Part shown: piece by piece, positions 1-64,000 of the stretch
How the letters are laid out: every line of letters starts with the position of its first letter
Numbering within the stretch: the first letter of the stretch is position 1
Assembly (NCBI GenBank): GCA_027003115.1
Contig: JALWYS010000065.1
Location: forward strand, 4,655 to 68,654
Direction: 5' to 3'
Source: Deltaproteobacteria bacterium
Lineage (GTDB): Bacteria > Desulfobacterota > Dissulfuribacteria > Dissulfuribacterales > QOAL01
Length of the DNA stretch: 64,000 nt
Made by a program: the position numbers and the translations under genes
The notes under the pieces: generated by a model
Seen by the model: the letters and a program-made list of their open reading frames with translations, nothing else
What the model was told of the DNA's origin: nothing
Database searches by the model: none

Positions 1-2
1 AT

Positions 3-245
3 GGAAGGATATTTTCCGGAAGGCAGGCCCTGGCACTCCACTTTGTGGATGAGCTTGGTAACTTCTCAACTGCAGTGAAGAAGGCTGCAGAGCTTGGAAA
101 GATAAAGGGTAAGCCCGCCCTTATATACCCTCAGAAGGATAAGATAACGGCAATAAAGGAAATCTTGGAGGATTCCGGAGCAAGGTCCATGCTCAAGTTT
201 CTAAGCCTGCTATTTCTTGATGATTCTTCCGGAGTTCCGCATTAA
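3..245 (+). CDS. sppA: signal peptide peptidase SppA, C-terminal fragment (5' end lies outside the window)
   Basis: Frame 3 is open from the window edge. The translation GRIFSGRQALALHFVDELGNFSTAV matches the conserved C-terminal G-R-x-x-x-G-x-x-A-L-x-x-G-L-V-D-E-L-G region of SppA. The stop codon is at 243-245. Confidence 0.7.
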   Translation, partial: GRIFSGRQALALHFVDELGNFSTAVKKAAELGKIKGKPALIYPQKDKITAIKEILEDSGARSMLKFLSLLFLDDSSGVPH

Positions 246-254
246 TCCTTTCAG

Positions 255-533
255 ATGTTAAAGGCAGACCTGGTAAAAAGGCTAAAGGAGATTCATCCGG
301 AATTTACCCAGGCCGATCTCCAGGAAATGGTGGAGCTTGTGTTTGAACAGATATCCCAGGCCCTTGAAGAAGGAAGAAGGGTTGAGATAAGGGGATTTGG
401 AAGCTTCAGCCTTCACAGACAGAAAGAAAGACAATTCATAAATCCCAAGACGGGTCAAAAGACAGTCTGCCCCTCCAATTTCAGAATAGTCTTCAGACCA
501 AGCAACAATTTAAAAAGGATCGATTCTCTTTAA
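255..533 (+). CDS. ihfB: integration host factor beta subunit (HU/IHF family DNA-bending protein)
   Basis: 92-aa ORF. The motif VEIRGFGSFSLHRQKERQFINPKTGQK matches the IHF-beta signature IEIRGFGSFSLH...NPKTG. Confidence 0.85.
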   Translation: MLKADLVKRLKEIHPEFTQADLQEMVELVFEQISQALEEGRRVEIRGFGSFSLHRQKERQFINPKTGQKTVCPSNFRIVFRPSNNLKRIDSL

Positions 534-659
534 GGCACCTGATAGGTCAGGGAAATATTTCCGAAATCTTCTTGATTGTTTCCTGTTGCAAATGATTAGG
601 GCATAATTATTGTCTTTTTAGGTAACTCCTTCAAAAAGGCCAATGGGAGGCGAAACCTT

Positions 660-2429
660 ATGGCCAGCAAATCCAGCAGGACAAAGATAGCCCTTCTCGA
701 TCTTACCAGTTGCACTGGTTGTGAGGTGAATCTCTTGCGGCTCGGCTCAAAATTTCTTGAGCTTGCCGAACACTTTGAAATCGCAGATTGGCACATGCTT
801 CAAAGGGACAAGGATACGGACTATGATGTTGTTTTCGTTGAGGGCTTTGTGTGCAATGAAGAGCAGGAGAGGTTTTTAAGGCAGGCAAGAAGGACAAGTC
901 AGGTGCTAGTTGCCCTGGGGGCCTGCGCCATGACCGGTAACGTTTTTTCCCAGATCAAACCTGAGAAATACGAAGAGCTTAAATCAAGGGTCTATCCCCC
1001 TGGCTACCAACCTGTAACCCACTTTGTAAAGCCCGTTTCAAAGGTGGTGGATGTAGATCATGTGATTCCGGGATGTCCTGCAAGCAGTGAGGCGGCGGCA
1101 AAACTCTTTGAGGAGCTTAGCAAAAGGCCCATAACATCTCCACGGCTCAGGGTTCAGGAGCCTGACTTTGTATCAAGGATAGAAGGCCATGGCAAACTCG
1201 AAGCTGATCTTGAAAAGGGCCATGCCGTTTTTGCGCCAGAAGAAGGAGAACGGTTCGTGGAGGCCCTTGCAGTTGGCAGGCCATACTGGAGCGCTCCGAA
1301 ACTTCACAGCAGGATATGTGGCATCTGCCCGGCAGCACATACACTTTGTGCCATCGAGGCTTCCGAAAGGGCCCTGGGAATCAGGCCTTCAACACAGACC
1401 GTTTTGCTCAGAAGGCTTTTTCAGTGTGGACAGATGGTCTCAAGCCATCTTATGCATTTGTATTTAATGGTTCTGCCCTCCATTGCAGGCTTTGATTCCA
1501 GTGTGGATTTCAGCCTTGTTTATCCGGAGGAATTTAAGATATTTTTGGAGATAAAGAGGATAGCCGAGGAGATAACGGATGCCATAGGTGGCGCTCCCCT
1601 TCATGCGGTCAGCCTAGAGCCTGGAGGTTTTACCAGGGTTCCTGATGCAAAAAGGCTTTCACAACTTGGTCGTCGTATTGAAAAGGTACTCGACGACAGC
1701 CTGGATCTTGTGCGGATACTTGGCACTTTCAGGTGGCCAGAGGCCGAAACTGTTGCCCATATGCTTTGTGTTCAGCCGGAAAAAGATGAATATCCCTTCT
1801 ATGGCATGAGCCTAATACACAACGGGCCAGAGCCCGTTTCCGGCACGGACTATCAAGATCTCATAGAGGAACACACACGAAAGGGCCAGTCCGGAAAGGT
1901 GGCTTATCTCAAAGGGAAAAGGCCAGTAAAGACAGGGGCACTGTCACGGCTCTTTCGCTTTAACAGGCATCTTAATCCCCTTGCTTCTGTCATTTTCAAG
2001 GAACTTGGCATTAATTTTCAAAACCCCTTTCACAACAATCTTTCCCAGGCAGTTGAGCTCATTCACTACCTTGAGGAGGCCAGAAAGCTCCTGGCTGAGC
2101 TTGGAAAAGGGGATGTTTCAGGGGCCAAGATAGATGAAAAAAAGGTGAGGCAACAGGCGCTTTCAGGAAAAGGGCCATGGCCGAGGCGCGGGGTTGGAAT
2201 CATTGAGGCGCCAAGGGGAATACTCATTCATGACGTGGAAATTGATAAATCGGGCCTAGTTACCAATTACAATATCGTAACACCCACGGCCCTTAACCTG
2301 TCTGCCCTTGGGCCAGAGGCGGAGCTGTTTCTTCGGAAAAATCGGGATCTATCAAAGGAGAGAAAAAGGGCGGCCCTTGAGGATCTTGTGCGGGCCTCTG
2401 ACCCCTGCATCACATGTGCTGTTCACTAG
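660..2429 (+). CDS. [NiFe]-hydrogenase with a small-subunit (NuoB/HoxY-like) module fused to the large subunit in one polypeptide
   Basis: GGGAGG (645-650) lies 9 nt upstream of ATG 660. Residues 1 to about 165 carry the proximal-cluster Cys pattern C18-T-G-C21, GACAMTG and IPGCPA. The remainder carries RIEGHGK, the L1 motif RICGICPAAH (nt 1311-1340) and the C-terminal L2 motif DPCITCAVH (nt 2400-2426), followed directly by TAG. Confidence 0.85.
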   Translation: MASKSSRTKIALLDLTSCTGCEVNLLRLGSKFLELAEHFEIADWHMLQRDKDTDYDVVFVEGFVCNEEQERFLRQARRTSQVLVALGACAMTGNVFSQIKPEKYEELKSRVYPPGYQPVTHFVKPVSKVVDVDHVIPGCPASSEAAAKLFEELSKRPITSPRLRVQEPDFVSRIEGHGKLEADLEKGHAVFAPEEGERFVEALAVGRPYWSAPKLHSRICGICPAAHTLCAIEASERALGIRPSTQTVLLRRLFQCGQMVSSHLMHLYLMVLPSIAGFDSSVDFSLVYPEEFKIFLEIKRIAEEITDAIGGAPLHAVSLEPGGFTRVPDAKRLSQLGRRIEKVLDDSLDLVRILGTFRWPEAETVAHMLCVQPEKDEYPFYGMSLIHNGPEPVSGTDYQDLIEEHTRKGQSGKVAYLKGKRPVKTGALSRLFRFNRHLNPLASVIFKELGINFQNPFHNNLSQAVELIHYLEEARKLLAELGKGDVSGAKIDEKKVRQQALSGKGPWPRRGVGIIEAPRGILIHDVEIDKSGLVTNYNIVTPTALNLSALGPEAELFLRKNRDLSKERKRAALEDLVRASDPCITCAVH

Positions 2430-2451
2430 ATATGGGGCCTCTATCATAGTC

Positions 2452-3057
2452 TTATTCAAAATCGGCACAGCTCCCCTTGCCGCGGCGAAGCACCTCTATT
2501 TCGTCATCCACCAGTGAGATCACGCTTGAAGGCTCCGGAGATATTATGCCTGAATCCACAATGATGGGGATCTGCTTGCCGAACCTTTTGGCCATTTCTT
2601 TTGGATCTGAAAAGATTTCATCCCCTTGGGATACAGTGGTACTGATTATGGGGTTTCCGAGCTGTCTTACTATTTCAAGGCAGACAGGATGATCGGGAAT
2701 CCTAATGCCAACGGTCTTTCTCTTTGTCAACATCATCTTTGGCACCTGGCGGGAGCCTTCAAGGATGAAGGTGTAGGGCCCGGGAAGATAACGTTTAAGT
2801 ATCCTGTAGGCAAGATCTGAGACCCTGGCATACTGGCTTATGTGACTCAAGTCTGAGCATATAAAGCTGAAGGGTTGGGTCTTCGGTATTCCTTTTATCT
2901 GGTAGACTTTTTCAATGGCCTTTTTATTGAATATGTCAGCCCCCATGCCGTAACAGGTATCCGTGGGGTAGATAACCACCTCTCCCTTTTTCAAGGCATC
3001 CACTATTTGGCGAATTTTTCTGGGCACCGGTCTTTTCGGATCTAATTCTATTATCAC
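2452..3057 (-). CDS. tsaC: L-threonylcarbamoyladenylate synthase (TsaC/YrdC/Sua5 family)
   Basis: Motifs VVIYPTDTCYGMGADI, LPGPYTFIL and GIRIPDHP. I prefer the GTG start at 3057-3055, preceded by AAGGAGGA at 7-nt spacing, over the longest-ORF ATG at 3099. Confidence 0.85.
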   Translation of the reverse strand: MIIELDPKRPVPRKIRQIVDALKKGEVVIYPTDTCYGMGADIFNKKAIEKVYQIKGIPKTQPFSFICSDLSHISQYARVSDLAYRILKRYLPGPYTFILEGSRQVPKMMLTKRKTVGIRIPDHPVCLEIVRQLGNPIISTTVSQGDEIFSDPKEMAKRFGKQIPIIVDSGIISPEPSSVISLVDDEIEVLRRGKGSCADFE

Positions 3058-3230
3058 GACTTTATCCTCCTTGGGGATTGACAAACATCTTGTTTTCAAG
3101 GTAACAATTTTGAACTACCGTTCAATTAATCAATGTATCAAAACAAGAAAGACGTTTTTTGCCTGTGGCGATTATTTCAAAGATAATCATGCAGGTGTTT
3201 ATGTGAAGAATAAAATTGAGGAGGAGTTAC

Positions 3231-4994
3231 ATGAAATTAGATCCGACCAAGATGAAAGACTGGGAAATAGCCGAGGCCGCTGCCGAACATATGAAAACAG
3301 TTTACCAGCTTGGCGAGGAGCTGGGCCTAGAGAAGGAAGAACTTCTTCCCTATGGCCATTACGTGGCAAAGATAGATTACGCCAAGACCTTGGAGAGGCT
3401 GAAAGATCGTCCAGACGGTAAGTACATTGATGTTACTGCCATTACCCCTACGCCCCTTGGAGAAGGGAAAAGCACCTGTGCTGTAGGTCTCATGGAGGGC
3501 CTTGGAAAAAGGGGGAAAAACGTTGTGGGGGCACTTCGTCAGCCCTCTGGAGGCCCCACATTCAATATTAAGGGAAGCGCCGCAGGTGGCGGGCTGGCTC
3601 AGCTTATTCCCCTGGACAAGTTTTCCCTGGGGCTTACTGGTGACATAAACGCCATTATGAACGCCCACAACCTGGGTATGGTGGCCCTTACGGCCAGAAT
3701 GCAGCACGAGAGCAACTACACAGACGAGCAGCTTGCCCAAAGGGGGCTCAAGCGTCTGGATGTGCATCCAAAAAGCGTTGAGTTCCGCTGGATAATAGAC
3801 TTTTGTGCCCAGGCGCTCAGGAACATCACCATAGGTATTGGGGGCCGCATGGATGGCTTTACCATGCAGAGCGGCTTCAACATAGCGGTTTCCTCTGAGA
3901 TCATGGCAATACTTGCCATTGCCAATGATCTTAAGGACCTCAGGGAAAGAATTGGAAAAATCGTTGTCGCCTACGACAAGACAGGAAAGCCAATAACCAC
4001 AGAGGACCTGGAGGTGGCTGGGGCCATGACGGCCTGGATGGTTGAGGCTGTAAACCCAAATCTCATGCAGACCATAGAGGGGCAGCCATGTCTCATACAT
4101 GCAGGTCCCTTTGCCAATATCGCAATTGGTCAGTCGTCGGTAATTGCAGACAAGGTTGGGCTGAAGCTTGGCGACTACCTTGTAACGGAAAGTGGTTTTG
4201 GGGCTGATATTGGTTTTGAGAAGTTCTGGAACCTCAAGTGTCGCTTTAGCGGGCTGAAACCAAACTGTGCAGTGGTTGTCGCCACTATCCGCGCGCTCAA
4301 GTGCCACGGTGGTGCACCCATTCCTCGCCCGGGCCGTCCAATGCCGCCAGAATATAGCGAGGAGCATGTGGAATGGGTGGAAAAGGGCACAGCCAACCTG
4401 CTGCACCACATTGAAACGGTTAAGAAGGCAGGCATCAATCCAGTTGTCTGCATTAATGCATTCTATACCGACACCAAGAACGAGATCGAGGCAGTACGCA
4501 GGCTCTGTGAACAGGCGGGTGCCCGCGTTGCAGTGTCCGAGCACTGGCTAAAGGGCGGCGAGGGTGCACTTGAGTTTGCAGATGCAGTAATTGATGCATG
4601 CAATGAAGAAAACGATTTCAGGTTCTTATATGACCTTGACACCCCGCTTCGCAAGCGTATAGAGCTCATCACCAAGGAGGTCTACGGTGGAGACGGCGTG
4701 GATTACTCGCCAGAGGCCCTTGCCAAGGCAGAAAAGATCGAGAAGGATCCAGAGCTTTCAAAGCTTGGTACATGCATGGTCAAGACACACCTAAGCCTAT
4801 CAGACAACCCAAATCTCAAGGGTGTGCCAAAGGGCTGGAGGCTTTTTGTTCGCGACATCCTTACGTATAAGGGCGCAGGCTTTGTCGTTCCAGTGGCAGG
4901 GGCTATAAGCCTCATGCCGGGAACCGGCTCTGATCCGGCCTATAGACGCATTGACGTGGATGTTGAGACAGGAAAGGTAAAGGGCCTGTTCTAG
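3231..4994 (+). CDS. fhs: formate--tetrahydrofolate ligase
   Basis: Fhs motifs [22 protein letters not shown] and [16 protein letters not shown] 3231 is preceded by GAGGAGG (3218-3224). The ORF-track start at 3216 is a TTG inside the RBS. Confidence 0.95.
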
Positions 4995-5020
4995 ATTTTG
5001 CCCTCCTTTTGTTCTTTTTT

Positions 5021-5045
5021 GGCCGCCTTCGGGCGGCCTTTTTAT
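5021..5045 (+). terminator. rho-independent terminator after fhs
   Basis: GGCCGCC-ttcg-GGCGGCC perfect 7-bp GC stem (5021-5038) followed by TTTTTATTT. Confidence 0.8.
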
Positions 5046-5049
5046 TTGG

Positions 5050-5101
5050 CCGGGGGAAAAGGCATCAGATATGGGGCAAAAGACCCCGGCTTTTAGTTTT
5101 T
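5050..5101 (+). terminator. second, weaker terminator-like hairpin
   Basis: CCGGGG (5050-5055) pairs with CCCCGG (5084-5089) and is followed by CTTTTAGTTTTT. The 28-nt loop makes this weak. Confidence 0.3.
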
Positions 5102-5273
5102 GTTACTCACGAGAAAAAAGTAGCACGATATATTGTGGGTAATTTTAGTGATATCAAATAATTACGATTTATGCGGGTGTCGGTTGGACAATTTTTGTTA
5201 TATGGTCTAAACTTTGCTATCTAAATATAGTCTACTTTATGAATCCACATTCAGTAAAAGAGTAGGAGGAGTC

Positions 5274-6161
5274 ATGTCAGCAAAAATTATCAGTGGCGTT
5301 GAGATAGCAAAGCAGATCAGGCAAGAGCTCAAGGACGAGGTAAAGGAGCTTAAGGATAAGCATGGAGTGGTCCCCGGTCTTGTTACTATCCTTGTTGGGG
5401 AAAATCCCGCCTCGGTCTCCTATGTCACTGCTAAGCAGCGCACGGCCCACGAATTAGGCTTTCATTCCATCCAGGACGATCAGCCTGAAGACATTTCTGA
5501 AGACGAACTTCTCAAGCTCATAGACAAGTACAACAACGACGAAAGCATCCACGGTATACTGGTTCAGTTGCCCCTTCCCAAGCACATTGATGAGAGCAAG
5601 GTGCTTTATGCCATTTCACCTGACAAGGATGTGGACGGATTCCATCCCGTGAACGTGGGCAAGATGGTAATAGGCGAGCCGTGTTTTTTGCCCTGTACCC
5701 CACACGGCATTTTGGAGATGCTTATTCGTGCTGATGTTGAAACAAGTGGTGCCGAGGTCGTGGTTGTCGGCCGTAGCAATATTGTTGGAAAACCCATTGC
5801 CAATCTCATGCTGCAAAAGCGCCCTGGCGGTAACGCCACTGTTACGATATGCCATACAAGGACGAGGGATATGGCCTTCCATACCAAAAGGGCCGATATC
5901 CTCATAGTTGCCGCAGGCAGGCCAAAGGTCATAACGGCAGACATGGTAAAAGACGGGGTCGTTGTCATTGACGTTGGAGTAAACCGCATTGGAAAGACCC
6001 CAGAAGGCAAGGCCATTTTGTGTGGTGACGTGGATTTTGATGCAATAAAGGAAAAGGCTGCTGCAATTACACCTGTGCCAGGCGGCGTTGGGCCAATGAC
6101 CATCACCATGCTCATGAAGAATACGGTCCAGGCTGCCAAACAGTTTGCTGGACTGGTCTAA
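5274..6161 (+). CDS. folD: bifunctional methylenetetrahydrofolate dehydrogenase / methenyl-THF cyclohydrolase
   Basis: Motifs PGLVTILVGENPASVSYV, GILVQLPLPKHI, VVVGRSNIVGKP and TPVPGGVGPMT. ATG 5274 is preceded by AGGAGG. The ORF-track start at 5214 adds 20 unsupported residues. Confidence 0.95.
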   Translation: MSAKIISGVEIAKQIRQELKDEVKELKDKHGVVPGLVTILVGENPASVSYVTAKQRTAHELGFHSIQDDQPEDISEDELLKLIDKYNNDESIHGILVQLPLPKHIDESKVLYAISPDKDVDGFHPVNVGKMVIGEPCFLPCTPHGILEMLIRADVETSGAEVVVVGRSNIVGKPIANLMLQKRPGGNATVTICHTRTRDMAFHTKRADILIVAAGRPKVITADMVKDGVVVIDVGVNRIGKTPEGKAILCGDVDFDAIKEKAAAITPVPGGVGPMTITMLMKNTVQAAKQFAGLV

Positions 6162-6191
6162 GGCCGGTTTAAATCATTAAGGAGAATTTTT

Positions 6192-8189
6192 ATGGACACC
6201 AGCAAGAGATTCAAAAAAGGAAATAGCGGATGTCCCAGCATCCAGTGTGAGGCCAACAGAGAGGTCCTATGCAATGAATGTGCATCTGGAGTCGTTACTG
6301 CTGCCCACAGGGTGCAGAATAGGAGCGTTGAGCCTTGCCTTTTCGGTAAGGGAGGCACATGCTGCAGAAACTGCAACATGGGCCCTTGTCAGATAATAGA
6401 AGGCGTAGATGCCATGGTGGGCATCTGCGGGGCAGATGCCCCAACCGTTGTGGCAAGAAACTTTGCAAGGATCGTTGCAGGTGGTGCTGCTGCCCACATG
6501 GATCATGGAAGGGGCGTGGCCCTGGCCTTTCTTGAAACGGCCAAGGGCGAGACCCCTTACGAGATAAAGGACGGGATAAAGCTTAGGGAAACAGCACTCA
6601 GGCTCGGCATTGACCCGGGCGAGAAGTCCAAGACGGATCTAGCCATTGAGGTGGGTGAAAAGCTTGTAAGCGAGTTTGGCCAGCAAGAAGGCGCTATTTC
6701 CTTTATAAAAAGGGCACCTCAGCCAAGGCAAGAGCTCTGGCAAAAATTGGGTGTCACGCCCAGAGGGGTTGACCGAGAGGTCGTTGAGATGATGCACAGG
6801 ACCCACATGGGTGTTGACCAGAATTACAAAAACATCCTGCTTCAGGCGGCAAGGTGCGCCCTTGCAGATGGCTGGGGGGCTTCCATGATAGCTACCGAGC
6901 TTTCAGACATCATGTTTGGAACCCCGGTGCCAATCCGCACCAAGGTCAACATAGGAGTGCTTAAGAAGGATGAAGTCAACGTAACTGTGCACGGCCATGA
7001 GCCTGTTCTGGCAGAGGCGCTGGCAATGGTGGCCAACGATCCTGAAATTGTTGCCGAGTGCAAGAAGGTCGGCGCAAAGGGTGTAAATCTAGCAGGTGTT
7101 TGCTGTACTGGTAACGAAATCCTTATGAGAAGAGGGCTTCCCATTGCAGGAAGCTTTGTGCAGCAGGAGGTTGTCCTTGCAACAGGCGCTGTAGAGGCCA
7201 TGGTGGTTGACGTGCAGTGTATCATGCAGGGCGTCTCCCCTGTCTCCAAGAATTACCATACCCAGCTCATAACCACCTCAGAAAAGGCCAAGATCACCGG
7301 TGCAAAGCACGTACAGTTCCATGAAGACAAGGCCCTGGACGTGGCTAAGGAAATCATCAAGATGGCCATTGCCAAGTTCCCTGAGCGTGGCAAGTACTGT
7401 ATACCAAGACATGAGATGGACGTTGTAGCGGGCTTCAGTCACGAGACAATAAACTACATCCTTGGTGGACGCTTCCGCGCATCTTACAAGCCACTCAACG
7501 ACAACATTATTAACGGAAGGATCCGTGGAGTTGCTGCAATAGTTGGCTGTGACAACTACCGCGTCATGGATGAGGTGCATGTTGAGCTTGCAAAAGAGCT
7601 CATTGCAAATGACGTGTTGGTTCTTGTCACGGGATGCGCTGCAACAGGAATAGGAAGGGCCGGGCTCCTGTCCCCTGAGGCAATGGAGATGGCAGGAGAC
7701 GGGCTGAAGGAGGTCCTTGAGGCGGTTGGCTGCCCACCGGTTCTCCACATGGGTTCCTGCGTGGACAACAGCAGGCTTCTTATTGCTGCAACTGAAATGG
7801 TACACACTGGCGGTCTTGGTAACGACATAAGCGATATTCCAGTGGTGGGCTGTGCTCCTCAGTGGATGAGCGAAAAGGCCGTGTCCATTGGTCAGTATTT
7901 CGTTTCAAGTGGAGCCTACGTCGTATTTGGTCCGAGTTTCCCCACAACGGGCTCTCAGGTTGTTACGGACTTTTGTTTCAAGCAGATGAATGACATTTAC
8001 GGTGGCTGCTGGGATCTTGCCCAGGGCGCCAACGAGTTCGCAGACAAGATGATCGACAAGATTAATGAAAGAAGAAAGGCCCTTGGCCTGGATAAGAAGA
8101 AAGAGCGCGTGCTCTTTGACATGGCCATGAGGCGTGAGCTAGGCTCTGGCATACCTGGAATGGGTTGTTCTCCAGGAGGTCACAGCTGA
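6192..8189 (+). CDS. cooS: anaerobic Ni-dependent carbon monoxide dehydrogenase catalytic subunit (CooS/AcsA)
   Basis: AAGGAG RBS. The B/D-cluster Cys pattern is EPCLFGKGGTCCRNCNMGPCQI, with typical CODH length and downstream motifs (HGHEP, CCTGNE, GSCVDN). An extra N-terminal CX4CX7CX2C stretch lies at 6231-6281. Confidence 0.9.
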   Translation: MDTSKRFKKGNSGCPSIQCEANREVLCNECASGVVTAAHRVQNRSVEPCLFGKGGTCCRNCNMGPCQIIEGVDAMVGICGADAPTVVARNFARIVAGGAAAHMDHGRGVALAFLETAKGETPYEIKDGIKLRETALRLGIDPGEKSKTDLAIEVGEKLVSEFGQQEGAISFIKRAPQPRQELWQKLGVTPRGVDREVVEMMHRTHMGVDQNYKNILLQAARCALADGWGASMIATELSDIMFGTPVPIRTKVNIGVLKKDEVNVTVHGHEPVLAEALAMVANDPEIVAECKKVGAKGVNLAGVCCTGNEILMRRGLPIAGSFVQQEVVLATGAVEAMVVDVQCIMQGVSPVSKNYHTQLITTSEKAKITGAKHVQFHEDKALDVAKEIIKMAIAKFPERGKYCIPRHEMDVVAGFSHETINYILGGRFRASYKPLNDNIINGRIRGVAAIVGCDNYRVMDEVHVELAKELIANDVLVLVTGCAATGIGRAGLLSPEAMEMAGDGLKEVLEAVGCPPVLHMGSCVDNSRLLIAATEMVHTGGLGNDISDIPVVGCAPQWMSEKAVSIGQYFVSSGAYVVFGPSFPTTGSQVVTDFCFKQMNDIYGGCWDLAQGANEFADKMIDKINERRKALGLDKKKERVLFDMAMRRELGSGIPGMGCSPGGHS

Positions 8190-8199
8190 TTCGGTTTGG

Positions 8200-8226
8200 T
8201 GCCGGCAACCTCGAGGGGGGCCGGCA
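8200..8226 (+). other. intercistronic GC hairpin between cooS and hdrA
   Basis: TGCCGGC (8200-8206) pairs with GCCGGCA (8220-8226) around a 13-nt loop. The T-rich tract follows only after 4 nt, so the role (partial terminator or stability element) is unresolved. Confidence 0.3.
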
Positions 8227-8267
8227 AGCCTTTTAAGTTTAAATTTTAAGGACTTGGAGTTGAGATA

Positions 8268-11200
8268 ATGGCAAAAAGCGGTTCAATATTGGTCCTTGGA
8301 GGAGGCGTGGCTGGTGTTCAGGCTGCGCTGGACCTTTCCGAGCTTGGCTATTACGTCTACCTTGTGGAGAAAAAGGCGTCCATTGGCGGGGTTATGGCCC
8401 AACTGGACAAGACCTTTCCCACAAATGACTGTTCGTTGTGAATTTTAGCTCCCAAGCTTGTTGAGGCCGGTCGGTCTCCAAATATCGAAATACTCACAAA
8501 TGCCAAGTTAGAGGCCCTTGAGGGAAAGCCTGGAAGCTTTATTGCAAGGATTTACCAGGAACCCAGGTACATAAACGAGGATTTGTGCACTGCCTGCGGC
8601 ATGTGCACCATGTACTGTCCAAGGCCCGTGGTGGACACCTACAACGAGCGTCTGGACATTACAAGGGCCCCTCATATAGATTACGCTCAGGCGATTCCAT
8701 CCAGCTACTACATTGATGCAAAGGCGTGTCTCAGGGTGAACTATGAGACGTGTAACCTTTGTGCCCAGACCTGTACAGCAGGGGCCATAGACTTTACCCA
8801 GCAGCCAAAGGAACTGGATCTGAGTGTGGGTGCCGTGGTGCTGGCCCCTGGATTTGGCCGGGTTGACGAAAAGGTGCTGGAGAAGTTCGGTTATGGACGA
8901 TACCCGGATGTGCTCACATCCTTTGAGTTTGAAAGACTGACCTGTGCCTCTGGGCCAAGCGAAGGTCACATTGTTCGTCCATCGGACAACAAGCGCCCGA
9001 AAAAGATCGCCTTTCTCCAGTGCATAGGTTCAAGGGACGAGACCTGCGGAAACGGTTACTGTTCTTCCGTATGCTGCATGTACGCAATAAAGGAGGCCTC
9101 GGTCGCCAAGGAGCATGAGCCTGATCTTGACATATCCATCTTTTTCATGGACGTGCGTACCATGGGAAAGGGCTTTGATGATGCCAGAAAGCGCGCCCAG
9201 GAAAAATACGGCATAAATGTCATACGGGCAAGGGTTCCTAGGGTTGACCAAGTGGATGGAAAGCTTGCCCTTACCTGGACAACAGGTGACGGAGAGCACC
9301 ACTCCGGCCTTTTTGACATGGTTGTCCTCTCTGTTGGGCTTGAATCCCCGGAGGATGCCGATCTCATCTCCCGGGTGGCAGACATAGAGCTCAACCACTA
9401 TAATTTCTGTCGCACTTCAGTGGATGCGCCCCTTGTTTCTTCCAGAAACGGGGTGTTGGTGGCAGGTGCCTTCCAGGGGCCAAAGGACATCCCTGAATCT
9501 GTAACCCAGGCATCGGGTGCGGCCGCCATAGCCTCGGAACTGCTGGCAGAAGCAAGAAACAGCCAGACCGTAACGGTGACATACCCGGAAGAGGACAAGG
9601 CCCTTGAGGAGGAAGAGCCGCGCATTGGTGTTTTCGTCTGTCACTGCGGTGTGAATATCGCTGGAGTGGTGGATGTAAAGGCAGTGCGTGACTACGCAGG
9701 CACCCTTCCTGGGGTGGTGCTTTATGAGGACACGCTTTACTCCTGCTCACAGGATGCCCTTAAATCAATAGCTGAAAAGATCAAGGAGAACAGGCTAAAT
9801 AGGGTGGTCATATCCGCCTGTTCCCCAAGGACCCACGAGCCGCTCTTCCAGGAGACGCTTCGCTCCATAGGTCTTAATCCTGCCCTTGTGGAGATGGCCA
9901 ATATCAGGGACCAGTGTGCATGGGTCCATGCCCAGGAACCTGAAAAGGCCACGGAGAAGGCAAAGGACCTTGTTCGTATGGCCGTTGCAAAGGCACGGCT
10001 TCTTGCCCCCCTTGAACAGCCCACTGTGGATGTGACCCCATCCGCCCTTGTAATCGGCGCAGGCGCTGCAGGCATGTCTGCGGCCCTTTCCATAGCAGAT
10101 CAGGGTTACAAGGTGGTGCTCGTGGAAAAGGGAAGATCCCTTGGCGGAAACCTCAAGAGGCTTACCTGGACACTGGATGGACAGGATGCCTCCAAGGTCT
10201 TAAAAGACATGGTCAAGAAGGTAAAGGCCCACAGGAATATAGAAGTGCTGACCTCGGCCCAGGTAGAGTCTGTTTCCGGATACGTTGGAAACTTTACCAG
10301 CACCATAAGCAAGGGCGGCAAGACCCAGATGATAAACCACGGTGTAATAGTGCTTGCGACTGGTGGCCGTGAGTACAAGCCAAAGGGCTATGGCTACGGG
10401 GACAGCACCAGGGTCATGACCCAGCTAGAGCTGGAGGAGAAACTCGCCAGGGGCAAGGGTTTTTTAAGAAATGCCAAGAACGTTGTGATGATTCAGTGTG
10501 TCGGCTCCCGTGGAGACGACATGACCCACTGCAGCAGGCTTTGCTGCACCCAGGCGGTCAAAAATGCCTTGAAGCTCAAGGAGGCAAAGCCTGAGGTCAA
10601 CGTCTTTGTATTCTATAGAGACATGAGGACCTACGGCTTCTATGAGGATCTATACAGGGAAGCAAGGAAGAAGGGCGTAAAGTTCATTCGTTATACCTCC
10701 GACAGGAAGCCCGAGGTGATAAAGCTTTCCCGCGGCATAAAAGTAAGGGCCTACGATGAACTCATTGGCGATGACATAGAAATACCAGCAAGCCTTGTTG
10801 TCCTTTCAACAGGAATTGCACCTGGGGATAACCAGGAGCTTTCAAAAATTATCAAGGCACCCCTTACTTCAGATGGATTCTTCCTTGAGGCACATGCAAA
10901 GCTCAGGCCTGTGGAGGTGGCTGTTGACGGTGTTTACCTTTGCGGACTTGCCCACGGGCCAAAGAGCCTTGAGGAGTCGGTGGCACAGGCCAAGGCGGCT
11001 GCAGCCAAGGCCACCATTCCCCTTGCCAAGGGAAAGGTAGCGGTTGCTCCCATAGTATCAAAGGTGAATCAGGACCTCTGTATTGGCTGTGGTATTTGTG
11101 AAAGCCTCTGCCCCTTCAATGCCATAACTCTTGAGAAGGTTGGCAAGCGGAAAAAGGCCCGTACCATCACGGCCTCTTGCAAGGGTTGTGGAATCTGTGC

Positions 11201-11303
11201 CTCCCACTGTCCCACCATTGCCATATCCATGGGGGGCTTTACAGACGAGGCCATCATGGCCCAGATCCATGCCTTTTCGCCAGAAGGATGCGAGGAGGAA
11301 TAG
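8268..11303 (+). CDS. hdrA: HdrA-like heterodisulfide reductase subunit A; selenoprotein (UGA at 8439-8441) with a tandem two-module architecture of about 1011 aa
   Basis: ATG 8268 opens [68 protein letters not shown]. The frame is the same as ORF 8583..11303 and has no other stop. The TGA sits where the HdrA DCS(M/L)C-ILxPK motif has Cys/Sec. The second half repeats the HdrA N-terminal domain ([12 protein letters not shown]), an FAD fold ([14 protein letters not shown]) and a C-terminal 2x[4Fe-4S] ferredoxin. Confidence 0.88.
8463..8478 (+). promoter_or_regulatory. candidate bacterial SECIS apical hairpin for the hdrA UGA
   Basis: GAGGCC-GGUC-GGUCUC forms a 6-bp stem (one G-U pair) with a GGUC loop. 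The loop starts 30 nt after the U of UGA at 8439. Confidence 0.5.
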
Positions 11304-11306
11304 GGC

Positions 11307-12110
11307 ATGGCGCAGGAAAACGTTTTGGAAAAGGAGAACGAGATGGCCCAGGAGGGTTTTGAACCGAGGATATTGGGTTTTTTCTGCCACTGGTGCTGTT
11401 ACGCTGCTGCAGATGCAGCCGGTGTTTCAAGGTACCAGTACCCCCCGAACGTGCGTGTCATAAGGGTCATGTGTACAGGCAGGATAGACACACGTTTTAT
11501 CCTTGAGGCCTTCAGGTGCGGAGCAGACGGGGTCTTTACCGGCGGCTGACACCTCGGGGAGTGTCATTACCAGTCTGGTAATTACGAGGCAATGATAGTG
11601 GCAGAAACCTGCAAGCAGTTCCTTGCAGACTGTGGCATCAATCCTGACCGCCTTACCCTGGAGTGGGCATCTGCAGCAGAGGCGCCCCGATTCGTGGAAC
11701 TCATTACCGGTTACGTAAACAACATCAAGGAAAAGGGTGAGATAGGCGCTGCGGAAGGGGAGGTGGACTCTGCGACCATCAAGCGCAGGCTCAAGGCAGC
11801 GGTCAAGGCTGCTGAGGCAAGAAAGCCTAGGAGTGCCCTAGGTATGTTGGCCAAGAAGCTTCATAAGGATGGTGAATATTCAAAGGAGGCCATAGCCAAG
11901 GGTGTTTCCTCAAAGATTGTTCCTGCCCTCCGTGCAGAAAGGATCAAGGAGGAGATGATACTTCTCCTTAGGGATGGGCCCATGGATATTGATGCGCTCT
12001 GCAGTGCCCTTTCTGCAAAGAAAGAAGAGGTGGAAAAGCCCCTTTCACAGCTGCAGAAAAAGGGTGTTGTCGAGGAGCAGGATGGAAAGTTCAAACTTAC
12101 AGGCAAATAA
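11307..12110 (+). CDS. mvhD: MvhD-like (methyl-viologen-reducing hydrogenase delta subunit family) selenoprotein with a C-terminal extension; UGA at 11547-11549
   Basis: ORFs 11307..11549 and 11592..12110 share a frame and are joined by an open stretch. The sequence [37 protein letters not shown]...[19 protein letters not shown] aligns to the MvhD GCHxGDCHY motif, with TGA at the first Cys. GAGGAGG lies upstream of ATG 11307. Confidence 0.88.
11552..11589 (+). promoter_or_regulatory. candidate SECIS hairpin for the mvhD UGA
   Basis: The outer stem pairs CCUCG (11552-11556) with CGAGG (11585-11589). The inner perfect 7-bp stem pairs AUUACCA (11566-11572) with UGGUAAU (11576-11582) around a GUC loop. 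The loop lies 26 nt after the UGA. Confidence 0.6.
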
Positions 12111-12132
12111 GATTCGGTGACAGGAAAAAAAC

Positions 12133-12684
12133 ATGACTGTTCAAGCCGCTAAACTAAACAGTGATTTTATCAAGGACATAGCCGCCCATGAAGGGTGTGA
12201 GACCGCGGCCATGTGTTTTTCATGTGGCTCCTGTAGCGGCGTGTGTCCTGTAGAAAAGGTGGTGGATGATTTTGATCCGCGTAAGATCGTCCATATGGTG
12301 GGTCTTGGTATGGAGGATTCATTGATTAACGGTGAGACCATCTGGGCATGTTCTCAGTGCCAGAGCTGCATACCCGTTTGTCCCCAGAATGTTAGGTGCG
12401 CAGACATCATAAAGGCCCTAAGGGACGAGGCTCTTAAGCGAAAAAGCGTTGATCAGGAGCGTCTTAAGGCTCTTGGTCTCTTTGCAGTGGTTGATCCGGG
12501 AAAGTGCGTGGCCTGTCTCACCTGCGTAAGGCTTTGCCCCTTTGGGGCACCTTCCATGACCGAGGAGGGATACGCCGTGATAGAACCGGATCTTTGCCAT
12601 GCCTGTGGAATATGTGTGCTTGACTGTCCGGCACAGGCTATCTCGCTTGCGCCGTCACTTGAGGCAAAGGGGGCACAACAATGA
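12133..12684 (+). CDS. HdrC-like iron-sulfur protein fused to an extra 2x[4Fe-4S] ferredoxin domain
   Basis: Four CxxCxxCxxxCP-type motifs: CFSCGSCSGVCP, CSQCQSCIPVCP, CVACLTCVRLCP and CHACGICVLDCP. The first pair has HdrC-like spacing. Confidence 0.7.
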   Translation: MTVQAAKLNSDFIKDIAAHEGCETAAMCFSCGSCSGVCPVEKVVDDFDPRKIVHMVGLGMEDSLINGETIWACSQCQSCIPVCPQNVRCADIIKALRDEALKRKSVDQERLKALGLFAVVDPGKCVACLTCVRLCPFGAPSMTEEGYAVIEPDLCHACGICVLDCPAQAISLAPSLEAKGAQQ

Positions 12685-13046
12685 GCAAGATAAAGGGCTT
12701 TTGCTGTAACTATACCCTGAGCGTTGAGGTGGATGCTCTTAAAGAGGAGGGCCTTGTGCCAGAGGATCTTGAGATAGAAAGGCTTCCATGTACCGGGAGG
12801 TTAGAGGTTCCCGAGATACTGGATGCCTTCACCCAGGGGGCTGAGGCGGTTTTCGTTGTAGGCTGCCAGGTGGATAAGTGTCATAACCTTTCAGGTAGTT
12901 ACCGGGCATCAAAAAGGGTCAAGTATGCCAAGAAAATCCTTGAGGAACTTGATATGAATCCAGACCTTGTGGAGATGTTTTTTGCAGGGCGAGGAGAGAC
13001 AGAGCCAGTGGTAGAGGCTGCAAGAACCATGGCATCCAGGGCCTAG
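12681..13046 (+). CDS. mvhD: second MvhD/FlpD-family protein (all-Cys version)
   Basis: The pattern FCCNYT...LPCTGRLEVPEILDAFTQGAEAVFVVGCQVDKCHN parallels the MvhD fold and its Cys ligands. The start overlaps the upstream stop (ATGA). Confidence 0.8.
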   Translation: MSKIKGFCCNYTLSVEVDALKEEGLVPEDLEIERLPCTGRLEVPEILDAFTQGAEAVFVVGCQVDKCHNLSGSYRASKRVKYAKKILEELDMNPDLVEMFFAGRGETEPVVEAARTMASRA

Positions 13047-13097
13047 GATGGATGCCTTCAGGAATTAAAAGCATATAGGCTTTTGGAGTAAGGTCAC

Positions 13098-13766
13098 ATG
13101 ATAATAGCAGAAAGAAAACCCATGAAGGAGCTGCTGGAGATGGTCTCCGATGTAAAGAAGCTCCTGATAGTAGGCTGCCGGGGTTGCGTGGCAGTTTGCT
13201 CTGCAGGAGGCGACAAGGAGGTCAGCATCCTTTCAGCAGCATTGAGGCTTGGAGTTAAAAGGGCCGGTGGTGAAATAGAGATCCATGAAGATACCCTGGT
13301 TCGTCAGTGTGATCCAGAATACATAGATCCATTGAATGACAAGGGGGCAAAGTACGATGCAGTCCTTTCAATGGCGTGTGGCGTTGGGGTCAATTTTGTT
13401 GCCGACAGGTGTCCGGATGTAAATGTGCTGCCTGCTTTAAACACCACCTTTTACGGGGCAAATCTTTCAAGTGGGGAGTGGAAAGAGATGTGTGCAGGCT
13501 GTGGGGCCTGCGTCCTTCACCTGACTGGAGGCCTTTGCCCTGTGGCCAGGTGTGCAAAAAGCCTTTCCAACGGCCCGTGCGGCGGTTCCCAGGGTGGAAG
13601 ATGTGAGATCAACCCCGATGTGGACTGTATTTGGCAACAGATTTACGACAAACTATCCAGTATGAACCGTAAAGAGGAGCTCAGGCAGATTATGCCCATG
13701 AGGGACTGGACTACTGCTGGACATGGAGGGCCACGTCGGAGAATAAGGGAGGACTTGCTACCGTGA
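13098..13766 (+). CDS. metV: MetV, Cys-rich small subunit of acetogen-type methylene-THF reductase
   Basis: The N-terminus MIIAERKPMKELLEMV plus many Cys motifs (GCRGCVAVCS, CAGCGAC, CPVARCAK, GPCGG) are typical of MetV. It sits immediately 5' of metF with an overlapping TGATG junction. Confidence 0.8.
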   Translation: MIIAERKPMKELLEMVSDVKKLLIVGCRGCVAVCSAGGDKEVSILSAALRLGVKRAGGEIEIHEDTLVRQCDPEYIDPLNDKGAKYDAVLSMACGVGVNFVADRCPDVNVLPALNTTFYGANLSSGEWKEMCAGCGACVLHLTGGLCPVARCAKSLSNGPCGGSQGGRCEINPDVDCIWQQIYDKLSSMNRKEELRQIMPMRDWTTAGHGGPRRRIREDLLP

Positions 13767-16700
13767 TGTCTGGAAGCAATTTTGAAAACGTACTTCGTTC
13801 TGGGACCTTTGCAGTCACAGGCGAATTGGGGCCACCCAAAAGCGGCGATATGGAAGTTGTCAGGAGAAAGGCCAGGATTCTAAAGGGCCATGTGGATGCC
13901 GTAAACATCACAGACTGTCAGACTGCAATCGTGCGGATGTCGAGCCTTACTGCAGGTCTCATTGCCCTGTCTGAAGGGGTTGAGCCTGTCATGCAGATGA
14001 CCTGCCGTGACCGTAACAGAATCGGCATGCAGGCAGACATCCTTGGAGCCTCTGCCCTTGGAATAAAGAATCTTCTGTGTCTTACAGGCGACCATCAAAA
14101 GTTTGGGAATCATCCCCAGGCCAAGGGTGTCTTTGATATGGACTCCATTCAGCTCCTCCAGATGGTCAGGGGCATGAGGGATGAAAAACGGTTTCAGTGT
14201 GGCGAGGAGATAAAGAAGGCTGAGCCAAAACTCTTTCTTGGGTGTGCGGCAAATCCCTTTGCGGATCCCTTTGAGTTCAGACCTGTCAGGCTTGCAAAGA
14301 AGGTGGATGCAGGGGCAGACTTTGTCCAGACCCAGATCATATATAATGTGGAAAAGTTCAAGAAGTTCATGGAGATTGCCAGGGATCTTGGCCTCCATGA
14401 AAGGTGCTTCATACTGGCAGGTGTGACACCACCAAAGTCCCTGGGAATGGCCAGGTACATGAAGAAATTTGTTCCTGGGCTGGATGTTACGGACGATGTC
14501 ATACAACGTCTTCAGGACGCCAAAGACCAGAAGGAAGAGGGCATTGACATCTGTGTAGACATCATCAAGCAGGTCCAGGATATTCCAGGGGTTTCCGGTG
14601 TTCATGTAATGGCCATTGAGTGGGAAGAGGCTGTACCCGAGATAGTAAAGAGGGCAGGCCTTTCACAAAGGCCAGAACCCAAGGGCATAGAGCCTGTTCT
14701 TACAAGCGGTAGTGCCATTGACGAGGCAGTTGAAAAGGCCCGCAGGGAGGCCAGGCTTGAGCTTGAGGGCGAGCTTGAAAAGGTGAAGGCCGAGGCACAG
14801 GCCTCAAGAGATCTGCTGGCAAAAGAAAAAGAGAAGGTTGCCTCTGAGATTTCAAATCTCAAGAAGCAGGTAGAGGAGGCAAAGAGCATGGTAAGCCGTA
14901 AGGAGGCTGAAATACAAAAACTTACTGAGGAATTGCAAAAGGCAAAAGAGGCAGCTTTAGACACAGCTGCCCAAGCACCTGCAGCCTCTAAAGAGGCAAT
15001 AGCCGGAGAACAGGAGGCCACCGTTACGGTTTCTTCCGGCGCTTTGAGTGCCAGGGAACAGCAGGTGCTGAGTTCACTCAACAAGGGGCTTGTTGCCCTT
15101 AAGGAAGTCTTGGGGCTGAATGACGCCCAGTTCGAGGCCATGAGACGGTTCCTTGAGGCGGAGTTCATGCTCCAGCTTGGAACTGTAGTAAGGGAAACTA
15201 CACAGGTTGCGGAGGCTCCCCGGGTACAGCCTGAGGCGCCACCTGCCCCGGCTACCGAGGCACCTGTTGTGGAACCAGTGGAGGAGACAAGGCCTGCGGA
15301 AGAAGAAAAACCGCAAAGGCCCAAGGAGGTTGTGAATCTGGTTGCCCAGGGCAATGTGGCCCTTCATGCCAAGGATTTCAAGAAGGCCCTTGAGCTGTTT
15401 AAAAAGGCCCTTGAGATTTCCCCTGAAGATGAGAAGGCCAAGGAAGGGCTTGAAGCGGCAAGAAAAGCCCTTTTAGAGGAGAAAGAGGCAGCAGATAAGG
15501 CAGTGAAAATCAAGGAGGTTGAAGGTCTTCCTCCATGCCCTGAAGAGATAGACCCGGATGAGTGGAAGCGCAAGTGGATAATTCGTTTTACAGCCCGTGG
15601 TAACGTTGCCCTTATGAAGGGCGACTTTGAAACTGCAAAGAAGGAGTTTCAAAAAGCCCTTGATCTTGATCCAGATTATGAAAAGGCAAAGGATGGCCTA
15701 GCCAGGGCCGAAAAGGGCGAAGACATATTCGTACCTGATGTGAAGCCAGGCGAGGTTGAGGCTGCAGCTCCTGCCCCTGAAGAGAAAAAGATAGAGAAAG
15801 AGGTTGTAGAGGCAAAAGAGGAAAAGCCTGTTAAAGAGGAAGCTGTTGAGGAGAAACCGGCTCCGCCAAAAGAGGCAAAGGAAGAGGAAGTAAAAGAGGC
15901 ACCAAAGCCCAAGGCAAAGGTTGAGATAAGTGCTCCTGCCGGAGAGGGCGTCGGAGATCTGGAAGTGGCTCCGTTTCCAAAGGATGAGCCGCCACTTGAA
16001 GAGCGAGCCAAGGGTATTCCTGAGGAGGTTTACAAGGAGCCGTGCACTGGAGTTATTCAGAGTGTGACAATAGGGGATGGAGACAAGGCCATTACAGTGG
16101 GAGGAGAGACGGCCCTGCCTTTCCATGCCTTTGAAGGCGATATTCCCAACCTTCCAAGGACGGCCTTTGAGGTGCTCGATTCCCCACCCGAGGAATGGCC
16201 CGAAGTGCTCCTCAAGTATTATTCCGACGTTGTAAACGATTCAGCGGCCTGGGCCAGAAAGTGTGTCAACGAGTTTGGCGCCCAGGCAATATGTCTGTCC
16301 CTTGATTCAACAGATCCCAATGGTGCCAACGTGTCATCAGCGGATGCCGCCCAGGTGGCCAAAAAGGTCATAGAGGCCGTTGATGTTCCCATCATCCTGT
16401 GGGGCTGTGGTAATGCTGAAAAGGACACCGAGACCTTGCGTGAGATAACAGGGCTTGTTGAAAATAGAAATGTTTGTATAGGTCCTTTGACCGACGCCAA
16501 CTACCGCACCCTTGGGGCAACGGCCATGGCATTTCAGTATCCTGTTGTGGCCTCTACTCCCATAGATGTAAACCTTGCAAAACAGCTGAATATTCTCCTC
16601 GAAAACCTGGGTGTTCATCTAGACCATATCCTAATGGATCCGTCCATTGGCGCTGTGGGTTACGGGCTTGAGTACACCTATTCTGTAATGGAGAGAATAA

Positions 16701-16951
16701 GACTTGCTGCACTTACCCAGCAGGACGAGAAATTGTCACCGCCCATTATATGTAACCTGGGAAGAGAGGTATGGAAGGCCAAGGAAACAAGGCTTCCAAC
16801 CGATGCCGAGCTTGGCGACCAGGAGAAAAGGGGCGTGCTTATGGAGGCAATTACCGCCTCAACCCTCCTTCTTGCAGGGGGAGAGTTGACTGTTATGCGG
16901 CATCCAAAGGCCATAAACCTTACAAACGTCCTTGTTGAAGGGATGTTGTAA
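13763..16951 (+). CDS. metF-acsD: fusion protein: methylene-THF reductase MetF (aa 1 to about 300), a linker of about 450 aa (coiled coil, TPR-like, Pro/Glu/Lys-rich), and corrinoid Fe-S protein small subunit AcsD (aa about 750-1062)
   Basis: One uninterrupted 1062-codon ORF; the start is GTG 13763 or ATG 13766. The N-terminus (FAVTGELGPPKS, NITDCQTAIVRMSS, MQMTCRDRNR, LCLTGDH) is MetF. The C-terminus from about nt 16010 (TVGGETALPFHAFEG, PIILWGCGNAEKD, VASTPIDVNLAKQLN, MDPSIGAVGYGLEYTYS, VMRHPK) is AcsD/CfsB. Confidence 0.85.
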   Translation: MMSGSNFENVLRSGTFAVTGELGPPKSGDMEVVRRKARILKGHVDAVNITDCQTAIVRMSSLTAGLIALSEGVEPVMQMTCRDRNRIGMQADILGASALGIKNLLCLTGDHQKFGNHPQAKGVFDMDSIQLLQMVRGMRDEKRFQCGEEIKKAEPKLFLGCAANPFADPFEFRPVRLAKKVDAGADFVQTQIIYNVEKFKKFMEIARDLGLHERCFILAGVTPPKSLGMARYMKKFVPGLDVTDDVIQRLQDAKDQKEEGIDICVDIIKQVQDIPGVSGVHVMAIEWEEAVPEIVKRAGLSQRPEPKGIEPVLTSGSAIDEAVEKARREARLELEGELEKVKAEAQASRDLLAKEKEKVASEISNLKKQVEEAKSMVSRKEAEIQKLTEELQKAKEAALDTAAQAPAASKEAIAGEQEATVTVSSGALSAREQQVLSSLNKGLVALKEVLGLNDAQFEAMRRFLEAEFMLQLGTVVRETTQVAEAPRVQPEAPPAPATEAPVVEPVEETRPAEEEKPQRPKEVVNLVAQGNVALHAKDFKKALELFKKALEISPEDEKAKEGLEAARKALLEEKEAADKAVKIKEVEGLPPCPEEIDPDEWKRKWIIRFTARGNVALMKGDFETAKKEFQKALDLDPDYEKAKDGLARAEKGEDIFVPDVKPGEVEAAAPAPEEKKIEKEVVEAKEEKPVKEEAVEEKPAPPKEAKEEEVKEAPKPKAKVEISAPAGEGVGDLEVAPFPKDEPPLEERAKGIPEEVYKEPCTGVIQSVTIGDGDKAITVGGETALPFHAFEGDIPNLPRTAFEVLDSPPEEWPEVLLKYYSDVVNDSAAWARKCVNEFGAQAICLSLDSTDPNGANVSSADAAQVAKKVIEAVDVPIILWGCGNAEKDTETLREITGLVENRNVCIGPLTDANYRTLGATAMAFQYPVVASTPIDVNLAKQLNILLENLGVHLDHILMDPSIGAVGYGLEYTYSVMERIRLAALTQQDEKLSPPIICNLGREVWKAKETRLPTDAELGDQEKRGVLMEAITASTLLLAGGELTVMRHPKAINLTNVLVEGML

Positions 16952-17005
16952 AGGGGTTGTAAATAAAGACGCAAATTTTTGTACATAATTTAGAGAGGAA
17001 AAAAT

Positions 17006-19213
17006 ATGTCCAAGATTATCTGTTCAGCAGCAATAAGAGGTGCCCACAAGATTGTGGATATGGCCGAAGAAAAGTATGAGGAGGCCCTTAAAAAGTATGG
17101 GCCTGAGCAGGAGGTGGCCTTTCCGAACACGGCCTACTACCTGCCAATCATATACAGTATGCTTGGCGCGCCTGTTAAGCAGCTGGGGGATATGAAAGAG
17201 ATATTTCAGGAGTGCAGGAAACTTCTTCCACCTCCTGTAAGTGACCATGTGTGGCTGCCTTACTTGGCACCGGCTCTTGATGCCGGTATGGCCACCTTCT
17301 TTGCTGAGGAGATGTTTGAGGCCATAAGATACATAGATGACCCTCAGTTTTATACCAAGACAGAGGATCCCCCTGCCAGTGGCAACTACTGGCTTGGGGC
17401 TGCCGACGATATCATCTTCAGGAAAAGGGGTGTGGAGTTCGTTGACGGAACGGCCCCGGGCTTTGCTGCAATTCTAGGTTCACCCGCTGATGCTGAAGAG
17501 GCAGAGAAGATAGCAACGGAACTTCAGGAGAAAAACCTCTATGTCTTTTTACACGATCAGACAGACGGAATCTATTTCCCTGACCAGCTTCTTAAGAGGA
17601 ACATCCAGATTGGATGGTCCACAAGGCTTGTTCCCTTTGGGCCCACCTACACCTCGGCAGTTTTCTCCATTGGTTTTGCATGCCGTGTTGCCCTGGCCTT
17701 TGGTGGAATTCAGCCAGGTGATTACAAGGCAAATCTCCTGTACAACAAGGATCGTACATTTGCCTTCGTGATAGCATTTGGGCCTGTTTCCGATGAGTGG
17801 TACGCCAATGCTGCCGGTGCCATAAACTGGGGCTTCCCAACCATATCAGATTGGGATATCCCAGAGGTGCTGCCATCGGGTATATGCACCTACGAGCACG
17901 TAGTAAGCAGGGTGCCACATGACGAGATTGTTCAGAAGGCCATTGAGGTCAGGGGCCTTAAGGTTACGGTTTCTAAGATAGACATCCCGGTATCCTATGG
18001 CCCTGCATTTGAGGGCGAACGAGTGCGTAAGGATGATCTCTATCTGGAATGTGGTGGCGGCCGTACCCTTGGCGTTGAGGTCTTGGTATCAAAGGATATG
18101 GACGAAGTGGAAGATGGCAAGGTGATCGTGGAAGGTCCAGAGATGGACGAGGTTGAAGAAGGCGCTAAGCTTCCCCTTGCCATACTGGTTGAGGTCGCAG
18201 GAAGGCAGATGCAGCCTGACTTTGAGCCGATCCTTGAGCGCCAGTTCCATCACCTGATCAATTACGCACAGGGCATAATGCACATTGGCCAGAGAAACAT
18301 CATGTGGCTTAGGGTGAGCAAGAGCGCCATTGAAAAGGGATTCAAGTTCGAACACATCGGCCGAATACTACATGGAAAGCTTCACCAGGATTTTGGCGCC
18401 ATTGTGGACAAGGTTCAGGTGAAGATCTACACAGAGGAAGAGAAGGTCAAGGAGGTATTGGATCTTGCCAAGCAGGTTTACGCTGCCAGAGATGAGCGCC
18501 TTGGCTCCATGACGGACGAAAGCGAGGAGGTCTTCTACTCCTGTACCCTTTGTCAGTCTTTTGCTCCGAGCCACGTCTGCGTCATCACCCCTGAGCGCGT
18601 TGGGATGTGCGGGGCCTACAACTGGCTCGATGGAAAGGCCTCCTATGAGATAAATCCCACGGGTCCTAACCAGCCCATTGAAAAGGGCAAGTGCATTGAC
18701 GAAAAGCTTGGCCAGTGGGAGGGCATAAACGAGTTCGTGAAACAGGCATCCCGAGGAAAGGTGGAAAGGGTCAGCGCCTACTCCCTCATGGTTGACCCTA
18801 TGACTGCCTGTGGATGCTTTGAGTGTATAGCCACCATGCTTCCCATGTGCAATGGTATCATGATTGTAAACCGTGACTACATGGGCATGACACCCAGTGG
18901 AATGAAATTTACCACTCTTGCGGGAATGGTTGGTGGCGGCCAGGTTACCCCAGGATTTCTTGGTGTTTCCAAGCATTACATCTGTTCGAGGAAGTTTATG
19001 AAGGCAGAAGGGGGGCTAAAAAGGGTCGTCTGGATGCCAAAGATGCTCAAGGAAGAGTTGAGGGAGCGTCTCCAGGAAAGGGCCGAGGAGATTGGAATCC
19101 CCGATCTCTTGGACCTGATAGCAGATGAGGAAGTGGGTGTATCTGAGGACGAGGTCTTGAAGTATCTGCAGGAAAAGGGTCATCCGGCACTTTCCATGGA
19201 AAGCGTTGTTTAA
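17006..19213 (+). CDS. acsB: acetyl-CoA synthase (CO-methylating; ACS alpha, A-cluster subunit)
   Basis: 735 aa. The N-terminus IRGAHKIV...AFPNTAYYLPIIY and the A-cluster ligand region TACGCFECIA are diagnostic of AcsB. Confidence 0.95.
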   Translation: MSKIICSAAIRGAHKIVDMAEEKYEEALKKYGPEQEVAFPNTAYYLPIIYSMLGAPVKQLGDMKEIFQECRKLLPPPVSDHVWLPYLAPALDAGMATFFAEEMFEAIRYIDDPQFYTKTEDPPASGNYWLGAADDIIFRKRGVEFVDGTAPGFAAILGSPADAEEAEKIATELQEKNLYVFLHDQTDGIYFPDQLLKRNIQIGWSTRLVPFGPTYTSAVFSIGFACRVALAFGGIQPGDYKANLLYNKDRTFAFVIAFGPVSDEWYANAAGAINWGFPTISDWDIPEVLPSGICTYEHVVSRVPHDEIVQKAIEVRGLKVTVSKIDIPVSYGPAFEGERVRKDDLYLECGGGRTLGVEVLVSKDMDEVEDGKVIVEGPEMDEVEEGAKLPLAILVEVAGRQMQPDFEPILERQFHHLINYAQGIMHIGQRNIMWLRVSKSAIEKGFKFEHIGRILHGKLHQDFGAIVDKVQVKIYTEEEKVKEVLDLAKQVYAARDERLGSMTDESEEVFYSCTLCQSFAPSHVCVITPERVGMCGAYNWLDGKASYEINPTGPNQPIEKGKCIDEKLGQWEGINEFVKQASRGKVERVSAYSLMVDPMTACGCFECIATMLPMCNGIMIVNRDYMGMTPSGMKFTTLAGMVGGGQVTPGFLGVSKHYICSRKFMKAEGGLKRVVWMPKMLKEELRERLQERAEEIGIPDLLDLIADEEVGVSEDEVLKYLQEKGHPALSMESVV

Positions 19214-19228
19214 GAGGAGAAAAGGATC

Positions 19229-20584
19229 ATGGGTCTTACAGGGATAGAAATCCTGAAAATGCTCCCCAAGAAAAACTGCGGGGAGTGCGGTGTGCCCACG
19301 TGTCTGGCCTTTGCCATGAAGGTTGCAGCTGGGCAGGAGGATATTGGTGCATGTCCCTACGTTTCTGACGAGGTCAAGGAGAAGGTTGGTGAGGCCAGTG
19401 CCCCGCCTATCCGCACCGTCACCCTGGGTAGTGGGGACCACAAGTTCCAGGTTGGAGGAGAGACCTGTCTATACAGGCATGAGAAGCGCTTTGAACATCC
19501 AACAGGGCTTGCTGTCCTGGTTACTACGCAGATGGATGACGAAGAGGTGTCCCAACGGCTTGCCAGGTTCAATGCACTTCGTTACGACAGGGTTGGCGTT
19601 GAGTTAAAGGCAGACCTTGTTGCAGTAAAGGACCAGGGCGGGGATGAAGCGGCCTTCAAAGCCCTTGTAGAAAAGGTCAGGCAGGATTGCCCAGATGCGG
19701 CCATCATTCTCATGAGTGAAGATCCCCAGACCATAAAGGGTGGTGCAGAGGTTTGCGGTGAGCACAAGCCCCTTCTTTATGCAGCTACCCCATCCAATAT
19801 GGATGATATGGTTACGGTTGCAAAGGAGACAGAGTGTCCCCTTGCCGTAAAGGGAGCCAATATCGGGGAGACCGCGGAGCTTTCAGAGAAGATCCAGGGC
19901 GAAGGGTTAAAGGATCTGGTTATTGATACTGGTGCAAGGACCATCAAGGCAGTTTTTGAGGATCAGGTTGTGTGCAGGAGGGCTGCCATAAAGCACAAGT
20001 ACAAGCCCTTGGGTTTCCCAACCATCACCTTTCCTTGTGAGATGACAGAAGATGCCCTTACAGAGGCCATGCTAACCTCTGTACTTATTGCAAAGTACGC
20101 AGGCATCTGCGTGCTTTCAGATATTCAGGGGGATACGCTCTTTCCACTCCTGCTTGAGCGGCTCAATATATATACTGATCCGCAAAGGCCAATGGTGGTT
20201 CAGGAGGGTATTTACCCAATTAACGGACCTGATGAAAATTCCCCGGTCCTTATCACCTGTAACTTTTCACTCACCTACTTTATCGTTTCTGGTGAAATTG
20301 AGGGCTCCAAGGTGCCTGCATGGCTCCTTATCAAGGACACAGAAGGCCTGTCGGTCCTTACAGCTTGGGCTGCCGGAAAGTTCAGCGCAGACCTCATCGC
20401 CCAGTTTGTCAAGAAAAGCGGCATAGAGGAGAAGGTGAAACACAGGAGCCTGATAATACCCGGTTACCTTGCCTCCATTAAGGGAGAGCTGGAAGAGGAA
20501 CTTCCAGACTGGAAGATTCAGATCGGGCCCAGGGAGGCAAGCCATCTGCCTCCGTATCTAAAGAGCTGGCAGCCTGAGGGCTGA
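19229..20584 (+). CDS. acsC: corrinoid iron-sulfur protein large subunit
   Basis: The N-terminal [4Fe-4S] motif is LPKKNCGECGVPTCLAFAMKVA. Length is 451 aa, with a GAGGAG RBS. Confidence 0.92.
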   Translation: MGLTGIEILKMLPKKNCGECGVPTCLAFAMKVAAGQEDIGACPYVSDEVKEKVGEASAPPIRTVTLGSGDHKFQVGGETCLYRHEKRFEHPTGLAVLVTTQMDDEEVSQRLARFNALRYDRVGVELKADLVAVKDQGGDEAAFKALVEKVRQDCPDAAIILMSEDPQTIKGGAEVCGEHKPLLYAATPSNMDDMVTVAKETECPLAVKGANIGETAELSEKIQGEGLKDLVIDTGARTIKAVFEDQVVCRRAAIKHKYKPLGFPTITFPCEMTEDALTEAMLTSVLIAKYAGICVLSDIQGDTLFPLLLERLNIYTDPQRPMVVQEGIYPINGPDENSPVLITCNFSLTYFIVSGEIEGSKVPAWLLIKDTEGLSVLTAWAAGKFSADLIAQFVKKSGIEEKVKHRSLIIPGYLASIKGELEEELPDWKIQIGPREASHLPPYLKSWQPEG

Positions 20585-20616
20585 AAAATTATCAAAATCA
20601 AGGATGAGGAAGAGAC

Positions 20617-21507
20617 ATGTACGTTCAATGTATAGCTGAAAGCATCAACATAATGGGAAAGCGTACAGGTGGGGCCATGAGGGCCAGGGATCCTAGGCCT
20701 ATTGTGGAAATGGCCCACGAGGAGGTGGCCTTTGGCGGCGATTACCTTGACCTGAACATTGGGCCTGCCAGGAAGGACGGCACCGAGCTTATGCCGTGGA
20801 TAGTGCGTGTTGTAGAGGAGGTTACTGATTGCCCGCTCTCCCTAGACACAACAAACGCAGATGCCCTTATAGCCGGTATGAAGGCAGCCAAAAATCCAAA
20901 GCAGCACATTATGAACTCCATATCCCTTCAGCCTGAAAGGATGAAGAAACTCATACCGGTTGCCGCCGAGACGGGCTGTTATGTGGTGGGGCTTCTTTGG
21001 GGGGTGGATGGAATGCCCAGGGATTCCAACGAACGGGCTGCCATGACGGTGGATCTTACAATGGCAATGAATGAGGCGGGAATTCCCAATGAAAAGATAC
21101 TCATAGACCCAATTGCAACTCCCATAACACTTGGTTCCGAGCAGGTCATGAGCGGATTAGAATTCATGGCCATGCTACCGGATATCGCCCCTGGGGTTAA
21201 GAGCACCGTTGGCCTTTCCAACGTATCAAATGGGGTTGAGGCGCATCTTCGTCCCTATCTCAATAGGGCCTATCTTGCAATGCTCATGAAGGTTGGTATC
21301 TGGTCGGCGATAGTTGACGCCTATGACCAGGAACTTATTGAGCTTGCCCACGGGGAGCGCTCGGAACTGCTAAAGCTTGTCCATGATATAATGGATGGCA
21401 ACGAACCCGATCCTTCAACCCTTTCCGACAAGGAAATGGAGTACTACAAAACAACACGGGTTCTCATGGGAAAGACCATTTTCTCAGAATCCTGGTTGGA
21501 ACTTTAA
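20617..21507 (+). CDS. acsE: methyl-THF:corrinoid/Fe-S protein methyltransferase
   Basis: Pterin-binding (DHPS-like) motifs: AESINIMGKRTGGAMRARD, YLDLNIGPA, LSLDTTN, NSISL and GLSNVSNG. Confidence 0.88.
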   Translation: MYVQCIAESINIMGKRTGGAMRARDPRPIVEMAHEEVAFGGDYLDLNIGPARKDGTELMPWIVRVVEEVTDCPLSLDTTNADALIAGMKAAKNPKQHIMNSISLQPERMKKLIPVAAETGCYVVGLLWGVDGMPRDSNERAAMTVDLTMAMNEAGIPNEKILIDPIATPITLGSEQVMSGLEFMAMLPDIAPGVKSTVGLSNVSNGVEAHLRPYLNRAYLAMLMKVGIWSAIVDAYDQELIELAHGERSELLKLVHDIMDGNEPDPSTLSDKEMEYYKTTRVLMGKTIFSESWLEL

Positions 21508-21534
21508 AAATAAGGATTCAAAAGGTATTATTAA

Positions 21535-21560
21535 ATGGTGGGTCATTCCCACCATTTTTG
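21535..21560 (+). terminator. intrinsic-terminator-like hairpin between acsE and fdhA
   Basis: ATGGTGGG (21535-21542) pairs with CCCACCAT (21548-21555) around a 5-nt loop and is followed by TTTT. Only about 17 nt remain before the fdhA ATG. Confidence 0.55.
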
Positions 21561-21576
21561 TATGGAAAGGTTGCAA

Positions 21577-24500
21577 ATGGCTGAATCAATCAAAATCACG
21601 CTAGACGGCAATGAGATCAAGGCCAAAAAGGGTCAGACAATCCTTCAGGCTGCAAGGGAGGCGGATATCAAGATACCCACCCTTTGTTATCTTGAAGGAG
21701 GCAGTGATTCTGAACGGCCCTGTCTTTTGTGCATGGTTGAGGTGGAGGGGATTGGCAGGGTCAGGGCATGTAATACCTTGGCTGAGGATGGACAGGTCAT
21801 AACTGTTCATTCCAAGGACCTGGATGCCTTCAGAAAGGAGAGACTCACAAGGCTTGCGGAGAGCCACTACGGGGACTGCCGGGCTCCATGTAATCTTACC
21901 TGCCCAGGCGGCATAAACGTCCAGGGATACGTAAACCTCATTGCCAAGGGCGAATACAAGGCTGCCCTCATGCTCATAAAGGAGAAAAATCCCCTGCCCA
22001 TTTCCGTTGGCAGGGTTTGCCCCAGGTTTTGCGAAACAAGGTGCAGGAGGATACTCCTCGATGAGCCCATAGCCATAAACCACTTAAAACGTTTTGTTGC
22101 CGATTATGCCTCTGAAATGGGTTTCAGGGATGATGTCGTGGGAAAGCCTACAGGAAAGAAGGTGGCTATAATCGGTGGGGGCCCTGCAGGCCTTTCCTGT
22201 GCCTATTTCCTTAGAAAGCAGGGGCATGATGTCACTATATTTGAGGCAGAGGAGAAGCTTGGAGGGCTTTTAAGGTATGGAATTCCCGGCTACAAGCTTC
22301 CAAACAAGGAGGTGGACAAGGAGGTCCAAAATATCCTAAATCTTGGTGTCCACGTAAAACTTCAAAAGAAATGGGGCCAGGATTTCACCATCAAGGACCT
22401 TAAAGATCAGGGCTATGGGGCGGTCTTCATTGCTACCGGACTTTCAAGGCAGAAGAAGCTTGAGATAGAGGGGGCAGAGCTTGCCATTTGCGGTCTAAAG
22501 TTTCTGAAAGAGGTGAACAAGGGTGGAGCCCCTGCGGTTGGCGAACAGGTCCTGGTGGTTGGAGGCGGTGACATAGCAGTTGACGCTGCCAGAAGTGCAC
22601 GGCGACTTGGCGCTAGAAACGTCACTGTCATCTATCCTCGTTCGCGGGTTGAGCTTCCGGCCCACCAGCGGGAGATAGAGGAGGCGGAAAAGGAAGGGGT
22701 TCAGTTTTTCCTCATGGCAACCCCCCTTAAAATCACTGAAGAAGAGGATAAGCTGAAGGTGGAGATGGCCCGGACAATCCTGGACGAGCCTGATGAAAGG
22801 GGAATCAGGCACCCAATCCCAATGCCGGGTTCGCGTCTTTACTGGACAGGAGATACAATTATTTCAGCCCTGGGCCAGGAAGGCGATCCAACATTTCAAA
22901 GCTTTGGTGAGATCGAGGCCTCCATCAAGCTTACTCCAAGAAAGACCATAAAGACCCATCCAAGCACCATGAAGACCAGTGTGGATGGCATTTTCGCAGG
23001 AGGTGACGCAGCCACCGGTTCAAGGACAGTGATACAGGCCGTTGCCGGAGGAAGAAGGGCTGCTGAATCCATCCACGAATACCTCATGAAGGAGAAGGCC
23101 GGGATAACAGAGGCCAGATTCAACTTCACCAAGGGCAAGCGCTTTGAAGACGTGGACATGCACAATTTCGACGGCTATTCTATTCAGCTGAACGAAGTAA
23201 TGCCTTCCAGGCCTCCTGAAAGACGGATCGGTGATTTTGACGAGGCAAATCTTGGTTTTTCAGAAGAGATGGCGGTTCGCGAGGCCAAAAGGTGCCTGCA
23301 ATGCGGATGCCTTGGGCTTTCAAAGTGCACCTACAGGGAGCTTTGCGTTGATTACAAGGTCAAGGCAAATGTTTCCCATACAAGGCTTAAATATCCAGTT
23401 GACAGAAGCCATCCCTTTATTGTCATCGATGCAAATAAGTGCATAGGCTGCACAAGGTGCTTGAGAAGCTGTAAATATGGTGCCCTTGAGCTAGACATCA
23501 AATGGGATGAGAAGTCCCAGGTCATTCAGGATGTATCCATCAGGCTTAATGAAAAATGCGTATCATGCGGGGCCTGTGTGGATGCCTGTCCTACTGGTAC
23601 CCTTTCCAAGCAGGACCTTGTAATTCCACTTTTTCCAGAGCAGGTAACCAAGGTAAAGAGCGTTTGCACTTACTGTGGCACGGGCTGTAGCCTTGACGTG
23701 GTTTCCAAGTATGGGGCCATTTTGGAGGTGAAGGCCGATTCGTCAAGACCGCCAAATTGGGGACAGCTGTGTGTAAAGGGCAGGTTCGGTTACACCTTTT
23801 ACAGGCATGAGGAGAGGCTCAGAAGGCCCCTGGTAAGGGATAACATCGATGAGCCTTTCAGAGAGGTGGATTGGGACGAGGCCCTTCGGGTGCTGGCTGC
23901 CCGCCTTAATGCCATTCGGGACAATTTCGGCTCTGATAGCGTTGGAGTCCTTGCCTCATCAAGGTGTACCAACGAGGAAAACTATCTTCTCCAGAAGCTT
24001 GCCCGTGCAGCCTGGGGCACAAACAATGTGGATAACTGTGCCCGGGTCTGACACGCTCCTTCTGTCAGCGGTCTGCTGGCGACACTGGGAAGCGGAGCAG
24101 CAACCACACCCTTCGAGCAGATTATAGGTACGGACTGTCTCTTGATCTGCGGCTCTAACACCACTGAGGCCCATCCCATCGTTGCGCTCAAGGTGAAAGA
24201 GGCAGCAAGGACAGGAACCGACCTCATAGTCATTGACCCAAGACGAACAGAAGTTGCCTCCATTGCCCAAGAACAGCCAGGCGGTTTGTTCTTGAGGGTG
24301 GCGCCTGGAGGAAACATCCCCCTTCTCAACTCCATCTTGTACTGCATCATTGAAGAGGGGCTAATAAACGAGGACTTCATATCAAAACGGACAGAGCATT
24401 TTGAGGCCATAAGGAAACATGTAAAGGATTACCCCCCTGAAAAGGTGTATCAGATAACGGATGTTGATCCGGAACTAGTGAGGGCTGCTGCTCGAAAGTA

Positions 24501-25692
24501 CGCCTCCTCCAAAAATTCCCTTATCCTCTACGGCCTTGGAGTTGCCGAGCACAAGGGTGGCACGGCCGGGGTAATAGCTCTGGCAAACCTTGTCCTGGCA
24601 ACAGGTCAGGTAGGCAAGCCCCACAGCGGCATAAATCCGCTAAGGGGGCAGAACAACGTGCAGGGAGCCTGCGACATGGGGACCTTGCCTTACACCTTCC
24701 CGGGTTATCAGCCAACTGATGATCCAAAGGTGCTTGAGAAATTTTCCAATGCCTGGGGAGTGAGCAGTCTTCCGGTATCAGACGGCCTTCTTGAGCCCCA
24801 GATGTACGATGCGGCCCTTGAGGGCCGATTCAAGGCACTTTACTGTGTAGGTTACGACCCTGCCCAGACCCAGTCTAACATTGGCAAGGTGCACGAGGCG
24901 CTAAAGGCCATGGATCTTGTGATGGTTCAGGATCTCTTTCTCACGGAAACAGCCAAGTTTGCCCATATTGTCCTGCCATCTGCCTGTTTCTATGAAAAGG
25001 ATGGTACCTTTACAAGTGGTGAGCGACGGGTAAGACGTGTCAACAAGGTCATAGATCCGCCTGGAAAAGCAAAGGCAGACTGGGAAATAATTTGTCTCGT
25101 TTCCCAGGCCACTGGATATCCCATGTTTTATACTGGGCCTGAGCAGATAATGGCAGAAATAGCAAGGGTGACCCCGGCCTATGCAGGTATCAGCTACGAC
25201 AGGCTTGGGGACAACGGAATGGTCTGGCCATGTCCCTCTCCCGACCATCCGGGAACCCCACTTCTCCATACGGGAAGTTTCCCGAGGGGTAAGGGTACAT
25301 TTGTGCCTGTCTCCTATATCATTCCAGAAGAGGAGGCTGATGAAGAGTATCCCTTTGTTCTCATTACCGGAAGGCGGTTGGAACATTACAACAACGGTTC
25401 CATGACTAGACGCTGCGAGGGATTTGACCGGCTGTGTCCAGAGGAGCTGGTGGAGATAAATCCGGAAGATGCGGCACGGCTCAAGGTGGAAGATGGAGCC
25501 GTGGTTAAGGTGGAATCAAGACGTGCCAGAATAAAGGCCAGGGTCAAGGTCACAGAAAGAAGTAAGCCTGGGGTGGTGTTTATGACCTTCCACCATCAGG
25601 ACACCTTGACCAACTTCCTTACGAGTCCTGGCATGGACGCCAAGACCCTAACTCCTGAATACAAGGTGTGCGCAGTGAGAATCAAACCATAA
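21577..25692 (+). CDS. fdhA: selenocysteine formate dehydrogenase, single-polypeptide fusion (2Fe-2S ferredoxin + GltD/NfnB-like NAD(P)H-FAD module + 4Fe-4S domains + Mo/W-bisPGD catalytic domain); UGA at 24049-24051
   Basis: ORFs 21535..24051 and 24142..25692 are in the same frame with an open junction. The junction reads NNVDNCARV-TGA-HAPSVSGL, the classic FdhA Sec site. The N-terminus has CYLEGG...CLLC...C (2Fe-2S). Next come CRAPCNLTCPGG...GRVCPRFCETRC, VAIIGGGPAGLSCA and VLVVGGGDIAVDAA (GltD-like), then CIGCTRCLRSC, CVSCGACVDACP and CTYCGTGCSL. I prefer the start MAESIKI at 21577. Confidence 0.9.
24064..24080 (+). promoter_or_regulatory. SECIS hairpin for the fdhA UGA
   Basis: GUCAGC-GGUCU-GCUGGC forms a 6-bp stem (one U-G pair). 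The loop starts 21 nt after the UGA and closely resembles the E. coli fdhF apical GGUCUGC element. Confidence 0.75.
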
Positions 25693-25886
25693 ATGCAATA
25701 AAGGATTGAAACGGGGCTGATTCGTCGGCCCCAACCAATGTTTTGGCCATCTAACTTGCAGGCTTCGTCAATCAAGAGACACAACTTATCAATTCATAAC
25801 TAGCCATAACTAGTCAGCTGATCAGAGATAAGGAAAACGTAGATGTAGTAGTTATTGGTGCAGGACCTGGAGGCAGCGTCACTGCA

Positions 25887-27020
25887 ATGCTCCTGGCACG
25901 TCTTGGCCACGATGTTCTTTTGTTGGACAGGGCCCGGTTCCCAAGGAAAAAGACGTGCGGGGATGGACTTACTCCGAGAGCCGTTGACACCTTGGCTCGT
26001 TTGGGACTTGAGAAAAAGATTGCCTCCCTTTCTTTCAAGGTTCTTAGTGCGCGACTCTATGCACCCTCAGGCACAGTATTAAGGGCCAGTTTTGCCAATT
26101 CTGTAGAGCCGCTTCCTCCAAGAGGATACGTGATACAACGTGTGCATCTTGATGATCTTTTGCGGCTTGAGGCCATAAAGGCCGGTGCCCGCTTTGTGGG
26201 CGGTGCGCAGGTGACTGATTTTATATGGGATAACCAGAGGGTAAAAGGTGTAAAAGTCCATCTGGACGGGGTCGAAAAGGAGGTGCGCTCCTTCGTAGTC
26301 GTTGTGGCAACTGGGGCTTCTTTGCATCTCTTGAAGCGGCTCGGGATTGCTCCTGCTAGCGGTGTTGATCTCTTTGCAGTCAGGGGATACTGGGAGGGCG
26401 TAAAGGATATCGATGACGCCCTTGAGTTTCACTTTGTGCGCAATATCTCCCCTGGTTACTCGTGGCTTTTTCCCGTAAGTTATGATGTGGCCAATATAGG
26501 CATCTGCTTTTATCCTGGGAGGAAATTTCCACGTATCTTACCTCGAAAGATGCTCATGGAACTTTTGTCATCCCACCCATATTTCAGGAAGCGTCTGGAA
26601 AACGCCCGCCCCATGGGCAAGATACATGGCTATCCCATCCGGACAGGTTTCCCACTCCAGCCAGTTAGTGGTAAAGGCTGGTTAATCGTTGGAGAAGCGG
26701 CAGGACTTGTCAACCCGGTGACAGGTGAAGGCATTGATCTGGCAATGGAGAGTGCAGAACTTGCAGCCCAGGTTATTTATCAGGTCATTGGCTCTGGAAA
26801 CAGGGATGGGGACACGTTACGCCTTTATTCCAAAAAGCTTCATAGCCGTTTTAGGGGCATGTTTTACGCCCTTCGTTTGATTCGTCCAGTGGCCCTGCAC
26901 CCACAGTTACAGGAATTCGTACTTAGAATGGCCACAAAACGTCCAGGTCTTAAGAGGCGAATCATTCGTATCAACCTGGGGCTTGTCCCAGTACACCAAA
27001 TACTCTTTCCATGGTTTTAG
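25887..27020 (+). CDS. FAD-dependent geranylgeranyl-reductase-family oxidoreductase (start codon unresolved)
   Basis: Motifs RFPRKKTCGDGLTPRA and GEAAGLVNPVTGEGI. The in-frame sequence upstream of ATG 25887 encodes VDVVVIGAGPGGSVTA (25839-25886), the dinucleotide-binding motif. There is no ATG, GTG or TTG between the upstream stop (25797) and 25887. Confidence 0.7.
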   Translation: MLLARLGHDVLLLDRARFPRKKTCGDGLTPRAVDTLARLGLEKKIASLSFKVLSARLYAPSGTVLRASFANSVEPLPPRGYVIQRVHLDDLLRLEAIKAGARFVGGAQVTDFIWDNQRVKGVKVHLDGVEKEVRSFVVVVATGASLHLLKRLGIAPASGVDLFAVRGYWEGVKDIDDALEFHFVRNISPGYSWLFPVSYDVANIGICFYPGRKFPRILPRKMLMELLSSHPYFRKRLENARPMGKIHGYPIRTGFPLQPVSGKGWLIVGEAAGLVNPVTGEGIDLAMESAELAAQVIYQVIGSGNRDGDTLRLYSKKLHSRFRGMFYALRLIRPVALHPQLQEFVLRMATKRPGLKRRIIRINLGLVPVHQILFPWF

Positions 27021-27254
27021 AGAAACTCATTTTGCGTAGCATGCGGGCTTAATTGGCATTATGTAGGAAACCTCACTAAAGAGGCTCTCTTTGGTATCAA
27101 AGGCCAAGGGCGAATGAGGCCTGGTTAAAGTCGCTCCTACTTATTGGTCAAGGGGAAAGTGCCTGTAAAATCGTTGTATTTACGTAAAGCCGTTGTTATT
27201 ACTAACCTGTTGCAAGAAAAAGAGATTTTCATTGTAAAAAAACACAAGAGGCAA

Positions 27255-27806
27255 ATGATGGAACCATTTAAAGGTACGACTGTGATTGCAGTCAGGCATG
27301 CAGGTAAGGTTGTCATAGGCGGTGACGGGCAGGTTACCTTGGGAAACACCGTTGTAAAGGGAAAGGCGCGAAAGGTAAGGCGTCTTTTTAACGGTAAGGT
27401 AATAACGGGTTTTGCCGGGGCAACTGCAGATGCCTTTACACTTTTTGAAAGACTTGATGGTAAGCTTGAGGCCTATGGTGGAAATCTTATGAGGGCTGCA
27501 GTTGAGCTAGCCAAGGACTGGAGGACAGATAAGCTCTTGCGCCGCCTTGAGGCAATGCTTATAGCAGCAGATAAGGAGCACACCCTTCTGATTTCCGGAG
27601 CAGGAGACGTCATTGAACCAGATGATGGATTGATAGCAATAGGCTCAGGCGGCCCCTATGCCCTTGCTGCTGCGCGGGCGCTTGTTGCCCACAGTGACCT
27701 TGATGCCGAAGAGATAGCAAGAAAGGCCCTTGATATAGCTGCTGACATTTGCATTTATACAAATCATAGCCTTGTTTTTGAAGGGCTTGAGGAAGATAAG
27801 AAATGA
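27255..27806 (+). CDS. hslV: ATP-dependent protease subunit HslV
   Basis: [23 protein letters not shown] and [15 protein letters not shown] chose ATG 27255 so that the catalytic Thr lies near the N-terminus. Confidence 0.9.
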
Positions 27807-29155
27807 AAAATCTTGAACTAATGGATGAAATACAGCCACTTACTCCAAGACAGATAGTTGCGGAACTGGACAAGTATATAATTGGCCAGGCAAAGGCGAA
27901 ACGTTCCGTTGCCATTGCCCTTAGGAACCGGTGGCGCAGGCAGCAGGTGCCAGAGGAACTCAGGGATGAAATTGCTCCCAAGAACATAATCATGATTGGG
28001 CCTACAGGTGTGGGAAAAACCGAGATAGCCAGAAGGCTTGCAAGGCTTGCAAAATCCCCCTTTCTAAAGATTGAGGCCAGCAAGTTTACCGAGGTTGGCT
28101 ATGTCGGGCGGGATGTGGAGTCCATGATCAGGGATCTTACGCATCTCGCAGTGGATATGGTGAAGGCCGAAGAGAAGCAAAAGGTGGAGGAAAAGGCAAG
28201 GAAACAGGCAGAGGAAAGGCTGCTTGACCTCCTTCTTCCCCGTTCTTCAACAGGTATGGAAGAGACTTCAACGGAAACCAGGGAGCGTTTCAGGAAGATG
28301 CTTCGAGAGGGTAAGCTTGATGACAGGCCCGTGGAGCTTGAGGTCTCTGCACGTCCTGCTGCCCCCATGGTAGAGATATTTGCAGCGGCAGGTATGGAGG
28401 AGATGCAGTCCAACCTCCAGGACATGCTTTCGAATATCTTTCCCAAGAAGAGGAAAAGACGCCAGGTAAAGGTGAAGGAGGCCAGAAAGATACTTGAGCA
28501 GGAGGCGGCCGGAAGACTCATAGACATGGATAAGGTGGTGGAAAAGGCCGTTGCCAGGGTGGAGCAGTCTGGAATCATCTTTCTTGACGAGATAGATAAG
28601 ATAGCCGCAGGTTCATCTGCCAAGGGAGGCCCGGATGTCTCCAGGGAGGGGGTCCAGCGGGATCTTCTGCCCATTGTGGAGGGAACGAGTGTTCACACCA
28701 AGTATGGCATAGTGCGCACGGACCACATTCTTTTTATTGCCAGCGGGGCCTTTCATGTGGCAAAGCCTTCTGATCTGCTTCCCGAGCTTCAGGGGCGTTT
28801 CCCCATAAGGGTGGAACTTGACTCCCTGACCCAGGAGGATTTCGCAAGGATACTTGTAGAGCCAGAAAATGCCTTGGTAACCCAGTACAAGGCTCTCATG
28901 GAAACCGAAGAAATCGAACTCGTCTTCGAAGATGATGCCATTTCCGAGATAGCAAGGATTGCCTTTGAGGTGAACTCACGGACGGAAAACATTGGGGCAA
29001 GGAGGCTTCACACCGTAATGGAAAGGCTCCTTGAGGAGGTCTCCTTTGAGGCCCCGGATATCGCGCCTCAGACCATAAGGATCACTGCTGGATATGTGAG
29101 GGAAAAGCTCAGCGATATCTTAGAGGATCAGGATCTCAGCAGGTTCATCTTGTAG
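27803..29155 (+). CDS. hslU: ATP-dependent protease ATPase subunit HslU
   Basis: [17 protein letters not shown], Walker [16 protein letters not shown], and [10 protein letters not shown]. The start overlaps the hslV stop. Confidence 0.95.
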
Positions 29156-29173
29156 TCGTAAGAGGAAAAGATC

Positions 29174-30076
29174 ATGTCAACCCAATCATCTGAAACTGCG
29201 CAAGTCTTAATCGAGGCCCTTCCTTACATAAGGCGCTTTTACGGAAAGACCATAGTCATAAAATATGGCGGACACGCCATGGTGGACGAGGGTCTTAAGG
29301 AGAAGTTTGCCCTTGACATCATTCTCATGAAGTATGTGGGCATAAATCCTGTAATAGTTCACGGCGGAGGCCCTCAGATAAGTAACATAATGGACCGAAT
29401 GGGGATAAAGCCCACCTTCGTGGAAGGACAGAGGGTGACAGATGATGAGACCATGAGCGTTGTGGAAATGGTGCTCGTGGGTACCGTCAACAAGGAAATC
29501 GTGGGGCTCATAAACAGGCTTGGAGGGCGCGCCGTTGGGCTTTCTGGCCGGGACGGAGAGCTAGTTCAGGCAAGGCGTATGAAGATCTACCGCTATAGTG
29601 GCGACGAACGTCCTCCGGAAATAATAGACATTGGCCGTGTGGGCAAGGTGTCCAAGGTGAACCCAGAGGTGCTAGTAGCCCTTGAGAGCCAGGGCTTCAT
29701 ACCAGTAATTGCTCCAGTGGGTGTGGGGCCTGACTCACAAGCCTATAACATAAATGCCGACCTTGTGGCAGGCGCCATAGCAGGCGAGCTTCGTGCTGAA
29801 AAACTCATACTTCTTACTGATGTTGCCGGTGTCCTTGGGCCTGGAGGAGAAGGTGAAAGCAGTAGGCTCATTCATTCCATGACTGTGGAGGAGGTAAAAA
29901 AGGCCCTTAAAGAGGGTACGGCCTCTGGGGGAATGATTCCAAAACTAAAGGCATGCCTCAAGGCCCTTGAACAAGGCACAAGAAAGGCCCACATTATCGA
30001 CGGAAGACGTGAACATGCCATTCTTTTAGAGCTCTTTACCGATGCAGGTGTCGGCACGGAGATTGTCGGAGATTGA
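29174..30076 (+). CDS. argB: acetylglutamate kinase
   Basis: [35 protein letters not shown] and [10 protein letters not shown]. Confidence 0.93.
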
Positions 30077-30091
30077 TCTTTTTGCCGCTTT

Positions 30092-31030
30092 TTATTTGGC
30101 TGTCTTAAGACCGATAGGCACTATCCCAAATGAGGAGATGATCTCCTGCCCTTTCTTAGAAGTGCAAAATTCCAAGAAGTTACGTGCATTTTTGTCCAGG
30201 TCTTTTTTGTTAAAAGTTGCGTAAAGGGCAGCAGAAAGGGGATAGGTTCCACTTTTGATGTTTTCAGCTGAAGGGATGAAATAGTCCTCACCCTCTTTTG
30301 GGGAAATGGCCAATGGCTTTATCTTTCCATCTTTTCTGTTGAATAGATAAAATCCAATGGCTTCTGGCTGGGTGGAAATGGCCTGAAAGAGATCCACGTT
30401 GGTGTCGAGAAACCTGAGATCGTTTTTAAGGTTTCCTCCGCACAGGCAGGCCTCCTGAAACCATTTGTTGAGTTCGGGAGAGCTTGAGAGGCCAAAGGGG
30501 ATAACCTTGAGGTCTATCCAGTGGCCGGTCAGACCAAGCTGACCAAAGTTCTCTATCTGATAAGGGAAACCACATCTTCTTTTGGTGGAAAAGATGGCGT
30601 CAATTTGCGTAATGGTAAGCCCTTTTAATGGATTGGCTTTGTTTACGTAGATGGCTAGGGCAGGCCTGCCAACAAGAATGATTCCCTTGTCTTTTTGTGC
30701 CGTTGCGTTTGCGCTTTTACCTGATTTTTTCCCATGAGGGGAAATGATGAATTTTATCAGGGGCTGGGCGTCCAGGCCCTCTTCCTTACCTTCAGAGCCT
30801 GTAGTTTCGCTAAAGATGAAGATATCACCTTTTCCATGGGTCCTTTGCCATTGCTTTACAAGTTCCTCTGTGCAGGGTCTTAAAAAGGCAGGAACAGACA
30901 GATTGAAACCAATTTCGGAATCCTTCTTGGCCTTGGATTTGTTCGTTTGGCCTATAACCAATCCACTTAAAAAGACGGCTATAAAAACAAAGGTACTTGT
31001 TAACTGCAGAAAGAGATAAGGTTTTTTCAT
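30092..31030 (-). CDS. exported PstS-like (PBP type 2) substrate-binding protein
   Basis: N-terminal hydrophobic signal/anchor. Motifs GRPALAIYVNKANPLKGLTITQIDAIF and SGTYPLSAALY resemble phosphate-binding PBP domains. The start overlaps the upstream crp-family stop. Confidence 0.55.
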   Translation of the reverse strand: MKKPYLFLQLTSTFVFIAVFLSGLVIGQTNKSKAKKDSEIGFNLSVPAFLRPCTEELVKQWQRTHGKGDIFIFSETTGSEGKEEGLDAQPLIKFIISPHGKKSGKSANATAQKDKGIILVGRPALAIYVNKANPLKGLTITQIDAIFSTKRRCGFPYQIENFGQLGLTGHWIDLKVIPFGLSSSPELNKWFQEACLCGGNLKNDLRFLDTNVDLFQAISTQPEAIGFYLFNRKDGKIKPLAISPKEGEDYFIPSAENIKSGTYPLSAALYATFNKKDLDKNARNFLEFCTSKKGQEIISSFGIVPIGLKTAK

Positions 31031-31728
31031 GGCATGTTCAATCCGATTTCATCTGGAGATAGTCCGGAAATCGCCTCCAATTCCTTCCTGTTTTTTATTT
31101 CTATCTGGCCACCCTTGACAACTATTATGCCTGATCGTTGCATCTTTGAAAGGATTCTGGAAAGCGTTTCGGGAATGGTGCCAAGGAGGCTAGCAAGCTG
31201 GGTTTTGGTCATCTCCAAGGTCACAGTGTCCCTTCCCCCTCCCTGGGCACTTGCAATCAAAAGATAGGTCGCAAGTCTTCCTGGAACCTCCTTCAGTGAA
31301 AGATCCCCGATCATTCTGGCAAATAGCATCAGACGTCTGGAGAGTATGGCAAGAAGATTTAGGGAAAGAGATGGGTTTTCCTCAAGTAGCCGTTCAAATC
31401 CTGATCGTGGTATGTAAAATGTTTTGGTTTCTTCCATGGCAGAGGCATTGGCCGGAAAAAGGGCCCCTGCAAACACGGCTGCTTCTCCAAAGGGCTCCCC
31501 TGGCCCAAAAATGTGAAGTATCTGTTCTCTCCCTTCCCCTGACAGCCTGTAAACCTTTATCCTTCCAGATAATACCACATAGAAACCTTCAGCTACCTCA
31601 CCCTGAAAAAAGATGGTCTCCTTTTTGGAAAAGGTGCGGAGCTGCCCAATGGCCTCAAGCTGGGCAAGATGTTTTTCTGGAAGCCCCTTGAAAAGAAAAC
31701 ATTGAGTCAAGACCTCTTTAACCTTCAA
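31027..31728 (-). CDS. Crp/Fnr-family transcriptional regulator
   Basis: cNMP-binding domain (FLFKGL...FFQGEVAEGFYVVLSGRIKVYRLS..GREQIL...GEPFGEAA) plus an HTH (TQLASLLGTIPETLSRILSKM). I prefer the TTG start at 31728-31726 (MKVKEVL, 233 aa) over the 290-aa maximal ORF that reaches 31899 and overlaps corA. Confidence 0.8.
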   Translation of the reverse strand: MKVKEVLTQCFLFKGLPEKHLAQLEAIGQLRTFSKKETIFFQGEVAEGFYVVLSGRIKVYRLSGEGREQILHIFGPGEPFGEAAVFAGALFPANASAMEETKTFYIPRSGFERLLEENPSLSLNLLAILSRRLMLFARMIGDLSLKEVPGRLATYLLIASAQGGGRDTVTLEMTKTQLASLLGTIPETLSRILSKMQRSGIIVVKGGQIEIKNRKELEAISGLSPDEIGLNMP

Positions 31729-31811
31729 CGCTAGCCCCTTACTAAACCTCTTTTTCTTGCCTATTGCCGTGCCCTGTCGTATAAATGTAGAAAAATTTTT
31801 TAGGTGACGTC

Positions 31812-32744
31812 TTGCTAAAAATATACAAACCTCAAAAAAATGCCCTTGAGTCCCTTGACACGGTGGAGAAGGGCTGCTGGATAAATCTCGAAGATCCAAC
31901 CGAGGATGAGATTAATAGGATATTGACAGAGACTCAAGTGCTGCCAGAGTTTTTGAGGTATCCCCTTGACATGGAAGAGACGTCCAGGGTTGAAAGTGAC
32001 GAGGGACAGCTTCTTATTATTGTAAAGATTCCTCATCCGCAGCACATGGAGGATGTTGTAAGGTATGAGACAATCCCTCTGGGAATAATACTTCTTGAAG
32101 ATATCGTAATTACCATCTGTCCAGTAAAATCTACCGTTCTGGAAAAGGTTGTGGAAACTGCTGGGAAACAACGGGCCCTTTCCTCCCACATACGTTTCAT
32201 TTTCAACATATTTCTGAGGGTCGCAGGGGAGTATTTGCGTTACCTGCGTCTCATAGACAGGTTAATGGATGAGTACGAAGAGGAGCTTCACCGCTCCATG
32301 AGAAACAAGGAGCTCATAAAACTTCTCAACCTGGAGAAGAGCCTTGTATATTTCAATACAAGCTTGAAGGCAAATGATATGGTCATGGCTCGGCTTGGTA
32401 GCGGACGCTATTTGGCCATTACAGAAGACGATGAGGATATACTCGAAGATGCCCAGGTGGAAAACCAGCAGGCCATAGAGATGGCTAAGATATACAGTGA
32501 CATTCTTGCCGGTATGATGGATGCCTATGCTTCGGTTATTTCAAATAACCTCAACATAGTCATGAAATTTCTTACTGCCGTAACCATAGTCCTTATGCTA
32601 CCCAACCTGGTGGCAAGTATTTACGGTATGAATATAGAGTTGCCTTTTCAGCATAATCCCCATGCCTTTTTCATTACCATGGGTCTGTCCTTCCTTATGT
32701 CAGCCTTGGTGATCTATATATTCATAAGAAGGAAGATGTTTTAG
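31812..32744 (+). CDS. corA: magnesium/cobalt transporter CorA
   Basis: C-terminal YGMN motif (ASIYGMNIELPF) flanked by two TM helices. TTG start, with AGGTGA 4 nt upstream. Confidence 0.88.
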   Translation: MLKIYKPQKNALESLDTVEKGCWINLEDPTEDEINRILTETQVLPEFLRYPLDMEETSRVESDEGQLLIIVKIPHPQHMEDVVRYETIPLGIILLEDIVITICPVKSTVLEKVVETAGKQRALSSHIRFIFNIFLRVAGEYLRYLRLIDRLMDEYEEELHRSMRNKELIKLLNLEKSLVYFNTSLKANDMVMARLGSGRYLAITEDDEDILEDAQVENQQAIEMAKIYSDILAGMMDAYASVISNNLNIVMKFLTAVTIVLMLPNLVASIYGMNIELPFQHNPHAFFITMGLSFLMSALVIYIFIRRKMF

Positions 32745-32750
32745 CCTTGC

Positions 32751-34502
32751 ATGAATCCGGATAACAAGGAAACAACTGGCAAAAATCCAGAAAAAGAGGC
32801 TTGGCTGGCCAACTTCTTTACGGAGAACCATATAGCCTACGAGGCCTTTCCTCATGAGGTTGCCTCTCTTGAACAGCTTCGCTTTATGGTCTACACAGAG
32901 CCCGGCCAGCTTTATTACCCTTGTTCGGACCGCACCTTTAACGCCATCATCAACAGAACCGATAGCGACTGGCTCATAATGAACTATGTCAAGGTGTGGG
33001 ACAGGATAAAACCGCTTGTTACATCCATAGTAGAAGATGATTTCAAACGAGAGTTTCTGCTGAACCTCCTGCACATAAAATTCAGGCACGATACTGCCTC
33101 TCTCGTAATGCTTCCTTCCAGGATTGAAAAACGCCTTCTCCATATATTTATCAGGGTGAGCGAGATAGACAGGCCCCTTGCAAGAAAAAAAGAGGAGATG
33201 AATCAGAAGGTAAGCAGGCTCCTAAATTCAGAGGCTTATCAGCAGGCCATTAATGACAGGGAGGGCCTATCCCTTGAAACAGACTCACCCCTTGATGAGA
33301 TAGGGTTGCGCATAAGTTTTTTAAAATTAAGGAGGCTTTTCAGTCTGGCCTTTAATATTGACAAGGTAATGGCCAGTGAAGAACTGACCAAAGAGAAACT
33401 TATGGAATTCATGGCTACGGAGGTCGGAGGCGAAGGCTGGAAACATCTTGAAGAGACTTTAAGAAGTTGGCACAAGGACCAGGAATGGCACTATATATTG
33501 TGGAAAAGTCCAGTGGCCGGGTCTGTCTTACTTGACCTTGAGGTAATCAAGATCCTGGTACGCTTTGGTGTAAAGGTGATAATCTCGGTAAAACACGCCT
33601 TTTACTTCGATGAGATAACCATGGCAGACGTCATGGAAGATCCCTATCTCACAGAGGGATTAAAGATTGCAGAGGTGATTACTGAGCGCCAGATATCAAA
33701 GAACAATCTCCTTGACAAATTGAAGAGTGATAAGACCATATTCGTAATCGATGACGGTACCCAGGAGAGATTTAATCCCCTCCTTACATCTGTAACCTTT
33801 GCCAGGGCCTTCAAGGAGGCAGACGAAGTCCTTATTCGCTCGCCAAAGGATGCATGGTGCATTGCACGTTCCAGTTTCAGTTATACCAGGAACATGTTGT
33901 TACGAAATCTGGATGTAACCGACCACCTGGACATAATGTTCAAGCCCAAGCATTCAAAGGCGGTGCGTTTTTCAGAGGCAGATCTAAGGGCAAAGGCCGA
34001 GGCTCTCATCTATCACTTAAAGATGGAAAAGAGGAAGGGCAAGACCATAATGTTCTATAGTGCCATAGTTGGCAGCATTCCAGGGCAGCTTGAAATGGCC
34101 AAGAAGATTCTTAAAGTATTTGTGAATTATCTGCGCCAAAAGCACAAGGATGTGGTGATAATAAACCCGGCAGAGCATTTTGAGCCTGGAATGGATGCGG
34201 ATGATCTCATGTATATGTGGGAGATGGTCCAGAGAAGCGGACTAATTGACATCTGGCGTTTCCAGACCTATGAAGACATTGAAAAGGCCTTTGAGCTTAT
34301 GGGTGAGAAGGTTCCGCCAGAGTGGGTGGGTAAGGATGCAACCTACAGCACTGGTTGCACAAAGGAGATGCAGATAGCCAGGGAGGTCCAGAAAGAACAT
34401 CCAGAGATGCAGATAATCGGACCGCCATGGGAGAAATTTCTAAGGAGGAAGGAGTATGGGGTAGGAAAATTGTATGATAGAACATTAGGAGATATTTCGT
34501 AA
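32751..34502 (+). CDS. 583-aa cytoplasmic protein of unknown function
   Basis: Long uninterrupted ORF beginning 6 nt after corA and ending 4 nt before phoH. I recognise no family motif, signal peptide or TM segment. Confidence 0.6.
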   Translation: MNPDNKETTGKNPEKEAWLANFFTENHIAYEAFPHEVASLEQLRFMVYTEPGQLYYPCSDRTFNAIINRTDSDWLIMNYVKVWDRIKPLVTSIVEDDFKREFLLNLLHIKFRHDTASLVMLPSRIEKRLLHIFIRVSEIDRPLARKKEEMNQKVSRLLNSEAYQQAINDREGLSLETDSPLDEIGLRISFLKLRRLFSLAFNIDKVMASEELTKEKLMEFMATEVGGEGWKHLEETLRSWHKDQEWHYILWKSPVAGSVLLDLEVIKILVRFGVKVIISVKHAFYFDEITMADVMEDPYLTEGLKIAEVITERQISKNNLLDKLKSDKTIFVIDDGTQERFNPLLTSVTFARAFKEADEVLIRSPKDAWCIARSSFSYTRNMLLRNLDVTDHLDIMFKPKHSKAVRFSEADLRAKAEALIYHLKMEKRKGKTIMFYSAIVGSIPGQLEMAKKILKVFVNYLRQKHKDVVIINPAEHFEPGMDADDLMYMWEMVQRSGLIDIWRFQTYEDIEKAFELMGEKVPPEWVGKDATYSTGCTKEMQIAREVQKEHPEMQIIGPPWEKFLRRKEYGVGKLYDRTLGDIS

Positions 34503-34506
34503 GGAC

Positions 34507-35478
34507 ATGATCAGCAGAAACCTTGATTTTGAAGACAACACTGTAATCATTGATCTCTACGGCGAACATGGCCGGAATCTTAAACTCATTGAAGATGCAC
34601 TGGGGGTGGATATCCAGACAAAAGGGAACCAGCTTACCATTACAGGGGACGCTGCTGGGATCGATCTTGCCCAAAGCGCATGCACCCAGCTTTATAGCCT
34701 GGTGAAGCAGGGATATCCCCTGGAATCAAAGGACGTTGAGTTCGCAATTGGAATACTCAGCGAGGATCCAAACGCACAGATAGCTGACGTATTTCTTGAT
34801 AATCTCACCATAAAATCAGGCAGGAAAAAGATATCACCCAAAAGTCTTGCCCAGAAGTATTATGTGGAATCCATCAGGAAAAACGACATTGTTTTTGGAA
34901 TAGGCCCGGCAGGCACGGGTAAGACCTACCTTGCCATGGCAATGGCCATATCATTCCTGCTTAACGACGATATAGCGCGAATAATTATGGTAAGGCCGGC
35001 GGTTGAGGCAGGGGAAAGGCTTGGATTCCTGCCCGGGGATCTTGAAGAAAAGGTCAACCCCTATCTGCGGCCGCTTTATGACGCCCTTTACGACATGCTT
35101 CCCTTTGACAGGGTGGCAAGACTTCTTGAAAGGGGCATAATCGAGGTGGCACCCCTTGCCTTCATGAGGGGTAGGACACTGAATGATGCTTTCATTATCC
35201 TTGATGAGGCCCAAAATACCACATCCAGCCAGATGAAGATGTTTCTGACCAGGATAGGCTTTGGCTCAAAGGCCGTGATTACCGGTGACATTACCCAGAT
35301 AGACCTTGATGACAGGAGCGAGTCGGGACTCGTTGAGGCCAAAAGGCTCTTAAAGGATATCAAGGGAATTGCATTTTGCACCTTTTCAAAAAAGGATGTG
35401 GTAAGACATCCTCTTGTAAAACGAATTATCCAGGCATACGAAGAAGAGGAAGAGAAGAAGCGAAAAAGGGCCACTTAA
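34507..35478 (+). CDS. ybeZ: PhoH-family ATPase (YbeZ-like, with an N-terminal KH-like region)
   Basis: Walker A GPAGTGKTYLAMA, ILDEAQNT and GDITQIDL. Confidence 0.9.
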   Translation: MISRNLDFEDNTVIIDLYGEHGRNLKLIEDALGVDIQTKGNQLTITGDAAGIDLAQSACTQLYSLVKQGYPLESKDVEFAIGILSEDPNAQIADVFLDNLTIKSGRKKISPKSLAQKYYVESIRKNDIVFGIGPAGTGKTYLAMAMAISFLLNDDIARIIMVRPAVEAGERLGFLPGDLEEKVNPYLRPLYDALYDMLPFDRVARLLERGIIEVAPLAFMRGRTLNDAFIILDEAQNTTSSQMKMFLTRIGFGSKAVITGDITQIDLDDRSESGLVEAKRLLKDIKGIAFCTFSKKDVVRHPLVKRIIQAYEEEEEKKRKRAT

Positions 35479-35481
35479 GCC

Positions 35482-35901
35482 ATGCCTGCAACCATACTCG
35501 TCAAGTCCCAAGGCCCTGTTTCAATACAAAGCATAAAAAGAAGTGCTAACTGGCTGCTAAGGAGCCAGTTGCTTTCCCATAAGGAACTCACTGTTGTCCT
35601 TACGGACAATGCCGGAATAAAGGAAATAAACAAAAGATGGTTTAAAAGGCCCTGGGCAACAAATGTCATCTCTTTCCCGTCTGAGGAGCCTGGCATTCTG
35701 GGGGACATTGTCATATCCGTTGAAAGGGCAAGGGAAGAGGCCCAGGAGGGGCTGACCACTGTTCAAAACCGGACCATTGAGCTTTTGATCCACGGCTTTG
35801 TCCATCTTTTGGGGTATGATCATGAGCTTGGCCCTCATGAAGAAAAACGCATGGCCAAAAAGGAATTTGAGCTAAAGAGGAACCTTTTCAGGAGGAGTCT
35901 A
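35482..35901 (+). CDS. ybeY: rRNA maturation endoribonuclease YbeY (no stop codon of its own; reads in frame into pdxJ)
   Basis: Zinc-binding motif [11 protein letters not shown], plus TNVISFP and GDIVIS. The reading frame continues without a stop into the pdxJ coding sequence. Confidence 0.8.
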
Positions 35902-36618
35902 ATGGCAGATCTTTGTATAAATGTTGATCATGTGGCAACCATTCGTCAGGCGAGGGGTGGGGTGGAACCTGACCCGGTTGTAGCCGCAGGTATTGTGGAG
36001 CTTGCGGGTGCGGATGGGATCGTTGTGCATCTAAGGGAGGACAGGCGCCACATACAAGACAGAGACGTGCGTCTGCTCCGCCAGATCGTTCAGACGCGCC
36101 TTACCCTTGAGATGGCTGCAACTGAAGAGATGCTTGGAATTGCTGAAGACATCAAACCGGATATCGTGACCCTTGTTCCTGAGAAGAGGCAGGAGCTTAC
36201 CACAGAGGGGGGGCTGGACGTATTGGCGCTTGAAAAATCCATTACGGATGCCGTTAAAAGGCTTCACGATGCAGGTATTCCGGTGAGCATATTCATTGAC
36301 CCTGAAAGGGACCAGATCGAGGCCGCCAAAAGGACAGGCGCTGAATGCATAGAGATACATACAGGCCGTTATGCCGATGCGGAAAGTGAGGAAGAACGGG
36401 AGAAGGAGTTCGATTCAATAGTGGAAATGGCAGGATTTGCCGCTGATATTGGCCTCAGGGTACATGCAGGCCATGGGCTCAACTACCAGAACACCGGAAG
36501 GCTCGCCGCAGTCAGTGAAATAGTGGAATTCAGCATAGGCCACTCTGTTATTTCAAGATCTGTTTTTGTGGGCATTGAAAGGGCAGTGAAGGAAATGCTT
36601 GCAATTGTAAAGGGTTAA
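35902..36618 (+). CDS. pdxJ: pyridoxine 5'-phosphate synthase
   Basis: [42 protein letters not shown] and HAGHGLNY. An internal AGGAGG (35890-35895) lies 6 nt before ATG 35902. Confidence 0.9.
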
Positions 36619-36628
36619 GGTTTCTTTT

Positions 36629-37006
36629 GTGATCATTGGTGTAGGTATAGACCTTGTGCAAATAAAGCGCATGGAAAGGGCCGTAGATCGCTTTGGAGAG
36701 GCTTTTTTGCAAAGGGTCTTTTGCCCTGGTGAGATCTCCTGGTGCAAAAAGAAACGAAACCCTTATCCCTGCTTTGCCGCGCGCTTTGCTGCCAAGGAGG
36801 CCTTTGTCAAGGCCCTTGGGACTGGTTTTTCTGGGGGAATAACCTTGAAAGACATTTGGATCGAAAGGCTTGATAGTGGTGCACCTGTTTTAAGGTTTTC
36901 CAAGAGGGCCAAACAGATTATGGATGAGCTAGGAAGTCCAAGGGCCTACGTAAGCCTTACCCATGAAAGGGATGTTGCAGCGGCAGTTGTGGTGATTGAG
37001 AAATAG
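36629..37006 (+). CDS. acpS: holo-[acyl-carrier-protein] synthase
   Basis: The N-terminus (M)IIGVGIDLVQIKRM, FAAKEAFVKALGTG and the 125-aa size fit AcpS. GTG start. Confidence 0.9.
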   Translation: MIIGVGIDLVQIKRMERAVDRFGEAFLQRVFCPGEISWCKKKRNPYPCFAARFAAKEAFVKALGTGFSGGITLKDIWIERLDSGAPVLRFSKRAKQIMDELGSPRAYVSLTHERDVAAAVVVIEK

Positions 37007-37060
37007 TGAGCATAAGTGGCCTAGATTTCTTCCATGGAGTGTACGTTTCCAAAATAAAAA

Positions 37061-37079
37061 GGCCGTCAAGCAGACGGCC
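37061..37079. terminator. bidirectional rho-independent terminator (acpS / flgE convergent)
   Basis: GGCCGTC-aagca-GACGGCC, flanked by AAAATAAAAA on the left and TCAATTTTTT on the right. Confidence 0.8.
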
Positions 37080-37102
37080 TCAATTTTTTCGTCTCTTTTT
37101 TG

Positions 37103-38620
37103 CTATCGTTTCATATTAAGCAACTCATTCAGCATGTCGTCTGTAGTTGTAATTACCCTTGAGTTTGCCTGGAATGCCCTCTGGGTGGTTATGAGTTTTA
37201 CGAATTCGGTTCCCATGTCCACTGTTGACTGTTCAAGTGCATTGGCAGCAATTGAACCCAGGCCGTTTGTTCTTGGCGGACCAGTGATTGCAGTACCAGA
37301 TGCAGTTGTCTCTCTCCAAAGGTTTCCACCTTCCTTTGAAAGATCGGAAGGGCTGTAGAATCTTGCCAAGGCAAGCTGCCCCAGGGCAATGATTCTTCCG
37401 TTTGAATATGAACCAGATATCACGCCTTCTGCATCAACGCTGAGGCTTTCGAGGAAGCCAGCGCCAAAACCGTTCTGGTCGTAGAAAAGGGTGCTTGACC
37501 GGTTTGCATACTGGGTTGTTGTGATGGTTTCCGGTGCCCAGCTGATTACCGAGTTAGTGCCGGAGTCTATCTGTGCATGAGCCCCAAAGCTGAACTCTAT
37601 TCTTTGGGCAGTGCTATCCAAACCCGTTGTGGGATCGTTATTGCCTGAAGGTGGCTGAAAAAAGGCAATGATCTGTGGATAATTGTGGTCTCCAAATGCT
37701 TGGTTTGTACCTGTATTGGCCTCCAGGTTATCCTCCTGGGTCGCATTATTGTATCTCGAGATATCAAATATTCTCTCTATCTGTCCATCAGGGGTGAACT
37801 GAATGTGTCCCCACATAAGTTTTCCTGCATTTGCACTGTCTGCATTACCTGACTTGTCCTCTTCAGGATTCATTGCCACCAAAAATTCCCATGTGCGTTC
37901 GTCGCCCTGGGTATTTGGATCATCCAATTCCTTGTCAAAATAAACGGTAAGTTCATGGGTGTTGCCCAGACTGTCGTAGACCTTGAAGGTGGACTTATAC
38001 TCATAATTAACGTTCTGTCTGAGTCCCCCGTTTGGGTCTCCTGTGCTGCCGTCCCAGGTCTGGAAGAGTCTGTTTGAGCTGTCCACAGGTTTGGCGCCGT
38101 CATCCAGGTTCACTGCTATGGTTGCAAGGCTTGTGGCAACAGGTGGAGAAGTATTTTGTATCTCAATATCCTTTATAGAGCCAACGATTTCAAATGTTCC
38201 ATCCGGCTGCTCCTCCATGTCCCAACCCTGGACCCTAAGGCCCGCTGGATTCACCATATAACCGTTCTTGTCAACATGAAATTGGCCTGCTCTGGTATAG
38301 TAGATACTGTTTTCAATTTTTGGATTTGAGACCATAAAAAAACCGTTTCCTGCAATGGCAAGGTCCGTGGGAGAGGATGTGGATTCAAAAGAGCCCTGGA
38401 TAAATTGAGGCGCTACATCCGACATGGACGACCCTCTTCCTACCTGGGATCCTCCCCTGGCAGTATTTATTGACTGGGCCATGATGTCCTGGAATGTGGC
38501 CCTTGCAGCCTTAAAACCTGTGGTATTCACGTTTGAGATGTTGTCTCCTATAACCTGCATGGCGTTACCCATGTTTACCAGGCCGCTTACGCCTGAATAT
38601 AGAGAACTTGTAAGTGCCAT
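37103..38620 (-). CDS. flgE: flagellar hook protein FlgE
   Basis: N-terminus MALTSSLYSGVSGLVNMGNAMQVIGDNISNVNTTGFK. C-terminus LEQSTVDMGTEFVKLITTQRAFQANSRVITT. Confidence 0.93.
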   Translation of the reverse strand: MALTSSLYSGVSGLVNMGNAMQVIGDNISNVNTTGFKAARATFQDIMAQSINTARGGSQVGRGSSMSDVAPQFIQGSFESTSSPTDLAIAGNGFFMVSNPKIENSIYYTRAGQFHVDKNGYMVNPAGLRVQGWDMEEQPDGTFEIVGSIKDIEIQNTSPPVATSLATIAVNLDDGAKPVDSSNRLFQTWDGSTGDPNGGLRQNVNYEYKSTFKVYDSLGNTHELTVYFDKELDDPNTQGDERTWEFLVAMNPEEDKSGNADSANAGKLMWGHIQFTPDGQIERIFDISRYNNATQEDNLEANTGTNQAFGDHNYPQIIAFFQPPSGNNDPTTGLDSTAQRIEFSFGAHAQIDSGTNSVISWAPETITTTQYANRSSTLFYDQNGFGAGFLESLSVDAEGVISGSYSNGRIIALGQLALARFYSPSDLSKEGGNLWRETTASGTAITGPPRTNGLGSIAANALEQSTVDMGTEFVKLITTQRAFQANSRVITTTDDMLNELLNMKR

Positions 38621-38655
38621 TTTGCTGACCTCCTGTATTTAAAAGCTGTTATTTC

Positions 38656-39354
38656 TTACGATTCTACCTTTGTTATTTCCTTGAAACTTATGGATTTATC
38701 ACCAAGAATTTTTATCTTGGGCAGCCCGTCTTCACCTGTTTCTATTCCAGAGACCATGCCCAGTGTTCTTGTTTTGAGTTCCACCTCGTTGCCGCTGGCG
38801 TCCTCTGCCTCAATTACTACTTTGTAGGCCCCAGGGGGTATGTCGTTTCCACTTGAGTCCTTGCCATCCCAGTCCAAGGTGATATCCTGTCCGGAATCAA
38901 TGGGTCCGACATCCAGTTTTCTTACGAGTGCACCCTTTGATGTATAGATGGATGCCTTGCACTTTGTAACCTGGGCATCCTGATCATTGGTGATGTGAAA
39001 GGGCTGAACCCCGTCCTCTGTGACAAATACCTTACTTCCCGCATACTCGACCTTGTGGCCCAACAGGCCTATTGCAGTAACCGAGGTGGCCATGGTCTCG
39101 GCCTTTGCCATGTTTTGTAGCGCGGTGTTGTTCTTGTACATCAGATCAACCATGTTGAATTGAGCCACCTGGGATGCCATCTCCGCGCTTTCCATGGGGT
39201 TCATTGGGTCCTGGTACTGGAGCTGTGTGACGAAAAGTTTCATGAAATCGTCACGGTTTAAGGTGGCGTGCTCTTCTCTTGTTTTGTATTCGATATCTTC
39301 CAGGCCGTTAGTGGTATTGGCCTTGGTGTTATTTATCATTCCTGGTGTTGTCAT
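38656..39354 (-). CDS. flgD: flagellar hook assembly/capping protein FlgD
   Basis: FMKLFVTQLQYQDPMNPM signature plus a C-terminal FlgD Ig-like region (DWDGKDSSGNDIPPGAYK). Confidence 0.9.
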   Translation of the reverse strand: MTTPGMINNTKANTTNGLEDIEYKTREEHATLNRDDFMKLFVTQLQYQDPMNPMESAEMASQVAQFNMVDLMYKNNTALQNMAKAETMATSVTAIGLLGHKVEYAGSKVFVTEDGVQPFHITNDQDAQVTKCKASIYTSKGALVRKLDVGPIDSGQDITLDWDGKDSSGNDIPPGAYKVVIEAEDASGNEVELKTRTLGMVSGIETGEDGLPKIKILGDKSISFKEITKVES

Positions 39355-39363
39355 TGCCCGCTC

Positions 39364-41049
39364 CTATGCAATTACGTGCATCCCATATGGGCCAGTTTTG
39401 TATGACTGGCCAATCTGGGGCTCTTCTATGGTTTCCTGTGAGCCGTTTTTGAGCCACATGCTTGGCAACCCAAAGGGTGTAATTTTTTCATGCTGTGTGC
39501 CATATCCGTTGGCAAATCCACCTCCAACGTCCACGTTCACCTGGGCGGTTGAAAAACCATTTTGGGCCAGGCTGTCCTTGAGATGTTGCATGTTTGTCTC
39601 AAGGATGTGTCTGGTCTCCGGACTATCCGCCACGAAGCTCGCCTGAACATGATTGTTGTGTAAAACCGTAATGTTGACTTTCACGCTGCCAAGCTCAGGT
39701 GGGTTCAGATGAAGAACAGCCCTGTTTTTGTTCATCTTAAGGGCCTGGCTGATCCCTTTACTGATCTGGGTGGTCACCAGCCCTTCAAACCTTGATCGGT
39801 AGGAAGATTCTCCCCCGGCCTGGTTGATATTTGAATTGTTCCCAATGACCGTGCCATCCTGGACCTTCGAATGGTGTTCGTTTCCGCCACCGGCCAAGAG
39901 GCCACTGTTGTGTCCCTTGGAATCCGTATCTTGGGAATTGCTGAAATCAACGGTAAGCACATCGGATGGGTCGTTTTTAGGGGAATTTGCATTCCCATTG
40001 TCGGTGGCTGTTAAGATGAAGTCCTTGTCGTTTTTGAGATAGGCGGAAGAGACGTGAAACTTTTTTATGCTAAGGTCTGTTCCGTCTGTCCCCATAAGGG
40101 AGGCCTTTGCCATTTTAACGGTTTCGCCATTTTCATCCCTGGAAATGTTTACAAGCTGCGCATTTGCCACTGATAGGCCCTCACCAAGATCGAAGCCGTC
40201 ACGGAGGTTGCCAGAATAGGTTATATCCGTAACGTCCATACCCTTTGAGCGTGAATAGGAAAAACTCAGAAGGTGCAGATCAAGCTGTGTGTGGGAATTT
40301 TTGGTGACTCCCGGCTGGCCCTCTTCTGCTGCCCTTAGAGAGGCAGACTTTGAAGCCGCTGGCATCTCAAAATCCGTACTGGTGACCTGTCTGGTTCCCT
40401 CTTTTGTAACCTCTGAAAGTCTTGAGGTGTCTCCAGGAAATGAGGGAGAAGGCATGTTATTTAAACCTTTTGTATCTGTGACTGAAGGGGTTTGTTTCGC
40501 CACCGTGTTGGCAAAAGGTGCATCAATGCCTGGGGTCACAACCGGGGCCGAAGCTTGCGCTGTGTTTTCTGCCACGGCTGGCTTAGCACTTTTGGTTGAC
40601 TGTACCCCAGCTGTTTCGTTTGGCAAAACAGGCGTTGTCTCAACTGCAGCGGGGGATTCACCCAAATCCAACGAGGCGGCAATTTTTTGAAACATGGAAA
40701 GGATGAGCTGAAGTTCTGATACGAAGCCGTTAAGTCCAGCTTCTGTCCCTTGGTTCTTTGAAACCGAGGTATTGCTTCCGATCACATTCGTATCAGCTAA
40801 GTTTTTTCCATCGGTTTCATCTATCGTCTTGCCCCACAAAAGATTCAAGAGGTCAAAAAGGTCCTTGAAGGGGTTTGTTTCTTCCGTAACTGCATCTGGT
40901 GCATTCATTTGCTGTGCAGGCGCCATTTCTGTGGCATTTAGATAGTGGTCAAAACCGGGGCCCTTTGCAGGGACCGCTGAAAGTGTCACCTTATCACCGG
41001 CAACTGGGGGGCTTCCTGGGAAGATGTTTGGAATTGCAGCTGCTGTCAT
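39364..41049 (-). CDS. fliK: flagellar hook-length control protein FliK
   Basis: The N-terminal two-thirds is low-complexity and Ser/Thr/Ala/Pro-rich. The conserved C-terminal domain reads LHLNPPELGSVKVNITV...QASFVADSPETRHILE. The gene lies upstream of flgD-flgE. Confidence 0.8.
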   Translation of the reverse strand: MTAAAIPNIFPGSPPVAGDKVTLSAVPAKGPGFDHYLNATEMAPAQQMNAPDAVTEETNPFKDLFDLLNLLWGKTIDETDGKNLADTNVIGSNTSVSKNQGTEAGLNGFVSELQLILSMFQKIAASLDLGESPAAVETTPVLPNETAGVQSTKSAKPAVAENTAQASAPVVTPGIDAPFANTVAKQTPSVTDTKGLNNMPSPSFPGDTSRLSEVTKEGTRQVTSTDFEMPAASKSASLRAAEEGQPGVTKNSHTQLDLHLLSFSYSRSKGMDVTDITYSGNLRDGFDLGEGLSVANAQLVNISRDENGETVKMAKASLMGTDGTDLSIKKFHVSSAYLKNDKDFILTATDNGNANSPKNDPSDVLTVDFSNSQDTDSKGHNSGLLAGGGNEHHSKVQDGTVIGNNSNINQAGGESSYRSRFEGLVTTQISKGISQALKMNKNRAVLHLNPPELGSVKVNITVLHNNHVQASFVADSPETRHILETNMQHLKDSLAQNGFSTAQVNVDVGGGFANGYGTQHEKITPFGLPSMWLKNGSQETIEEPQIGQSYKTGPYGMHVIA

Positions 41050-41104
41050 GGGTTTCTCCTATGATTCAAGATATAGTTCCTTGGTTTTCGTTCATCAGAA
41101 CAGT

Positions 41105-41120
41105 TGCAAGTGTTGTTCCC
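41105..41120 (-). promoter_or_regulatory. candidate sigma-54 (-24/-12) promoter for fliK-flgD-flgE
   Basis: The minus strand reads GGGAAC-aacac-TTGCA. The invariant GG and GC have canonical spacing, -12 is a perfect TTGCA, and -24 matches TGGCAC at 4 of 6 positions. The site lies about 55 nt upstream of the fliK ATG. Confidence 0.4.
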
Positions 41121-41355
41121 TTGACAAAGGATGGGCATTTAGTGGTAAATTCCCCTGCCTTCTTGGCATTTCAGAGTACTTGGCTGAAGCGGATAAATTG
41201 TGGGAATGGAAAATGTTTCCCACCTCTGGGAAACAACTGCCACTTTCGGTTGACAAGGAAAGGCCCTTTTATTTTTTTACCCGTGTAGGGATTCACAAAA
41301 TCAGGCGGCGTACTGCAAGATAACATAAATAGAGGTTTTACATAAAAAGGCGGTA

Positions 41356-41925
41356 ATGGACATTATTGTATCATCATTGAAGGCGACTCTTAATGCCTTG
41401 GAATCCACGGTTTCAGGCCAATTGGAACTGATTGACAAGGTGGCTTCCCTGATATCTTCGTGTCTTGGAAATGGGGGGAAGGTCCTTCTTTGTGGGAACG
41501 GGGGAAGCGCTGCAGACTGTCAGCACATAGCTGCCGAGTTTGTTAACAGATTCAGGCTCGAAAGGTCACCCCTGCCCGCAGTTGCCCTTACAACGGATTC
41601 TTCCATATTGACCTCGGTGGCCAATGACTACTCCTTTGACGAGGTATTTGCCAAACAGGTCCTTGCCCTGGGAAAAGAGGGGGACGTATTGGTTGGAATC
41701 TCCACCAGCGGTTCCTCCCCCAACGTGCTTAAAGCATTGGAAGTTGCAAGGGAAAACGGCCTTGTCACTGTTGGGTTTACTGGCAAAGGTGGCGGTAAAA
41801 TGGTTGAAAAGTGTGACTATCTTCTTCAGGTTGCATCTGAGGACACGCCAAGGATTCAGGAGGTGCACATATTTTGTGCCCACGTAATCTGTGACCTGGT
41901 GGAAAGGAGACTTTTTAAAGGATGA
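41356..41925 (+). CDS. gmhA: D-sedoheptulose-7-phosphate isomerase (SIS domain; GmhA/DiaA family)
   Basis: LLCGNGGSAADCQHIAAEFVNRF, GISTSGSSPNV and QEVHIFCAHVIC. Confidence 0.85.
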   Translation: MDIIVSSLKATLNALESTVSGQLELIDKVASLISSCLGNGGKVLLCGNGGSAADCQHIAAEFVNRFRLERSPLPAVALTTDSSILTSVANDYSFDEVFAKQVLALGKEGDVLVGISTSGSSPNVLKALEVARENGLVTVGFTGKGGGKMVEKCDYLLQVASEDTPRIQEVHIFCAHVICDLVERRLFKG

Positions 41926-42863
41926 GTTATCCAGAACCCATCTCCTTTAAGGGGCTTGAGACGTACAGCCTCCATGACAGGCCAAGCAAGGTTGGGGTGG
42001 AGGATCTCGGCAAGGCTATGAGCCCAGGATTAACAGTCAGGGAATTTCTTGACAGCCTTCCATCCCAGCTTGCGGCAAAGGATTTGAAGGAAGTGGCTGC
42101 AAGGTGGGCACAGGCCGTAAAAGAGGGAAAGAAGGTGATCTTCTCCATGGGGGCACATGTCATAAAGGTGGGCCTTGGCCCGCTTCTCATAGACCTCATG
42201 GACAGGGGCCTTGTGAGTGCCTTTGCTTTAAACGGTGCAGGCATTATTCACGACTCTGAGCTTGCAATGGCTGGAAAGACGTCAGAGGATGTGGCAGCGG
42301 TTCTCGGCTCTGGAAGGTTTGGTACAGCACGAGAGACAGGGGAGTTTCTAAACGGGGCTATAGAATATGCCTGTGAGAAGGGCATTGGTCTTGGAAGGGC
42401 GGTTGGTGAAAGACTCCTTGAGGCCTCTTTCCCTTTTAACAGGTATAGCCTGCTTGCCCAGGCAGCCACAAGGGAGATTCCGGTTACAGTGCACGTTGCC
42501 ATTGGCACGGACATCATCCACATCCATCCTCACGCCAACGGGGCAAAGACGGGTCAGGCAACATACACGGATTTCAGGCTTTTTTGCTCACTTGTAGCAG
42601 GGCTTCAAGATGGTGTATATTTCAACATAGGTTCAGCAGTCCTCCTTCCCGAGGTCTTTTTAAAGGCCCTTACTGCCGTAAGGAATCTTGGTTACAAGGT
42701 CGATAGAATCACAACCGTAAACCTTGACTTCATCAGGCAGTACCGTCCCTTGACCAACGTGGTCAACAGACCTACCTTGGAAGGCGGAAAGGGCTACAAC
42801 CTGACTGGCTATCATGAGATAATGCTGCCGCTTCTTGCTGCAGCCGTGATGGAATATCTTTAA
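41922..42863 (+). CDS. conserved hypothetical protein (possibly deoxyhypusine-synthase-like fold; uncertain)
   Basis: 313-aa ORF overlapping the gmhA stop. The segment IFSMGAHVIKVGLGPLLIDLMDRGLVSAFALNGAGIIHDSE loosely recalls the DHS-family core. No firm motif. Confidence 0.5.
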   Translation: MSYPEPISFKGLETYSLHDRPSKVGVEDLGKAMSPGLTVREFLDSLPSQLAAKDLKEVAARWAQAVKEGKKVIFSMGAHVIKVGLGPLLIDLMDRGLVSAFALNGAGIIHDSELAMAGKTSEDVAAVLGSGRFGTARETGEFLNGAIEYACEKGIGLGRAVGERLLEASFPFNRYSLLAQAATREIPVTVHVAIGTDIIHIHPHANGAKTGQATYTDFRLFCSLVAGLQDGVYFNIGSAVLLPEVFLKALTAVRNLGYKVDRITTVNLDFIRQYRPLTNVVNRPTLEGGKGYNLTGYHEIMLPLLAAAVMEYL

Positions 42864-42889
42864 TGAAAAATGTAGCGGAGGAAGTTCCA

Positions 42890-43117
42890 ATGCCCATTTA
42901 TGAATACGTATGTAATTCCTGTGGAGAGGAGTTCGAACAGCTAGTTTTCAGCTCGGACAAGGTTATAAAGTGCAGAAAGTGTGGTTCTGAGGACACCGTG
43001 AAGAAGATGTCCATGTTTGCCATGAAATCAAGCGGAAGCTTTCGCGGAACAGGCAAGAAGGCGTCTTCCAGTTGCAAGGGCTGCACAAGCACCAACTGCA
43101 GCTCCTGTGGTGGTTAA
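42890..43117 (+). CDS. FmdB-family zinc-ribbon protein
   Basis: MPIYEYVCNSCGEEFE...KCRKCGS is the CxxC...CxxC N-terminal signature of the FmdB/'putative regulatory protein' family. GGAGGAAG lies upstream of ATG 42890. Confidence 0.8.
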   Translation: MPIYEYVCNSCGEEFEQLVFSSDKVIKCRKCGSEDTVKKMSMFAMKSSGSFRGTGKKASSSCKGCTSTNCSSCGG

Positions 43118-43130
43118 CAGGGAAGACCAC

Positions 43131-44060
43131 ATGAAGGAAAAACTCATACTGGCCACAAGGAAGAGCAAGTTGGCCATGGCCCAGAGTATGTGGGTCAAAG
43201 GCCAGATAGAAAGTCACTGGCCAGGCTGCAAGGTCGAGATTCTTAAGGTCACCACCAAGGGGGACAAGATCCTCGATGTGCCGCTTGCAAAGGTAGGTGG
43301 AAAGGGCCTGTTCGTAAAGGAAATAGAAGAGGCCATGCTGGATGGCAGGGCAGATATTGCCGTTCACAGTCTCAAGGACGTTCCCACTGAGATACCTCCA
43401 GGGCTGGAGGTGAGCATATTCCCAAAGAGGGAAGACTGTCGGGATGCACTCATTAGCAGGCATGACGGCTGTGTGGAAGGGCTTCCAACTGGCGCTACAG
43501 TGGGTACTAGCAGTCTTAGGCGCATGGCACAGCTTAGGCTCATAAGGCCGGATCTTAAAATAGAGTCTCTTCGTGGAAACCTTGACACGCGTCTTAAAAG
43601 GCTTGATCAGGGAGATTTTGACGCAATTATCCTTGCCGCTGCCGGCCTTAACAGGCTTGGCCTTTCTAACCGTATTTCCTGCCTTATCCCTATTGAGACC
43701 ATGATTCCAGCCATTGGTCAGGGGTCTCTTGGCATAGAATTCCGGACAGACGACAATGAAACAAGGAAGATACTTATGCCCTTTCATGATCATGAGACGG
43801 AAATACGCGTGCGGGCAGAAAGGGCCTTTCTTAAGAGGCTCGAAGGCGGATGCCAGGTTCCCATTGGTGCAGTTGCAACCTTGAAAGGGGACATGCTTAA
43901 ACTTGAAGGTATTGTGGCCGATGAAGAGGGAAACAGGGTTATAAGAGAGAAGATGGAAGGGGCAGCCCAGGAGGCGGAACGCCTTGGAGTGGAGCTTGCA
44001 GAAACCATACTGAACCGTGGCGGAAGGGATATCCTAGAGGAAGTTTACAGTGCAGGTTGA
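43131..44060 (+). CDS. hemC: hydroxymethylbilane synthase (porphobilinogen deaminase)
   Basis: ILATRKSKLAMAQS, PLAKVGGKGLFVKEIE, ADIAVHSLKDVP and GTSSLRR. Confidence 0.93.
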   Translation: MKEKLILATRKSKLAMAQSMWVKGQIESHWPGCKVEILKVTTKGDKILDVPLAKVGGKGLFVKEIEEAMLDGRADIAVHSLKDVPTEIPPGLEVSIFPKREDCRDALISRHDGCVEGLPTGATVGTSSLRRMAQLRLIRPDLKIESLRGNLDTRLKRLDQGDFDAIILAAAGLNRLGLSNRISCLIPIETMIPAIGQGSLGIEFRTDDNETRKILMPFHDHETEIRVRAERAFLKRLEGGCQVPIGAVATLKGDMLKLEGIVADEEGNRVIREKMEGAAQEAERLGVELAETILNRGGRDILEEVYSAG

Positions 44061-45579
44061 AAAAAAGGGAAAGGTGTATCTGGTTGGAGCGGGCCCCGGT
44101 GACCCTGGCCTTCTTACCTTGAGGGGCAAGGAGCTTCTTGAAAATGCAGAGGTTGTAATCTATGACAGGCTTGCCTCCCCACGGATAATGGAGTTTGTCA
44201 ATCCAGGAGCGGAAAGGATATACGTGGGCAAAAGGGTTGGCAGACACGTTGCAAAACAGCATGAGATAAATGACATTATCCTTCAAAAGGCAAAAGAAGG
44301 CAAAAGGGTAGTTAGGCTCAAGGGAGGCGACCCTTTCATCTTCGGAAGAGGAGGAGAAGAGGCGCAAATACTTTCCGAAAACCAGATACCCTTTGAAATA
44401 GTGCCAGGTGTAACGTCTGCCATTGCTGTACCTGCCTATGCAGGAATTCCCTTGACCCATCGCTCCTACACCGCATCGGTTGCATTTATTACAGGGCACA
44501 GGCGTTTTGAAAACGAGGCAGATGTGGACTGGGAAGGACTTGCCAAGGGTGTTGGAACCCTGGTTTTTCTCATGGGCATGACAAACCTTCCAAGCATTGC
44601 AGATAATCTCATGCGCTTTGGCAGAAGCCCGGACACACCTGCTGCAGTGATAAGGTGGGGTACCACGCCGCTTCAGGAATCCATAACCGGTACCCTCGAG
44701 AATATAGCCCAAAAGGTAAAGGAGGCAGGTTTTAAACCCCCTGCAATTATTGTGGTGGGTGATGTGTGCAAGGTGCGTGACCAGATCAACTGGTTTGAGA
44801 GACAGCCCCTTCTTGGTAAAAAGGTACTTGTAACCAGGACACGCCAACAGGCCAGCCTTCTTGTTAACCTTCTTGAAAGAAAAGGTGCAGGCTGCATAGA
44901 GTGTCCAACCATTGAGGTAAGGCAGGTGGAGGACACATCCATTCTGGACCAGGCCATTTCAGAGGCGGATATATTTGACTGGATCATATTCACAAGCCCC
45001 AACGCAGTAAAATTCTTTTTTTTGAGGGTGGACCAGCTTGGAAAGGACGTGCGTGCTTTGGGAAAGGCAAGGGTGGCAACTGTTGGTACAAGCACTGCCC
45101 AGGAGCTTAAACATCACCACATAAGGGTGGACGCCATACCTGAGGACTTTCGCGCAGAGGGGCTCCTTGAGCTTTTTGCCAGACAGGACATGAAGGACAA
45201 GCGAATTCTCATTCCAAGGGCCGTCAAGGCCAGGGAGATACTTCCAGAAGGTCTAAAAAAAATGGGTGCCCAAGTGGTGGTTGCGCCTGCCTATGAAACC
45301 GTGCCTCCAAGGGTGGCGCCCCAGACCCTGGAGCTACTTGAGGAAGAAAACATTGACGTTGTTACCTTCACCAGCTCTTCTACTGTAAAGAATTTTTTCA
45401 AGGCAGTTCCCGGGGATATTGCCCGCAGAGTCACGTCACAGGCAAAGATTGCCTGCATTGGCCCGGTTACTGCCAGGACTGCAGAGAAAAAGGGGCTCAA
45501 AGTCCACATTATTCCGGAAAAGTCCACCATCCCGAGTATGGTTGATGCCATAGAAAAGAGTTTTGCTAAAAAGGATTAG
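44050..45579 (+). CDS. cobA: bifunctional uroporphyrinogen-III C-methyltransferase / uroporphyrinogen-III synthase (CobA-HemD fusion)
   Basis: The N-terminal half has VYLVGAGPGDPGLLTLRG, RLKGGDPFIFGRGGEE and VPGVTSA. The C-terminal half has the HemD fold (LVTRTRQQ..., FTSPNAV, FTSSSTV). The start is uncertain: GTG 44050 or GTG 44074. Confidence 0.88.
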   Translation: MQVEKKGKVYLVGAGPGDPGLLTLRGKELLENAEVVIYDRLASPRIMEFVNPGAERIYVGKRVGRHVAKQHEINDIILQKAKEGKRVVRLKGGDPFIFGRGGEEAQILSENQIPFEIVPGVTSAIAVPAYAGIPLTHRSYTASVAFITGHRRFENEADVDWEGLAKGVGTLVFLMGMTNLPSIADNLMRFGRSPDTPAAVIRWGTTPLQESITGTLENIAQKVKEAGFKPPAIIVVGDVCKVRDQINWFERQPLLGKKVLVTRTRQQASLLVNLLERKGAGCIECPTIEVRQVEDTSILDQAISEADIFDWIIFTSPNAVKFFFLRVDQLGKDVRALGKARVATVGTSTAQELKHHHIRVDAIPEDFRAEGLLELFARQDMKDKRILIPRAVKAREILPEGLKKMGAQVVVAPAYETVPPRVAPQTLELLEEENIDVVTFTSSSTVKNFFKAVPGDIARRVTSQAKIACIGPVTARTAEKKGLKVHIIPEKSTIPSMVDAIEKSFAKKD

Positions 45580-45593
45580 TTAATATCAAGAAC

Positions 45594-47006
45594 ATGACTA
45601 TTTATTGCGCCAAGCCTGATCCCCCGGAACTGGCAGCAGTTCTCGAGCGCATAAGAAAGAAAAAGGAAGATTACGAAAAATACAATTTTACCGCCACTCA
45701 GGGCAGGACTCTAAGGGCATTTTTCGATCTTGCCCAGGAGTTCGAGACACTGGAAAACTTCTACCGAATCGCAGTATTTGTTCCCAAGATATTTATGGAC
45801 TTTGATTCCTGTCTCTATCTGGTTGACTTTGATACTGGTCAACTAAAGCGCATTGCCGATTCCCTTAATGCCCTTGGTGTCTGCGGCATGGATCCTCCTG
45901 AAGGTGTGAAGTTGTCAACCAGGCCCTATGAACTTGGAGATTCCTATTTCGCCCCCATTCGTGGGAACAAGAGACTCTTTGCCGTAAAGGCCATTTCCAG
46001 GGCGACAGACATCATTGGAATGTTCGAGGTGTTTCCCAAGGGGCACCTTTCTGATAAGGACAGGCTTTTTTTTGAAAAGTACGCCAATCGGATTGGCTAT
46101 AATCTGCACTACAAGCTCCTGGCCAAGCAGAATGAGGAGCATATAAAGTTCATAAACACCCTGGTGGCTGATATAGAACACAATGTCATTGCTCCCAATA
46201 TCAAGTACAAGTACTTTCTTAAGCTAATAGAGAAAAAGGTTAAGGATTTGGATTTAATTATGGGGCTCTTAAGGCAGCATCTTAAGGATGCAGAAAGTTG
46301 TAACTGCCCACATGTAAGACAGGCAGAAGAGGTGGAGAGACAACTGCAATCGGCTGTTGAAGATCTTCGGTCATACTATAATGACATCAGAAAACACTTT
46401 GAGAATACGAGCCTTTTTCTTGAAAGTCTTTTAAGACGTGAGCACTTTCAAAAGGGTGAGCTTGTTTTAAGGAGGCGCAGCTGCAATTTCAGGAAGGAGG
46501 TCATAGAGCCACAGCTTGAACGGTATAAGGAGCGGCTGGCAAGGCGTGGTATCACCATAGATAACCAACTTGGCGGGGTCCCTGATGAGGATATTCCCCT
46601 AGCCGTGGATATTGGCCTTATATCTCAGGTTTATTCCAATCTTTTTTCGAATGCGGAGAAATATTGTCAGGAAGTAAAGGACTCCCAGGGAAATCCTATA
46701 AAATTTATGGCCTACGGAAGGCAAGTCCTTCCTGACTACTTCGGTCCTGGCAAGGACGGGATCAAGTTTAACGTCTTTACCACTGGTCCTCACCTGAGCC
46801 CTGAAGAAGCAGCCCACATATTCGAGGAAGGCTTCCGAACCACAGATGCATCAAAAAATATGCCCGGAACAGGTCATGGCCTTCACTTCGTAAAAAAGAT
46901 TATAGAGGTGCACGGAGGTGTGGTAGGCTACGAACCGGTTCCAATGGGAAATAACTTCTTTTTTATCCTTCCTATTCAAAAGGAGGTATCTAAAGAGTCA
47001 AAATAG
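45594..47006 (+). CDS. cytoplasmic sensor histidine-kinase-like protein (GAF-like N-terminus + HATPase_c)
   Basis: N-box VYSNLFSNAEKY and G-box GTGHGLHFVKKIIEVHGG. The candidate phospho-acceptor region ADIEHNVIAPN is atypical. No TM segments. Confidence 0.7.
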   Translation: MTIYCAKPDPPELAAVLERIRKKKEDYEKYNFTATQGRTLRAFFDLAQEFETLENFYRIAVFVPKIFMDFDSCLYLVDFDTGQLKRIADSLNALGVCGMDPPEGVKLSTRPYELGDSYFAPIRGNKRLFAVKAISRATDIIGMFEVFPKGHLSDKDRLFFEKYANRIGYNLHYKLLAKQNEEHIKFINTLVADIEHNVIAPNIKYKYFLKLIEKKVKDLDLIMGLLRQHLKDAESCNCPHVRQAEEVERQLQSAVEDLRSYYNDIRKHFENTSLFLESLLRREHFQKGELVLRRRSCNFRKEVIEPQLERYKERLARRGITIDNQLGGVPDEDIPLAVDIGLISQVYSNLFSNAEKYCQEVKDSQGNPIKFMAYGRQVLPDYFGPGKDGIKFNVFTTGPHLSPEEAAHIFEEGFRTTDASKNMPGTGHGLHFVKKIIEVHGGVVGYEPVPMGNNFFFILPIQKEVSKESK

Positions 47007-47033
47007 GACCTATATATTTTGATAAGAAGGTGA

Positions 47034-47294
47034 TTAACCCAAATTATGCACTTCAAACGCCGAACAAAATGATTTCTTTTATAATTTCAGCAGATTATCG
47101 TTGATATAATGCCCGAAAATATTCACCTAAAGGACGGGTGCCAACAGCAAAAACGTTCGGCATTTGAAGCCACAAGGGGCTCGTAATTTCACCGAATTTG
47201 CTGCGTTGTCGGGCACTTGAAGTACCATAGTACGTCTGCATGCCCTCCGCCTTGCACCTTCGGCAAACTTACGAGCTGCATAATCCGGGATTAA
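47034..47294. repeat. nested inverted-repeat element folding as a three-way junction (candidate structured RNA or MITE-like element)
   Basis: The outer helix pairs 47034-47050 with 47277-47294. Arm 1 pairs 47051-47065 with 47155-47169 (14 of 15 Watson-Crick pairs). Arm 2 pairs 47179-47186 with 47269-47276 (8 of 8) and 47197-47203 with 47261-47267. The helices abut with zero-nt junctions. Confidence 0.5.
47102..47110 (+). promoter_or_regulatory. perfect extended -10 promoter motif inside arm 1 of the inverted-repeat element
   Basis: TGATATAAT matches the TGnTATAAT consensus exactly. No good -35 element is present, and extended -10 promoters do not require one. Confidence 0.3.
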
Positions 47295-47402
47295 ATTTCA
47301 TTAATTATCTAAAAAATACATCTTGACAAAATTGGTCACTGGTAGTTTAAGAAAAGAGTAGACATTTCAGGAGGTTGTAAAAAAAGTAACAAAGGAGGGA
47401 TT

Positions 47403-49052
47403 ATGCGTAAGGGATTTGTTCCAAAAAGGAGTTTCGGGCTTCTGCTATTGTCTTTTGTGTTCCTGTTAACGGCATCTGCAGCAGCCTTTGCTGGGGGCGT
47501 TCCACCAAATCAGGAACTGGCAGATCTGAAGGCTCAGGTGAGGGCCCTGACCAAGAGGATCAAACAGCTAGAAGCCCAGCAAAGGACAGTTCCATGCCCA
47601 GACACGGCGGCACTTGAGCAGAAGGTGCAGGAGCTTGAGAAGTGGAAGAAAGACAGGAGCAACTTTAAGGTATTTTGGAAAAACGGTTTCAGGATCAAGT
47701 ATCACAACCCCAAGAACAACAACGAGTACCTCATGAGGCTTCGTGCCGGTATCCAGATGAGGTACACCTACGTTTCAGTGGATGACGACATTTCTGGTGC
47801 AGACGAGAACTTCAGTTCCTTCACCATGCGCCGTCTGCGTCTCTTTGTGGATGGCTATGCACCTAACAAGGACTGGAAGTACTTCATGCACATTCAGCTT
47901 GAACCCCAGGGCAAGGTACACACCCATGACGCCTTTATCGTATGGCGCAAGTACAAATATGCCCGTATCCAGTTTGGTCGCATGAAGATTCCATACTCCA
48001 TTGAATACTGGCAGAGTGGATTCGGCCAAAATGGAGCGGACCGTACCATATTCACCGGTGACTCCGAAATGGATAAGGATAAGTTTGGCAACCGTACCTA
48101 TGACATTCCTGGTTACAATGCCCGTCTGAGGGTTGGAAGCCATCTGGACAAGACCACAGAATTCCCCACTGGTGGTATGCTTCTTTACAGGTCCCAGGGT
48201 TTCAATATCAATGGTGACCTGGATCTCTTCAACCAGAAACAGTTTCTGGTTTACTGGGCCGGTATTTACAACGGCAGGGACACTCAGGCTACTGCCAACT
48301 TTGACGATCAGATGCTTTATGTTGGCCGTATAGGTATAAACTTCCTTCCAGGCTCTGATCCAAAAGGTCCAATGGGACCAAAGGGATTCAAGCACTACTT
48401 TGCTCAGGGTGACTATGGTTACAACACCACACCTTTGGCAGCCTTGATCCTTGGTGTCTTCGACTGGAAGAACAAAGTTAAAAACGTCTATAATCCTGTT
48501 GGTCAAAGTGGCAAGGTTGGTGCCAAAACAGGTTTTGCTCATGACATCAACAACTACGGTGGAAATGTTGCCCTTCTCTTCAGGTATCTTGGCTTTTCAG
48601 CTGACCTTGAAGCCGGTTGGGAAGAGTTCCAGCAGGCCCCTGATAAGAATAGCCAGTACAGCTATAACTGGGACCGTTGGGGTGCCAGGGCGAATCTGGG
48701 CTATTTCTTTGTGCCAAAAAAATGGGAAGTTACAGTCAAGTATGCGTATCTGAAGAGACTTGATCAGAACAACCTTGAGAACAGCCTTGCAAGCGGTCTT
48801 GGCCTTGTAAAGATGTCTGACGATGGCGGATACGCCGTGGAGAAAGACATGCACCAGATTCGTGCAGGTATCAATTACTACCTTCATGGCTTCAATCAGT
48901 ACATCTCAGCTGAGGTTGGACTATTCCACAGGAATTTCTACGAAATCAGCCAGGACGAGGCCGATGCCCTTGGATTCACCGGCAAGCTAGCCAAGGATCC
49001 AAAGGATCAGGATGACGTCCGCTTTAGGATTCAGTACCAGCACTTCTTCTAA
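47403..49052 (+). CDS. outer-membrane porin (phosphate-selective porin O/P-like) with an N-terminal coiled coil
   Basis: AAGGAGG RBS. Signal peptide ending ASAAAFA, a heptad-like segment LADLKAQVRALTKRIKQLEAQQ, then alternating aromatic/polar beta-strand patterns. The C-terminus RFRIQYQHFF ends in Phe. Confidence 0.7.
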   Translation: MRKGFVPKRSFGLLLLSFVFLLTASAAAFAGGVPPNQELADLKAQVRALTKRIKQLEAQQRTVPCPDTAALEQKVQELEKWKKDRSNFKVFWKNGFRIKYHNPKNNNEYLMRLRAGIQMRYTYVSVDDDISGADENFSSFTMRRLRLFVDGYAPNKDWKYFMHIQLEPQGKVHTHDAFIVWRKYKYARIQFGRMKIPYSIEYWQSGFGQNGADRTIFTGDSEMDKDKFGNRTYDIPGYNARLRVGSHLDKTTEFPTGGMLLYRSQGFNINGDLDLFNQKQFLVYWAGIYNGRDTQATANFDDQMLYVGRIGINFLPGSDPKGPMGPKGFKHYFAQGDYGYNTTPLAALILGVFDWKNKVKNVYNPVGQSGKVGAKTGFAHDINNYGGNVALLFRYLGFSADLEAGWEEFQQAPDKNSQYSYNWDRWGARANLGYFFVPKKWEVTVKYAYLKRLDQNNLENSLASGLGLVKMSDDGGYAVEKDMHQIRAGINYYLHGFNQYISAEVGLFHRNFYEISQDEADALGFTGKLAKDPKDQDDVRFRIQYQHFF

Positions 49053-49080
49053 AAAGAAGACTGCTGCATAAAGCTTAAAA

Positions 49081-49113
49081 AGACCCTGCTACGGCAGGGT
49101 CTTGTGTTTTTTT
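49081..49113 (+). terminator. rho-independent terminator after the porin gene
   Basis: AGACCCTGC-tacg-GCAGGGTCT (9-bp perfect stem) followed by TGTGTTTTTTT. Confidence 0.85.
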
Positions 49114-49118
49114 AAATG

Positions 49119-49146
49119 TTGACATGAGCCCTTTTCGTGTTATTTT
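49119..49146 (+). promoter_or_regulatory. candidate sigma-70 promoter for rplU-rpmA
   Basis: TTGACA (49119-49124), a 16-nt spacer, then TATTTT (49141-49146). It lies about 70 nt upstream of the rplU ATG. Confidence 0.4.
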
Positions 49147-49216
49147 TGACTCCGCACTTAAAAACGCCATTTGTCAATGACATGGCCTATTTTTATTGGG
49201 CCGGAGGAATCAAGAT

Positions 49217-49528
49217 ATGTTCGCAGTTGTAAAAACTGGTGGTAAGCAGTACAAGGTAACCAAGGGTGAAGTCATAAGGGTGGAAAAGCTTGATGCAGAG
49301 GTCGGCTCAGAGATTAATCTATCTGAGGTTATGATGGTTACCGACCAGGACGATGTTCAGATTGGAAACCCTGTTTTGGACACTGCTACTGTAAAGGCCA
49401 AGGTCCTGGAGCATGGTCGGGCCAGAAAAATAGTTGTTTTCAAGAAAAAAAGACGCAAGGGATATAAAAAGAAAAGAGGTCACAGACAACCCTTCACCAC
49501 CCTTGAAATTACGGATATAAGTTTATAG
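49217..49528 (+). CDS. rplU: 50S ribosomal protein L21
   Basis: [30 protein letters not shown] lies upstream of ATG 49217. Confidence 0.95.
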
Positions 49529-49540
49529 GAGGCTTTTGTT

Positions 49541-49792
49541 ATGGCACATAAAAAGGCCGGAGGAAGCTCCAAAAACGGAAGAGACAGTAAGGGGCAAAGG
49601 CGCGGAGTCAAGAGGTTCGGTGGCCAGTTCGTGCGTGCAGGCAATATACTCGTTCGTCAGTTGGGAACCAAGTTCCATCCAGGTAAGAACGTGGGTATGG
49701 GCAAGGATTATACCCTGTTTTCAAAGATTGACGGCAAGGTAAAGTTTGAAACCAGACGTAACAGGCAGCTTGTAAGCGTCTATCCAGCATAA
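49541..49792 (+). CDS. rpmA: 50S ribosomal protein L27
   Basis: [29 protein letters not shown]. Confidence 0.96.
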
Positions 49793-49827
49793 TTTTTCAT
49801 CCAACAACCCAAACCCATTTTTCAAAA

Positions 49828-49858
49828 CCCACATCTTATTTGGGATGTGGGTTTTTTA
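49828..49858 (+). terminator. rho-independent terminator after rpmA
   Basis: CCCACATC (49828-49835) pairs with GATGTGGG (49844-49851) and is followed by TTTTTTATTT. Confidence 0.8.
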
Positions 49859-49928
49859 TTTGAAAAAACTGATTATTTTTAAAGGGTCTGACCAGTATAT
49901 TTGTCAAATGACGGCTTGAAGTTTTTTT

Positions 49929-50960
49929 ATGAATTTTGTAGACGAGGCAGAAATATATGTTAAGGCCGGAGATGGAGGTCCTGGGGCTGTCAGCTTCCGC
50001 CGGGAAAAATATGTCCCTAGAGGTGGCCCGGATGGTGGGGACGGCGGCAAAGGAGGCGATGTAATCTTCCAGGTGGACCCGGGTCTCAATACCCTTCAAT
50101 CTTTCAGGCATAAAAGGAGGTTCTTGGCACAAAAAGGCAGGGCTGGAGCTGGGAAGAAGATGCACGGTCGTTCAGGTGCTGATCTTGTTGTGAAGGTGCC
50201 TGCAGGAACCATTGTTAGAGATCTGGATACCGGTTTGGTGCTTGCCGATCTCACAACTCCGGGTCAGAGGTGGATAGCAGCCAGGGGTGGCCTGGGAGGC
50301 AAGGGGAATGCCCGCTTTGCCACAGCAACTAACCAGGCACCCCGTTACAGTCAGGAAGGGCTGAAAGGTGAGGAGAGGCGGTTCAGGCTTGAGCTCAAAC
50401 TCCTTGCCGATGTGGGCCTTGTTGGAGCCCCAAATGCAGGTAAATCGACCCTTCTTTCCAGATGCTCGGCTGCTAAGCCCAAGATTGCAGATTATCCCTT
50501 CACCACACTTGTGCCTCACCTTGGGGTAGTGGAAGTCAATACAGAAGAAAGCTTTGTCATGGCAGATATTCCCGGGTTGATTGAGGGGGCACACTCGGGT
50601 GTTGGCATGGGAGCAGATTTTCTGAAACATATTGAAAGGACCTCTGTGCTTCTTCATGTATTGGATGTATCTGTAGGTATGGACGAGGCTATAAAGCAGT
50701 ATGAGATGATAAGGCAGGAGCTTCTTTCATTCAACCATTCCCTTCTTTCAAAGGCAACCGTGGTTGCTTTGAATAAAATAGATATCAGTGATCCGAAGGA
50801 AGTTACTGCAATAAAGAAATGGCTTGAGGCAAAAGGTGAGCGGGTTTTCCTGATTTCTGCTTACACTGGTGAGGGATTGGGTAGTCTTATACCTACCCTT
50901 TTAAATGAAGTTAAAATTCATAAAAACGAATTTGGTCGTCATGGACAAGAAGCTGTTTGA
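49929..50960 (+). CDS. obg: GTPase Obg/CgtA
   Basis: FVDEAEIYVKAGDGGPGAVSFRREKYVPRGGPDGGDGGKGGDV, G1 motif GAPNAGKST, and DIPGLIEGA. Confidence 0.95.
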   Translation: MNFVDEAEIYVKAGDGGPGAVSFRREKYVPRGGPDGGDGGKGGDVIFQVDPGLNTLQSFRHKRRFLAQKGRAGAGKKMHGRSGADLVVKVPAGTIVRDLDTGLVLADLTTPGQRWIAARGGLGGKGNARFATATNQAPRYSQEGLKGEERRFRLELKLLADVGLVGAPNAGKSTLLSRCSAAKPKIADYPFTTLVPHLGVVEVNTEESFVMADIPGLIEGAHSGVGMGADFLKHIERTSVLLHVLDVSVGMDEAIKQYEMIRQELLSFNHSLLSKATVVALNKIDISDPKEVTAIKKWLEAKGERVFLISAYTGEGLGSLIPTLLNEVKIHKNEFGRHGQEAV

Positions 50961-52080
50961 CGAACATATCCATTCGGCAAGGCGCGTAGTCATAAAGATA
51001 GGAAGTGCCGTTTTGACCAATCGTCACGGGCTTGAAAAGGGTCTCATTGATGATCTTTGCAGTCAAATGGCCTCCCTGATGGAAGAAGGCCGGCAGCTGG
51101 TGATTGTTTCTTCAGGGGCCGTGGCAGCCGGGATGACAAAGATGCCAGAAAAGGCCCAGGGGTGTTCTGTTCCGGAAAAACAGGCTCTGGCTGCAATAGG
51201 CCAGGGTTTACTCATGCAGGTCTATGAGGAGGCATTTTCAAAATATGGCTTCAGGGTGGCACAGGTGCTTCTTACAAGAGATGGGCTTGTCCCAAGAAGA
51301 CGGTATGTCAATGCAAAAAATACCATTAAGACATTGATGGATTGGCGTGTCATTCCTGTCATCAATGAGAACGATACAGTAGCAACGGAAGAGCTTCAAT
51401 TTACTGACAATGATGCCTTATCTGTCCTGGTGGTAAATCTGGCAGAGGCTGATCTTCTCGTTTGCCTGAGCGACATAGACGGTCTCTATGAAAGAGATCC
51501 AAGAGAAAAAGGAGATGCAAAAAAGATAAATGTGGTTGAGGAAATAGATGAAAAGGTTCTTGCCATGGCCGGAGATAGTCCTGGGAGAGCAGGCCGTGGA
51601 GGCATGGGATCCAAGCTCCGCGCAGCCAGGATGGTCACCTCCTTTGGTGTGCCAATGGTCATTGCAGGTGGAAAACAGCCTGGAATCATCCATGATATTT
51701 TCAAGGGGGATGCCGATTGCACACTTTTTCTTCCGTCAAAAAGAAAACGAATTTTCGGAAGAAAACCTTGGATAGCCTATGCCCTTGAAAGGAAGGGTAG
51801 TGTAAGCATCGATGATGGGGCGGTTTCGGCCCTTCTTAAGGGGGGAAAGAGCCTTCTTCCAGCCGGCATCTTGGAAGTGTCCGGGGAATTTCAGGAAGGT
51901 GACTGTATTGTCTGTATTGACAAGTCTGGAAATGAGATCGCCCTTGGCCTTTCAAATTATTCTGCCTCAGATCTCAGAAAGATTTCCGGATGTCATTCCA
52001 GCCAGATATGTTCAAGGATAGGAAAGGACTCTGCAAAGGAGGAGGTAATCCATAGGGATAATATGGTAACCTTGCAGTAG
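50941..52080 (+). CDS. proB: glutamate 5-kinase (with a C-terminal PUA domain)
   Basis: RVVIKIGSAVLT, VSSGAVAAG and NENDTVA. ATG 50941 overlaps the obg 3' end. Confidence 0.92.
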   Translation: MDKKLFDEHIHSARRVVIKIGSAVLTNRHGLEKGLIDDLCSQMASLMEEGRQLVIVSSGAVAAGMTKMPEKAQGCSVPEKQALAAIGQGLLMQVYEEAFSKYGFRVAQVLLTRDGLVPRRRYVNAKNTIKTLMDWRVIPVINENDTVATEELQFTDNDALSVLVVNLAEADLLVCLSDIDGLYERDPREKGDAKKINVVEEIDEKVLAMAGDSPGRAGRGGMGSKLRAARMVTSFGVPMVIAGGKQPGIIHDIFKGDADCTLFLPSKRKRIFGRKPWIAYALERKGSVSIDDGAVSALLKGGKSLLPAGILEVSGEFQEGDCIVCIDKSGNEIALGLSNYSASDLRKISGCHSSQICSRIGKDSAKEEVIHRDNMVTLQ

Positions 52081-52109
52081 CCGTTTTATGGAAATCCTGT
52101 AAATAAAAA

Positions 52110-52130
52110 GGGCCGCAGCATATACGGCCC
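52110..52130. terminator. bidirectional terminator hairpin (proB / glnA convergent)
   Basis: GGGCCG-cagcatata-CGGCCC, with AAATAAAAA on the left and TTTCT on the right. Confidence 0.6.
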
Positions 52131-52165
52131 TTTCTCTGTAGTATTTAAGAAGTTAAAAATTAATA

Positions 52166-53578
52166 TTAAATGTCGTAGTAGAGGTAGAATTCGATTGGAT
52201 GCGGGCGAAGCTTAACGGCATTCACCTCATTTTCCGTCTTGTATTCCAGCCACATGTCAATGACATCCTGGGTAAATACATCACCCTTTAAGAGGAATTC
52301 ATGGTCTTCCCTGAGTGCATCCAGGGCCTCTTCCAGTGAGCCAGGTGCTGAAGGAATGTTTGCAAGCTCTTCTGGAGGAAGGTCATAGATGTTCTTGTCA
52401 AGGGGCTCGCCCGGATCGATCTTGTTCTCTATTCCATCAAGTACTGCCATCAGCATGGCTGAGAAGGCAAGGTAGCCATTACATGATGGGTCAGGTGTCC
52501 TGAACTCGATCCTCTTTGCCTTTGGGGAGGCTGAGTACATTGGTATCCTTACTGCGGCGCTCCTGTTTCTGCTTGAATAGGCGAGGTTGACAGGTGCTTC
52601 GAATCCAGGAACGAGTCTCTTATAAGAGTTGGTTGATGGATTGGTAAAGGCGCAAAGGGCACGGCAATGTTTAAGGATGCCACCGATGGCGTACATCGCC
52701 GTTTCTGACAATCCAGCATACTTATCGCCGGCAAAAACGGGTTCGTCTCCCTTCCATATACTAATGTGGGTGTGCATACCCGTTCCGTTATCACCATAAA
52801 GGGGTTTAGGCATGAAGGTTACAGTGCGGCCGTACTTGTAGGCTACATTTTTAAGTACGTATTTGAACCACATTAGCTGGTCACCCATCTGTAGAAGAGG
52901 CTTAAAGCGCATGTCGATCTCGGCCTGGCCTGCGGTGGCAACCTCATGATGCTGACACTCGGTGTCAATTCCAAGGGATTCCAGGGTCAGAAGCATCTCT
53001 GTGCGCATATCTTGGAATTTATCAGTGGGTGGGACAGGAAAGTAACCTTCCTTGTGGCGGGGTTTGTATCCCAGGTTGGGGCACTCGTCCCTGCCACTGT
53101 TCCAGATGCCCTCTACGGAATCCACCTCGTAGAAGCAGCCATTGCTTGCATTATCGTAGCGCACGTCATCGAAGATAAAGAATTCCGCCTCTGGGCCAAA
53201 GTATGCGGTATCTCCAACACCTGTGCTCTTGAGATATGCCTCTGCCTTTTTGGCAATGTTTCTTGGGTCCCTTGAGTAGGCCTCCTTGGTGACTGGGTCA
53301 ACGATGTCACCTATGAGTACCAGTGTAGGTTCCTCGAAAAACGGGTCCATCAAGGCAGTTGAGGCATCCGGTACAACCAGCATGTCGCTGGCGTGAATGG
53401 GTTGCCAGCCCCTTATGCTTGAGCCGTCAAAACCGAAACCTGCTTCAAAGGAGCCTTCGTCCAGTTCGCTGGCCGGGACTGTAAAATGCTGCCAGACTCC
53501 AGGAAAATCCAGGAACCTCAGGTCAACAACCTTGATGTTTTTTTCCTTGATAAGGTCTAAAATTTCTTTGGGGGTCAT
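52166..53578 (-). CDS. glnA: glutamine synthetase type I
   Basis: [42 protein letters not shown] and the adenylylation-loop sequence [10 protein letters not shown]. Confidence 0.96.
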
Positions 53579-53714
53579 AAATGTCTCCTCCTGTTTTTAT
53601 TATTTTTTTGGGCCTGCAACCCGAGACCTTTGGCCCATATTTTATTTCTCTAAATATGCTTCCTGTGAATTAGACAGTTTTTAATATAAATTTGAGAAAA
53701 AACCATAGTTTCTT

Positions 53715-56278
53715 TCAAAAAAGACAACTCGTTGCAGCATATTCCAGCGCCTTTTCCAACTCGTTAACAAGTCCTTCATCCTCTATGCGTTGCCCAAGGC
53801 TATCCAGCACGTAAAACACATCCACCACCTGGTCTGCACTGGAACCTATTTTGGCCTTGTGTATGTTTATATTGAAATCCGCCAAGGTCTTAGTGATGCT
53901 ATAGAGCAGACAGGGAGAGTCCTGGGCATAGACTTCGATGATTGTATAAAAGTCCGACTGCTGATTGTCTATGACAACCCTGGTTTTGGGACGTATGGAG
54001 ACCTTGTGCTCCATGAGATGGAGCCGCGAAAATTTTTCTGCCAGTCTGTGGTTGAGCCCAAGCCTGTCCTGTACGGCCATTTTCAGATCCCTGCAAAGCC
54101 CGTCCCAGTTCACCTCAGAAAATGTATTGTTGGCAAAGGAACGGACGTCAAGAACGTCCACCACGGTTCCGTCCTTCAAGGTGAAGATTTGCGCCTGAAG
54201 TATGTTGAGATTGTAAAGGGCAAAGGTTCCACAAATCTTGGACAGGAGCCCCGTTCTGTCAGTGGTCATTAAAAGCACAGACCAGAAACTTCCCCTGTCT
54301 TCAGGTACACACAGGACCTGTTTTTTCCCCATTTCATTTTTAAGCCCTATGTGAAATGATATAGCCTGGGGCGTGAAGCTAAGAAGATAATCTTCAGGCA
54401 GAATAGGGAGTATATCTTGGGCGCTTTCACCTAGAAGCTCTGAGACCTTTTGCTTCATCCAGTTGACTGCGCTTATTCTGTCCGGATCCACAAGCTCTTG
54501 TTGCTCAAGGAGATGCGCAATCTTGTGATAGACCTCAAGAAGCAGGGCCTCTTTCCAGTCATTCCATACGTTTGGACCAGTTGCAAGTGAATCGGCTATT
54601 GTGATTAAATAGAGCATATTCAACCGATCCAGCCTCTTTATGTGTCTTGCAAACTTTAATATCAGGGATTCATCCTCAAGGTCCCGCCTTGTGGCATTAT
54701 CAATAAGGTATAGGTGGTTTCTAACAAGAAATGACAGGCACTCAATTTGGGAATTGGTAAGACCAAGTCTCTTGCCAATGTCTTTTACTATCTCGGCGCC
54801 CTTTTCAGCGTGACCCCCTCCCATACCCTTTGCTATATCGTGGAGAAAGGTGGCGAGAAGAAGCACGTTTTCATCTTCAATGTTTTGGAATATCGATAAA
54901 TATTTTTCGCGAAGTTTGTTAAGCTGGACTACACTTTCAGCCAGATGCTTGTCAACGGTGTTTACATGGTAAACATCATGAATGACAAGGGCCCTCAAGT
55001 GCTCAAATTCGGGAATGAAGGAGGTTAGCAGGCCACTGTCCATGAGTTGTTCGAGTACCGTTGATTCTCTAATGTTTGCCAGTATTTCAATAAAATACTT
55101 TGCGCATTTCCTGGAAGAACGCCATTTGGGATCAATATCCTTGCATATCGAAGCCACAAGCTTTCGAGAACGAAAGTGAATGGGTATATTTTCCTTGGCT
55201 GATAGAGCAAAGGCCTTGAGCATTACGTAGGGTTTAGATCTTACAAGGTCCGGATCCGTAATGACGATTTTCCCCCTCAGCTCTTCTATGCCTTTGCAAA
55301 ACACCCTTGAGGCAACAGAAGCAGGCTGTGGACTGATTACCTCCTGCACGTGTTCAAAAAAGAGATCAGATGCCACGGATATGGTCTGGAGGTCCATATG
55401 AACATCGCGCATGAATCTTTCAACACCAAGGAGATCCTTGGTGTCGTAGAATCTCAGGGCCTTTGCGATCTCTTCCTGATATTCAAAGAAAAGGCGGTCG
55501 TTTTTGCGCCCGCTTGCGTGATGGAGCCTGTTTCTGACAACAAAAAGATGGTCTCTGGCCGCAATTATTTGTTCATATTCGTCTCTGCTAAGAAGACCGG
55601 CCCGGCGGAATTCCTCAAGGTTTTTGAGCCCGAAGAGCACTTTCCCTGTCCACAAAATGGCGTGGAGGTCTCTAAGCCTCCTCTGCTCTCTTTGATATTT
55701 GGCTCAAGCAGATATGTGTGATCTCCAAACCGCTTGTGCCTTTCGCTGCGATGGAGCATCATGTCCTGGGCAAATGTTTTTCTGGCCCCGGCCTCAAAAT
55801 GCTCCCTGAATCTATCAGATAATTTATTGAAGAGTTCTTTGTCTCCGCAGATGGGTCTGGCATCTATCAGGGAGACCATGAAAAAGAAGTCGTTTTTTAT
55901 GTCCTCCATGCAGGCGTCAATGGTGCGTACCCCGTGCCCAACGTCAAGGCCTGCGTCCCAGAGTGGATAAAAGACTGCTTCTGTCACCTTCTCAATGAAG
56001 TGCGCCTGTTTTTCATTGTATAGTAAGAGGAGATCTATGTCTGAATAGGGGAAAAGCTCTTTTCTTCCATAGCCGCCCAGGGCAACCAGACATAGGCCGG
56101 AAGGATTTTCCTGAAAAATAGAATAAAATTTCTCTCTTATGAATTCGTCTATAAGTGAAGAGTGCTGTAGCAATAAGTCGGCACCAGACAGACCACGTTC
56201 CCAAAGGCTCGCAAGGGCCTGTCTGGGCGTTAAAATATCAAAGACGCCTTTTTCTGCCAAAAGGCCTTCCTGGTTCAT
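53715..56278 (-). pseudogene. glnD: [protein-PII] uridylyltransferase/uridylyl-removing enzyme GlnD, interrupted by a 1-nt frameshift near 55676
   Basis: ORF 55565..56278 carries the nucleotidyltransferase domain (GGYGRKELFPYSDIDLLLLY, LEPNIKESRGGL). ORF 53715..55655 is in another frame and carries RDLHAILWTGKV, the HD domain and two ACT domains. The coding strand reads GGAGGCTTAGAGACC where GGAGGCCTTAGAGACC would restore GGLRDLH. Confidence 0.85.
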
Positions 56279-56305
56279 GAGCTAACGTATGCGATAAACA
56301 GATTG

Positions 56306-56656
<351 letters not shown>

Positions 56657-56659
56657 TCA

Positions 56660-57877
56660 TCAAATGTTGTAGCCTATTTCACTGTGCTGCGTGATATCAA
56701 GGCCTTGGATCTCATCGTCACGATCTACCCTAAGTCCAATAATCATATCAACAACCTTCAATATAACAAAGCTTAAAACCAAAGAATATACAATTGCGCT
56801 TCCAGCACCCAAAGCCTGAATGAGAAACTGTTTGGGGTTTCCATAAAAGAGTCCGTTTGCACCATCAGGATTCCAGGCCAGGGAAGCAAAAAGGCCTGTT
56901 GCCAGGGCACCCCACAGCCCCCCAACGCCATGGACCGCCACCACATCCAGGGCGTCATCGTAACCGAATCTGGTTTTAAAGAGTATCGCGCAGTAACAGA
57001 GGGCCCCTGCCACGAGTCCTATGATGGCAGCTGAGACAGGGCTGACAAAGCCTGCCGCCGGTGTGACGGCCACCAGACCTGCTACAGCACCAGATGCTGC
57101 TCCAAGGGCTGTGGGTTTGCCCTGGATTATCCACTCTGTTACCACCCAGGACATGAGTGCACAGCCAGTGGCAATCTGTGTGGTGAAAAAGGCAAGGGTT
57201 GCTATCTTGCCTGCAGAAAGGGCACTTCCAGCATTGAAACCGAACCAGCCAAACCACAAGATTCCGGCTCCAAGCACCGTCATTGGCAGATTGTGGGGAT
57301 GAAAGGCCTCCTGTCCCCAGCCCTTTCTCTTGCCAAGCACCATGGCAGCTGCCAGGGCCGCACAGGCGGAGTTTATGTGGATTACGGTACCGCCCGCAAA
57401 GTCGAGGGCACCAAGCTTGCCAAGCCAGCCTCCCTGCCCCCATACCCAATGGCATACAGGCATGTAAACAAAAGTACTCCAAAGTGCCGTGAAAAGGAGA
57501 AAGGCCGTAAATCGTATCCTCTCTGCATAGGCACCTGAGATGAGCGCCGGTGTGATAATGGCAAACATCAGCTGAAAGGCGCAAAATAAAAGGTCAGGAA
57601 TGGTATCCGAGTAAGGCCCGGGATCAAGGCCTACCCCCTTTAGCCCCATCCAGTCCAGGTTGCCAACGAATCCGCCAATATCCGGCCCAAAGGCCATGGA
57701 ATATCCATATATCAGCCATATGAAGGAAACCAGGCCAAGGCAAAACATGCTGTGCATTATGGTGCTGAGCACGTTTTTGTTTCTTACAAGACCTCCGTAA
57801 AAAAGGGCAAGGCCTGGTGTCATGAACATGACCAGGGCCGTAGCTAATAACATGAAGGCGGTATCACCGGTGTCCAT
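56660..57877 (-). CDS. amtB: ammonium transporter (Amt family), copy 2
   Basis: 405 aa and polytopic. Motifs DTAFMLLATALVMFMTPGLALFYGG, DFAGGTVIHINS and DVVAVHGVGGLWGA. Confidence 0.95.
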   Translation of the reverse strand: MDTGDTAFMLLATALVMFMTPGLALFYGGLVRNKNVLSTIMHSMFCLGLVSFIWLIYGYSMAFGPDIGGFVGNLDWMGLKGVGLDPGPYSDTIPDLLFCAFQLMFAIITPALISGAYAERIRFTAFLLFTALWSTFVYMPVCHWVWGQGGWLGKLGALDFAGGTVIHINSACAALAAAMVLGKRKGWGQEAFHPHNLPMTVLGAGILWFGWFGFNAGSALSAGKIATLAFFTTQIATGCALMSWVVTEWIIQGKPTALGAASGAVAGLVAVTPAAGFVSPVSAAIIGLVAGALCYCAILFKTRFGYDDALDVVAVHGVGGLWGALATGLFASLAWNPDGANGLFYGNPKQFLIQALGAGSAIVYSLVLSFVILKVVDMIIGLRVDRDDEIQGLDITQHSEIGYNI

Positions 57878-57919
57878 CTCTCTGTTTCTCCTTTCCTCTC
57901 ACATATTGGATTCAGCCTG

Positions 57920-59149
57920 CTACAGATTGTAGGCTGTCTCACTGTGCTGGGAAAGGTCAAGGCCCTGAACCTCGTCTTCGGCTGGTACCCTCAATCCAAA
58001 TAGTGCGTCAACTATCTTAAGGAGTACAAAACTCACCACAAAGGCGTAAATCAATACTACAAGTACAGCAAAGGCCTGCGTGGCAAAAAAAGATGGGTTT
58101 CCAGCAAGAAGACCATCTGCTCCACCGGGATTTACTGCCTTTGAGGCAAATATGCCGAGCATGAGCGTTCCGGCAAAGCCCCCCAGTCCGTGAATTCCTA
58201 CAACGTCCAGGCTGTCGTCATAACCAAGTTTTTCCTTAAGGGATACGGCAAAGTAACAGATCACCCCTGCAATAAGGCCAATAATGATAGCTGAGTTTGC
58301 ACTTATAAAGCCAGCTGCAGGTGTAACTGTTGCAAGTCCTGCGATTGCGCCTGATGCGGCGCCCAGCGTAGTTGCTTTTCCCTGACGTATCTTTTCCATA
58401 AAGCACCAGCTAGCCATTGCGGCCATGCCTGCAAGATGTGTGGCTACAAAGGCCGTAGCTGCTATGCCATTGGCAGCAAGGGCGCTACCACCGTTAAAGC
58501 CAAACCAACCGAACCACAAAAGTCCTGTCCCTAATAGGGTCATTGGCAGATTGTGAGGCATGAAACTCCTTTTTCCAAAACCCTGTCTTGGACCCAAGAC
58601 TAGGACTGCAGCCAGGGCTGCCGCACCAGATGTCAAGTGGACAACTATACCGCCTGCAAAATCCAGGGCTCCTTTTGCTCCAAGCCAGCCACCAGAACCC
58701 CATATCCAGTGGCAGACTGGATTGTAAACTGCTATCGCCCAAACAAGGCTAAATACAATAAACGGGCCAAACTTCATCCTTTCGGCAAATGCCCCTGTGA
58801 TAAGAGCAGGGGTAATTATGGCAAACATGCACTGATAAATCATGAAAAGGACATGGGGAATGGTGGTAGCATAGGTGCTGCTTGGCGCGGCTCCCACGCC
58901 TTTAAGGCCGAACCATGATAGGTCTCCAATGAAACCACCAACGTCAGGACCAAAGGACATGGAATAGCCAATATATACCCATTCAAAGCTAATAATGGCT
59001 ATCATGATCAGACTGTGCATGATGGTGCCTAGTACATTTTTGTTACGTACCATCCCTCCATAAAAAAGCCCAAGAGCCGGGGTCATCAGAAGGACAAGCG
59101 CTGCCGATACCAAGATGAAAGCGGTATCCCCTGCTGAAATTTGTGCCAT
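57920..59149 (-). CDS. amtB: ammonium transporter (Amt family), copy 1
   Basis: 409 aa. Motifs DTAFILVSAALVLLMTPALGLFYGG, DFAGGIVVHLTS and DVVGIHGLGGFAGT. It is a tandem paralog of the downstream copy. Confidence 0.95.
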   Translation of the reverse strand: MAQISAGDTAFILVSAALVLLMTPALGLFYGGMVRNKNVLGTIMHSLIMIAIISFEWVYIGYSMSFGPDVGGFIGDLSWFGLKGVGAAPSSTYATTIPHVLFMIYQCMFAIITPALITGAFAERMKFGPFIVFSLVWAIAVYNPVCHWIWGSGGWLGAKGALDFAGGIVVHLTSGAAALAAVLVLGPRQGFGKRSFMPHNLPMTLLGTGLLWFGWFGFNGGSALAANGIAATAFVATHLAGMAAMASWCFMEKIRQGKATTLGAASGAIAGLATVTPAAGFISANSAIIIGLIAGVICYFAVSLKEKLGYDDSLDVVGIHGLGGFAGTLMLGIFASKAVNPGGADGLLAGNPSFFATQAFAVLVVLIYAFVVSFVLLKIVDALFGLRVPAEDEVQGLDLSQHSETAYNL

Positions 59150-59374
59150 ATTTCCTCCCTTCGTAGAAATAGTTTGTAAAGCCAGGAATTGCCCGGAGGC
59201 AAACTCCTATTTGATTGAAAGTTAATCAGTTCTAGTGCCAACAAGATTTTTTTGCAAGCAGTATTACAATTTTGAAATGTAAAATTTGGAATATTACCAA
59301 AATGTAAAAACACATGAGAATTTCTGGGTTAAGTTACCTGCCAAATTATGTCACTTATTTTGCCCTTTTGGGGC

Positions 59375-59398
59375 GAAATTTTTTCGCCTCCAATCTTT
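59375..59398 (+). repeat. direct repeat copy 1 (contains the palindrome GGCGAAA-TTT-TTTCGCC at 59372-59388)
   Basis: GAAATTTTTTCGCCTCCAATCTTT recurs, with two small indels, at 59906-59931. Confidence 0.5.
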
Positions 59399-59514
59399 GT
59401 TGTGGTTTTAAAGCAATTTTTTAGGCTTTAAACAGCAAGTTCAGCCAAAAATTCAGGTACGGATAATGAAGAGATTGTTTCAAATACAGAAATCATCACC
59501 AAAAGGAGAGAAAA

Positions 59515-59589
59515 ATGGGAATAAAGGTTGTTTACTGGGTATTGCTTGTGATTCTTTTAGCCTTTTTACCTGGCAAGGGGTATTCGTGA
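59515..59589 (+). CDS. candidate small hydrophobic peptide (24 aa)
   Basis: AGGAG (59504-59508) lies 6 nt before the ATG. The ORF encodes MGIKVVYWVLLVILLAFLPGKGYS followed by TGA. It is below the ORF-track size cutoff and no homology can be assessed. Confidence 0.2.
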   Translation: MGIKVVYWVLLVILLAFLPGKGYS

Positions 59590-59766
59590 GGTGGGCCTAA
59601 GCCGCTTGTTCCAACCGGCCAGGAGATTCAAAAGATTAAACACGATAATAGGGACACCAATGTGCCGAAGGTAAAAAAGAAGAAAACCTCACGCGAGGTA
59701 GTGGCAACCAACTTCTCTGAGTAACCCTTATTCAAGAAGACCTTTGTACAAGATCCTAATGTAAAA

Positions 59767-59803
59767 CCAGAAATGGAAATGTAACTTTCATTTCCGTTTC
59801 TGG
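59767..59803. terminator. 15-bp hairpin in the amt / exported-protein spacer
   Basis: CCAGAAATGGAAATG-taacttt-CATTTCCGTTTCTGG (one G-U pair on the + strand). On the - strand it is followed by TTTTAC, about 130 nt downstream of the stop of the 59932..61116 gene. Confidence 0.4.
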
Positions 59804-59905
59804 TCATTTCAACAACAGCGTTTTAGAACTCCGTTATAGAGTGGCTAAAATAGCTTCTTAACTTTTCTTCCTGAGGTAAAATCGAAATACCCAAGAAAAA
59901 CGGTA

Positions 59906-59931
59906 GAAAAATTTTTTCGCCCAATCCTTTT
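59906..59931 (+). repeat. direct repeat copy 2
   Basis: GAAAAATTTTTTCGCCCAATCCTTTT, the imperfect copy of 59375-59398, abuts the stop codon of the exported-protein gene. Confidence 0.5.
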
Positions 59932-61116
59932 CTAAAACACGAATCTTTCTATATTAAAGACCCGTCCATTCCAGATAAGCCTTGCCGTTGAGTCTGAAAG
60001 GAACTCCACTACAACCTTTTCCTTATCAAAGGCGGTTGGCAACTCATAGGTACACCCCGGGCATTGGCCTCCGTGCCACTCCTTGAGTGTTGCCACAAAG
60101 GTTTCATCAGTAGGTTTAAAGGTTTCAGAGGCAGTCCACCAAAGGGGATTGCCAAAGATGTCGTAATTGTACCAGGCAAGAAACATGACCTCCGCCTGGG
60201 CCTCCATGAAAAACCCCATGCCTTCAAGGCCTGGGCAGTACCACCAGCCATGGATGTTTCTCGAATCCCTTTCCCCAGGTGCAAGGCTGTCCATGAACTT
60301 TACCATGGTGGCGTTTCCGCTTACCCCATTGTATGTCCATGAAAAGGCCGTAGAGTTGGCATCAGAAAGATCAAGATTCACCGTGCCAACAGGCTCAGGG
60401 GTGGGCAGTGAATAGCTGTCCTCCAGGTACCAGCCGTGCCATTTGTACAGGGTGCCAGAAAAGCTGTTGTTGGTTATCACCCCTGATGAGCTCATCCAGA
60501 TGGGATTTCCGCTGGTGTCGTAGGTGTACCACCCCATGAACAGTTTGCCGTTTTGTATCTCAATGGATATACCAGAGCCCAAAGCGTCCTTGTCGTACCA
60601 CCAGCCTGTCTTGTCGCTTCCTGCGTGTTGGGAGAGGGTTATCTTGTAGTTCCATGTACATGAGACGCCGTTTGAGAAGTTGTACACCGAAGTCCCAGTG
60701 CCAAGGGCCGAGGTTGGAGAAGTCCATGTGATGGAGATGGTATTTGTTATGGTTCCGCCGCTTGAGTCTGCAAGATGGTTTGATACCACTATGTTTTTTT
60801 CTGTCTGGAAGGCGCCCTGATAAACGCAGGCCTCGTTTGGATTGCATGTCATGCCAGAAAGGAATACAAGTGTTACCCTTGTAGAGTTGGCCTCTTTTGT
60901 AAGGGATATGGTGCCAGACGCCGGATTTCCGGGAGGGCACGTGCCAGTAACGGTGTAGCTGGAAGTGTTGAAATTCCAAAGGCCGTTGATGTCCAGATAG
61001 GCGGAATCTGCATCCTTTCCTATGGAAATTCCTGCCGCGTAGGAAGGGGTTTCAACAGCGAGAATTCCTGTCATGAAAAGTGCTAAACATATTGAAATCA
61101 ATAAGTTATTCTTCAT
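59932..61116 (-). CDS. secreted protein of unknown function with two internal Trp/Tyr-rich repeats of about 105 aa
   Basis: Signal peptide MKNNLLISICLALFMTGILAVETPSYA. The repeats are GWWYDKDALGSGISIEIQNGKLFMGWYTYDTSGNPIW and GWWYCPGLEGMGFFMEAQAEVMFLAWYNYDIFGNPLW. Confidence 0.7.
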   Translation of the reverse strand: MKNNLLISICLALFMTGILAVETPSYAAGISIGKDADSAYLDINGLWNFNTSSYTVTGTCPPGNPASGTISLTKEANSTRVTLVFLSGMTCNPNEACVYQGAFQTEKNIVVSNHLADSSGGTITNTISITWTSPTSALGTGTSVYNFSNGVSCTWNYKITLSQHAGSDKTGWWYDKDALGSGISIEIQNGKLFMGWYTYDTSGNPIWMSSSGVITNNSFSGTLYKWHGWYLEDSYSLPTPEPVGTVNLDLSDANSTAFSWTYNGVSGNATMVKFMDSLAPGERDSRNIHGWWYCPGLEGMGFFMEAQAEVMFLAWYNYDIFGNPLWWTASETFKPTDETFVATLKEWHGGQCPGCTYELPTAFDKEKVVVEFLSDSTARLIWNGRVFNIERFVF

Positions 61117-61304
61117 AATGAACCTCTTTTTACTTATCGAGTCATCTTCTTCTTATCTAAAGTGAGCAAAAAGGAGACCAGCCAGACCAGGGTCAGCCAA
61201 TAGATTCGAAGTCTTAAAGGGAATGATTTTTGTGGCGCAACAAAGTAACCTGTGTATTCAACTATGCAGTCAGGAGAATAACGGGGCATAAAAAGGAGGA
61301 GCAG

Positions 61305-61679
61305 TTGAACAGGTACATTCCTTTAATCCTTGCAGGGGTGCTTCTTAATGCCGCAGCCCAGATCGTTATAAAAAAGGGCATGTCAGACATCGGCACCTTT
61401 GAATTTTCCTTTGAGAACATCATCCCTGTGGGGCTCAAGGTGGTAACAAGCCCCTTTGTCATTACAGGGGTCTTTTTCTATGTGGTAAGTCTGGCGCTTT
61501 GGCTCATGGTCCTTTCCAGGGTGGATGTAAGTTATGCCTATCCAATGTTGAGCGTGGGGTACATAGTGGCGGCCCTTGCCGGTAAGTATTTATTTAATGA
61601 ACCCCTTGGGCTTGTGCGTTGGGCCGGCATCATTGTCATCTGTATTGGAGTCTATCTCATTACAAGGAGCGCTGCCTGA
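61305..61679 (+). CDS. small EamA/SMR-like membrane protein (ArnE/ArnF-type flippase-subunit-like)
   Basis: About 124 aa with 4 TM helices. AAGGAGGAG lies upstream of TTG 61305. It is followed directly by arnB-like and arnD-like genes. The ORF-track start at 61230 adds an implausible hydrophilic leader. Confidence 0.6.
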   Translation: MNRYIPLILAGVLLNAAAQIVIKKGMSDIGTFEFSFENIIPVGLKVVTSPFVITGVFFYVVSLALWLMVLSRVDVSYAYPMLSVGYIVAALAGKYLFNEPLGLVRWAGIIVICIGVYLITRSAA

Positions 61680-61680
61680 C

Positions 61681-62850
61681 ATGAAGGAAAAGGATTTTAT
61701 CTCCTTTTGCAGGCCAACCATAGGGGAAGAGGAGATCAAAGAGGTGGTTGACAGCCTGAAAAGCGGCTGGATCACCACAGGGCCAAAGGTTGCAAGGCTT
61801 GAGCAGGAATTTAGAAGGTGGCTCGGAGAGCACCAGGAGGCCGTTGCAGTAAACTCTGCAACAGCAGGCCTGCATCTTGCCCTTCTGACCCTTGATCTTA
61901 AGCCTGGTGACGAGGTGATAACAACTCCCATCACCTGGCCTTCCACTGTGAACAACATAGTAGTCTGCGGAGCAAGGCCTGTCTTTGCAGACGTTGACAG
62001 GGACACTCTGCAGATAATGGCGCAGGAGACAGAAAAAAGGATAACAGGGCGCACAAGGGCGGTAATACCCGTTCACTTTGCAGGCGCTCCAGTGGATCTT
62101 GACCCAATAAGAAGTCTTTGCCAGGAAAGAGGTATTGATCTTATTGAAGATGCGGCCCATGCAGTGGGAACCAGTTACAAGGGAAGGCCCATTGGCTCAG
62201 ACAGCGAGGTGGCCGTCTTTTCCTTCCACCCTATAAAGAACATGACAACCGGGGAAGGGGGCATGATACTGTGCAGCAGCAGGAAGCGGGCAGATCGGAT
62301 GCGGAGGCTTCGCTTTCACGGCATATCAAGGGATGCCTGGAAACGCTATTCAAGAGGCGGGAGCCCCCAGTACGAGGTGGTGGAGCCTGGCTTCAAGTAC
62401 AACATGCTTGATATCGAGGCAGCCATCGGGTTGCACCAGCTTGAAAAGCTTACAAATTTCAATGAAAGAAGACGCCTTCTTGCAAAAAACTATCTTGAGC
62501 TTCTCTCCCATGTCCCAGGACTCATGCCCCTTAAGCCTCCTTCCTATGCCCACGAGCATGCCTGGCATCTCTTTGTAGTAAGGCTCGATATTGATAGGCT
62601 TAGAATTGGAAGGGACGAGTTTATCACCAAGCTCGGGGATGAGGGGATAGGTGTGGGGCTTCATTTCCCGTCAGTTCACCTCCAGAAGTTTTACAGGGAA
62701 AGATACGGCTTCAAAAGGGGAATGCTTCCAAATGCAGAGTGGAACAGTGACAGGATCTTCTCCCTTCCCCTCTATCCACTTCTTACAGAAAAAGAGCAGG
62801 AACGGGTTGTTTCAAGCCTTAAAAAGCTCCTTAAGAGATATGAAAGATGA
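61681..62850 (+). CDS. arnB: DegT/DnrJ/EryC1-family PLP aminotransferase (ArnB-like UDP-4-amino-4-deoxy-L-arabinose aminotransferase)
   Basis: RPTIGEEEIKEVVDSLKSGWITTGPKV, and FSFHPIKNMTTGEGGM (PLP Lys). ATG 61681 lies 1 nt after the upstream stop. Confidence 0.8.
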   Translation: MKEKDFISFCRPTIGEEEIKEVVDSLKSGWITTGPKVARLEQEFRRWLGEHQEAVAVNSATAGLHLALLTLDLKPGDEVITTPITWPSTVNNIVVCGARPVFADVDRDTLQIMAQETEKRITGRTRAVIPVHFAGAPVDLDPIRSLCQERGIDLIEDAAHAVGTSYKGRPIGSDSEVAVFSFHPIKNMTTGEGGMILCSSRKRADRMRRLRFHGISRDAWKRYSRGGSPQYEVVEPGFKYNMLDIEAAIGLHQLEKLTNFNERRRLLAKNYLELLSHVPGLMPLKPPSYAHEHAWHLFVVRLDIDRLRIGRDEFITKLGDEGIGVGLHFPSVHLQKFYRERYGFKRGMLPNAEWNSDRIFSLPLYPLLTEKEQERVVSSLKKLLKRYER

Positions 62851-63761
62851 GTGAGAAAGAGGCAATTTGTTTGAAGATAGACGTTGATACCCACGACGGC
62901 ATGAAAAACGGCGTTGCGGCCCTTCTTGAGGACCTTTCACACTTTGGTGTAAAGGCCACCTTTTGTCTGTCCTTTGGCCCAGACAATTCCGGAAAGGCCA
63001 TATTTCGCCTCCTAAGGGATACAAGATTCCTAAAAAAGATGCTAAGGACAGGGGCTCCAAGGCTCTACGGCCTACGTACGGTTCTCTCCGGCACGCTTCT
63101 TCCGGCAAGGCCGATAGCCACTGCCTTTCCAGGGCTTTGTCAAAGGATACGGGATGAGGGGCACGAGGTCATTGTGCATGCATGGGATCACAGGAGATGG
63201 CAGGATCATCTTCCCCAAATGGGAAGGCAGGAGATAAGGGCGCATTTCCAAAGGGCCTTTACTTCATACAGGAAGATACTTGGGATGAGGCCATGGGCGG
63301 TTGCAGCCCCGGGCTGGCAGGTCACACCCAGGAGCCTTGAGGTGCAAGACGAACTGGGCCTTCTATATGCAAGTGATCTCAGGGAGGGGGTGCCGTGTCT
63401 CCTTGAGGCTAAGGGAAAGAGGTATCGCACCCTCCAGATTCCCACCACAGGCCCATGTATTGAAGAGCTTCTTGCAATAGGAATGAGGGATGAGGATGAG
63501 ATGAAGATCGCCCTTCTTGACGGGCTTATGAGGGCGGATTTTCCTGTTCTTGCCCTACATGCCGAGGTTGAAGGGGGCCCCTTCCGTCCCTTTTTCAGAA
63601 GGCTAATGACCGCTCTTAAAAAACGCTTTCAGGGCTTTTTTACCTTGGGTGAGCTTGCAACAGGCCTTCTTGAGGCACCTGAAAGGATAGAGGTGTGCAG
63701 GCTTGGTTTCATAGAACTTCCCGGAAGGGCAGGGACCGTTGCCACGGGGATCAGGAAATAG
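62847..63761 (+). CDS. arnD: polysaccharide-deacetylase-family protein (ArnD-like deformylase)
   Basis: ICLKIDVDTHDGMKNGV...GVKATFCLSFGPDNSGKAI and VHAWDH. The start overlaps the arnB-like stop (ATGA). Confidence 0.7.
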   Translation: MSEKEAICLKIDVDTHDGMKNGVAALLEDLSHFGVKATFCLSFGPDNSGKAIFRLLRDTRFLKKMLRTGAPRLYGLRTVLSGTLLPARPIATAFPGLCQRIRDEGHEVIVHAWDHRRWQDHLPQMGRQEIRAHFQRAFTSYRKILGMRPWAVAAPGWQVTPRSLEVQDELGLLYASDLREGVPCLLEAKGKRYRTLQIPTTGPCIEELLAIGMRDEDEMKIALLDGLMRADFPVLALHAEVEGGPFRPFFRRLMTALKKRFQGFFTLGELATGLLEAPERIEVCRLGFIELPGRAGTVATGIRK

Positions 63762-63764
63762 TCC

Positions 63765-64000
63765 ATGAGAGTTGCCGTGGTAAGGAGGCAGTGCGGCCTT
63801 GGCCTTGGCGGTGCAGAAAGGTACTGCGCAAATGTTGCCATCTGGCTTTCAAGACTGGGCCACAAGGTCACCGTCATTGCAGACAGCTCCACAGTGAAGG
63901 GAGTTGATTTTAAAAGGGCGAGGGTATGGGGAAGAGGAAGCATCCTCAAGAATCTGTCATTTTTCCACTCTGTCAGAAGTGTCTTAAAGGCCGGGGAGTT
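63765..64000 (+). CDS. glycosyltransferase family 4 (GT-B) protein, N-terminal fragment (runs off the window)
   Basis: Manual translation from ATG 63765 gives MRVAVVRRQCGLGLGGAERYCANVAIWLSRLGHKVTVIAD, the typical GT4 N-terminus with GGAERY. It is open to the window end and absent from the ORF track because no stop is reached. Confidence 0.6.
   Translation, partial: MRVAVVRRQCGLGLGGAERYCANVAIWLSRLGHKVTVIADSSTVKGVDFKRARVWGRGSILKNLSFFHSVRSVLKAGE

Follow-up and report, generated by a model that had tools for sequence, protein, structure and literature searches.

The DNA analysed here is a 64-kb stretch from a Dissulfuribacter-like bacterium, referred to below as the window. Close to its start, on the forward strand, lies a single open reading frame (positions 660 to 2429, stop codon included) that begins with ATG and encodes a 589-residue protein. 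A Pfam search of this chain matched both PF01058 (Oxidored_q6; E = 1e-20) and PF00374 (NiFeSe_Hases; E = 4e-26), the signatures of the small and the large subunit of a [NiFe]-hydrogenase. An earlier note, made from the sequence alone, had read the gene as a hydrogenase in one chain, and the presence of both domains in 589 residues, together with the conservation of this architecture in relatives, bears it out. The gene has a G+C content of 0.50, against 0.49 for the window. The order of the modules is a small subunit of about 155–165 residues, a linker of about 17 residues, and a complete large subunit. The features are as follows.

645..650, + strand: Shine-Dalgarno-like GGGAGG, 9 nt 5' of the ATG, read from the sequence
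660..2429, + strand: whole ORF, fused small and large [NiFe]-hydrogenase; PF01058 and PF00374 in one chain, 30 fused homologues
660..1121, + strand: small-subunit module, residues 1–154; PF01058 at residues 18–150, SHI delta as best PDB match, AF2 secondary structure
711..722, + strand: C18-x-x-C21 (CTGC), ligands 1 and 2 of the proximal [4Fe-4S] cluster; invariant in the alignment of 30 homologues, aligns with the CxxC of SHI delta, HoxY and MvhG
924..926, + strand: C89 (GACAMTG), proximal-cluster ligand 3; invariant and aligned in the same way
1074..1076, + strand: C139 (PGCPA), proximal-cluster ligand 4; invariant and aligned in the same way
1122..1172, + strand: inter-module linker, residues 155–171; differs in sequence and length across the fused family
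1173..2426, + strand: large (catalytic) subunit module, residues 172–589, group-3b-like by NCBIfam, PDB and Foldseek matches
1311..1340, + strand: L1 motif RICGICPAAH, residues 218–227, with NiFe ligands C220 and C223; R-I-C-G-I-C-P..H invariant in 30 homologues
2205..2219, + strand: EAPRG motif, residues 516–520, with conserved active-site Arg519; invariant in the 30-homologue alignment
2400..2429, + strand: L2 motif DPCITCAVH, residues 581–589, with NiFe ligands C583 and C586, then TAG; read from the sequence, all 30 family members ending at His

Modules, junction and C-terminus

The small module has a flavodoxin-like fold with the four proximal [4Fe-4S] cysteines expected of a hydrogenase small subunit. 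It is cut off after the helix that follows the fourth cysteine, ending about 15 residues beyond it with no further cysteine motifs, and the domain that would bear the medial and distal clusters is absent. The claim that the module holds a proximal cluster only is therefore upheld. Alignment of the 30 homologues disposes of the possibility that it has lost ligands, all four cysteines being invariant.

In the large module, the three motifs named in the earlier note are all found: RIEGHGK (residues 173–179), RICGICPAAH and DPCITCAVH, with the chain terminating at the last His. The four cysteine ligands of the NiFe site, in the L1 (RxCGxCxxxH) and L2 (DPCxxCxxH/R) motifs, are those expected of a catalytic large subunit, and we take Arg519 of EAPRG to have the active-site role established for [NiFe]-hydrogenases. 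Even among sequences that are just 37% identical there is no variation in the eight metal-binding cysteines, in Glu175 and Arg519, or in many structural residues. AF2 predicts the fusion as one compact body (pLDDT 83.6, pTM 0.87), with low confidence confined to the linker region (pLDDT <50 at residues 168–175) and the termini. In one fused homologue (P0061) the linker is much longer than in the window protein.

A fusion of this kind could arise as an error of assembly. The reading frame is unbroken across the junction (about nt 1120–1175), and neither a stop nor a frameshift was found near nt 1150. The identical junction is present in 17 sequences at ≥90% identity from independent assemblies, and the fused architecture recurs in about 30 more distant protein clusters at 37–92% identity, which rules out an assembly or frameshift artefact. 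In one assembly the gene is split in two, with products of 66 and 534 residues.

The stop codon TAG (2427–2429) comes immediately after the final His codon, CAC, so that the protein has no C-terminal extension. The extension is 4 residues long in SHI and 5–17 residues in many group 3b enzymes. The lack of a maturation peptide had been presented in the earlier note as a feature of the fused protein. As a description this stands, but it was rejected as a special mark of the fusion, because among the closest unfused large subunits of the 3b type many likewise end at His.

Gene neighbourhood and hosts

Neighbouring genes were compared by all-vs-all clustering of the ORFs from 11 non-redundant fused loci (the window and 10 others; counts of fused loci given here are to be read as 'at least'). 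The fused gene is solitary at every fused locus examined, and no redox gene is conserved beside it in the 11 loci. The only recurrent neighbours are hypC, DUF6390 and EamA, and these only in Patescibacteria-type loci, in five of which hypC is adjacent and convergent. Genes for the beta (FeS) and gamma (FAD/NAD(P)) diaphorase subunits were found neither in the 11 loci nor among the ORFs scanned across the window. Among the roughly 50 window ORFs scanned (mostly ≥150 residues) there are also no hyp, endopeptidase or other hydrogenase genes, in agreement with the earlier note for the first two.

The window does encode HdrA and two MvhD (FlpD) proteins, at 8.3–13 kb, which had been nominated as the nearest candidate partners. 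They lie inside a metF/metV/acs Wood-Ljungdahl cluster, and a convergent yrdC separates this cluster from the hydrogenase. The 10 other non-redundant fused loci contain no Hdr or MvhD genes, and the surroundings of the hydrogenase there are unrelated. Given that the gene is always solitary, with no redox partner conserved beside it, the proposed link has no comparative support, and gene context rules out HdrA/MvhD as a syntenic partner. A close relative (L089, 92% identity) retains the immediate flanks of the window, namely an HU-like gene upstream and the convergent yrdC downstream; its contig is 8.3 kb long and stops before the Wood-Ljungdahl/Hdr genes. At some Thermodesulfobacteriota loci (L088 and L001) the fused gene is co-directional behind Usp, HisKA, GGDEF or BON genes.

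The hosts of the fused family are Patescibacteria, which account for about half, and Thermodesulfobacteriota. The window protein belongs to the latter half, where fused homologues are found in Desulfocapsa-like and Dissulfuribacter-like bacteria. All fused members come from metagenomes or MAGs, and no Thermodesulfobacteriota-type fused locus is among the matches listed from a metagenome scan. Such a distribution suggests that the gene has been transferred between CPR bacteria and Thermodesulfobacteriota. In databases the fused proteins are annotated merely as 'large subunit' or 'sulfhydrogenase alpha'.

Probable descent from group 3b and a possible mechanism

For the large module, NCBIfam gives a ShyA/HydA match at 2e-66, with every NCBIfam score far under the equivalog cut-off (225 bits against 700). 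The best match in the PDB is SHI alpha (1.8e-56); the large subunits of the HoxY and HydS systems match at 8e-35 and 3e-33, and MvhA at 8e-32. Foldseek against solved structures also places SHI alpha first, with TM 0.86–0.89. The small module is most similar to residues 3–139 of the 261 residues of SHI delta, ahead of HoxY, with a weaker match to MvhG (7e-16). In a neighbour-joining tree the fused proteins are monophyletic (bootstrap 100/100), and their sister lineage, joined to them at 89/100, is unfused and extension-less. The family is nested among 3b-type operons, in agreement with SHI/SHII alpha being the best NCBIfam, PDB and Foldseek match.

The relatives outside the clade indicate what has been removed. 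P0058 and P0059, the unfused large subunits nearest to the clade, have delta genes of 257 and 263 residues upstream. The P0058 locus (L090) also has beta and gamma genes; the other contig (L091) begins too near its delta gene to show them. Compared with the fused small module, the delta subunits of unfused relatives have about 100 extra residues, with 8–9 more cysteines. The delta of about 250 residues with proximal, medial and distal clusters that is typical of group 3b is thus not present in the fused protein. One locus (L099) is an unfused intermediate, with a separate 160-residue small subunit and a 418-residue large subunit; the single in-frame TAA between them sits at the linker position of the fused proteins. 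A second apparent stand-alone truncated small subunit (P0157, 178 residues) proved to be a frameshifted fragment.

Judged by these sequence comparisons, the fused family is a conserved, rare offshoot inside an extension-less, group-3b-related lineage, and it has most likely lost beta, gamma and the half of delta that carries the medial and distal clusters. We hypothesise that the gene encodes a minimal single-chain [NiFe]-hydrogenase, derived from group 3b, cytoplasmic and catalytically competent, with a single [4Fe-4S] cluster passing electrons to a partner encoded elsewhere. We regard this as the probable reading, though with considerable reserve. The ancestor would have been a heterotetrameric enzyme of the 3b type (beta-gamma-delta-alpha) that dropped its two diaphorase subunits and the C-terminal half of delta, leaving a proximal-cluster remnant of about 160 residues that came to precede the large subunit in the same chain, with a flexible linker between the two. 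From the conserved ligands, H2 would be cleaved or produced at a NiFe(CN)2CO site of the usual kind, held by C220, C223, C583 and C586, with Glu175 and Arg519 presumably close by. Electrons would then move to the cluster that C18, C21, C89 and C139 bind in the N-terminal module, which the compact predicted fold suggests is docked on the large module. With the medial and distal clusters gone, the proximal cluster would have to hand electrons directly to an outside protein; the expectation in the earlier note of a separately encoded redox partner follows logically from the lone proximal cluster. By analogy with HoxY passing electrons to HoxU, HydS to HydA, and pyruvate:ferredoxin oxidoreductase to an engineered SHI alpha-delta dimer, the likeliest partner would be either a carrier of the ferredoxin type or a directly docking oxidoreductase. 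Physiologically, the enzyme could take up H2 or, as a redox valve, evolve it.

Maturation would presumably need the Hyp machinery, hypC being adjacent to the gene in Patescibacteria members, but probably no endopeptidase, because the chain already ends at His. In canonical maturation the small subunit joins only once the large subunit is complete. A small module tethered in cis is not easily fitted into this order, and we count it as a point against our main explanation; a flexible linker might keep the module out of the way during cofactor insertion. A bolder version of the proposal goes further: that this is a natural, self-sufficient single-chain [NiFe]-hydrogenase that matures without a protease, has its small module tethered in cis and docks directly to ferredoxin or an oxidoreductase, and that it represents an overlooked cytoplasmic hydrogenase of Dissulfuribacterales-type bacteria, transferred from CPR. 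We offer this tentatively, as possible rather than probable. The order Dissulfuribacterales includes Seep-SRB2, the partners of methane-oxidising archaea, which have been reported as having lost hydrogenases.

Other functions have to be weighed against this. The protein might be the H2-oxidising module of an Mvh-like bifurcating system, docking on HdrA/MvhD 6–10 kb downstream and feeding a MetFV/Hdr complex of the Wood-Ljungdahl pathway. In methanogens MvhD is the natural acceptor of hydrogenase electrons (5odc), HdrA and two MvhD proteins are indeed encoded in the window, and the immediate flanks are kept in L089. MvhD takes its electrons from the distal cluster of MvhG, however, and the fused protein has no such cluster. 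Moreover, its large subunit is far closer to SHI of group 3b than to MvhA, the convergent yrdC means that there is no co-oriented operon with the Hdr cluster, and Hdr/MvhD genes are not near the hydrogenase in Desulfocapsa-type, other Thermodesulfobacteriota or any Patescibacteria loci. We therefore consider an Mvh-like role unlikely. That the protein is an H2 sensor or regulatory hydrogenase, similar to HoxBC/HupUV of group 2b, seems quite improbable. It would fit with a solitary gene that has no electron-transfer subunits, with the lack of a C-terminal extension, which is shared by sensory hydrogenases, and with the signalling-type genes co-directionally ahead of it at L088 and L001. Against this, no kinase or other signalling gene is conserved beside it in the 11 loci, the Patescibacteria loci having only hypC, DUF6390 and EamA in common; the lack of an extension is a legacy of catalytic 3b-type relatives with full beta-gamma-delta-alpha operons; and both sequence and fold belong to group 3 rather than group 2.

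A stand-alone 'sulfhydrogenase', in which the exposed cluster would reduce polysulfide, S0 or another small oxidant directly with H2, would suit sulfur-disproportionating hosts or hosts from sulfidic habitats; homologues occur in Desulfocapsa-like and Dissulfuribacter-like bacteria, and the closest characterised relatives are the sulfhydrogenases of P. furiosus. The S0 reduction by SHI is an in-vitro activity ascribed to its AsrAB-like beta and gamma subunits. These are exactly the subunits absent from the fused system, and no sulfur-handling gene is conserved nearby in the 11 loci, so that we rate this function as very improbable. Desulfocapsaceae genes of 'group 3b (possibly sulfhydrogenase)' have been mentioned (PMC10811913). 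Finally, some fusions of small and large subunits are degenerate (P0088 has no CxxC pair in either L1 or L2), and one assembly carries the gene in two pieces, as would be seen in a decaying or non-catalytic relic. The invariance of the eight cysteines, Glu175 and Arg519 down to 37% identity, and the hypC that adjoins the gene in Patescibacteria members, make such decay hardly credible.

[NiFe]-hydrogenases are taken to be obligate heterodimers, in which the small subunit joins after the large one has been loaded with its cofactor and, usually, cleaved. If our preferred reading of a catalytically competent single-chain enzyme is correct, the fused protein would be the smallest layout found for a [NiFe]-hydrogenase: conserved and fused in nature, relaying electrons through one cluster and lacking a tail to be cleaved. 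As a scaffold encoded by one gene and independent of a protease, it would be of use in heterologous expression and engineering, and it would serve as a test case for whether the small subunit has to be absent during maturation. It would also imply a hidden capacity for handling H2 in Patescibacteria and in sulfur-cycling Thermodesulfobacteriota.

Comparison with known hydrogenases

The fused protein resembles the group 3b enzymes (SHI and SHII of P. furiosus, Hyh of T. kodakarensis) in being, by prediction, cytoplasmic and in having the same ligands for the proximal cluster and the NiFe site. Group 3b enzymes are NADP-coupled alpha-beta-gamma-delta complexes with small and large subunits as separate chains and three clusters in delta, whereas here there is one chain, no beta or gamma, and a delta part of about 160 residues with one cluster. 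Other groups fit less well. In comparison with group 3c (Mvh), the MvhA and MvhG matches are weaker, and mvhD is adjacent in no locus, being 9 kb away in the window. Group 3d (HoxFUYH) has the single cluster in common with the fused protein, but HoxH and HoxY are more distant and no HoxF/U-like genes were found. With the sensory group 2b it shares the extension-less end, but its affinity is to group 3 and no kinase is conserved nearby.

Single-cluster small subunits are known from solved structures, namely HoxY (group 3d; 5xf9_C, 189 residues) and HydS (NiFe-HydABCSL; 7t2r_E, 179 residues). Both are about 180 residues long, have the proximal [4Fe-4S] cluster only, and pass electrons to a neighbouring FeS subunit. 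They differ in being separate polypeptides, encoded in operons with HoxFU or HydABC, with large subunits more distant than that of SHI. A functional model is provided by the engineered alpha-delta dimer of P. furiosus SHI (Hopkins et al., 2011, PMC3200332; PDB 9e15), an enzyme of high activity that POR can reduce directly. It is minimal and lacks beta and gamma; unlike the fused protein, it is man-made, consists of two polypeptides, and has all three clusters in delta.

The earlier note had allowed that the architecture might already be a defined one. No described natural fusion of small and large [NiFe] subunits was found in the open-access literature, but the truncated form without beta and gamma had been noticed before. 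This is the CPR 'hyd2', related to group 3b, with a truncated small subunit (mean 164 residues) and no recognisable beta or gamma (Jaffe et al., 2020, PMC7304191). It was described as a long-branch sister of the CPR 3b clade 'hyd1', with hypC nearby and its function left open; the small subunit was a separate protein, fusion was not mentioned, and the clade was treated as CPR-specific (PMC7304191). The short small module, the missing beta and gamma and the nearby hypC fit the Patescibacteria half of our family and the unfused L099. Compared with hyd2 as described in print, the window protein differs in being fused and in belonging to a Dissulfuribacter-like member of the Thermodesulfobacteriota. 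The other nearest case is the HyhS-HydA fusion of archaeal hybrid hydrogenases (groups 3f/3g; Greening et al., 2024, PMC11216029). There too a small-subunit domain of group 3 shares its chain with a catalytic hydrogenase domain, the small subunit behaving as a movable module, but the domain it is joined to is of the [FeFe] H-cluster type; the [NiFe] large subunit is a separate protein in a five-gene complex.

A single-chain hydrogenase

The features around the hydrogenase gene are as follows:

255..533, HU/IHF-like gene, flanking the hydrogenase gene
645-650, + strand, GGGAGG ahead of the ATG, read in the sequence
660..2429, + strand, hydrogenase ORF with ATG start, 589 codons and TAG stop
2452..3099, yrdC/sua5, convergent to the hydrogenase gene on its other flank

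The G+C content of the hydrogenase gene is that of the window. Pfam places both PF01058 (NuoB/small-subunit, aa 18-150) and PF00374 ([NiFe] large-subunit) on the one chain. In NCBIfam the Pyrococcus sulfhydrogenases come out on top, with their alpha subunit for aa 171-589 and their delta subunit for aa 9-149, every score being far under the equivalog cut-offs. A PDB search gave the same relatives: residues 169-589 best match the alpha (large) subunit of the P. furiosus group 3b sulfhydrogenase SHI (1.8e-56), and residues 7-142 match its delta (small) subunit first (6e-21), with HoxY and MvhG behind. The four proximal-cluster cysteines proposed in the earlier note, C18, C21, C89 and C139, align with those of the solved small subunits SHI delta, HoxY and MvhG. 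The large-subunit part shows the motifs RIEGHGK, RICGICPAAH and DPCITCAVH; immediately after its final His codon comes the TAG. On this sequence evidence, both the NiFe site and the proximal cluster are predicted to be intact.

AlphaFold2, run on an alignment of 30 fused sequences, returned a pLDDT of 83.6 and a pTM of 0.87, with low confidence only at the termini, in one loop (aa 47-50) and along the linker (aa 168-175); these values predict one compact body. The solved structures that best match the model are SHI alpha chains (TM 0.86-0.89, normalised to the target).

Conservation and origin of the fusion

In a large protein collection, 30 clusters combine both Pfam domains, with lengths of 565-610 aa and 37-92% identity to the window protein. 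The 90% cluster of the window protein has 17 members, nearly all of 589 aa; their contigs, of up to 181 kb, belong to independent NCBI and ENA assemblies. An assembly or frameshift artefact is ruled out by these fused clusters and near-identical members, and the single-chain small-plus-large architecture proposed earlier is thereby upheld. In the 30-sequence alignment all eight metal-binding cysteines are invariant, as are Glu175-Gly-His of RIEGH, Arg519 of EAPRG and the C-terminal His, which is the chain end in 30/30 members. One assembly from the window protein's cluster has the gene on a 181-kb contig as two separate calls, of 66 aa and 534 aa (P0204 and P0205), probably through a frameshift or stop codon near the start of the small module, away from the fusion junction.

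A full HMMER pass through 1.84 billion cluster representatives yielded, apart from fragments, no more than five full-length fused clusters at the 50% level, so the fused family is rare. When one genome per GTDB species was scanned, the matches listed were mostly ordinary pairs, in which the small subunit is a protein of its own (243-300 aa, 12-16 Cys) encoded upstream of the large one, directly so in most loci. Only three Patescibacteria MAGs (L008-L010) among those matches carry the fusion, together with one Thermodesulfobacteriota fused fragment cut at a contig end. A metagenome scan added at least seven fused loci, all Patescibacteria-type. Those hydrogenase homologues at 51-59% identity that have names carry the labels Desulfocapsa, Desulfobulbaceae or Deltaproteobacteria. 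As to the host, the window GlnA shares 91% identity with its counterpart in Dissulfuribacter thermophilus and 97% with one from a MAG labelled 'Thermodesulfobacteria bacterium'. Seep-SRB2, compared with its Dissulfuribacteriales relatives, is reported to be without periplasmic hydrogenases (Murali et al. 2023).

In neighbour-joining trees with bootstrap, the fused sequences are monophyletic (100/100); within them, a Thermodesulfobacteriota-type subclade has 100/100 support and a Patescibacteria-type group 71/100. Their sister is an unfused, extension-less, mostly CPR lineage (89/100 replicates). The absence of a maturation peptide, noted earlier, thus stands in that the chain ends at the His, but it is a trait of the wider lineage and not of the fusion. 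The metagenome scan also yielded an unfused relative, the locus L099, which the trees place within or next to the fused clade:

23-1762 of L099, a separate, truncated small subunit of 160 aa, an in-frame TAA and, immediately after, the ATG of a 418-aa large subunit

The L099 large subunit is also extension-less (...DPCITCSVH), and one stop codon is the difference from the fused arrangement. Among the nearest unfused large subunits, P0058 lies in a textbook beta-gamma-delta-alpha operon with a delta of 257 aa, and P0059, on a short contig, directly behind the gene for a delta of 263 aa. We infer that the family began as a canonical 3b enzyme already lacking a C-terminal tail, from which beta, gamma and the distal half of delta would have disappeared. 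The two genes left over would then have fused, or in L099 stayed or become separate. One branch was apparently transferred between Patescibacteria and Thermodesulfobacteriota.

Two other kinds of fusion were seen. P0168, P0197, P0199 and probably P0200 are group-3b-like large subunits that retain a normal short C-terminal extension and run on into a HycI-type maturation protease domain, so that substrate and protease are one chain. P0088 is a degenerate hydrogenase-like fusion of 696 aa, in which a full-length small subunit (with medial/distal Cys motifs) is joined to a large-subunit-like domain whose L1 CxxC spacing is lost and whose L2 motif is missing altogether.

Gene neighbourhood

Beyond yrdC/sua5 lies a Wood-Ljungdahl cluster (fhs, folD, cooS, hdrA, mvhD, FeS protein, mvhD, metV, metF fusion, acsB, acsC/D, acsE). 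About 50 ORFs, mostly of at least 150 aa, were scanned across the 64 kb; they include no hyp, protease or second hydrogenase gene, which bears out the earlier remark that no hyp or endopeptidase genes flank the hydrogenase. The earlier note had also proposed HdrA/MvhD as redox partner. When the neighbouring ORFs of 11 non-redundant loci were clustered, no redox gene was common to them. The nearness of HdrA/MvhD is therefore most simply incidental, and the proposal is not borne out; the window hdrA/mvhD belong with metFV. The need for a separate redox partner holds.

In Thermodesulfobacteriota-type loci (L001, L087, L088 and the P0010 contig) the fused gene tends to adjoin stress or envelope genes co-directionally, with no redox genes. 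These are Usp (upstream in Desulfocapsa MAGs), BON, an Na/H exchanger and a further two Usp genes (L088, where HisKA and GGDEF are neighbours as well), a holin-like membrane protein (PF04020) and MscL (L087), and MgtE (P0010 contig). Patescibacteria fused loci have hypC, DUF6390 and EamA as neighbours: a convergent hypC overlaps the hydrogenase 3' end (L004, L008, L092, L094, L095), and the DUF6390 protein and EamA transporter recur upstream. The unfused relative L091 likewise has DUF6390 plus hypC. DUF6390 may be a hydrogenase accessory factor.

Several other genes in the window are unusual. An MvhD/FlpD gene (11307-12110, +), annotated as two ORFs, has an in-frame TGA (11547-11549) within a GG-[C/U]-HxGxCHY motif ('FTGG*HLGECHY') and probably encodes a selenocysteine-containing MvhD. 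HdrA (8268-11303, +) is likely a selenocysteine form, with an in-frame TGA (8439-8441) in 'TNDCSL*ILAPK'; its start is probably at about 8268, the mechanical ORF list having one only at 8583. A formate-dehydrogenase-like gene (21535-25692, +) is divided in two by an in-frame TGA (24049-24051), whose surroundings are the classic 'CARV-U-HAPS'. The gene starts with 2Fe-2S, GltD-like FAD/NAD(P) and 4Fe-4S domains and looks like one selenoprotein of ~1385 aa. Within the Wood-Ljungdahl cluster, a 1062-aa ORF (13763-16951, +) is an unusual fusion of a methylene-THF reductase (MTHFR) domain and a CdhD/AcsD-like corrinoid-protein domain, separated by a long Glu/Lys/Ala/Pro-rich region and TPR repeats. 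A single 378-aa ORF (35482-36618, +) joins YbeY endoribonuclease (aa 23-131) to PdxJ (aa 144-375).

Possible mechanism and relation to known hydrogenases

Electrons would exit via the single proximal cluster to a partner encoded elsewhere. Precedents are HoxY and HydS, small subunits that in nature have a single cluster and pass electrons to the FeS subunit beside them, and an engineered SHI alpha-delta dimer, highly active and reduced directly by POR (PMC3200332). The most economical guess at the partner, for hosts so unlike each other as Patescibacteria and a Wood-Ljungdahl sulfur bacterium, is a ferredoxin-type protein. Maturation would require Hyp proteins but no endopeptidase, and the flexible linker may hold the small module clear while the cofactor goes in.

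No description of a natural small-plus-large [NiFe] fusion was found in the open-access literature searched, the HydDB paper included; the closest parallel in print has a HyhS domain joined to an [FeFe] hydrogenase (PMC11216029). A published clade of similar description is hyd2, a 3b-related, long-branch CPR clade with a mean small-subunit length of 164 aa, without recognisable beta or gamma, and with hypC nearby, whose function its authors left uncertain (Jaffe et al. 2020, PMC7304191). L099 and the Patescibacteria half of the fused family answer to this description. That paper mentions neither fusion nor non-CPR hosts, whereas the fused family has both. The window protein, likened to hyd2 by description, is probably a single-chain derivative of a hyd2-type 3b hydrogenase, a type that would then occur in Thermodesulfobacteriota too.

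What the first reader, a model, noticed from the sequence alone, without database searches (positions are those of the whole stretch)
8268..11303. HdrA is a UGA-recoded selenoprotein and a tandem (two-module) HdrA of about 1011 aa
Seen in the sequence:
- The 57 codons from ATG 8268 (GGGVAG Rossmann motif, ...TFPTNDCSL) end at TGA 8439-8441. They continue in the same frame with no other stop (ILAPKLVE...) into ORF 8583..11303.
- A GAGGCC-GGUC-GGUCUC hairpin follows about 25 nt downstream.
- After the first FAD module comes a complete second HdrA: N-terminal FeS domain [15 protein letters not shown] fold [18 protein letters not shown] in place of CSLU, and a C-terminal 2x[4Fe-4S] domain.

Established: HdrA is a known selenoprotein family in methanococci and Deltaproteobacteria, with Sec replacing a conserved Cys near the bifurcating FAD.

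Inference:
- An intramolecular pseudo-dimer, with one Sec module and one Cys module, could replace the HdrA homodimer of methanogen complexes.
- Automated callers will truncate this gene.
Basis: partly seen in the sequence, partly recalled or inferred. Interest (0 to 1): 0.65.

Follow-up and report, generated by a model that had tools for sequence, protein, structure and literature searches.

The report
Selenocysteine-recoded fused double HdrA gene
The gene at 8268-11303 is a real selenocysteine-containing, two-module HdrA flavoprotein, read through an in-frame UGA, that sits in a CO2-fixation (Wood-Ljungdahl) gene cluster; this type of protein is already described, and gene callers routinely cut it in two.

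Summary
The core of the finding holds. ATG 8268 opens a frame with a single in-frame stop, TGA 8439-8441, and it runs to TAA 11303 (1011 codons).

The TGA lies in the column of Cys197 of solved HdrA, which is Sec197 in Methanococcus maripaludis HdrA. Across 80 related loci plus the window, that codon is TGA 30 times, TGC 31 times and TGT 30 times, and never TAA or TAG.

The hairpin GAGGCC-GGUC-GGUCUC (8463-8478) meets the published bacterial SECIS rules. It forms fully in 27/30 TGA loci but in only 1/61 Cys loci.

- Module 2 is not a complete HdrA. It lacks both the inserted ferredoxin domain and the CxxC/U motif.
- CSRLCC matches module 1's own CSSVCC, not CSLU.

The two modules are complementary. 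This is the BamE-type "fused HdrA dimer" described in 2022 and solved in 2026.

Sec-containing HdrA, BamE and MvhD are documented in Deltaproteobacteria. What differs here is the context: hdrA-mvhD(Sec)-hdrC-like-mvhD-metV-metF with no hdrB.

Verdict: a real and ordinary new member of a known kind. It is mis-annotated as 57 aa + 900 aa in a 98%-identical genome. The Sec machinery could not be checked.

The parts
8256..8259 (+). Shine-Dalgarno-like GGAG, 8 nt before the ATG
   Evidence: Read directly from the sequence.
8268..11303 (+). Complete recoded hdrA-like gene: 1011 codons, one in-frame UGA, TAA stop
   Evidence: Translation. phmmer to solved HdrA gives E = 3.7e-196 in three stretches.
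8430..8441 (+). C55-S-L-U58 redox motif (CxxU). It corresponds to HdrA Cys194/Cys197 and BamE Cys59/Cys62.
   Evidence: Ungapped alignment of aa 7-109 to 5odc_A 146-248. 9sfi_A has X at the same column. Sec197 and its selenylsulfide are described in PMC13518236. The BamE Cys59-Cys62 disulfide is described.
8439..8441 (+). Sec codon UGA (codon 58)
   Evidence: In 80 related loci plus the window the codon is TGA 30, TGC 31, TGT 30, and never TAA or TAG.
8458..8481 (+). SECIS element. Upper stem is 8463-8468 / 8473-8478 and the apical loop GGUC is 8469-8472. There is a possible 3-bp lower stem, 8458-8460 / 8479-8481, with a UU bulge.
   Evidence: Core hairpin is -8.5 kcal/mol. It meets the published bSECIS constraints: loop 3-9 nt, stem 4-16 bp, G in the first two loop positions, 16-37 nt spacing, MFE at or below -7.5 (PMC13188914). 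All six pairs form in 27/30 TGA loci against 1/61 Cys loci, and the GGUC loop occurs in 26/30 against 2/61. Synonymous sites are frozen only in TGA loci.
8268..9587 (+). Module 1 (aa 1 to about 440): a thioredoxin-reductase-like FAD domain with the inserted ferredoxin domain. It has no HdrA N-terminal domain and no C-terminal ferredoxin domain. It carries E222 and K275, which correspond to HdrA E356 and K409.
   Evidence: aa 7-428 align to 5odc_A 146-567. The E356/K409 bifurcation markers come from PMC9430772. E222 and K275 are invariant in alignment A1.
8565..8822 (+). Inserted 2x[4Fe-4S] ferredoxin domain of module 1 (approximately aa 100-185)
   Evidence: Pfam Fer4_16 hit at aa 107-171. Aligned to the HdrA inserted domain. 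Invariant Cys: C107, C110, C113, C117, C154, C162, C165, C169.
9618..10037 (+). Module 2, HdrA N-terminal (MvhD-like) FeS domain (aa about 451-590)
   Evidence: aa 449-599 align to 5odc_A 2-152. Invariant Cys: C458, C460, C493, C518, C550.
10038..11042 (+). Module 2, second thioredoxin-reductase-like FAD domain. It has no inserted ferredoxin domain and no CxxC motif.
   Evidence: aa 583-682 align to 8rvu 144-244 and aa 689-1003 to 8rvu 327-652, with nothing matching 245-326. It is 25-30% identical to module 1. G597, G599, G602, C744, C755, C759 and C760 are invariant.
11043..11276 (+). Module 2, C-terminal 2x[4Fe-4S] ferredoxin domain
   Evidence: Pfam Fer4 / Fer4_7 / Fer4_21 hits at aa 931-988. 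Aligned to HdrA 568-647.
11307..12110 (+). Partner gene: a long MvhD/BamF-like adaptor (267 aa) with its own in-frame UGA at 11547-11549 (GG-U-HLGECHY)
   Evidence: Translation. FlpD Pfam hits on both halves. VhuD NCBIfam hit. An MvhD-like gene is present in 74 of 81 related loci, usually right after hdrA. The same column is TGA 13 / TGY 15 in related loci.
12133..16951 (+). Inferred partners in the same gene string: an HdrC-like polyferredoxin (12133-12684), a second MvhD (12681-13046), MetV (13098-13766) and a MetF-TPR-CdhD fusion (13763-16951)
   Evidence: Pfam and NCBIfam hits. The order fhs-folD-cooS-hdrA-mvhD-fer4-mvhD-metV-metF-acsB is conserved in 11 Thermodesulfobacteriota loci that show every gene, and in a few more that are cut by contig ends.

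Best explanation
8268-11303 is one gene for a 1011-residue selenoprotein. It is a fused, asymmetric 'double HdrA' of the BamE type.

Recoding. UGA 8439-8441 is decoded as selenocysteine, with the help of a SelB-type SECIS hairpin at 8463-8478 inside the coding sequence.

Architecture.
- Module 1 (aa 1 to about 440) is a thioredoxin-reductase-like FAD domain. It carries the bifurcation signature (E222, K275), the C55xxU58 pair and the inserted 2x[4Fe-4S] ferredoxin domain.
- Module 2 (aa about 450-1011) supplies the parts module 1 lacks. These are the N-terminal FeS domain, whose cluster in canonical HdrA is completed by Cys197 of the partner protomer, and the C-terminal 2x[4Fe-4S] ferredoxin domain. 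It also has a second FAD domain without CxxC or an inserted domain.
- The single chain therefore reproduces one functional half of the HdrA homodimer: 2 FAD and 7 predicted [4Fe-4S] clusters.

Inferred mechanism, by homology with M. maripaludis HdrA and with BamE.
- The Cys55-Sec58 selenylsulfide/selenolate switch relays electrons between the module-2 N-domain cluster and the module-1 flavin.
- The flavin bifurcates. The low-potential branch goes to the inserted ferredoxin domain and on to ferredoxin. The high-potential branch goes through the TrxR-domain cluster to the acceptor.
- From gene order, the acceptor here is most likely MetV/MetF (methylene-tetrahydrofolate reduction, or the reverse reaction), not HdrBC.

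What is shown and what is inferred.
- Shown: the frame, the Cys/Sec column, the comparative SECIS evidence, the domain map and the synteny.
- Inferred: actual Se insertion, which FAD bifurcates, the electron donor, and coupling to MetVF.
For: Frame and TGA.

Sec column:
- Ungapped alignment places U58 at Cys197 of 5odc_A and at X/Sec197 of 9sfi_A.
- Cys is present in all seven full-length homologues aligned.
- The codon is TGA 30 / TGC 31 / TGT 30 with no other stop.
- The peptide upstream of the TGA is invariant while its third codon positions vary.

SECIS:
- It satisfies the published bSECIS constraints.
- Hairpin register is 27/30 against 1/61, and the GGUC loop is 26/30 against 2/61.
- Third-position entropy in the five hairpin codons is 0.2-0.6 bit in TGA loci against 1.0-1.95 in Cys loci.
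- The Desulfospira variant GGAUGUC-GGUC-GACAUCC keeps the loop while three of the seven stem pairs change and still pair, two of them on both sides.

Code and other selenoprotein genes:
- UGA is not reassigned: 12 of 42 long ORFs end in TGA.
- The window holds two more in-frame TGAs in classic selenoprotein motifs: MvhD GG-U-H and FdhA CARV-U-H.

Architecture and context:
- Domain map.
- Published precedent: complementary fused HdrAs, the BamE structure, Sec-BamE, Sec-HdrA and Sec-MvhD in D. multivorans, hdrA-hdrA fusions in Sec operons.
- Context: conserved fhs-folD-cooS-hdrA-mvhD-...-metV-metF-acsB synteny, and the Hdr-type methylene-THF reductases of Moorella and Sporomusa.
Against: - No selA, selB, selD or tRNA-Sec lies in the 64 kb, so the machinery is unverified.
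- The hairpin is not thermodynamically exceptional on its own (z = -1.35 and -0.27).
- Rfam has no matching family, so no curated model could be applied.
- Module 2 also keeps residues that align with the E/K signature (E723, K765). Calling its flavin non-bifurcating therefore rests only on the BamE structure.
- No hdrB/CCG gene is present in the window, so the high-potential route differs from every characterised Hdr complex.
- MetVF coupling is inferred from gene order only. In Sporomusa the equivalent proteins did not co-purify as a tight complex.
Confidence: 0.8

Rival explanations
1. The TGA is a true stop. Either the gene is a pseudogene, or it is two genes: a 57-aa peptide plus a protein of about 900-950 aa that starts internally.
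For: This is how mechanical ORF calling and public annotation treat it. No Sec machinery is visible in the window.
Against: - The same TGA is kept in 30 sites across orders of Thermodesulfobacteriota and beyond, and it is never TAA or TAG.
- The upstream 57 codons are under purifying selection.
- Annotated downstream starts differ between orthologues, giving 890-972 aa, so no internal start is conserved.
- A product starting at 8583 would lack the GGGVAG Rossmann motif and the CxxU pair.
- The hairpin co-varies with the TGA state.
Confidence: 0.04
2. The UGA is read through, but not as selenocysteine. Possible routes are near-cognate Cys or Trp insertion, or a lineage-specific code change.
For: Cys is functionally acceptable at this column, since 61 of 91 homologous sites encode it. 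The sel genes are unverified.
Against: - TGA terminates 12 of 42 long ORFs in the window.
- The element downstream fits the SelB-type SECIS rules and is conserved at synonymous sites only where the codon is TGA.
- The family is an established CxxU selenoprotein family, and Sec has been seen in a solved structure at this residue.
Confidence: 0.05
3. It is a Sec-recoded fused HdrA, but it does not serve MetVF. It would feed another enzyme of the cluster (CODH/ACS, the NfnB-like-FdhA fusion, or the fused NiFe hydrogenase at 660-2429), or an unlinked HdrBC/DsrC-type acceptor.
For: - In most related loci outside the Thermodesulfobacteriales-like group, only mvhD is linked to the tandem hdrA, and metVF is not.
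- BamE-type proteins serve very different enzymes.
- cooS lies directly upstream.
Against: - hdrA-mvhD-...-metV-metF are contiguous and on the same strand, with gaps of 52 nt or less or overlaps, and the order is conserved in 11 or more loci.
- MetVF-linked HdrA/MvhD is an established arrangement in Moorella, Sporomusa and Chloroflexi, with pull-down support.
Confidence: 0.2

Closest known systems
Selenocysteine-containing HdrA of Methanococcus maripaludis (PDB 9sfi; PMC13518236), and the Cys form in M. thermolithotrophicus (5odc)
   Same: - Identical CxxU/CxxC column: U58 corresponds to Sec197 / Cys197.
- Same FPTxDCxxU-ILAPK motif and same TrxR-like FAD domain with the E356/K409 equivalents.
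- Same N-terminal, inserted and C-terminal FeS domains.
- An MvhD/VhuD partner that is also a selenoprotein.
   Different: - Canonical HdrA is a single four-domain module that homodimerises and works with HdrBC. Here two diverged modules (25-30% identical) are fused, and each accessory domain is kept once.
- No hdrBC lies nearby.
- The SECIS is bacterial and in-frame, rather than an archaeal 3'-UTR SECIS.
- Scores fall below the NCBIfam HdrA cut-offs.
BamE of class II benzoyl-CoA reductase (Geobacter metallireducens cryo-EM preprint; Sec-containing BamE in Desulfococcus multivorans)
   Same: - About 1000 aa and described as a 'fused HdrA dimer'.
- The N-terminal TrxR1 carries the CxxC pair (BamE Cys59/62, here C55/U58), the Lys at the flavin (Lys280, here K275) and the inserted ferredoxin domain.
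- The second TrxR has a Gln (Gln768, here Q762 by offset).
- Seven [4Fe-4S] clusters are expected.
- It is followed by a long MvhD-like adaptor with a wHTH-like tail that is a selenoprotein.
- A homologue with 60% identity is annotated 'bamE-related'.
   Different: - No bamBCD or bamGHI genes are present. The neighbours are Wood-Ljungdahl genes and metVF.
- No HdrBC-like BamD is present.
- The Sec of the adaptor sits at GG-U-H (residue 81), whereas BamF has Sec19.
- BamE of Geobacter has Cys, not Sec, at this column.
HdrA of the Hdr-type methylene-THF reductase (MetVF-HdrABC-MvhD) of Moorella thermoacetica and Sporomusa ovata
   Same: - hdrA-mvhD-metV-metF are linked within a Wood-Ljungdahl context.
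- The HdrA has two TrxR-like domains, the C-terminal one lacking the inserted ferredoxin domain.
- HdrA and FrhD/MvhD are both listed among the selenoproteins of Moorella, but it was not checked whether that HdrA is the MetVF-linked copy.
- Bacillota loci of this family are colinear with the window protein at about 50% identity (L069, L071).
   Different: - The Moorella HdrA (163 kDa) carries a GltD/NAD(P)H insertion.
- The Sporomusa HdrA (101 kDa) has no inserted ferredoxin domain at all and five predicted clusters.
- Both operons encode HdrB and HdrC. The window has only an HdrC-like polyferredoxin, a second MvhD, and MetF fused to a CdhD-like domain.
Fused and tandem HdrA paralogues of ANME archaea (HdrA3/4, 5/6, 12/13; Chadwick et al. 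2022)
   Same: Complementary loss of the N-terminal domain in one module and of Cys197 in the other. This was interpreted as a built-in heterodimer.
   Different: The module order is reversed: in ANME HdrA3/4 the N-terminal module has the N-domain and lacks Cys197. Those proteins are Cys forms and sit in different gene contexts.

Membership tests
HdrA selenoprotein family (CxxU) | The in-frame UGA aligns with the conserved Cys/Sec column of HdrA | tested here: met
   U58 corresponds to Cys197 of 5odc_A (ungapped) and to X (Sec197) of 9sfi_A. The CxxU motif is listed for HdrA in PMC13188914.
HdrA selenoprotein family (CxxU) | Homologues alternate only between Sec (TGA) and Cys (TGY) at that codon | tested here: met
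   TGA 30, TGC 31, TGT 30, no TAA or TAG. Full-length homologues carry Cys.
HdrA selenoprotein family (CxxU) | [quoted passage not shown] | tested here: met
   Loop GGUC, 6-bp stem, 27 nt spacing, -8.5 kcal/mol (rules). Comparative association with the TGA state. No curated covariance model exists in Rfam.
HdrA selenoprotein family (CxxU) | The genome encodes selA, selB, selD and tRNA-Sec | not testable with these tools
   None is found in the 64-kb window, and the rest of the genome is not available. Indirect support: two further in-frame TGAs sit in the MvhD and FdhA Sec motifs.
HdrA selenoprotein family (CxxU) | Selenium is actually incorporated at the residue | not testable with these tools
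   Needs 75Se labelling or mass spectrometry.
Canonical HdrA of HdrABC heterodisulfide reductase | Single four-domain module that scores above the curated family cut-off | tested here: not met
   There are two modules. NCBIfam scores: HdrA2 1017.6 against a cut-off of 1100, HdrA 732 against 1400, and 701 against 1300.
Canonical HdrA of HdrABC heterodisulfide reductase | Encoded with HdrB (CCG domains) and HdrC | tested here: not met
   No CCG-domain protein was found among the ORFs of 150 aa or more scanned across the window. Only an HdrC-like N-half is present at 12133-12684 (70.8 bits against a cut-off of 160).
BamE-type fused HdrA pseudo-dimer | Two TrxR-like FAD domains in one chain. The N-terminal one has CxxC/U and the inserted Fd domain, and the C-terminal one has the N-domain and the C-terminal Fd domain. 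| tested here: met
   Domain map. It matches the description and the complementarity rule.
BamE-type fused HdrA pseudo-dimer | Bifurcation signature (Glu and Lys at the flavin) in TrxR1, and Gln at the second flavin | tested here: inconclusive
   E222 and K275 correspond to E356 and K409 and are invariant. Q762 fits BamE Gln768 by offset only. Module 2 also keeps the aligned E723 and K765, so the sequence alone does not settle which flavin bifurcates.
BamE-type fused HdrA pseudo-dimer | Part of a benzoyl-CoA reductase gene set (bamBCD, bamGHI) | tested here: not met
   The neighbours are fhs, folD, cooS, mvhD, metV, metF, acsBCDE and fdhA. It has the same architecture as BamE but is not BamE in the strict sense.
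Hdr-type methylene-THF reductase (MetVF-HdrABC-MvhD) | hdrA, mvhD, metV and metF are co-linear in one gene string | tested here: met
   The order is conserved in 11 or more related loci.
Hdr-type methylene-THF reductase (MetVF-HdrABC-MvhD) | HdrB and HdrC subunits are present | tested here: not met
   No hdrB is present, only an HdrC-like ferredoxin.
Hdr-type methylene-THF reductase (MetVF-HdrABC-MvhD) | Physical complex and methylene-THF reductase activity | not testable with these tools
   Needs biochemistry. Even in Sporomusa only pull-down interactions were seen.

The most novel reading that the evidence does not exclude
In this Thermodesulfobacteriota lineage, the following proteins may form a previously uncharacterised, HdrB-less type of electron-bifurcating methylene-THF reductase: the Sec-containing BamE/BamF-like pair (HdrA-MvhD), an HdrC-like polyferredoxin, a second MvhD, MetV, and a MetF that is fused through a TPR/coiled linker to an AcsD/CdhD-like corrinoid-protein subunit. 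In this complex the high-potential branch would go straight to MetVF, and the enzyme would be physically tethered to the corrinoid iron-sulfur protein of the acetyl-CoA synthase.
Probability: 0.3. Interest if true: 0.55.

Novelty: new member of a known kind. Interest (0 to 1): 0.3.

Why it matters
For annotation:
- This gene and its mvhD neighbour are split in public records. A 98%-identical genome lists them as 57 + 900 aa and 80 + 172 aa.
- The closest 59 protein clusters are N-terminally truncated, so they lack the FAD-binding Rossmann motif and the redox-active CxxU pair.
- Metabolic reconstructions of sulfur-disproportionating and sulfate-reducing Thermodesulfobacteriota therefore miss an intact bifurcating module inside the Wood-Ljungdahl cluster.

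For mechanism:
- A family in which Sec and Cys forms alternate between close relatives, in a single-chain asymmetric HdrA, offers natural variants for testing that role.
- None of this is new in kind. Sec-HdrA, Sec-BamE, Sec-MvhD and fused complementary HdrAs are all published.

Tried and rejected
- Rfam at gathering threshold on the whole window gave nothing. Rfam at E up to 10 on 8380-8560 gave only chance hits (sX9, MIR477). No curated bacterial SECIS model matched.
- ARAGORN found no tRNA or tRNA-Sec in the window.
- Pfam scans of every ORF of 150 aa or more found no SelA, SelB, SelD and no HdrB/CCG protein. The size-matched candidates at 52166-53578 and 53715-55655 turned out to be glutamine synthetase and GlnD.
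- Single-sequence thermodynamics did not distinguish the hairpin from shuffles, so I relied on comparative evidence instead.
- The PDB sequence search found no BamE entry, so residue equivalences with BamE rest on numbering offsets from the preprint.
- The NCBIfam HdrA models all scored below their cut-offs.
- The promoter/terminator scan around 8000-8700 gave nothing relevant to an internal start.
- I considered an AlphaFold model to test the pseudo-dimer. I dropped it because the tool returns no coordinates or contacts, so it could not test the Sec58-to-N-domain-cluster proximity.


Full report
**1. What is in the sequence**

ATG 8268 is preceded by GGAG at 8256-8259. It opens a frame of 1011 codons with exactly one internal stop, TGA at 8439-8441 (codon 58), and the frame ends at TAA 11301-11303. 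Mechanical ORF listing splits this into 8268..8441 (57 aa) and 8583..11303 (906 aa, TTG start). The stretch between the TGA and the TTG reads [47 protein letters not shown], which is ordinary HdrA sequence.

**2. Is the TGA a Sec codon?**

- phmmer against all PDB chains hits HdrA at E = 3.7e-196.
- Residues 7-109 align without gaps to 146-248 of M. thermolithotrophicus HdrA (5odc_A). This puts codon 58 on Cys197 in the motif FPTNDCSIC-ILAPKM.
- In M. maripaludis HdrA (9sfi_A) the same column is 'X'. The accompanying paper identifies it as Sec197, which forms a selenylsulfide with the neighbouring Cys between cluster A3 and FAD (PMC13518236).
- In the 5.8-billion-protein search, the closest 59 clusters are 890-972 aa and cover 88-94% of the query. 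Full-length proteins of 1004-1058 aa appear from 63% identity downward.
- When aligned, the full-length proteins all read [19 protein letters not shown]. The short ones begin M(V)EAGRSPN or MAPKLVEAG, immediately after the Sec column.
- I then fetched 80 genomic loci and read the codon directly. It is TGA 30 times (including the window), TGC 31 times and TGT 30 times, and never TAA or TAG.
- The 15 codons before it are invariant at the protein level, while their third positions vary.
- TGA terminates 12 of 42 long ORFs in the window, so UGA is not reassigned genome-wide.

**3. The hairpin**

GAGGCC (8463-8468), GGUC (8469-8472), GGUCUC (8473-8478) forms a 6-bp stem with a 4-nt loop, at -8.5 kcal/mol. 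The loop begins 27 nt after the UGA.

This satisfies the published bacterial SECIS constraints: loop 3-9 nt, upper stem 4-16 bp, G in the first two loop positions, spacing 16-37 nt, MFE at or below -7.5 (PMC13188914).

On its own the fold is not unusual (z = -1.35 for the core and -0.27 for 62 nt). The case therefore rests on comparison:

- All six pairs form in that register in 27/30 TGA loci, against 1/61 Cys loci.
- The loop is GGUC in 26/30 TGA loci, against 2/61 Cys loci.
- Third-codon-position entropy across the five hairpin codons (GAG GCC GGU CGG UCU) is 0.2-0.6 bit in TGA loci and 1.0-1.95 bit in Cys loci. Flanking codons show mostly 0.8-1.9 bit in the TGA loci, similar to the Cys loci.
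- The peptide there is fixed as EAGRSP only in the TGA loci.
- A Desulfospira paralogue has GGAUGUC-GGUC-GACAUCC. The loop is the same, and three of the seven stem pairs differ yet still pair, two of them changed on both sides.
- Two outliers (L034, L067) have a different hairpin closer to the UGA.

The loop GGUC is the same tetranucleotide as in the E. coli fdhF SECIS (my own recollection, not tested here).

**4. Anatomy: two complementary modules, not two complete HdrAs**

- Module 1 (aa 7-428) aligns to HdrA 146-567. This is the thioredoxin-reductase-like FAD domain including the inserted 2x[4Fe-4S] ferredoxin domain. It has no N-terminal domain and no C-terminal ferredoxin domain.
- Residues 449-599 align to the HdrA N-terminal FeS domain (2-152).
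- Residues 583-682 and 689-1003 align to HdrA 144-244 and 327-652. This is a second FAD domain from which the inserted ferredoxin domain (about 245-326) is missing, followed by the C-terminal 2x[4Fe-4S] domain.
- The two FAD domains are only 25-30% identical to each other.
- Where module 1 has [16 protein letters not shown], module 2 has [16 protein letters not shown], with no Cys.
These are the Cys of the TrxR-domain cluster, not the CSLU motif.
- Cluster-binding Cys of all domains, and both GxGxxG motifs, are invariant in the family alignment. This predicts 2 FAD and 7 [4Fe-4S] clusters.
- E222 and K275 correspond to E356 and K409, the residues used to recognise bifurcating HdrA flavins.
- Module 2 retains the aligned E723 and K765, and also Q762.

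**5. What is already known**

- In canonical HdrA, Cys197 of one protomer completes the N-terminal-domain cluster of the other. Fused or tandem HdrAs with complementary loss of Cys197 and of the N-terminal domain were interpreted as built-in heterodimers, and the MetFV-associated HdrA of Moorella was named as an example (PMC9012536).
- The cryo-EM structure of Geobacter class II benzoyl-CoA reductase describes BamE as 'a fused HdrA dimer'. It has a bifurcating FAD (Lys280) in TrxR1, a non-bifurcating FAD (Gln768) in TrxR2, clusters E1-E7, a Cys59-Cys62 disulfide switch, and a long selenoprotein MvhD-like adaptor, BamF.
- The window protein's C55/U58, K275 and Q762 follow the BamE residues at offsets of 4-6.
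- Sec-encoding BamE, HdrA, MvhD and FdhA with SECIS are listed for Desulfococcus multivorans.
- Sec-HdrA and Sec-MvhD are listed for Desulfobacterium autotrophicum.
- Sec-HdrA, Sec-FrhD/MvhD and hdrA-hdrA fusions in Deltaproteobacteria, and HdrA and FrhD as Moorella selenoproteins, were reported in 2006.
- A homologue with 60% identity is annotated 'benzoyl-CoA reductase-related protein bamE'.
- The architecture is widespread. 597 pattern-matched stretches in species-representative genomes encode relatives, and the best 80 span Thermodesulfobacteriota, Bathyarchaeia, Chloroflexota, Methanomassiliicoccales and Bacillota.

**6. Context and likely function**

The gene sits in a Wood-Ljungdahl string:

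- fhs (3216)
- folD (5214)
- cooS (6192)
- hdrA
- an MvhD/BamF-like gene with its own in-frame UGA (11307-12110)
- an HdrC-like polyferredoxin (12133)
- a second mvhD (12681)
- metV (13098)
- a metF-TPR-cdhD fusion (13763)
- acsB, acsC and acsE
- an NfnB-like-FdhA fusion with UGA at 24049

This order is conserved in 11 loci that show every gene, and in a few more that are cut by contig ends. They include Thermosulfurimonas dismutans S95, Thermodesulfatator, Caldimicrobium and Dissulfuribacterales. An MvhD-like gene accompanies the tandem hdrA in 74 of 81 loci. No hdrB is present in the window.

By analogy with the Hdr-type methylene-THF reductases of Moorella and Sporomusa and with the BamE wiring, I infer the following mechanism. 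[quoted passage not shown] The Cys55-Sec58 pair relays them at the module-1 flavin. Bifurcation then sends one electron to ferredoxin through the N-domain cluster and the inserted ferredoxin domain, and the other to MetVF. The donor, the coupling to MetVF and the identity of the bifurcating flavin are inference.

**7. Annotation consequence**

In assembly GCA_054006455.1, which is 98% identical, the gene is called as 57 aa + 900 aa and the mvhD gene as 80 + 172 aa.

**8. Verdict**

The object is a new, unannotated member of a well-described kind. What is mildly distinctive is the HdrB-less MetVF context and the fused MetF-CdhD neighbour.

Noticed in passing
window 11307-12110 (+), TGA at 11547-11549: The MvhD/BamF-like gene directly downstream is also interrupted by an in-frame TGA (…GVFTGG-U-HLGECHY). 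It carries a C-terminal extension of about 120 aa with weak winged-helix hits. In related loci the same column is TGA 13 times and TGY 15 times. It is annotated as 80 + 172 aa in a sister genome.
   Followed up: partly
window 21535-25692 (+), TGA at 24049-24051: One frame joins an N-terminal 2Fe-2S + GltD/NfnB-like FAD/NAD(P) + 2x[4Fe-4S] region to a formate dehydrogenase alpha subunit, across a TGA in the classic CARV-U-HAPS motif. A hairpin GUCAGC-GGUCU-GCUGGC places GGUC 22-25 nt from the UGA. This is a third probable selenoprotein gene in the window.
   Followed up: partly
window 13763-16951 (+): MetF (aa 7-299) is fused through a coiled/TPR region to a CdhD/AcsD-like domain (aa 768-1005), giving 1062 aa in total. 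The fused frame (818-1100 aa) recurs in nine related Thermodesulfobacteriota loci, including T. dismutans S95. In seven other lineages MetF is a stand-alone protein of about 310-340 aa.
   Followed up: partly
window 660-2429 (+): A single 589-aa ORF joins a NiFe-hydrogenase small-subunit domain (Oxidored_q6, aa 18-150) to a large subunit. Its best matches are to sulfhydrogenase/Frh/Vhu-type models, all below their cut-offs. It ends in DPCITCAVH, with Cys rather than Sec. It could be the electron-input hydrogenase for the HdrA-MvhD module.
   Followed up: no
window 12133-13046 (+): An HdrC-like/QmoC-like N-half is fused to a 2x[4Fe-4S] ferredoxin (183 aa), and its end overlaps by 4 nt the start of a second, short, Cys-type MvhD (121 aa). 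No HdrB/CCG-domain protein is encoded anywhere in the window.
   Followed up: partly
window 53715-56278 (-): The GlnD uridylyltransferase domain is split between two overlapping ORFs: 55565-56278 (profile positions 2-35) and 53715-55655 (profile positions 42-140). This suggests a frameshift or an assembly error in glnD.
   Followed up: no
L019 versus protein P0101: A MAG assigned to Desulfocapsa sulfexigens has TGA at the Sec column, whereas the protein from D. sulfexigens DSM 10523 has Cys. Sec/Cys exchange at this site seems to occur between close relatives.
   Followed up: no

Follow-up and report, generated by a model that had tools for sequence, protein, structure and literature searches.

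The 64-kb stretch of DNA analysed here (the window) contains a tightly packed operon in a Wood-Ljungdahl (carbon-fixation) context, in which two MvhD-type genes lie between the gene for HdrA and those for MetV and MetF. HdrA and MvhD1 are separated by a gap of 3 nt, another gap is 22 nt, and the TGA stop of the Fe-S protein gene (12684) overlaps the MvhD2 start, giving a 4-nt overlap. The order HdrA-MvhD1-FeS-MvhD2-MetV-MetF is conserved in most of 80 loci. The features are as follows.

8268..11303, + strand: HdrA, tandem two-module, with Sec58 (TGA 8439-8441) in the CxxU pair of module 1
8463-8478, + strand: HdrA SECIS hairpin GAGGCC-GGUC-GGUCUC, with frozen synonymous sites
11307..12110, + strand: MvhD1 (MvhD copy 1), read as a single 267-codon selenoprotein gene
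11547..11549, + strand: in-frame UGA of MvhD1, read as Sec81; TGA in 74 of 80 genomes, TGT or TGC in six
11566..11582, + strand: putative bacterial SECIS core, 7-bp hairpin AUUACCA-GUC-UGGUAAU, from RNAalifold and frozen synonymous sites
11919..12107 (approximate limits), + strand: C-terminal winged helix-turn-helix (wHTH) of MvhD1, from Pfam and the P0002 model
12133..12684, + strand: Fe-S protein between the MvhD genes, with an HdrC-like N-terminal half and a 2x[4Fe-4S] ferredoxin-like C-terminal half
12681..13046, + strand: MvhD2 (MvhD copy 2), 121 aa, MvhD fold, Cys-only, without the wHTH tail
13098..13766, + strand: MetV, DUF5981, the C-terminal domain of methylene-THF reductase (PF12225, E 2e-36)
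13763..16951, + strand: MetF-TPR-AcsD (CdhD) fusion, conserved downstream of MvhD2

Translation of 11307-12110 revealed one frame that is open apart from TGA 11547-11549. The Pfam family FlpD (PF02662) matches MvhD1 unbroken across this TGA (residues 22-142, E 5e-49, 165.7 bits against a gathering cutoff of 22.3), the MvhD chain 5odc_D is matched with an E of 2.7e-43, and full-length Cys homologues (254-260 aa) are colinear across the TGA. The protein comprises an FlpD/MvhD domain (residues ~18-145), a helical linker and a C-terminal winged-helix domain. At the C-terminus the window protein gives weak Pfam HTH matches, and many homologues of 41-47% identity carry HTH_5/MarR/IclR-type Pfam domains. 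The full-length model is that of a 61%-identical Cys orthologue, P0002, not of the window protein; its C-terminus is predicted as helix-helix-helix-beta-hairpin (pLDDT 75-98), and it aligns with the MvhD chains 5odc_D and 8rvu_F at a TMt of 0.85-0.90. ATG 11343 is a possible alternative start of MvhD1.

The 80 genomes compared are species-level Thermodesulfobacteriota, and the 74 TGAs stand at the identical codon down to 48% protein identity, in a reading frame conserved on both sides. In the alignment, the Sec81 column is an invariant Cys in full-length homologues and corresponds to Cys62 of MvhD2. It also aligns with Cys67 of methanogen MvhD and, without gaps, with Cys66 of ElpC (8rvu_F), and VhuD (9sfi_K) has a residue X at exactly this column. 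MvhD/VhuD is a listed selenoprotein family, as the first-pass annotation had stated, and the representative VhuD of the review has two Sec residues, one of them in a CxxU motif (PMC13188914).

In methanogen MvhD, Cys16 is described as an ‘additional’ non-ligand cysteine, and His68 and Asp71 face Cys202/205 of HdrA (PMC13580544). From conservation and this description, we took Cys13, Cys42, Cys67 and Cys72 as the four conserved ligand cysteines. Since Sec81 corresponds to Cys67, which is among the four once Cys16 is set aside, residue 81 would be a ligand of the [2Fe-2S] cluster, and the earlier statement that cysteines of this motif bind the MvhD cluster holds in this form. The candidate cluster ligands of MvhD1 are C27, C56, U81 and C86. 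The equivalents of Cys16, His68 and Asp71, features described for methanogen MvhD only, are C30, H82 and E85 (Asp replaced by Glu).

We found a 7-bp hairpin at +20 to +36 (the U of the UGA being numbered +1), with 16 nt between the UGA and its base and a loop that begins 23 nt past the UGA. The RNAalifold consensus across orthologues is exactly this hairpin, and the predicted loop has 3 nt (GUC, GUU or GGU). Across 75 UGA sequences, the synonymous sites are frozen at codons 87-92 only, among 74 conserved-residue codon columns tested. Specifically, a codon entropy of 0.18 or less was seen at just five of these 74 columns, the five codons that make up the hairpin; the rest have 0.57 or more. The hairpin is degenerated in 5/6 Cys-type MvhD1 orthologues. 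A hairpin that is linked to UGA, has frozen synonymous sites and is lost in most Cys forms is, as far as sequence comparison can tell, what marks a bacterial SECIS.

The hairpin has a dG of -4.5 kcal/mol and lies 1.7-2.9 kcal/mol above the MFE with a z-score of -0.54, so single-sequence folding is uninformative alone. No covariation was detected in the stem, and shuffles were not meaningfully exceeded; an invariant stem offers no compensatory changes, and the synonymous-site constraint was used instead. The outer stem CCUCG/CGAGG was rejected as a conserved element, with 78% of cells paired and one pair broken in 22/35 sequences. Rfam gave no SECIS match at the gathering score, and permissive scans (E<=10) returned chance-level hits only, such as CRISPR-DR11 with E=2. 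This miss carries little weight, given how few bacterial SECIS models Rfam contains.

In Escherichia coli fdhF, the SECIS is a coding-region hairpin soon after the UGA, and the core to which SelB binds is its upper part, a 17-nt stem-loop whose apical loop contains G/U. The MvhD1 hairpin likewise lies inside the coding sequence shortly past the UGA and spans 17 nt. It differs in sequence, in its loop (GUC, GUU or GGU, not GGUC) and in having no predicted bulged U. The UGA-hairpin spacing and the G-first loop fit the bacterial SECIS pattern known from fdhF and the bSECISearch models.

Two more Sec-type UGAs were found in the cluster. HdrA (TGA 8439) and FdhA (TGA 24049) are also selenoproteins: the HdrA codon is TGA in 63/67 orthologues, both codons stand at classical Sec positions, and the hairpins at both UGAs have GGUC/GGUCU loops. 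In the four genomes with Cys-HdrA, MvhD1 is also Cys-type. Genes for selA, selB, selD or tRNA-Sec were not found within the 64-kb window (49 ORFs scanned). TGA is the ordinary stop for 12 of 40 window genes, so the genome is not recoded and we rejected genome-wide TGA recoding. A hydrogenase-like ORF (660-2429) was rejected as a C-terminal Sec protein, being Cys-type.

These results bear out the first-pass annotation in its reading of 11307-12110 as an MvhD interrupted by a TGA, with PF02662 continuous and the TGA aligned with an invariant Cys. Its proposal that copy 1 is selenium-dependent was strengthened by the UGA that alternates with Cys codons, by the frozen hairpin and by the two further Sec-type UGAs. 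Of the strong nested hairpin it described, the inner AUUACCA-GUC-UGGUAAU is present, but it is weak and not the MFE structure, and the outer part is not conserved. The SECIS prediction it had suggested gave a hairpin frozen in UGA forms and decayed in Cys forms, without a match to an Rfam family.

MvhD2 also belongs to PF02662 (E 3.5e-27, 95.3 bits, cutoff 22.3), and its model has a pLDDT of 91 and a TMq of 0.83 to 5odc_D. It reads VVGCQVDKCHN at the region equivalent to the MvhD1 UGA, as reported earlier, with Cys62 in the TGA column. Among the homologues compared this codon is never TGA and always encodes Cys, in agreement with the assignment of copy 2 as the selenium-independent member. Five cysteines are invariant (C8, C9, C37, C62, C67), and the candidate cluster ligands C9, C37, C62 and C67 are invariant in 35 homologues. 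MvhD2 has Thr at the Cys16 position, and residues 63 and 66 (the His68/Asp71 equivalents) are variable.

The two copies share 33% identity over 111 residues and form separate orthologous groups. Of 72 loci with sufficient sequence, 65 contain MvhD2, and all six genomes with a Cys-type MvhD1 retain it (L045, L046, L054, L061, L066, L067). MvhD2 and the MetF-AcsD arrangement occur together in 52 loci, neither occurs in 6 and MvhD2 alone in 3, a pattern confounded by phylogeny. We also examined the neighbouring genes. The N-terminal half of the Fe-S protein matches HdrC 8rvv_C (E 3e-18, residues 6-119), and the MetF-TPR-AcsD fusion probably forms the complex's catalytic end. A scan of 49 window ORFs turned up no HdrB (CCG-domain) gene. 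A PDB search found no solved relative of MetV, so there is no template for a MetV/MvhD2 contact.

One explanation for this gene pair is a selenium backup, in which the Sec protein MvhD1 and the Cys protein MvhD2 would do the same job at one site, with the Cys form serving under selenium scarcity in the manner of Vhu/Vhc. Sec in one copy and Cys in the other do share an alignment column, Sec/Cys isoenzyme pairs exist in methanogens (Vhu/Vhc of Methanococcus; PMC13518236), and the same idea was put forward for Desulfobacterium autotrophicum (PMC2702500). We consider it improbable here. The identity is low and only MvhD1 has the wHTH tail, MvhD2 is without the Cys16, His68 and Asp71 equivalents (PMC13580544), and it is kept in the six Cys-MvhD1 genomes, including the four with Cys-HdrA. 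Furthermore, HdrA of the same operon is without a Cys backup, and the tight co-transcribed operon offers no evident way to regulate the two MvhD genes differently. A divergent MvhD2 that lacks the tail and the junction residues and persists beside Cys-MvhD1 suggests distinct subunits rather than selenium and selenium-free backups. The earlier view that the copies are not simple backups thus gains from the differing architecture, the separate orthologous groups and this retention, and the idea of different partners is supported as fitting the comparative data.

Selenium-free read-through of the UGA by near-cognate Cys or Trp, with the hairpin acting in pausing, mRNA stability or protein binding, would accommodate a hairpin that is short, invariant and without covariation, and a window without Sec machinery genes. 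We regard it as very improbable, because the hairpin is tied to the UGA and decayed in 5/6 Cys forms, its UGA distance and G-first loop match the bacterial SECIS pattern of fdhF and the bSECISearch models, two more UGA-plus-hairpin sites occupy canonical Sec positions in the cluster, and the solved chain of VhuD (9sfi_K) has Sec as the homologous residue. Least probable of all, with hardly any chance of being right, is a split or decaying gene whose TGA truly ends translation, leaving an 80-aa fragment and a separately initiated 172-aa protein, or a pseudogene: automatic calls on six public contigs do give 80 + 172 aa and ATG 11592 is closely preceded by a GAGG, but that GAGG is just 2 nt from the ATG, the ATG, proposed earlier as an independent start that would speak against read-through, is replaced by CTT, CTC, CTG, CTA, ATA, ATT, TTA or GTA in 15/68 UGA orthologues, a true stop would cut the cluster-binding motif in two, in 74 species-level genomes the TGA occupies this one codon and the flanking frame is intact and highly conserved, and the synonymous-site constraint is confined to the region downstream of the UGA.

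Taken together, we favour the explanation that MvhD1 is a single selenoprotein and MvhD2 a non-redundant second adaptor of the same complex, and as a whole we give it a probability of roughly 0.78. The ribosome would decode UGA 11547 as selenocysteine, presumably through a SelB-type factor recruited by the minimal SECIS hairpin inside the coding sequence. By homology, Sec81 would stand in for one of the four Cys ligands of the MvhD [2Fe-2S] cluster, and it directly precedes the counterpart of the His/acidic pair that, in methanogen complexes, lies opposite the CxxC(U) pair of HdrA. This position suggests that MvhD1 is the adaptor of the Sec-containing tandem HdrA encoded immediately upstream, delivering electrons to its bifurcating FAD or accepting them there, in keeping with the [2Fe-2S] adaptor role to HdrA of MvhD/VhuD (PMC6019823, PMC13518236). 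MvhD2 would be an old, divergent paralogue that kept the four ligand cysteines, while the junction features and wHTH tail are gone. We infer that it is the second [2Fe-2S] adaptor of an HdrA/HdrC-like/MetV/MetF(-AcsD) methylene-tetrahydrofolate reductase complex and, from its gene neighbourhood, that it most likely serves as the connection to MetV/MetF.

A bolder version is possible, and we put it forward tentatively. The Sec81 selenolate, as a cluster ligand, might be set against Cys55-x-x-Sec58 of HdrA, so that two Se atoms line the [2Fe-2S]-to-flavin two-electron junction of HdrA-type bifurcation, with MvhD2 as a second, structurally non-equivalent adaptor. If true, MvhD2, which lacks the features of that junction, would dock on the second half of the HdrA pseudo-dimer, or else on the HdrC-like protein, and connect it to MetV/MetF-AcsD. 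This would be a bacterial two-adaptor HdrA architecture without a counterpart among the methanogen and BCRII complexes of solved structure.

The operon is widespread in Thermodesulfobacteriota, and public gene calls split both its MvhD1 (80 + 172 aa) and its HdrA (57 + 900 aa). As a result, these sulfate reducers have a mis-annotated Wood-Ljungdahl/methylene-THF reductase module whose selenium dependence goes unnoticed, and the mis-annotation extends to ANME-partner lineages. The MvhD1 comparison provides a clean, family-specific minimal SECIS for finding and correcting such genes. It would also place selenium on both sides of the MvhD-HdrA junction, at the HdrA-type bifurcation step that structural papers still call unresolved, and the cultured relatives Thermodesulfatator autotrophicus and Dissulfuribacter thermophilus might suit its study. 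Existing knowledge is not changed in kind, as Sec-MvhD and Sec-HdrA are established selenoprotein families; Sec-MvhD/VhuD at the Sec81 position and deltaproteobacterial Sec-HdrA/Sec-MvhD gene pairs have already been described.

Compared with methanogen VhuD (Methanococcus maripaludis, 9sfi_K) and MvhD (5odc_D), MvhD1 has the same fold, the PF02662 domain and the same Cys pattern, and it shares with VhuD the non-standard residue (X, i.e. Sec) at the Sec81 column. It differs from VhuD in its bacterial host and in having one Sec, with Cys30 at the place of the CxxU Sec of VhuD. Unlike both methanogen proteins, it has an extra helical and wHTH tail of ~120 aa, and the partner module would be MetV/MetF, not a hydrogenase or Fdh. 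Both window copies score below the NCBIfam VhuD cutoff of 215 bits (MvhD1 118.6, MvhD2 83.9).

Judged by its description, D. autotrophicum HRM2 likewise has a Sec-MvhD gene immediately downstream of one for Sec-HdrA (PMC2702500). It shares the deltaproteobacterial sulfate-reducer context and the Wood-Ljungdahl pathway, with Sec-mvhD adjoining Sec-hdrA/hdrL (PMC2702500). The operon here differs from that report in its second, Cys-only MvhD-like gene in a metVF-linked setting (PMC2702500). BamF of class II benzoyl-CoA reductase (BCRII) from Geobacter metallireducens, again compared by description, is also an MvhD homologue with a wHTH extension and Sec (bioRxiv 10.64898/2026.04.10.717634). Its partner BamE is a fused double HdrA with Cys59-x-x-Cys62 in the first module, where HdrA here has Cys55-x-x-Sec58 (bioRxiv 10.64898/2026.04.10.717634). 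In contrast to MvhD1, the BamF Sec is residue 19, at the ‘Cys16’ position near the cluster and not at position 67, and BamF is described with two Rossmann domains, whereas the MvhD1 tail is predicted to be helical. BCRII has one adaptor per BamE, whereas two MvhD-type proteins are encoded in this operon.

Finally, the operon resembles the known Wood-Ljungdahl gene set of HdrA, MvhD, MetV and MetF in having all four together, with an MvhD-type gene directly upstream of metV. It departs from that set, which has HdrB and a separate HdrC, in that no HdrB was found and HdrC is fused to a ferredoxin-like half. It also differs in that HdrA is tandem and a selenoprotein, that there are two MvhD-type genes, and that MetF is fused to TPR and AcsD.

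The gene for MvhD1 (11307-12110) forms a single frame of 267 codons with one in-frame TGA at 11547-11549, and it appears in ORF lists and public gene callers as products of 80 aa and 172 aa. PF02662 (Pfam FlpD/MvhD) matches residues 22-142 without a break across the TGA (E 5e-49), in agreement with the readthrough proposed by the first-pass annotation. The start is ambiguous (11307-11345), since ATG 11307 (GAGGAGG upstream) and ATG 11343 (AAGGAG upstream) both seem usable; alignments to orthologues below ~65% identity begin only at residue ~13.

Relatives found in a search of 5.8 billion proteins fall into two groups. Some are full length, with 254-270 aa, Cys in the TGA column and identity of up to 61%; many others are fragments of 168-173 aa (60-99% identity), each the downstream half of a gene that contains the UGA. 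We also scanned one genome per GTDB species and found 80 loci, nearly all in Thermodesulfobacteriota/"Deltaproteobacteria" MAGs, together with the cultured Thermodesulfatator autotrophicus. Codon 81 is TGA in 74/80 loci and TGT or TGC in 6/80, at protein identities down to 48%. A TGA that stays in place while the rest of the frame is intact and strongly conserved, and that is exchanged for Cys codons in some orthologues, is the classical selenocysteine (Sec) signature. Independent initiation at ATG 11592, the required start of any second product, had been named as the alternative; this codon is Leu, Ile or Val in 15/68 UGA orthologues. Genome-wide TGA recoding was ruled out, as TGA is the stop of 12/40 window genes, including the Fe-S gene adjoining MvhD1. 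The bacterial-type Sec-HdrA/Sec-MvhD1 pair also occurs, with 49% identity and an identical SECIS hairpin, on one contig (L062, JAIWHJ010000031.1) of a MAG classed as Promethearchaeota (Asgard archaeon), reflecting either a binning error or horizontal transfer.

MvhD1 lies in a Wood-Ljungdahl cluster on the + strand, which comprises formate-THF ligase, FolD, CODH, HdrA, MvhD1, an HdrC-like/ferredoxin-like Fe-S protein, MvhD2, MetV, a MetF-TPR-AcsD fusion, AcsB, AcsC, a pterin-binding protein and a GltD-like/FdhA fusion.

Features of the cluster (window positions, strand, description)
8268-11303, +, HdrA, 1011-codon tandem of two modules; TGA 8439-8441, hairpin 8463-8478
11566-11582, +, putative SECIS-type hairpin of MvhD1, 17 nt, +20..+36 from the UGA
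12681-13046, +, MvhD2, 121 aa
13763-16951, +, fusion of MetF (methylene-THF reductase), TPR repeats and an AcsD/CdhD (small corrinoid Fe-S protein subunit) domain, 1062 aa
21535-25692, +, GltD-like/FdhA fusion, ~1385 codons; TGA 24049-24051

The intergenic distances from hdrA to metF are 3, 22, -4, 51 and -4 nt, and these genes therefore form one operon. The order HdrA-MvhD1-FeS-MvhD2-MetV-MetF is kept across most loci. AcsD follows MetF in 52/61 related loci with enough sequence, and MvhD2 is present in every such case. Operon variants were seen at L061, L083 and L084 and at L057, L078, L085 and L086: in some lineages MetV and MetF are separated by an inserted second tandem HdrA plus a third MvhD; in others MvhD2 and the MetF-AcsD fusion are both missing, and downstream of a divergent MetF come another Fe-S protein and a second HdrA.

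A strong hairpin downstream of the UGA had been proposed from the single sequence. This fold is sub-optimal (-11.0 versus -12.7 kcal/mol over 46 nt; -13.9 for a 60-nt stretch), and the region is no more stable than shuffled sequences (z -0.54). Comparative data, not single-sequence folding, were decisive. Across 75 UGA-bearing sequences and 74 codon columns with a conserved amino acid, codon entropy was 0-0.18 only at His87, Tyr88, Gln89, Gly91 and Asn92, and 0.57-2.41 at other columns. The frozen codons CAU UAC CAG nnU GGU AAU form a 7-bp hairpin, AUUACCA-G[U/G][C/U]-UGGUAAU, and the RNAalifold consensus is exactly this hairpin (11566-11582). It is weak (-4.5 kcal/mol), and its stem never varies, leaving no covariation. 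In the six Cys-type orthologues the frozen codons drift (UAU, CAA, GGA, AAC) and the hairpin is gone in 5/6; by this comparison, it is tied to the UGA. The proposed inner stem stands, without the strength claimed for it. The proposed outer stem CCUCG/CGAGG was rejected as part of the conserved element, with 78% of cells paired and one pair broken in 22/35 sequences. The apical loop of the MvhD1 hairpin, which would recruit SelB, begins 23 nt after the UGA with G first, and this fits the pattern of bacterial SECIS stem-loops. No Rfam family matches it.

The HdrA TGA lies in the motif DCSL-U-IL, a CxxU pair (Cys55-x-x-Sec58) found only in module 1, and the gene is called as separate products of 57 and 900 aa. 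The codon is TGA in 63/67 orthologues. The synonymous sites of the hairpin GAGGCC-GGUC-GGUCUC (+25..+40) are frozen in the 63 UGA orthologues and relaxed in the 4 TGT orthologues, whose genomes are those with TGC in MvhD1. L045 and L046 have Sec (TGA) in HdrA and Cys (TGT) in MvhD1; Cys-HdrA with Sec-MvhD1 was not found among loci with both readable. The CxxU pair would match the conserved Cys202/Cys205 pair in HdrA from methanogens (PMC13580544) and, judged by motif, probably also the Cys-Sec197 pair in Methanococcus maripaludis HdrA (PMC13518236). The third UGA belongs to a fusion in which a molybdopterin formate dehydrogenase is joined to a 2Fe-2S/GltD-like NAD(P)-binding flavoprotein, and sits in the classical NCARV-U-HAPSV motif; the GGUCU loop of a downstream hairpin lies 18 nt past it. 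Within 16 kb, MvhD1, HdrA and FdhA each have a Sec-type UGA with a G(G)UC-type loop, which argues strongly that the organism decodes Sec; sel genes and tRNA-Sec were not found within the 64-kb window. An ORF at 660-2429 (589 aa), with a hydrogenase small-subunit domain (Oxidored_q6) fused to [NiFe] large-subunit segments, terminates in DPCITCAVH, a Cys-type site, not Sec.

MvhD1 aligns to methanogen MvhD (5odc_D) and, ungapped, to ElpC (8rvu_F; query residue = chain residue + 15). Sec81 corresponds to ElpC Cys66 and MvhD Cys67, His82 and Glu85 to MvhD His68 and Asp71, which face the HdrA Cys202/Cys205 pair (PMC13580544), and Cys30 to MvhD Cys16. The remaining four conserved MvhD cysteines (13, 42, 67, 72) would therefore be the cluster ligands, and Sec81 is predicted to be one of them. 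The background cited for MvhD, cluster-ligating cysteines and known selenoproteins, is sound: in the solved VhuD chain of M. maripaludis (9sfi_K) exactly the Sec81 column is occupied by a non-standard residue, X, MvhD/VhuD is among listed verified selenoproteins (PMC13188914), and Sec-mvhD genes adjoining Sec-hdrA genes were described in Desulfobacterium autotrophicum in 2009 (PMC2702500).

MvhD1 and MvhD2 are the sole FlpD genes of the window. MvhD2 has an FlpD domain (E 3.5e-27) with VVGCQVDKCHN at the place equivalent to the UGA, as first annotated, and its model (pLDDT 91; TMq 0.83 to 5odc_D) predicts an MvhD fold. A Vhu/Vhc-style pair, in which one copy backs up the other according to selenium, is contradicted, as the first-pass annotation anticipated. 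The two share 33% identity over 111 residues. MvhD2 keeps five invariant cysteines (C8, C9, C37, C62, C67), among them those at the four ligand positions, but has Thr for Cys16, variable residues where MvhD has His68 and Asp71, and no C-terminal extension. The MvhD1 extension (~120 residues) ends in a winged helix: HTH matches are weak in the window protein, HTH_5/MarR-type Pfam domains occur in many homologues, and a confident model of the Cys-type orthologue P0002 ends in helix-helix-helix-hairpin. Each of the 87 detectable MvhD2 homologues is full length and has Cys, and MvhD2 is kept in 65/72 loci with enough downstream sequence, including 6/6 with Cys-MvhD1, in a gene order fixed in most loci. 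MvhD2 and AcsD after MetF occur together in 52 loci, with neither in 6 and MvhD2 only in 3, a pattern that is partly phylogenetic. These sequence comparisons support two non-redundant subunits.

MvhD1 belongs to the MvhD/VhuD selenoprotein family, its Sec position has already been seen in VhuD, and Sec-HdrA/Sec-MvhD gene pairs like this one are known from Deltaproteobacteria. Three features appear undescribed in searchable papers: that a metVF-linked operon encodes a second MvhD-like subunit, conserved and Cys-only; the putative family-specific 17-nt SECIS core; and the fact that public assemblies consistently mis-annotate the two selenoprotein genes. We tentatively propose (probability about 0.3) that selenium sits on both sides of the MvhD1-HdrA junction, with MvhD2 as a non-equivalent second adaptor. 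In the most likely mechanism, MvhD1, with a Se-ligated [2Fe-2S] cluster, would dock on the bifurcating HdrA module facing its CxxU pair, and MvhD2 would act as a simple [2Fe-2S] relay that probably leads to MetV/MetF. The wHTH tail of MvhD1 probably holds another subunit, by likeness to the wHTH of BamF, which does so in class II benzoyl-CoA reductase (bioRxiv 10.64898/2026.04.10.717634). The operon product is most likely a Moorella-type complex, based on HdrA, that acts as a methylene-THF reductase/methyl-THF dehydrogenase. Unlike that type, the window operon is without HdrB, its HdrA is a tandem fusion, it has two MvhD-type adaptors, and its MetF is fused to AcsD.
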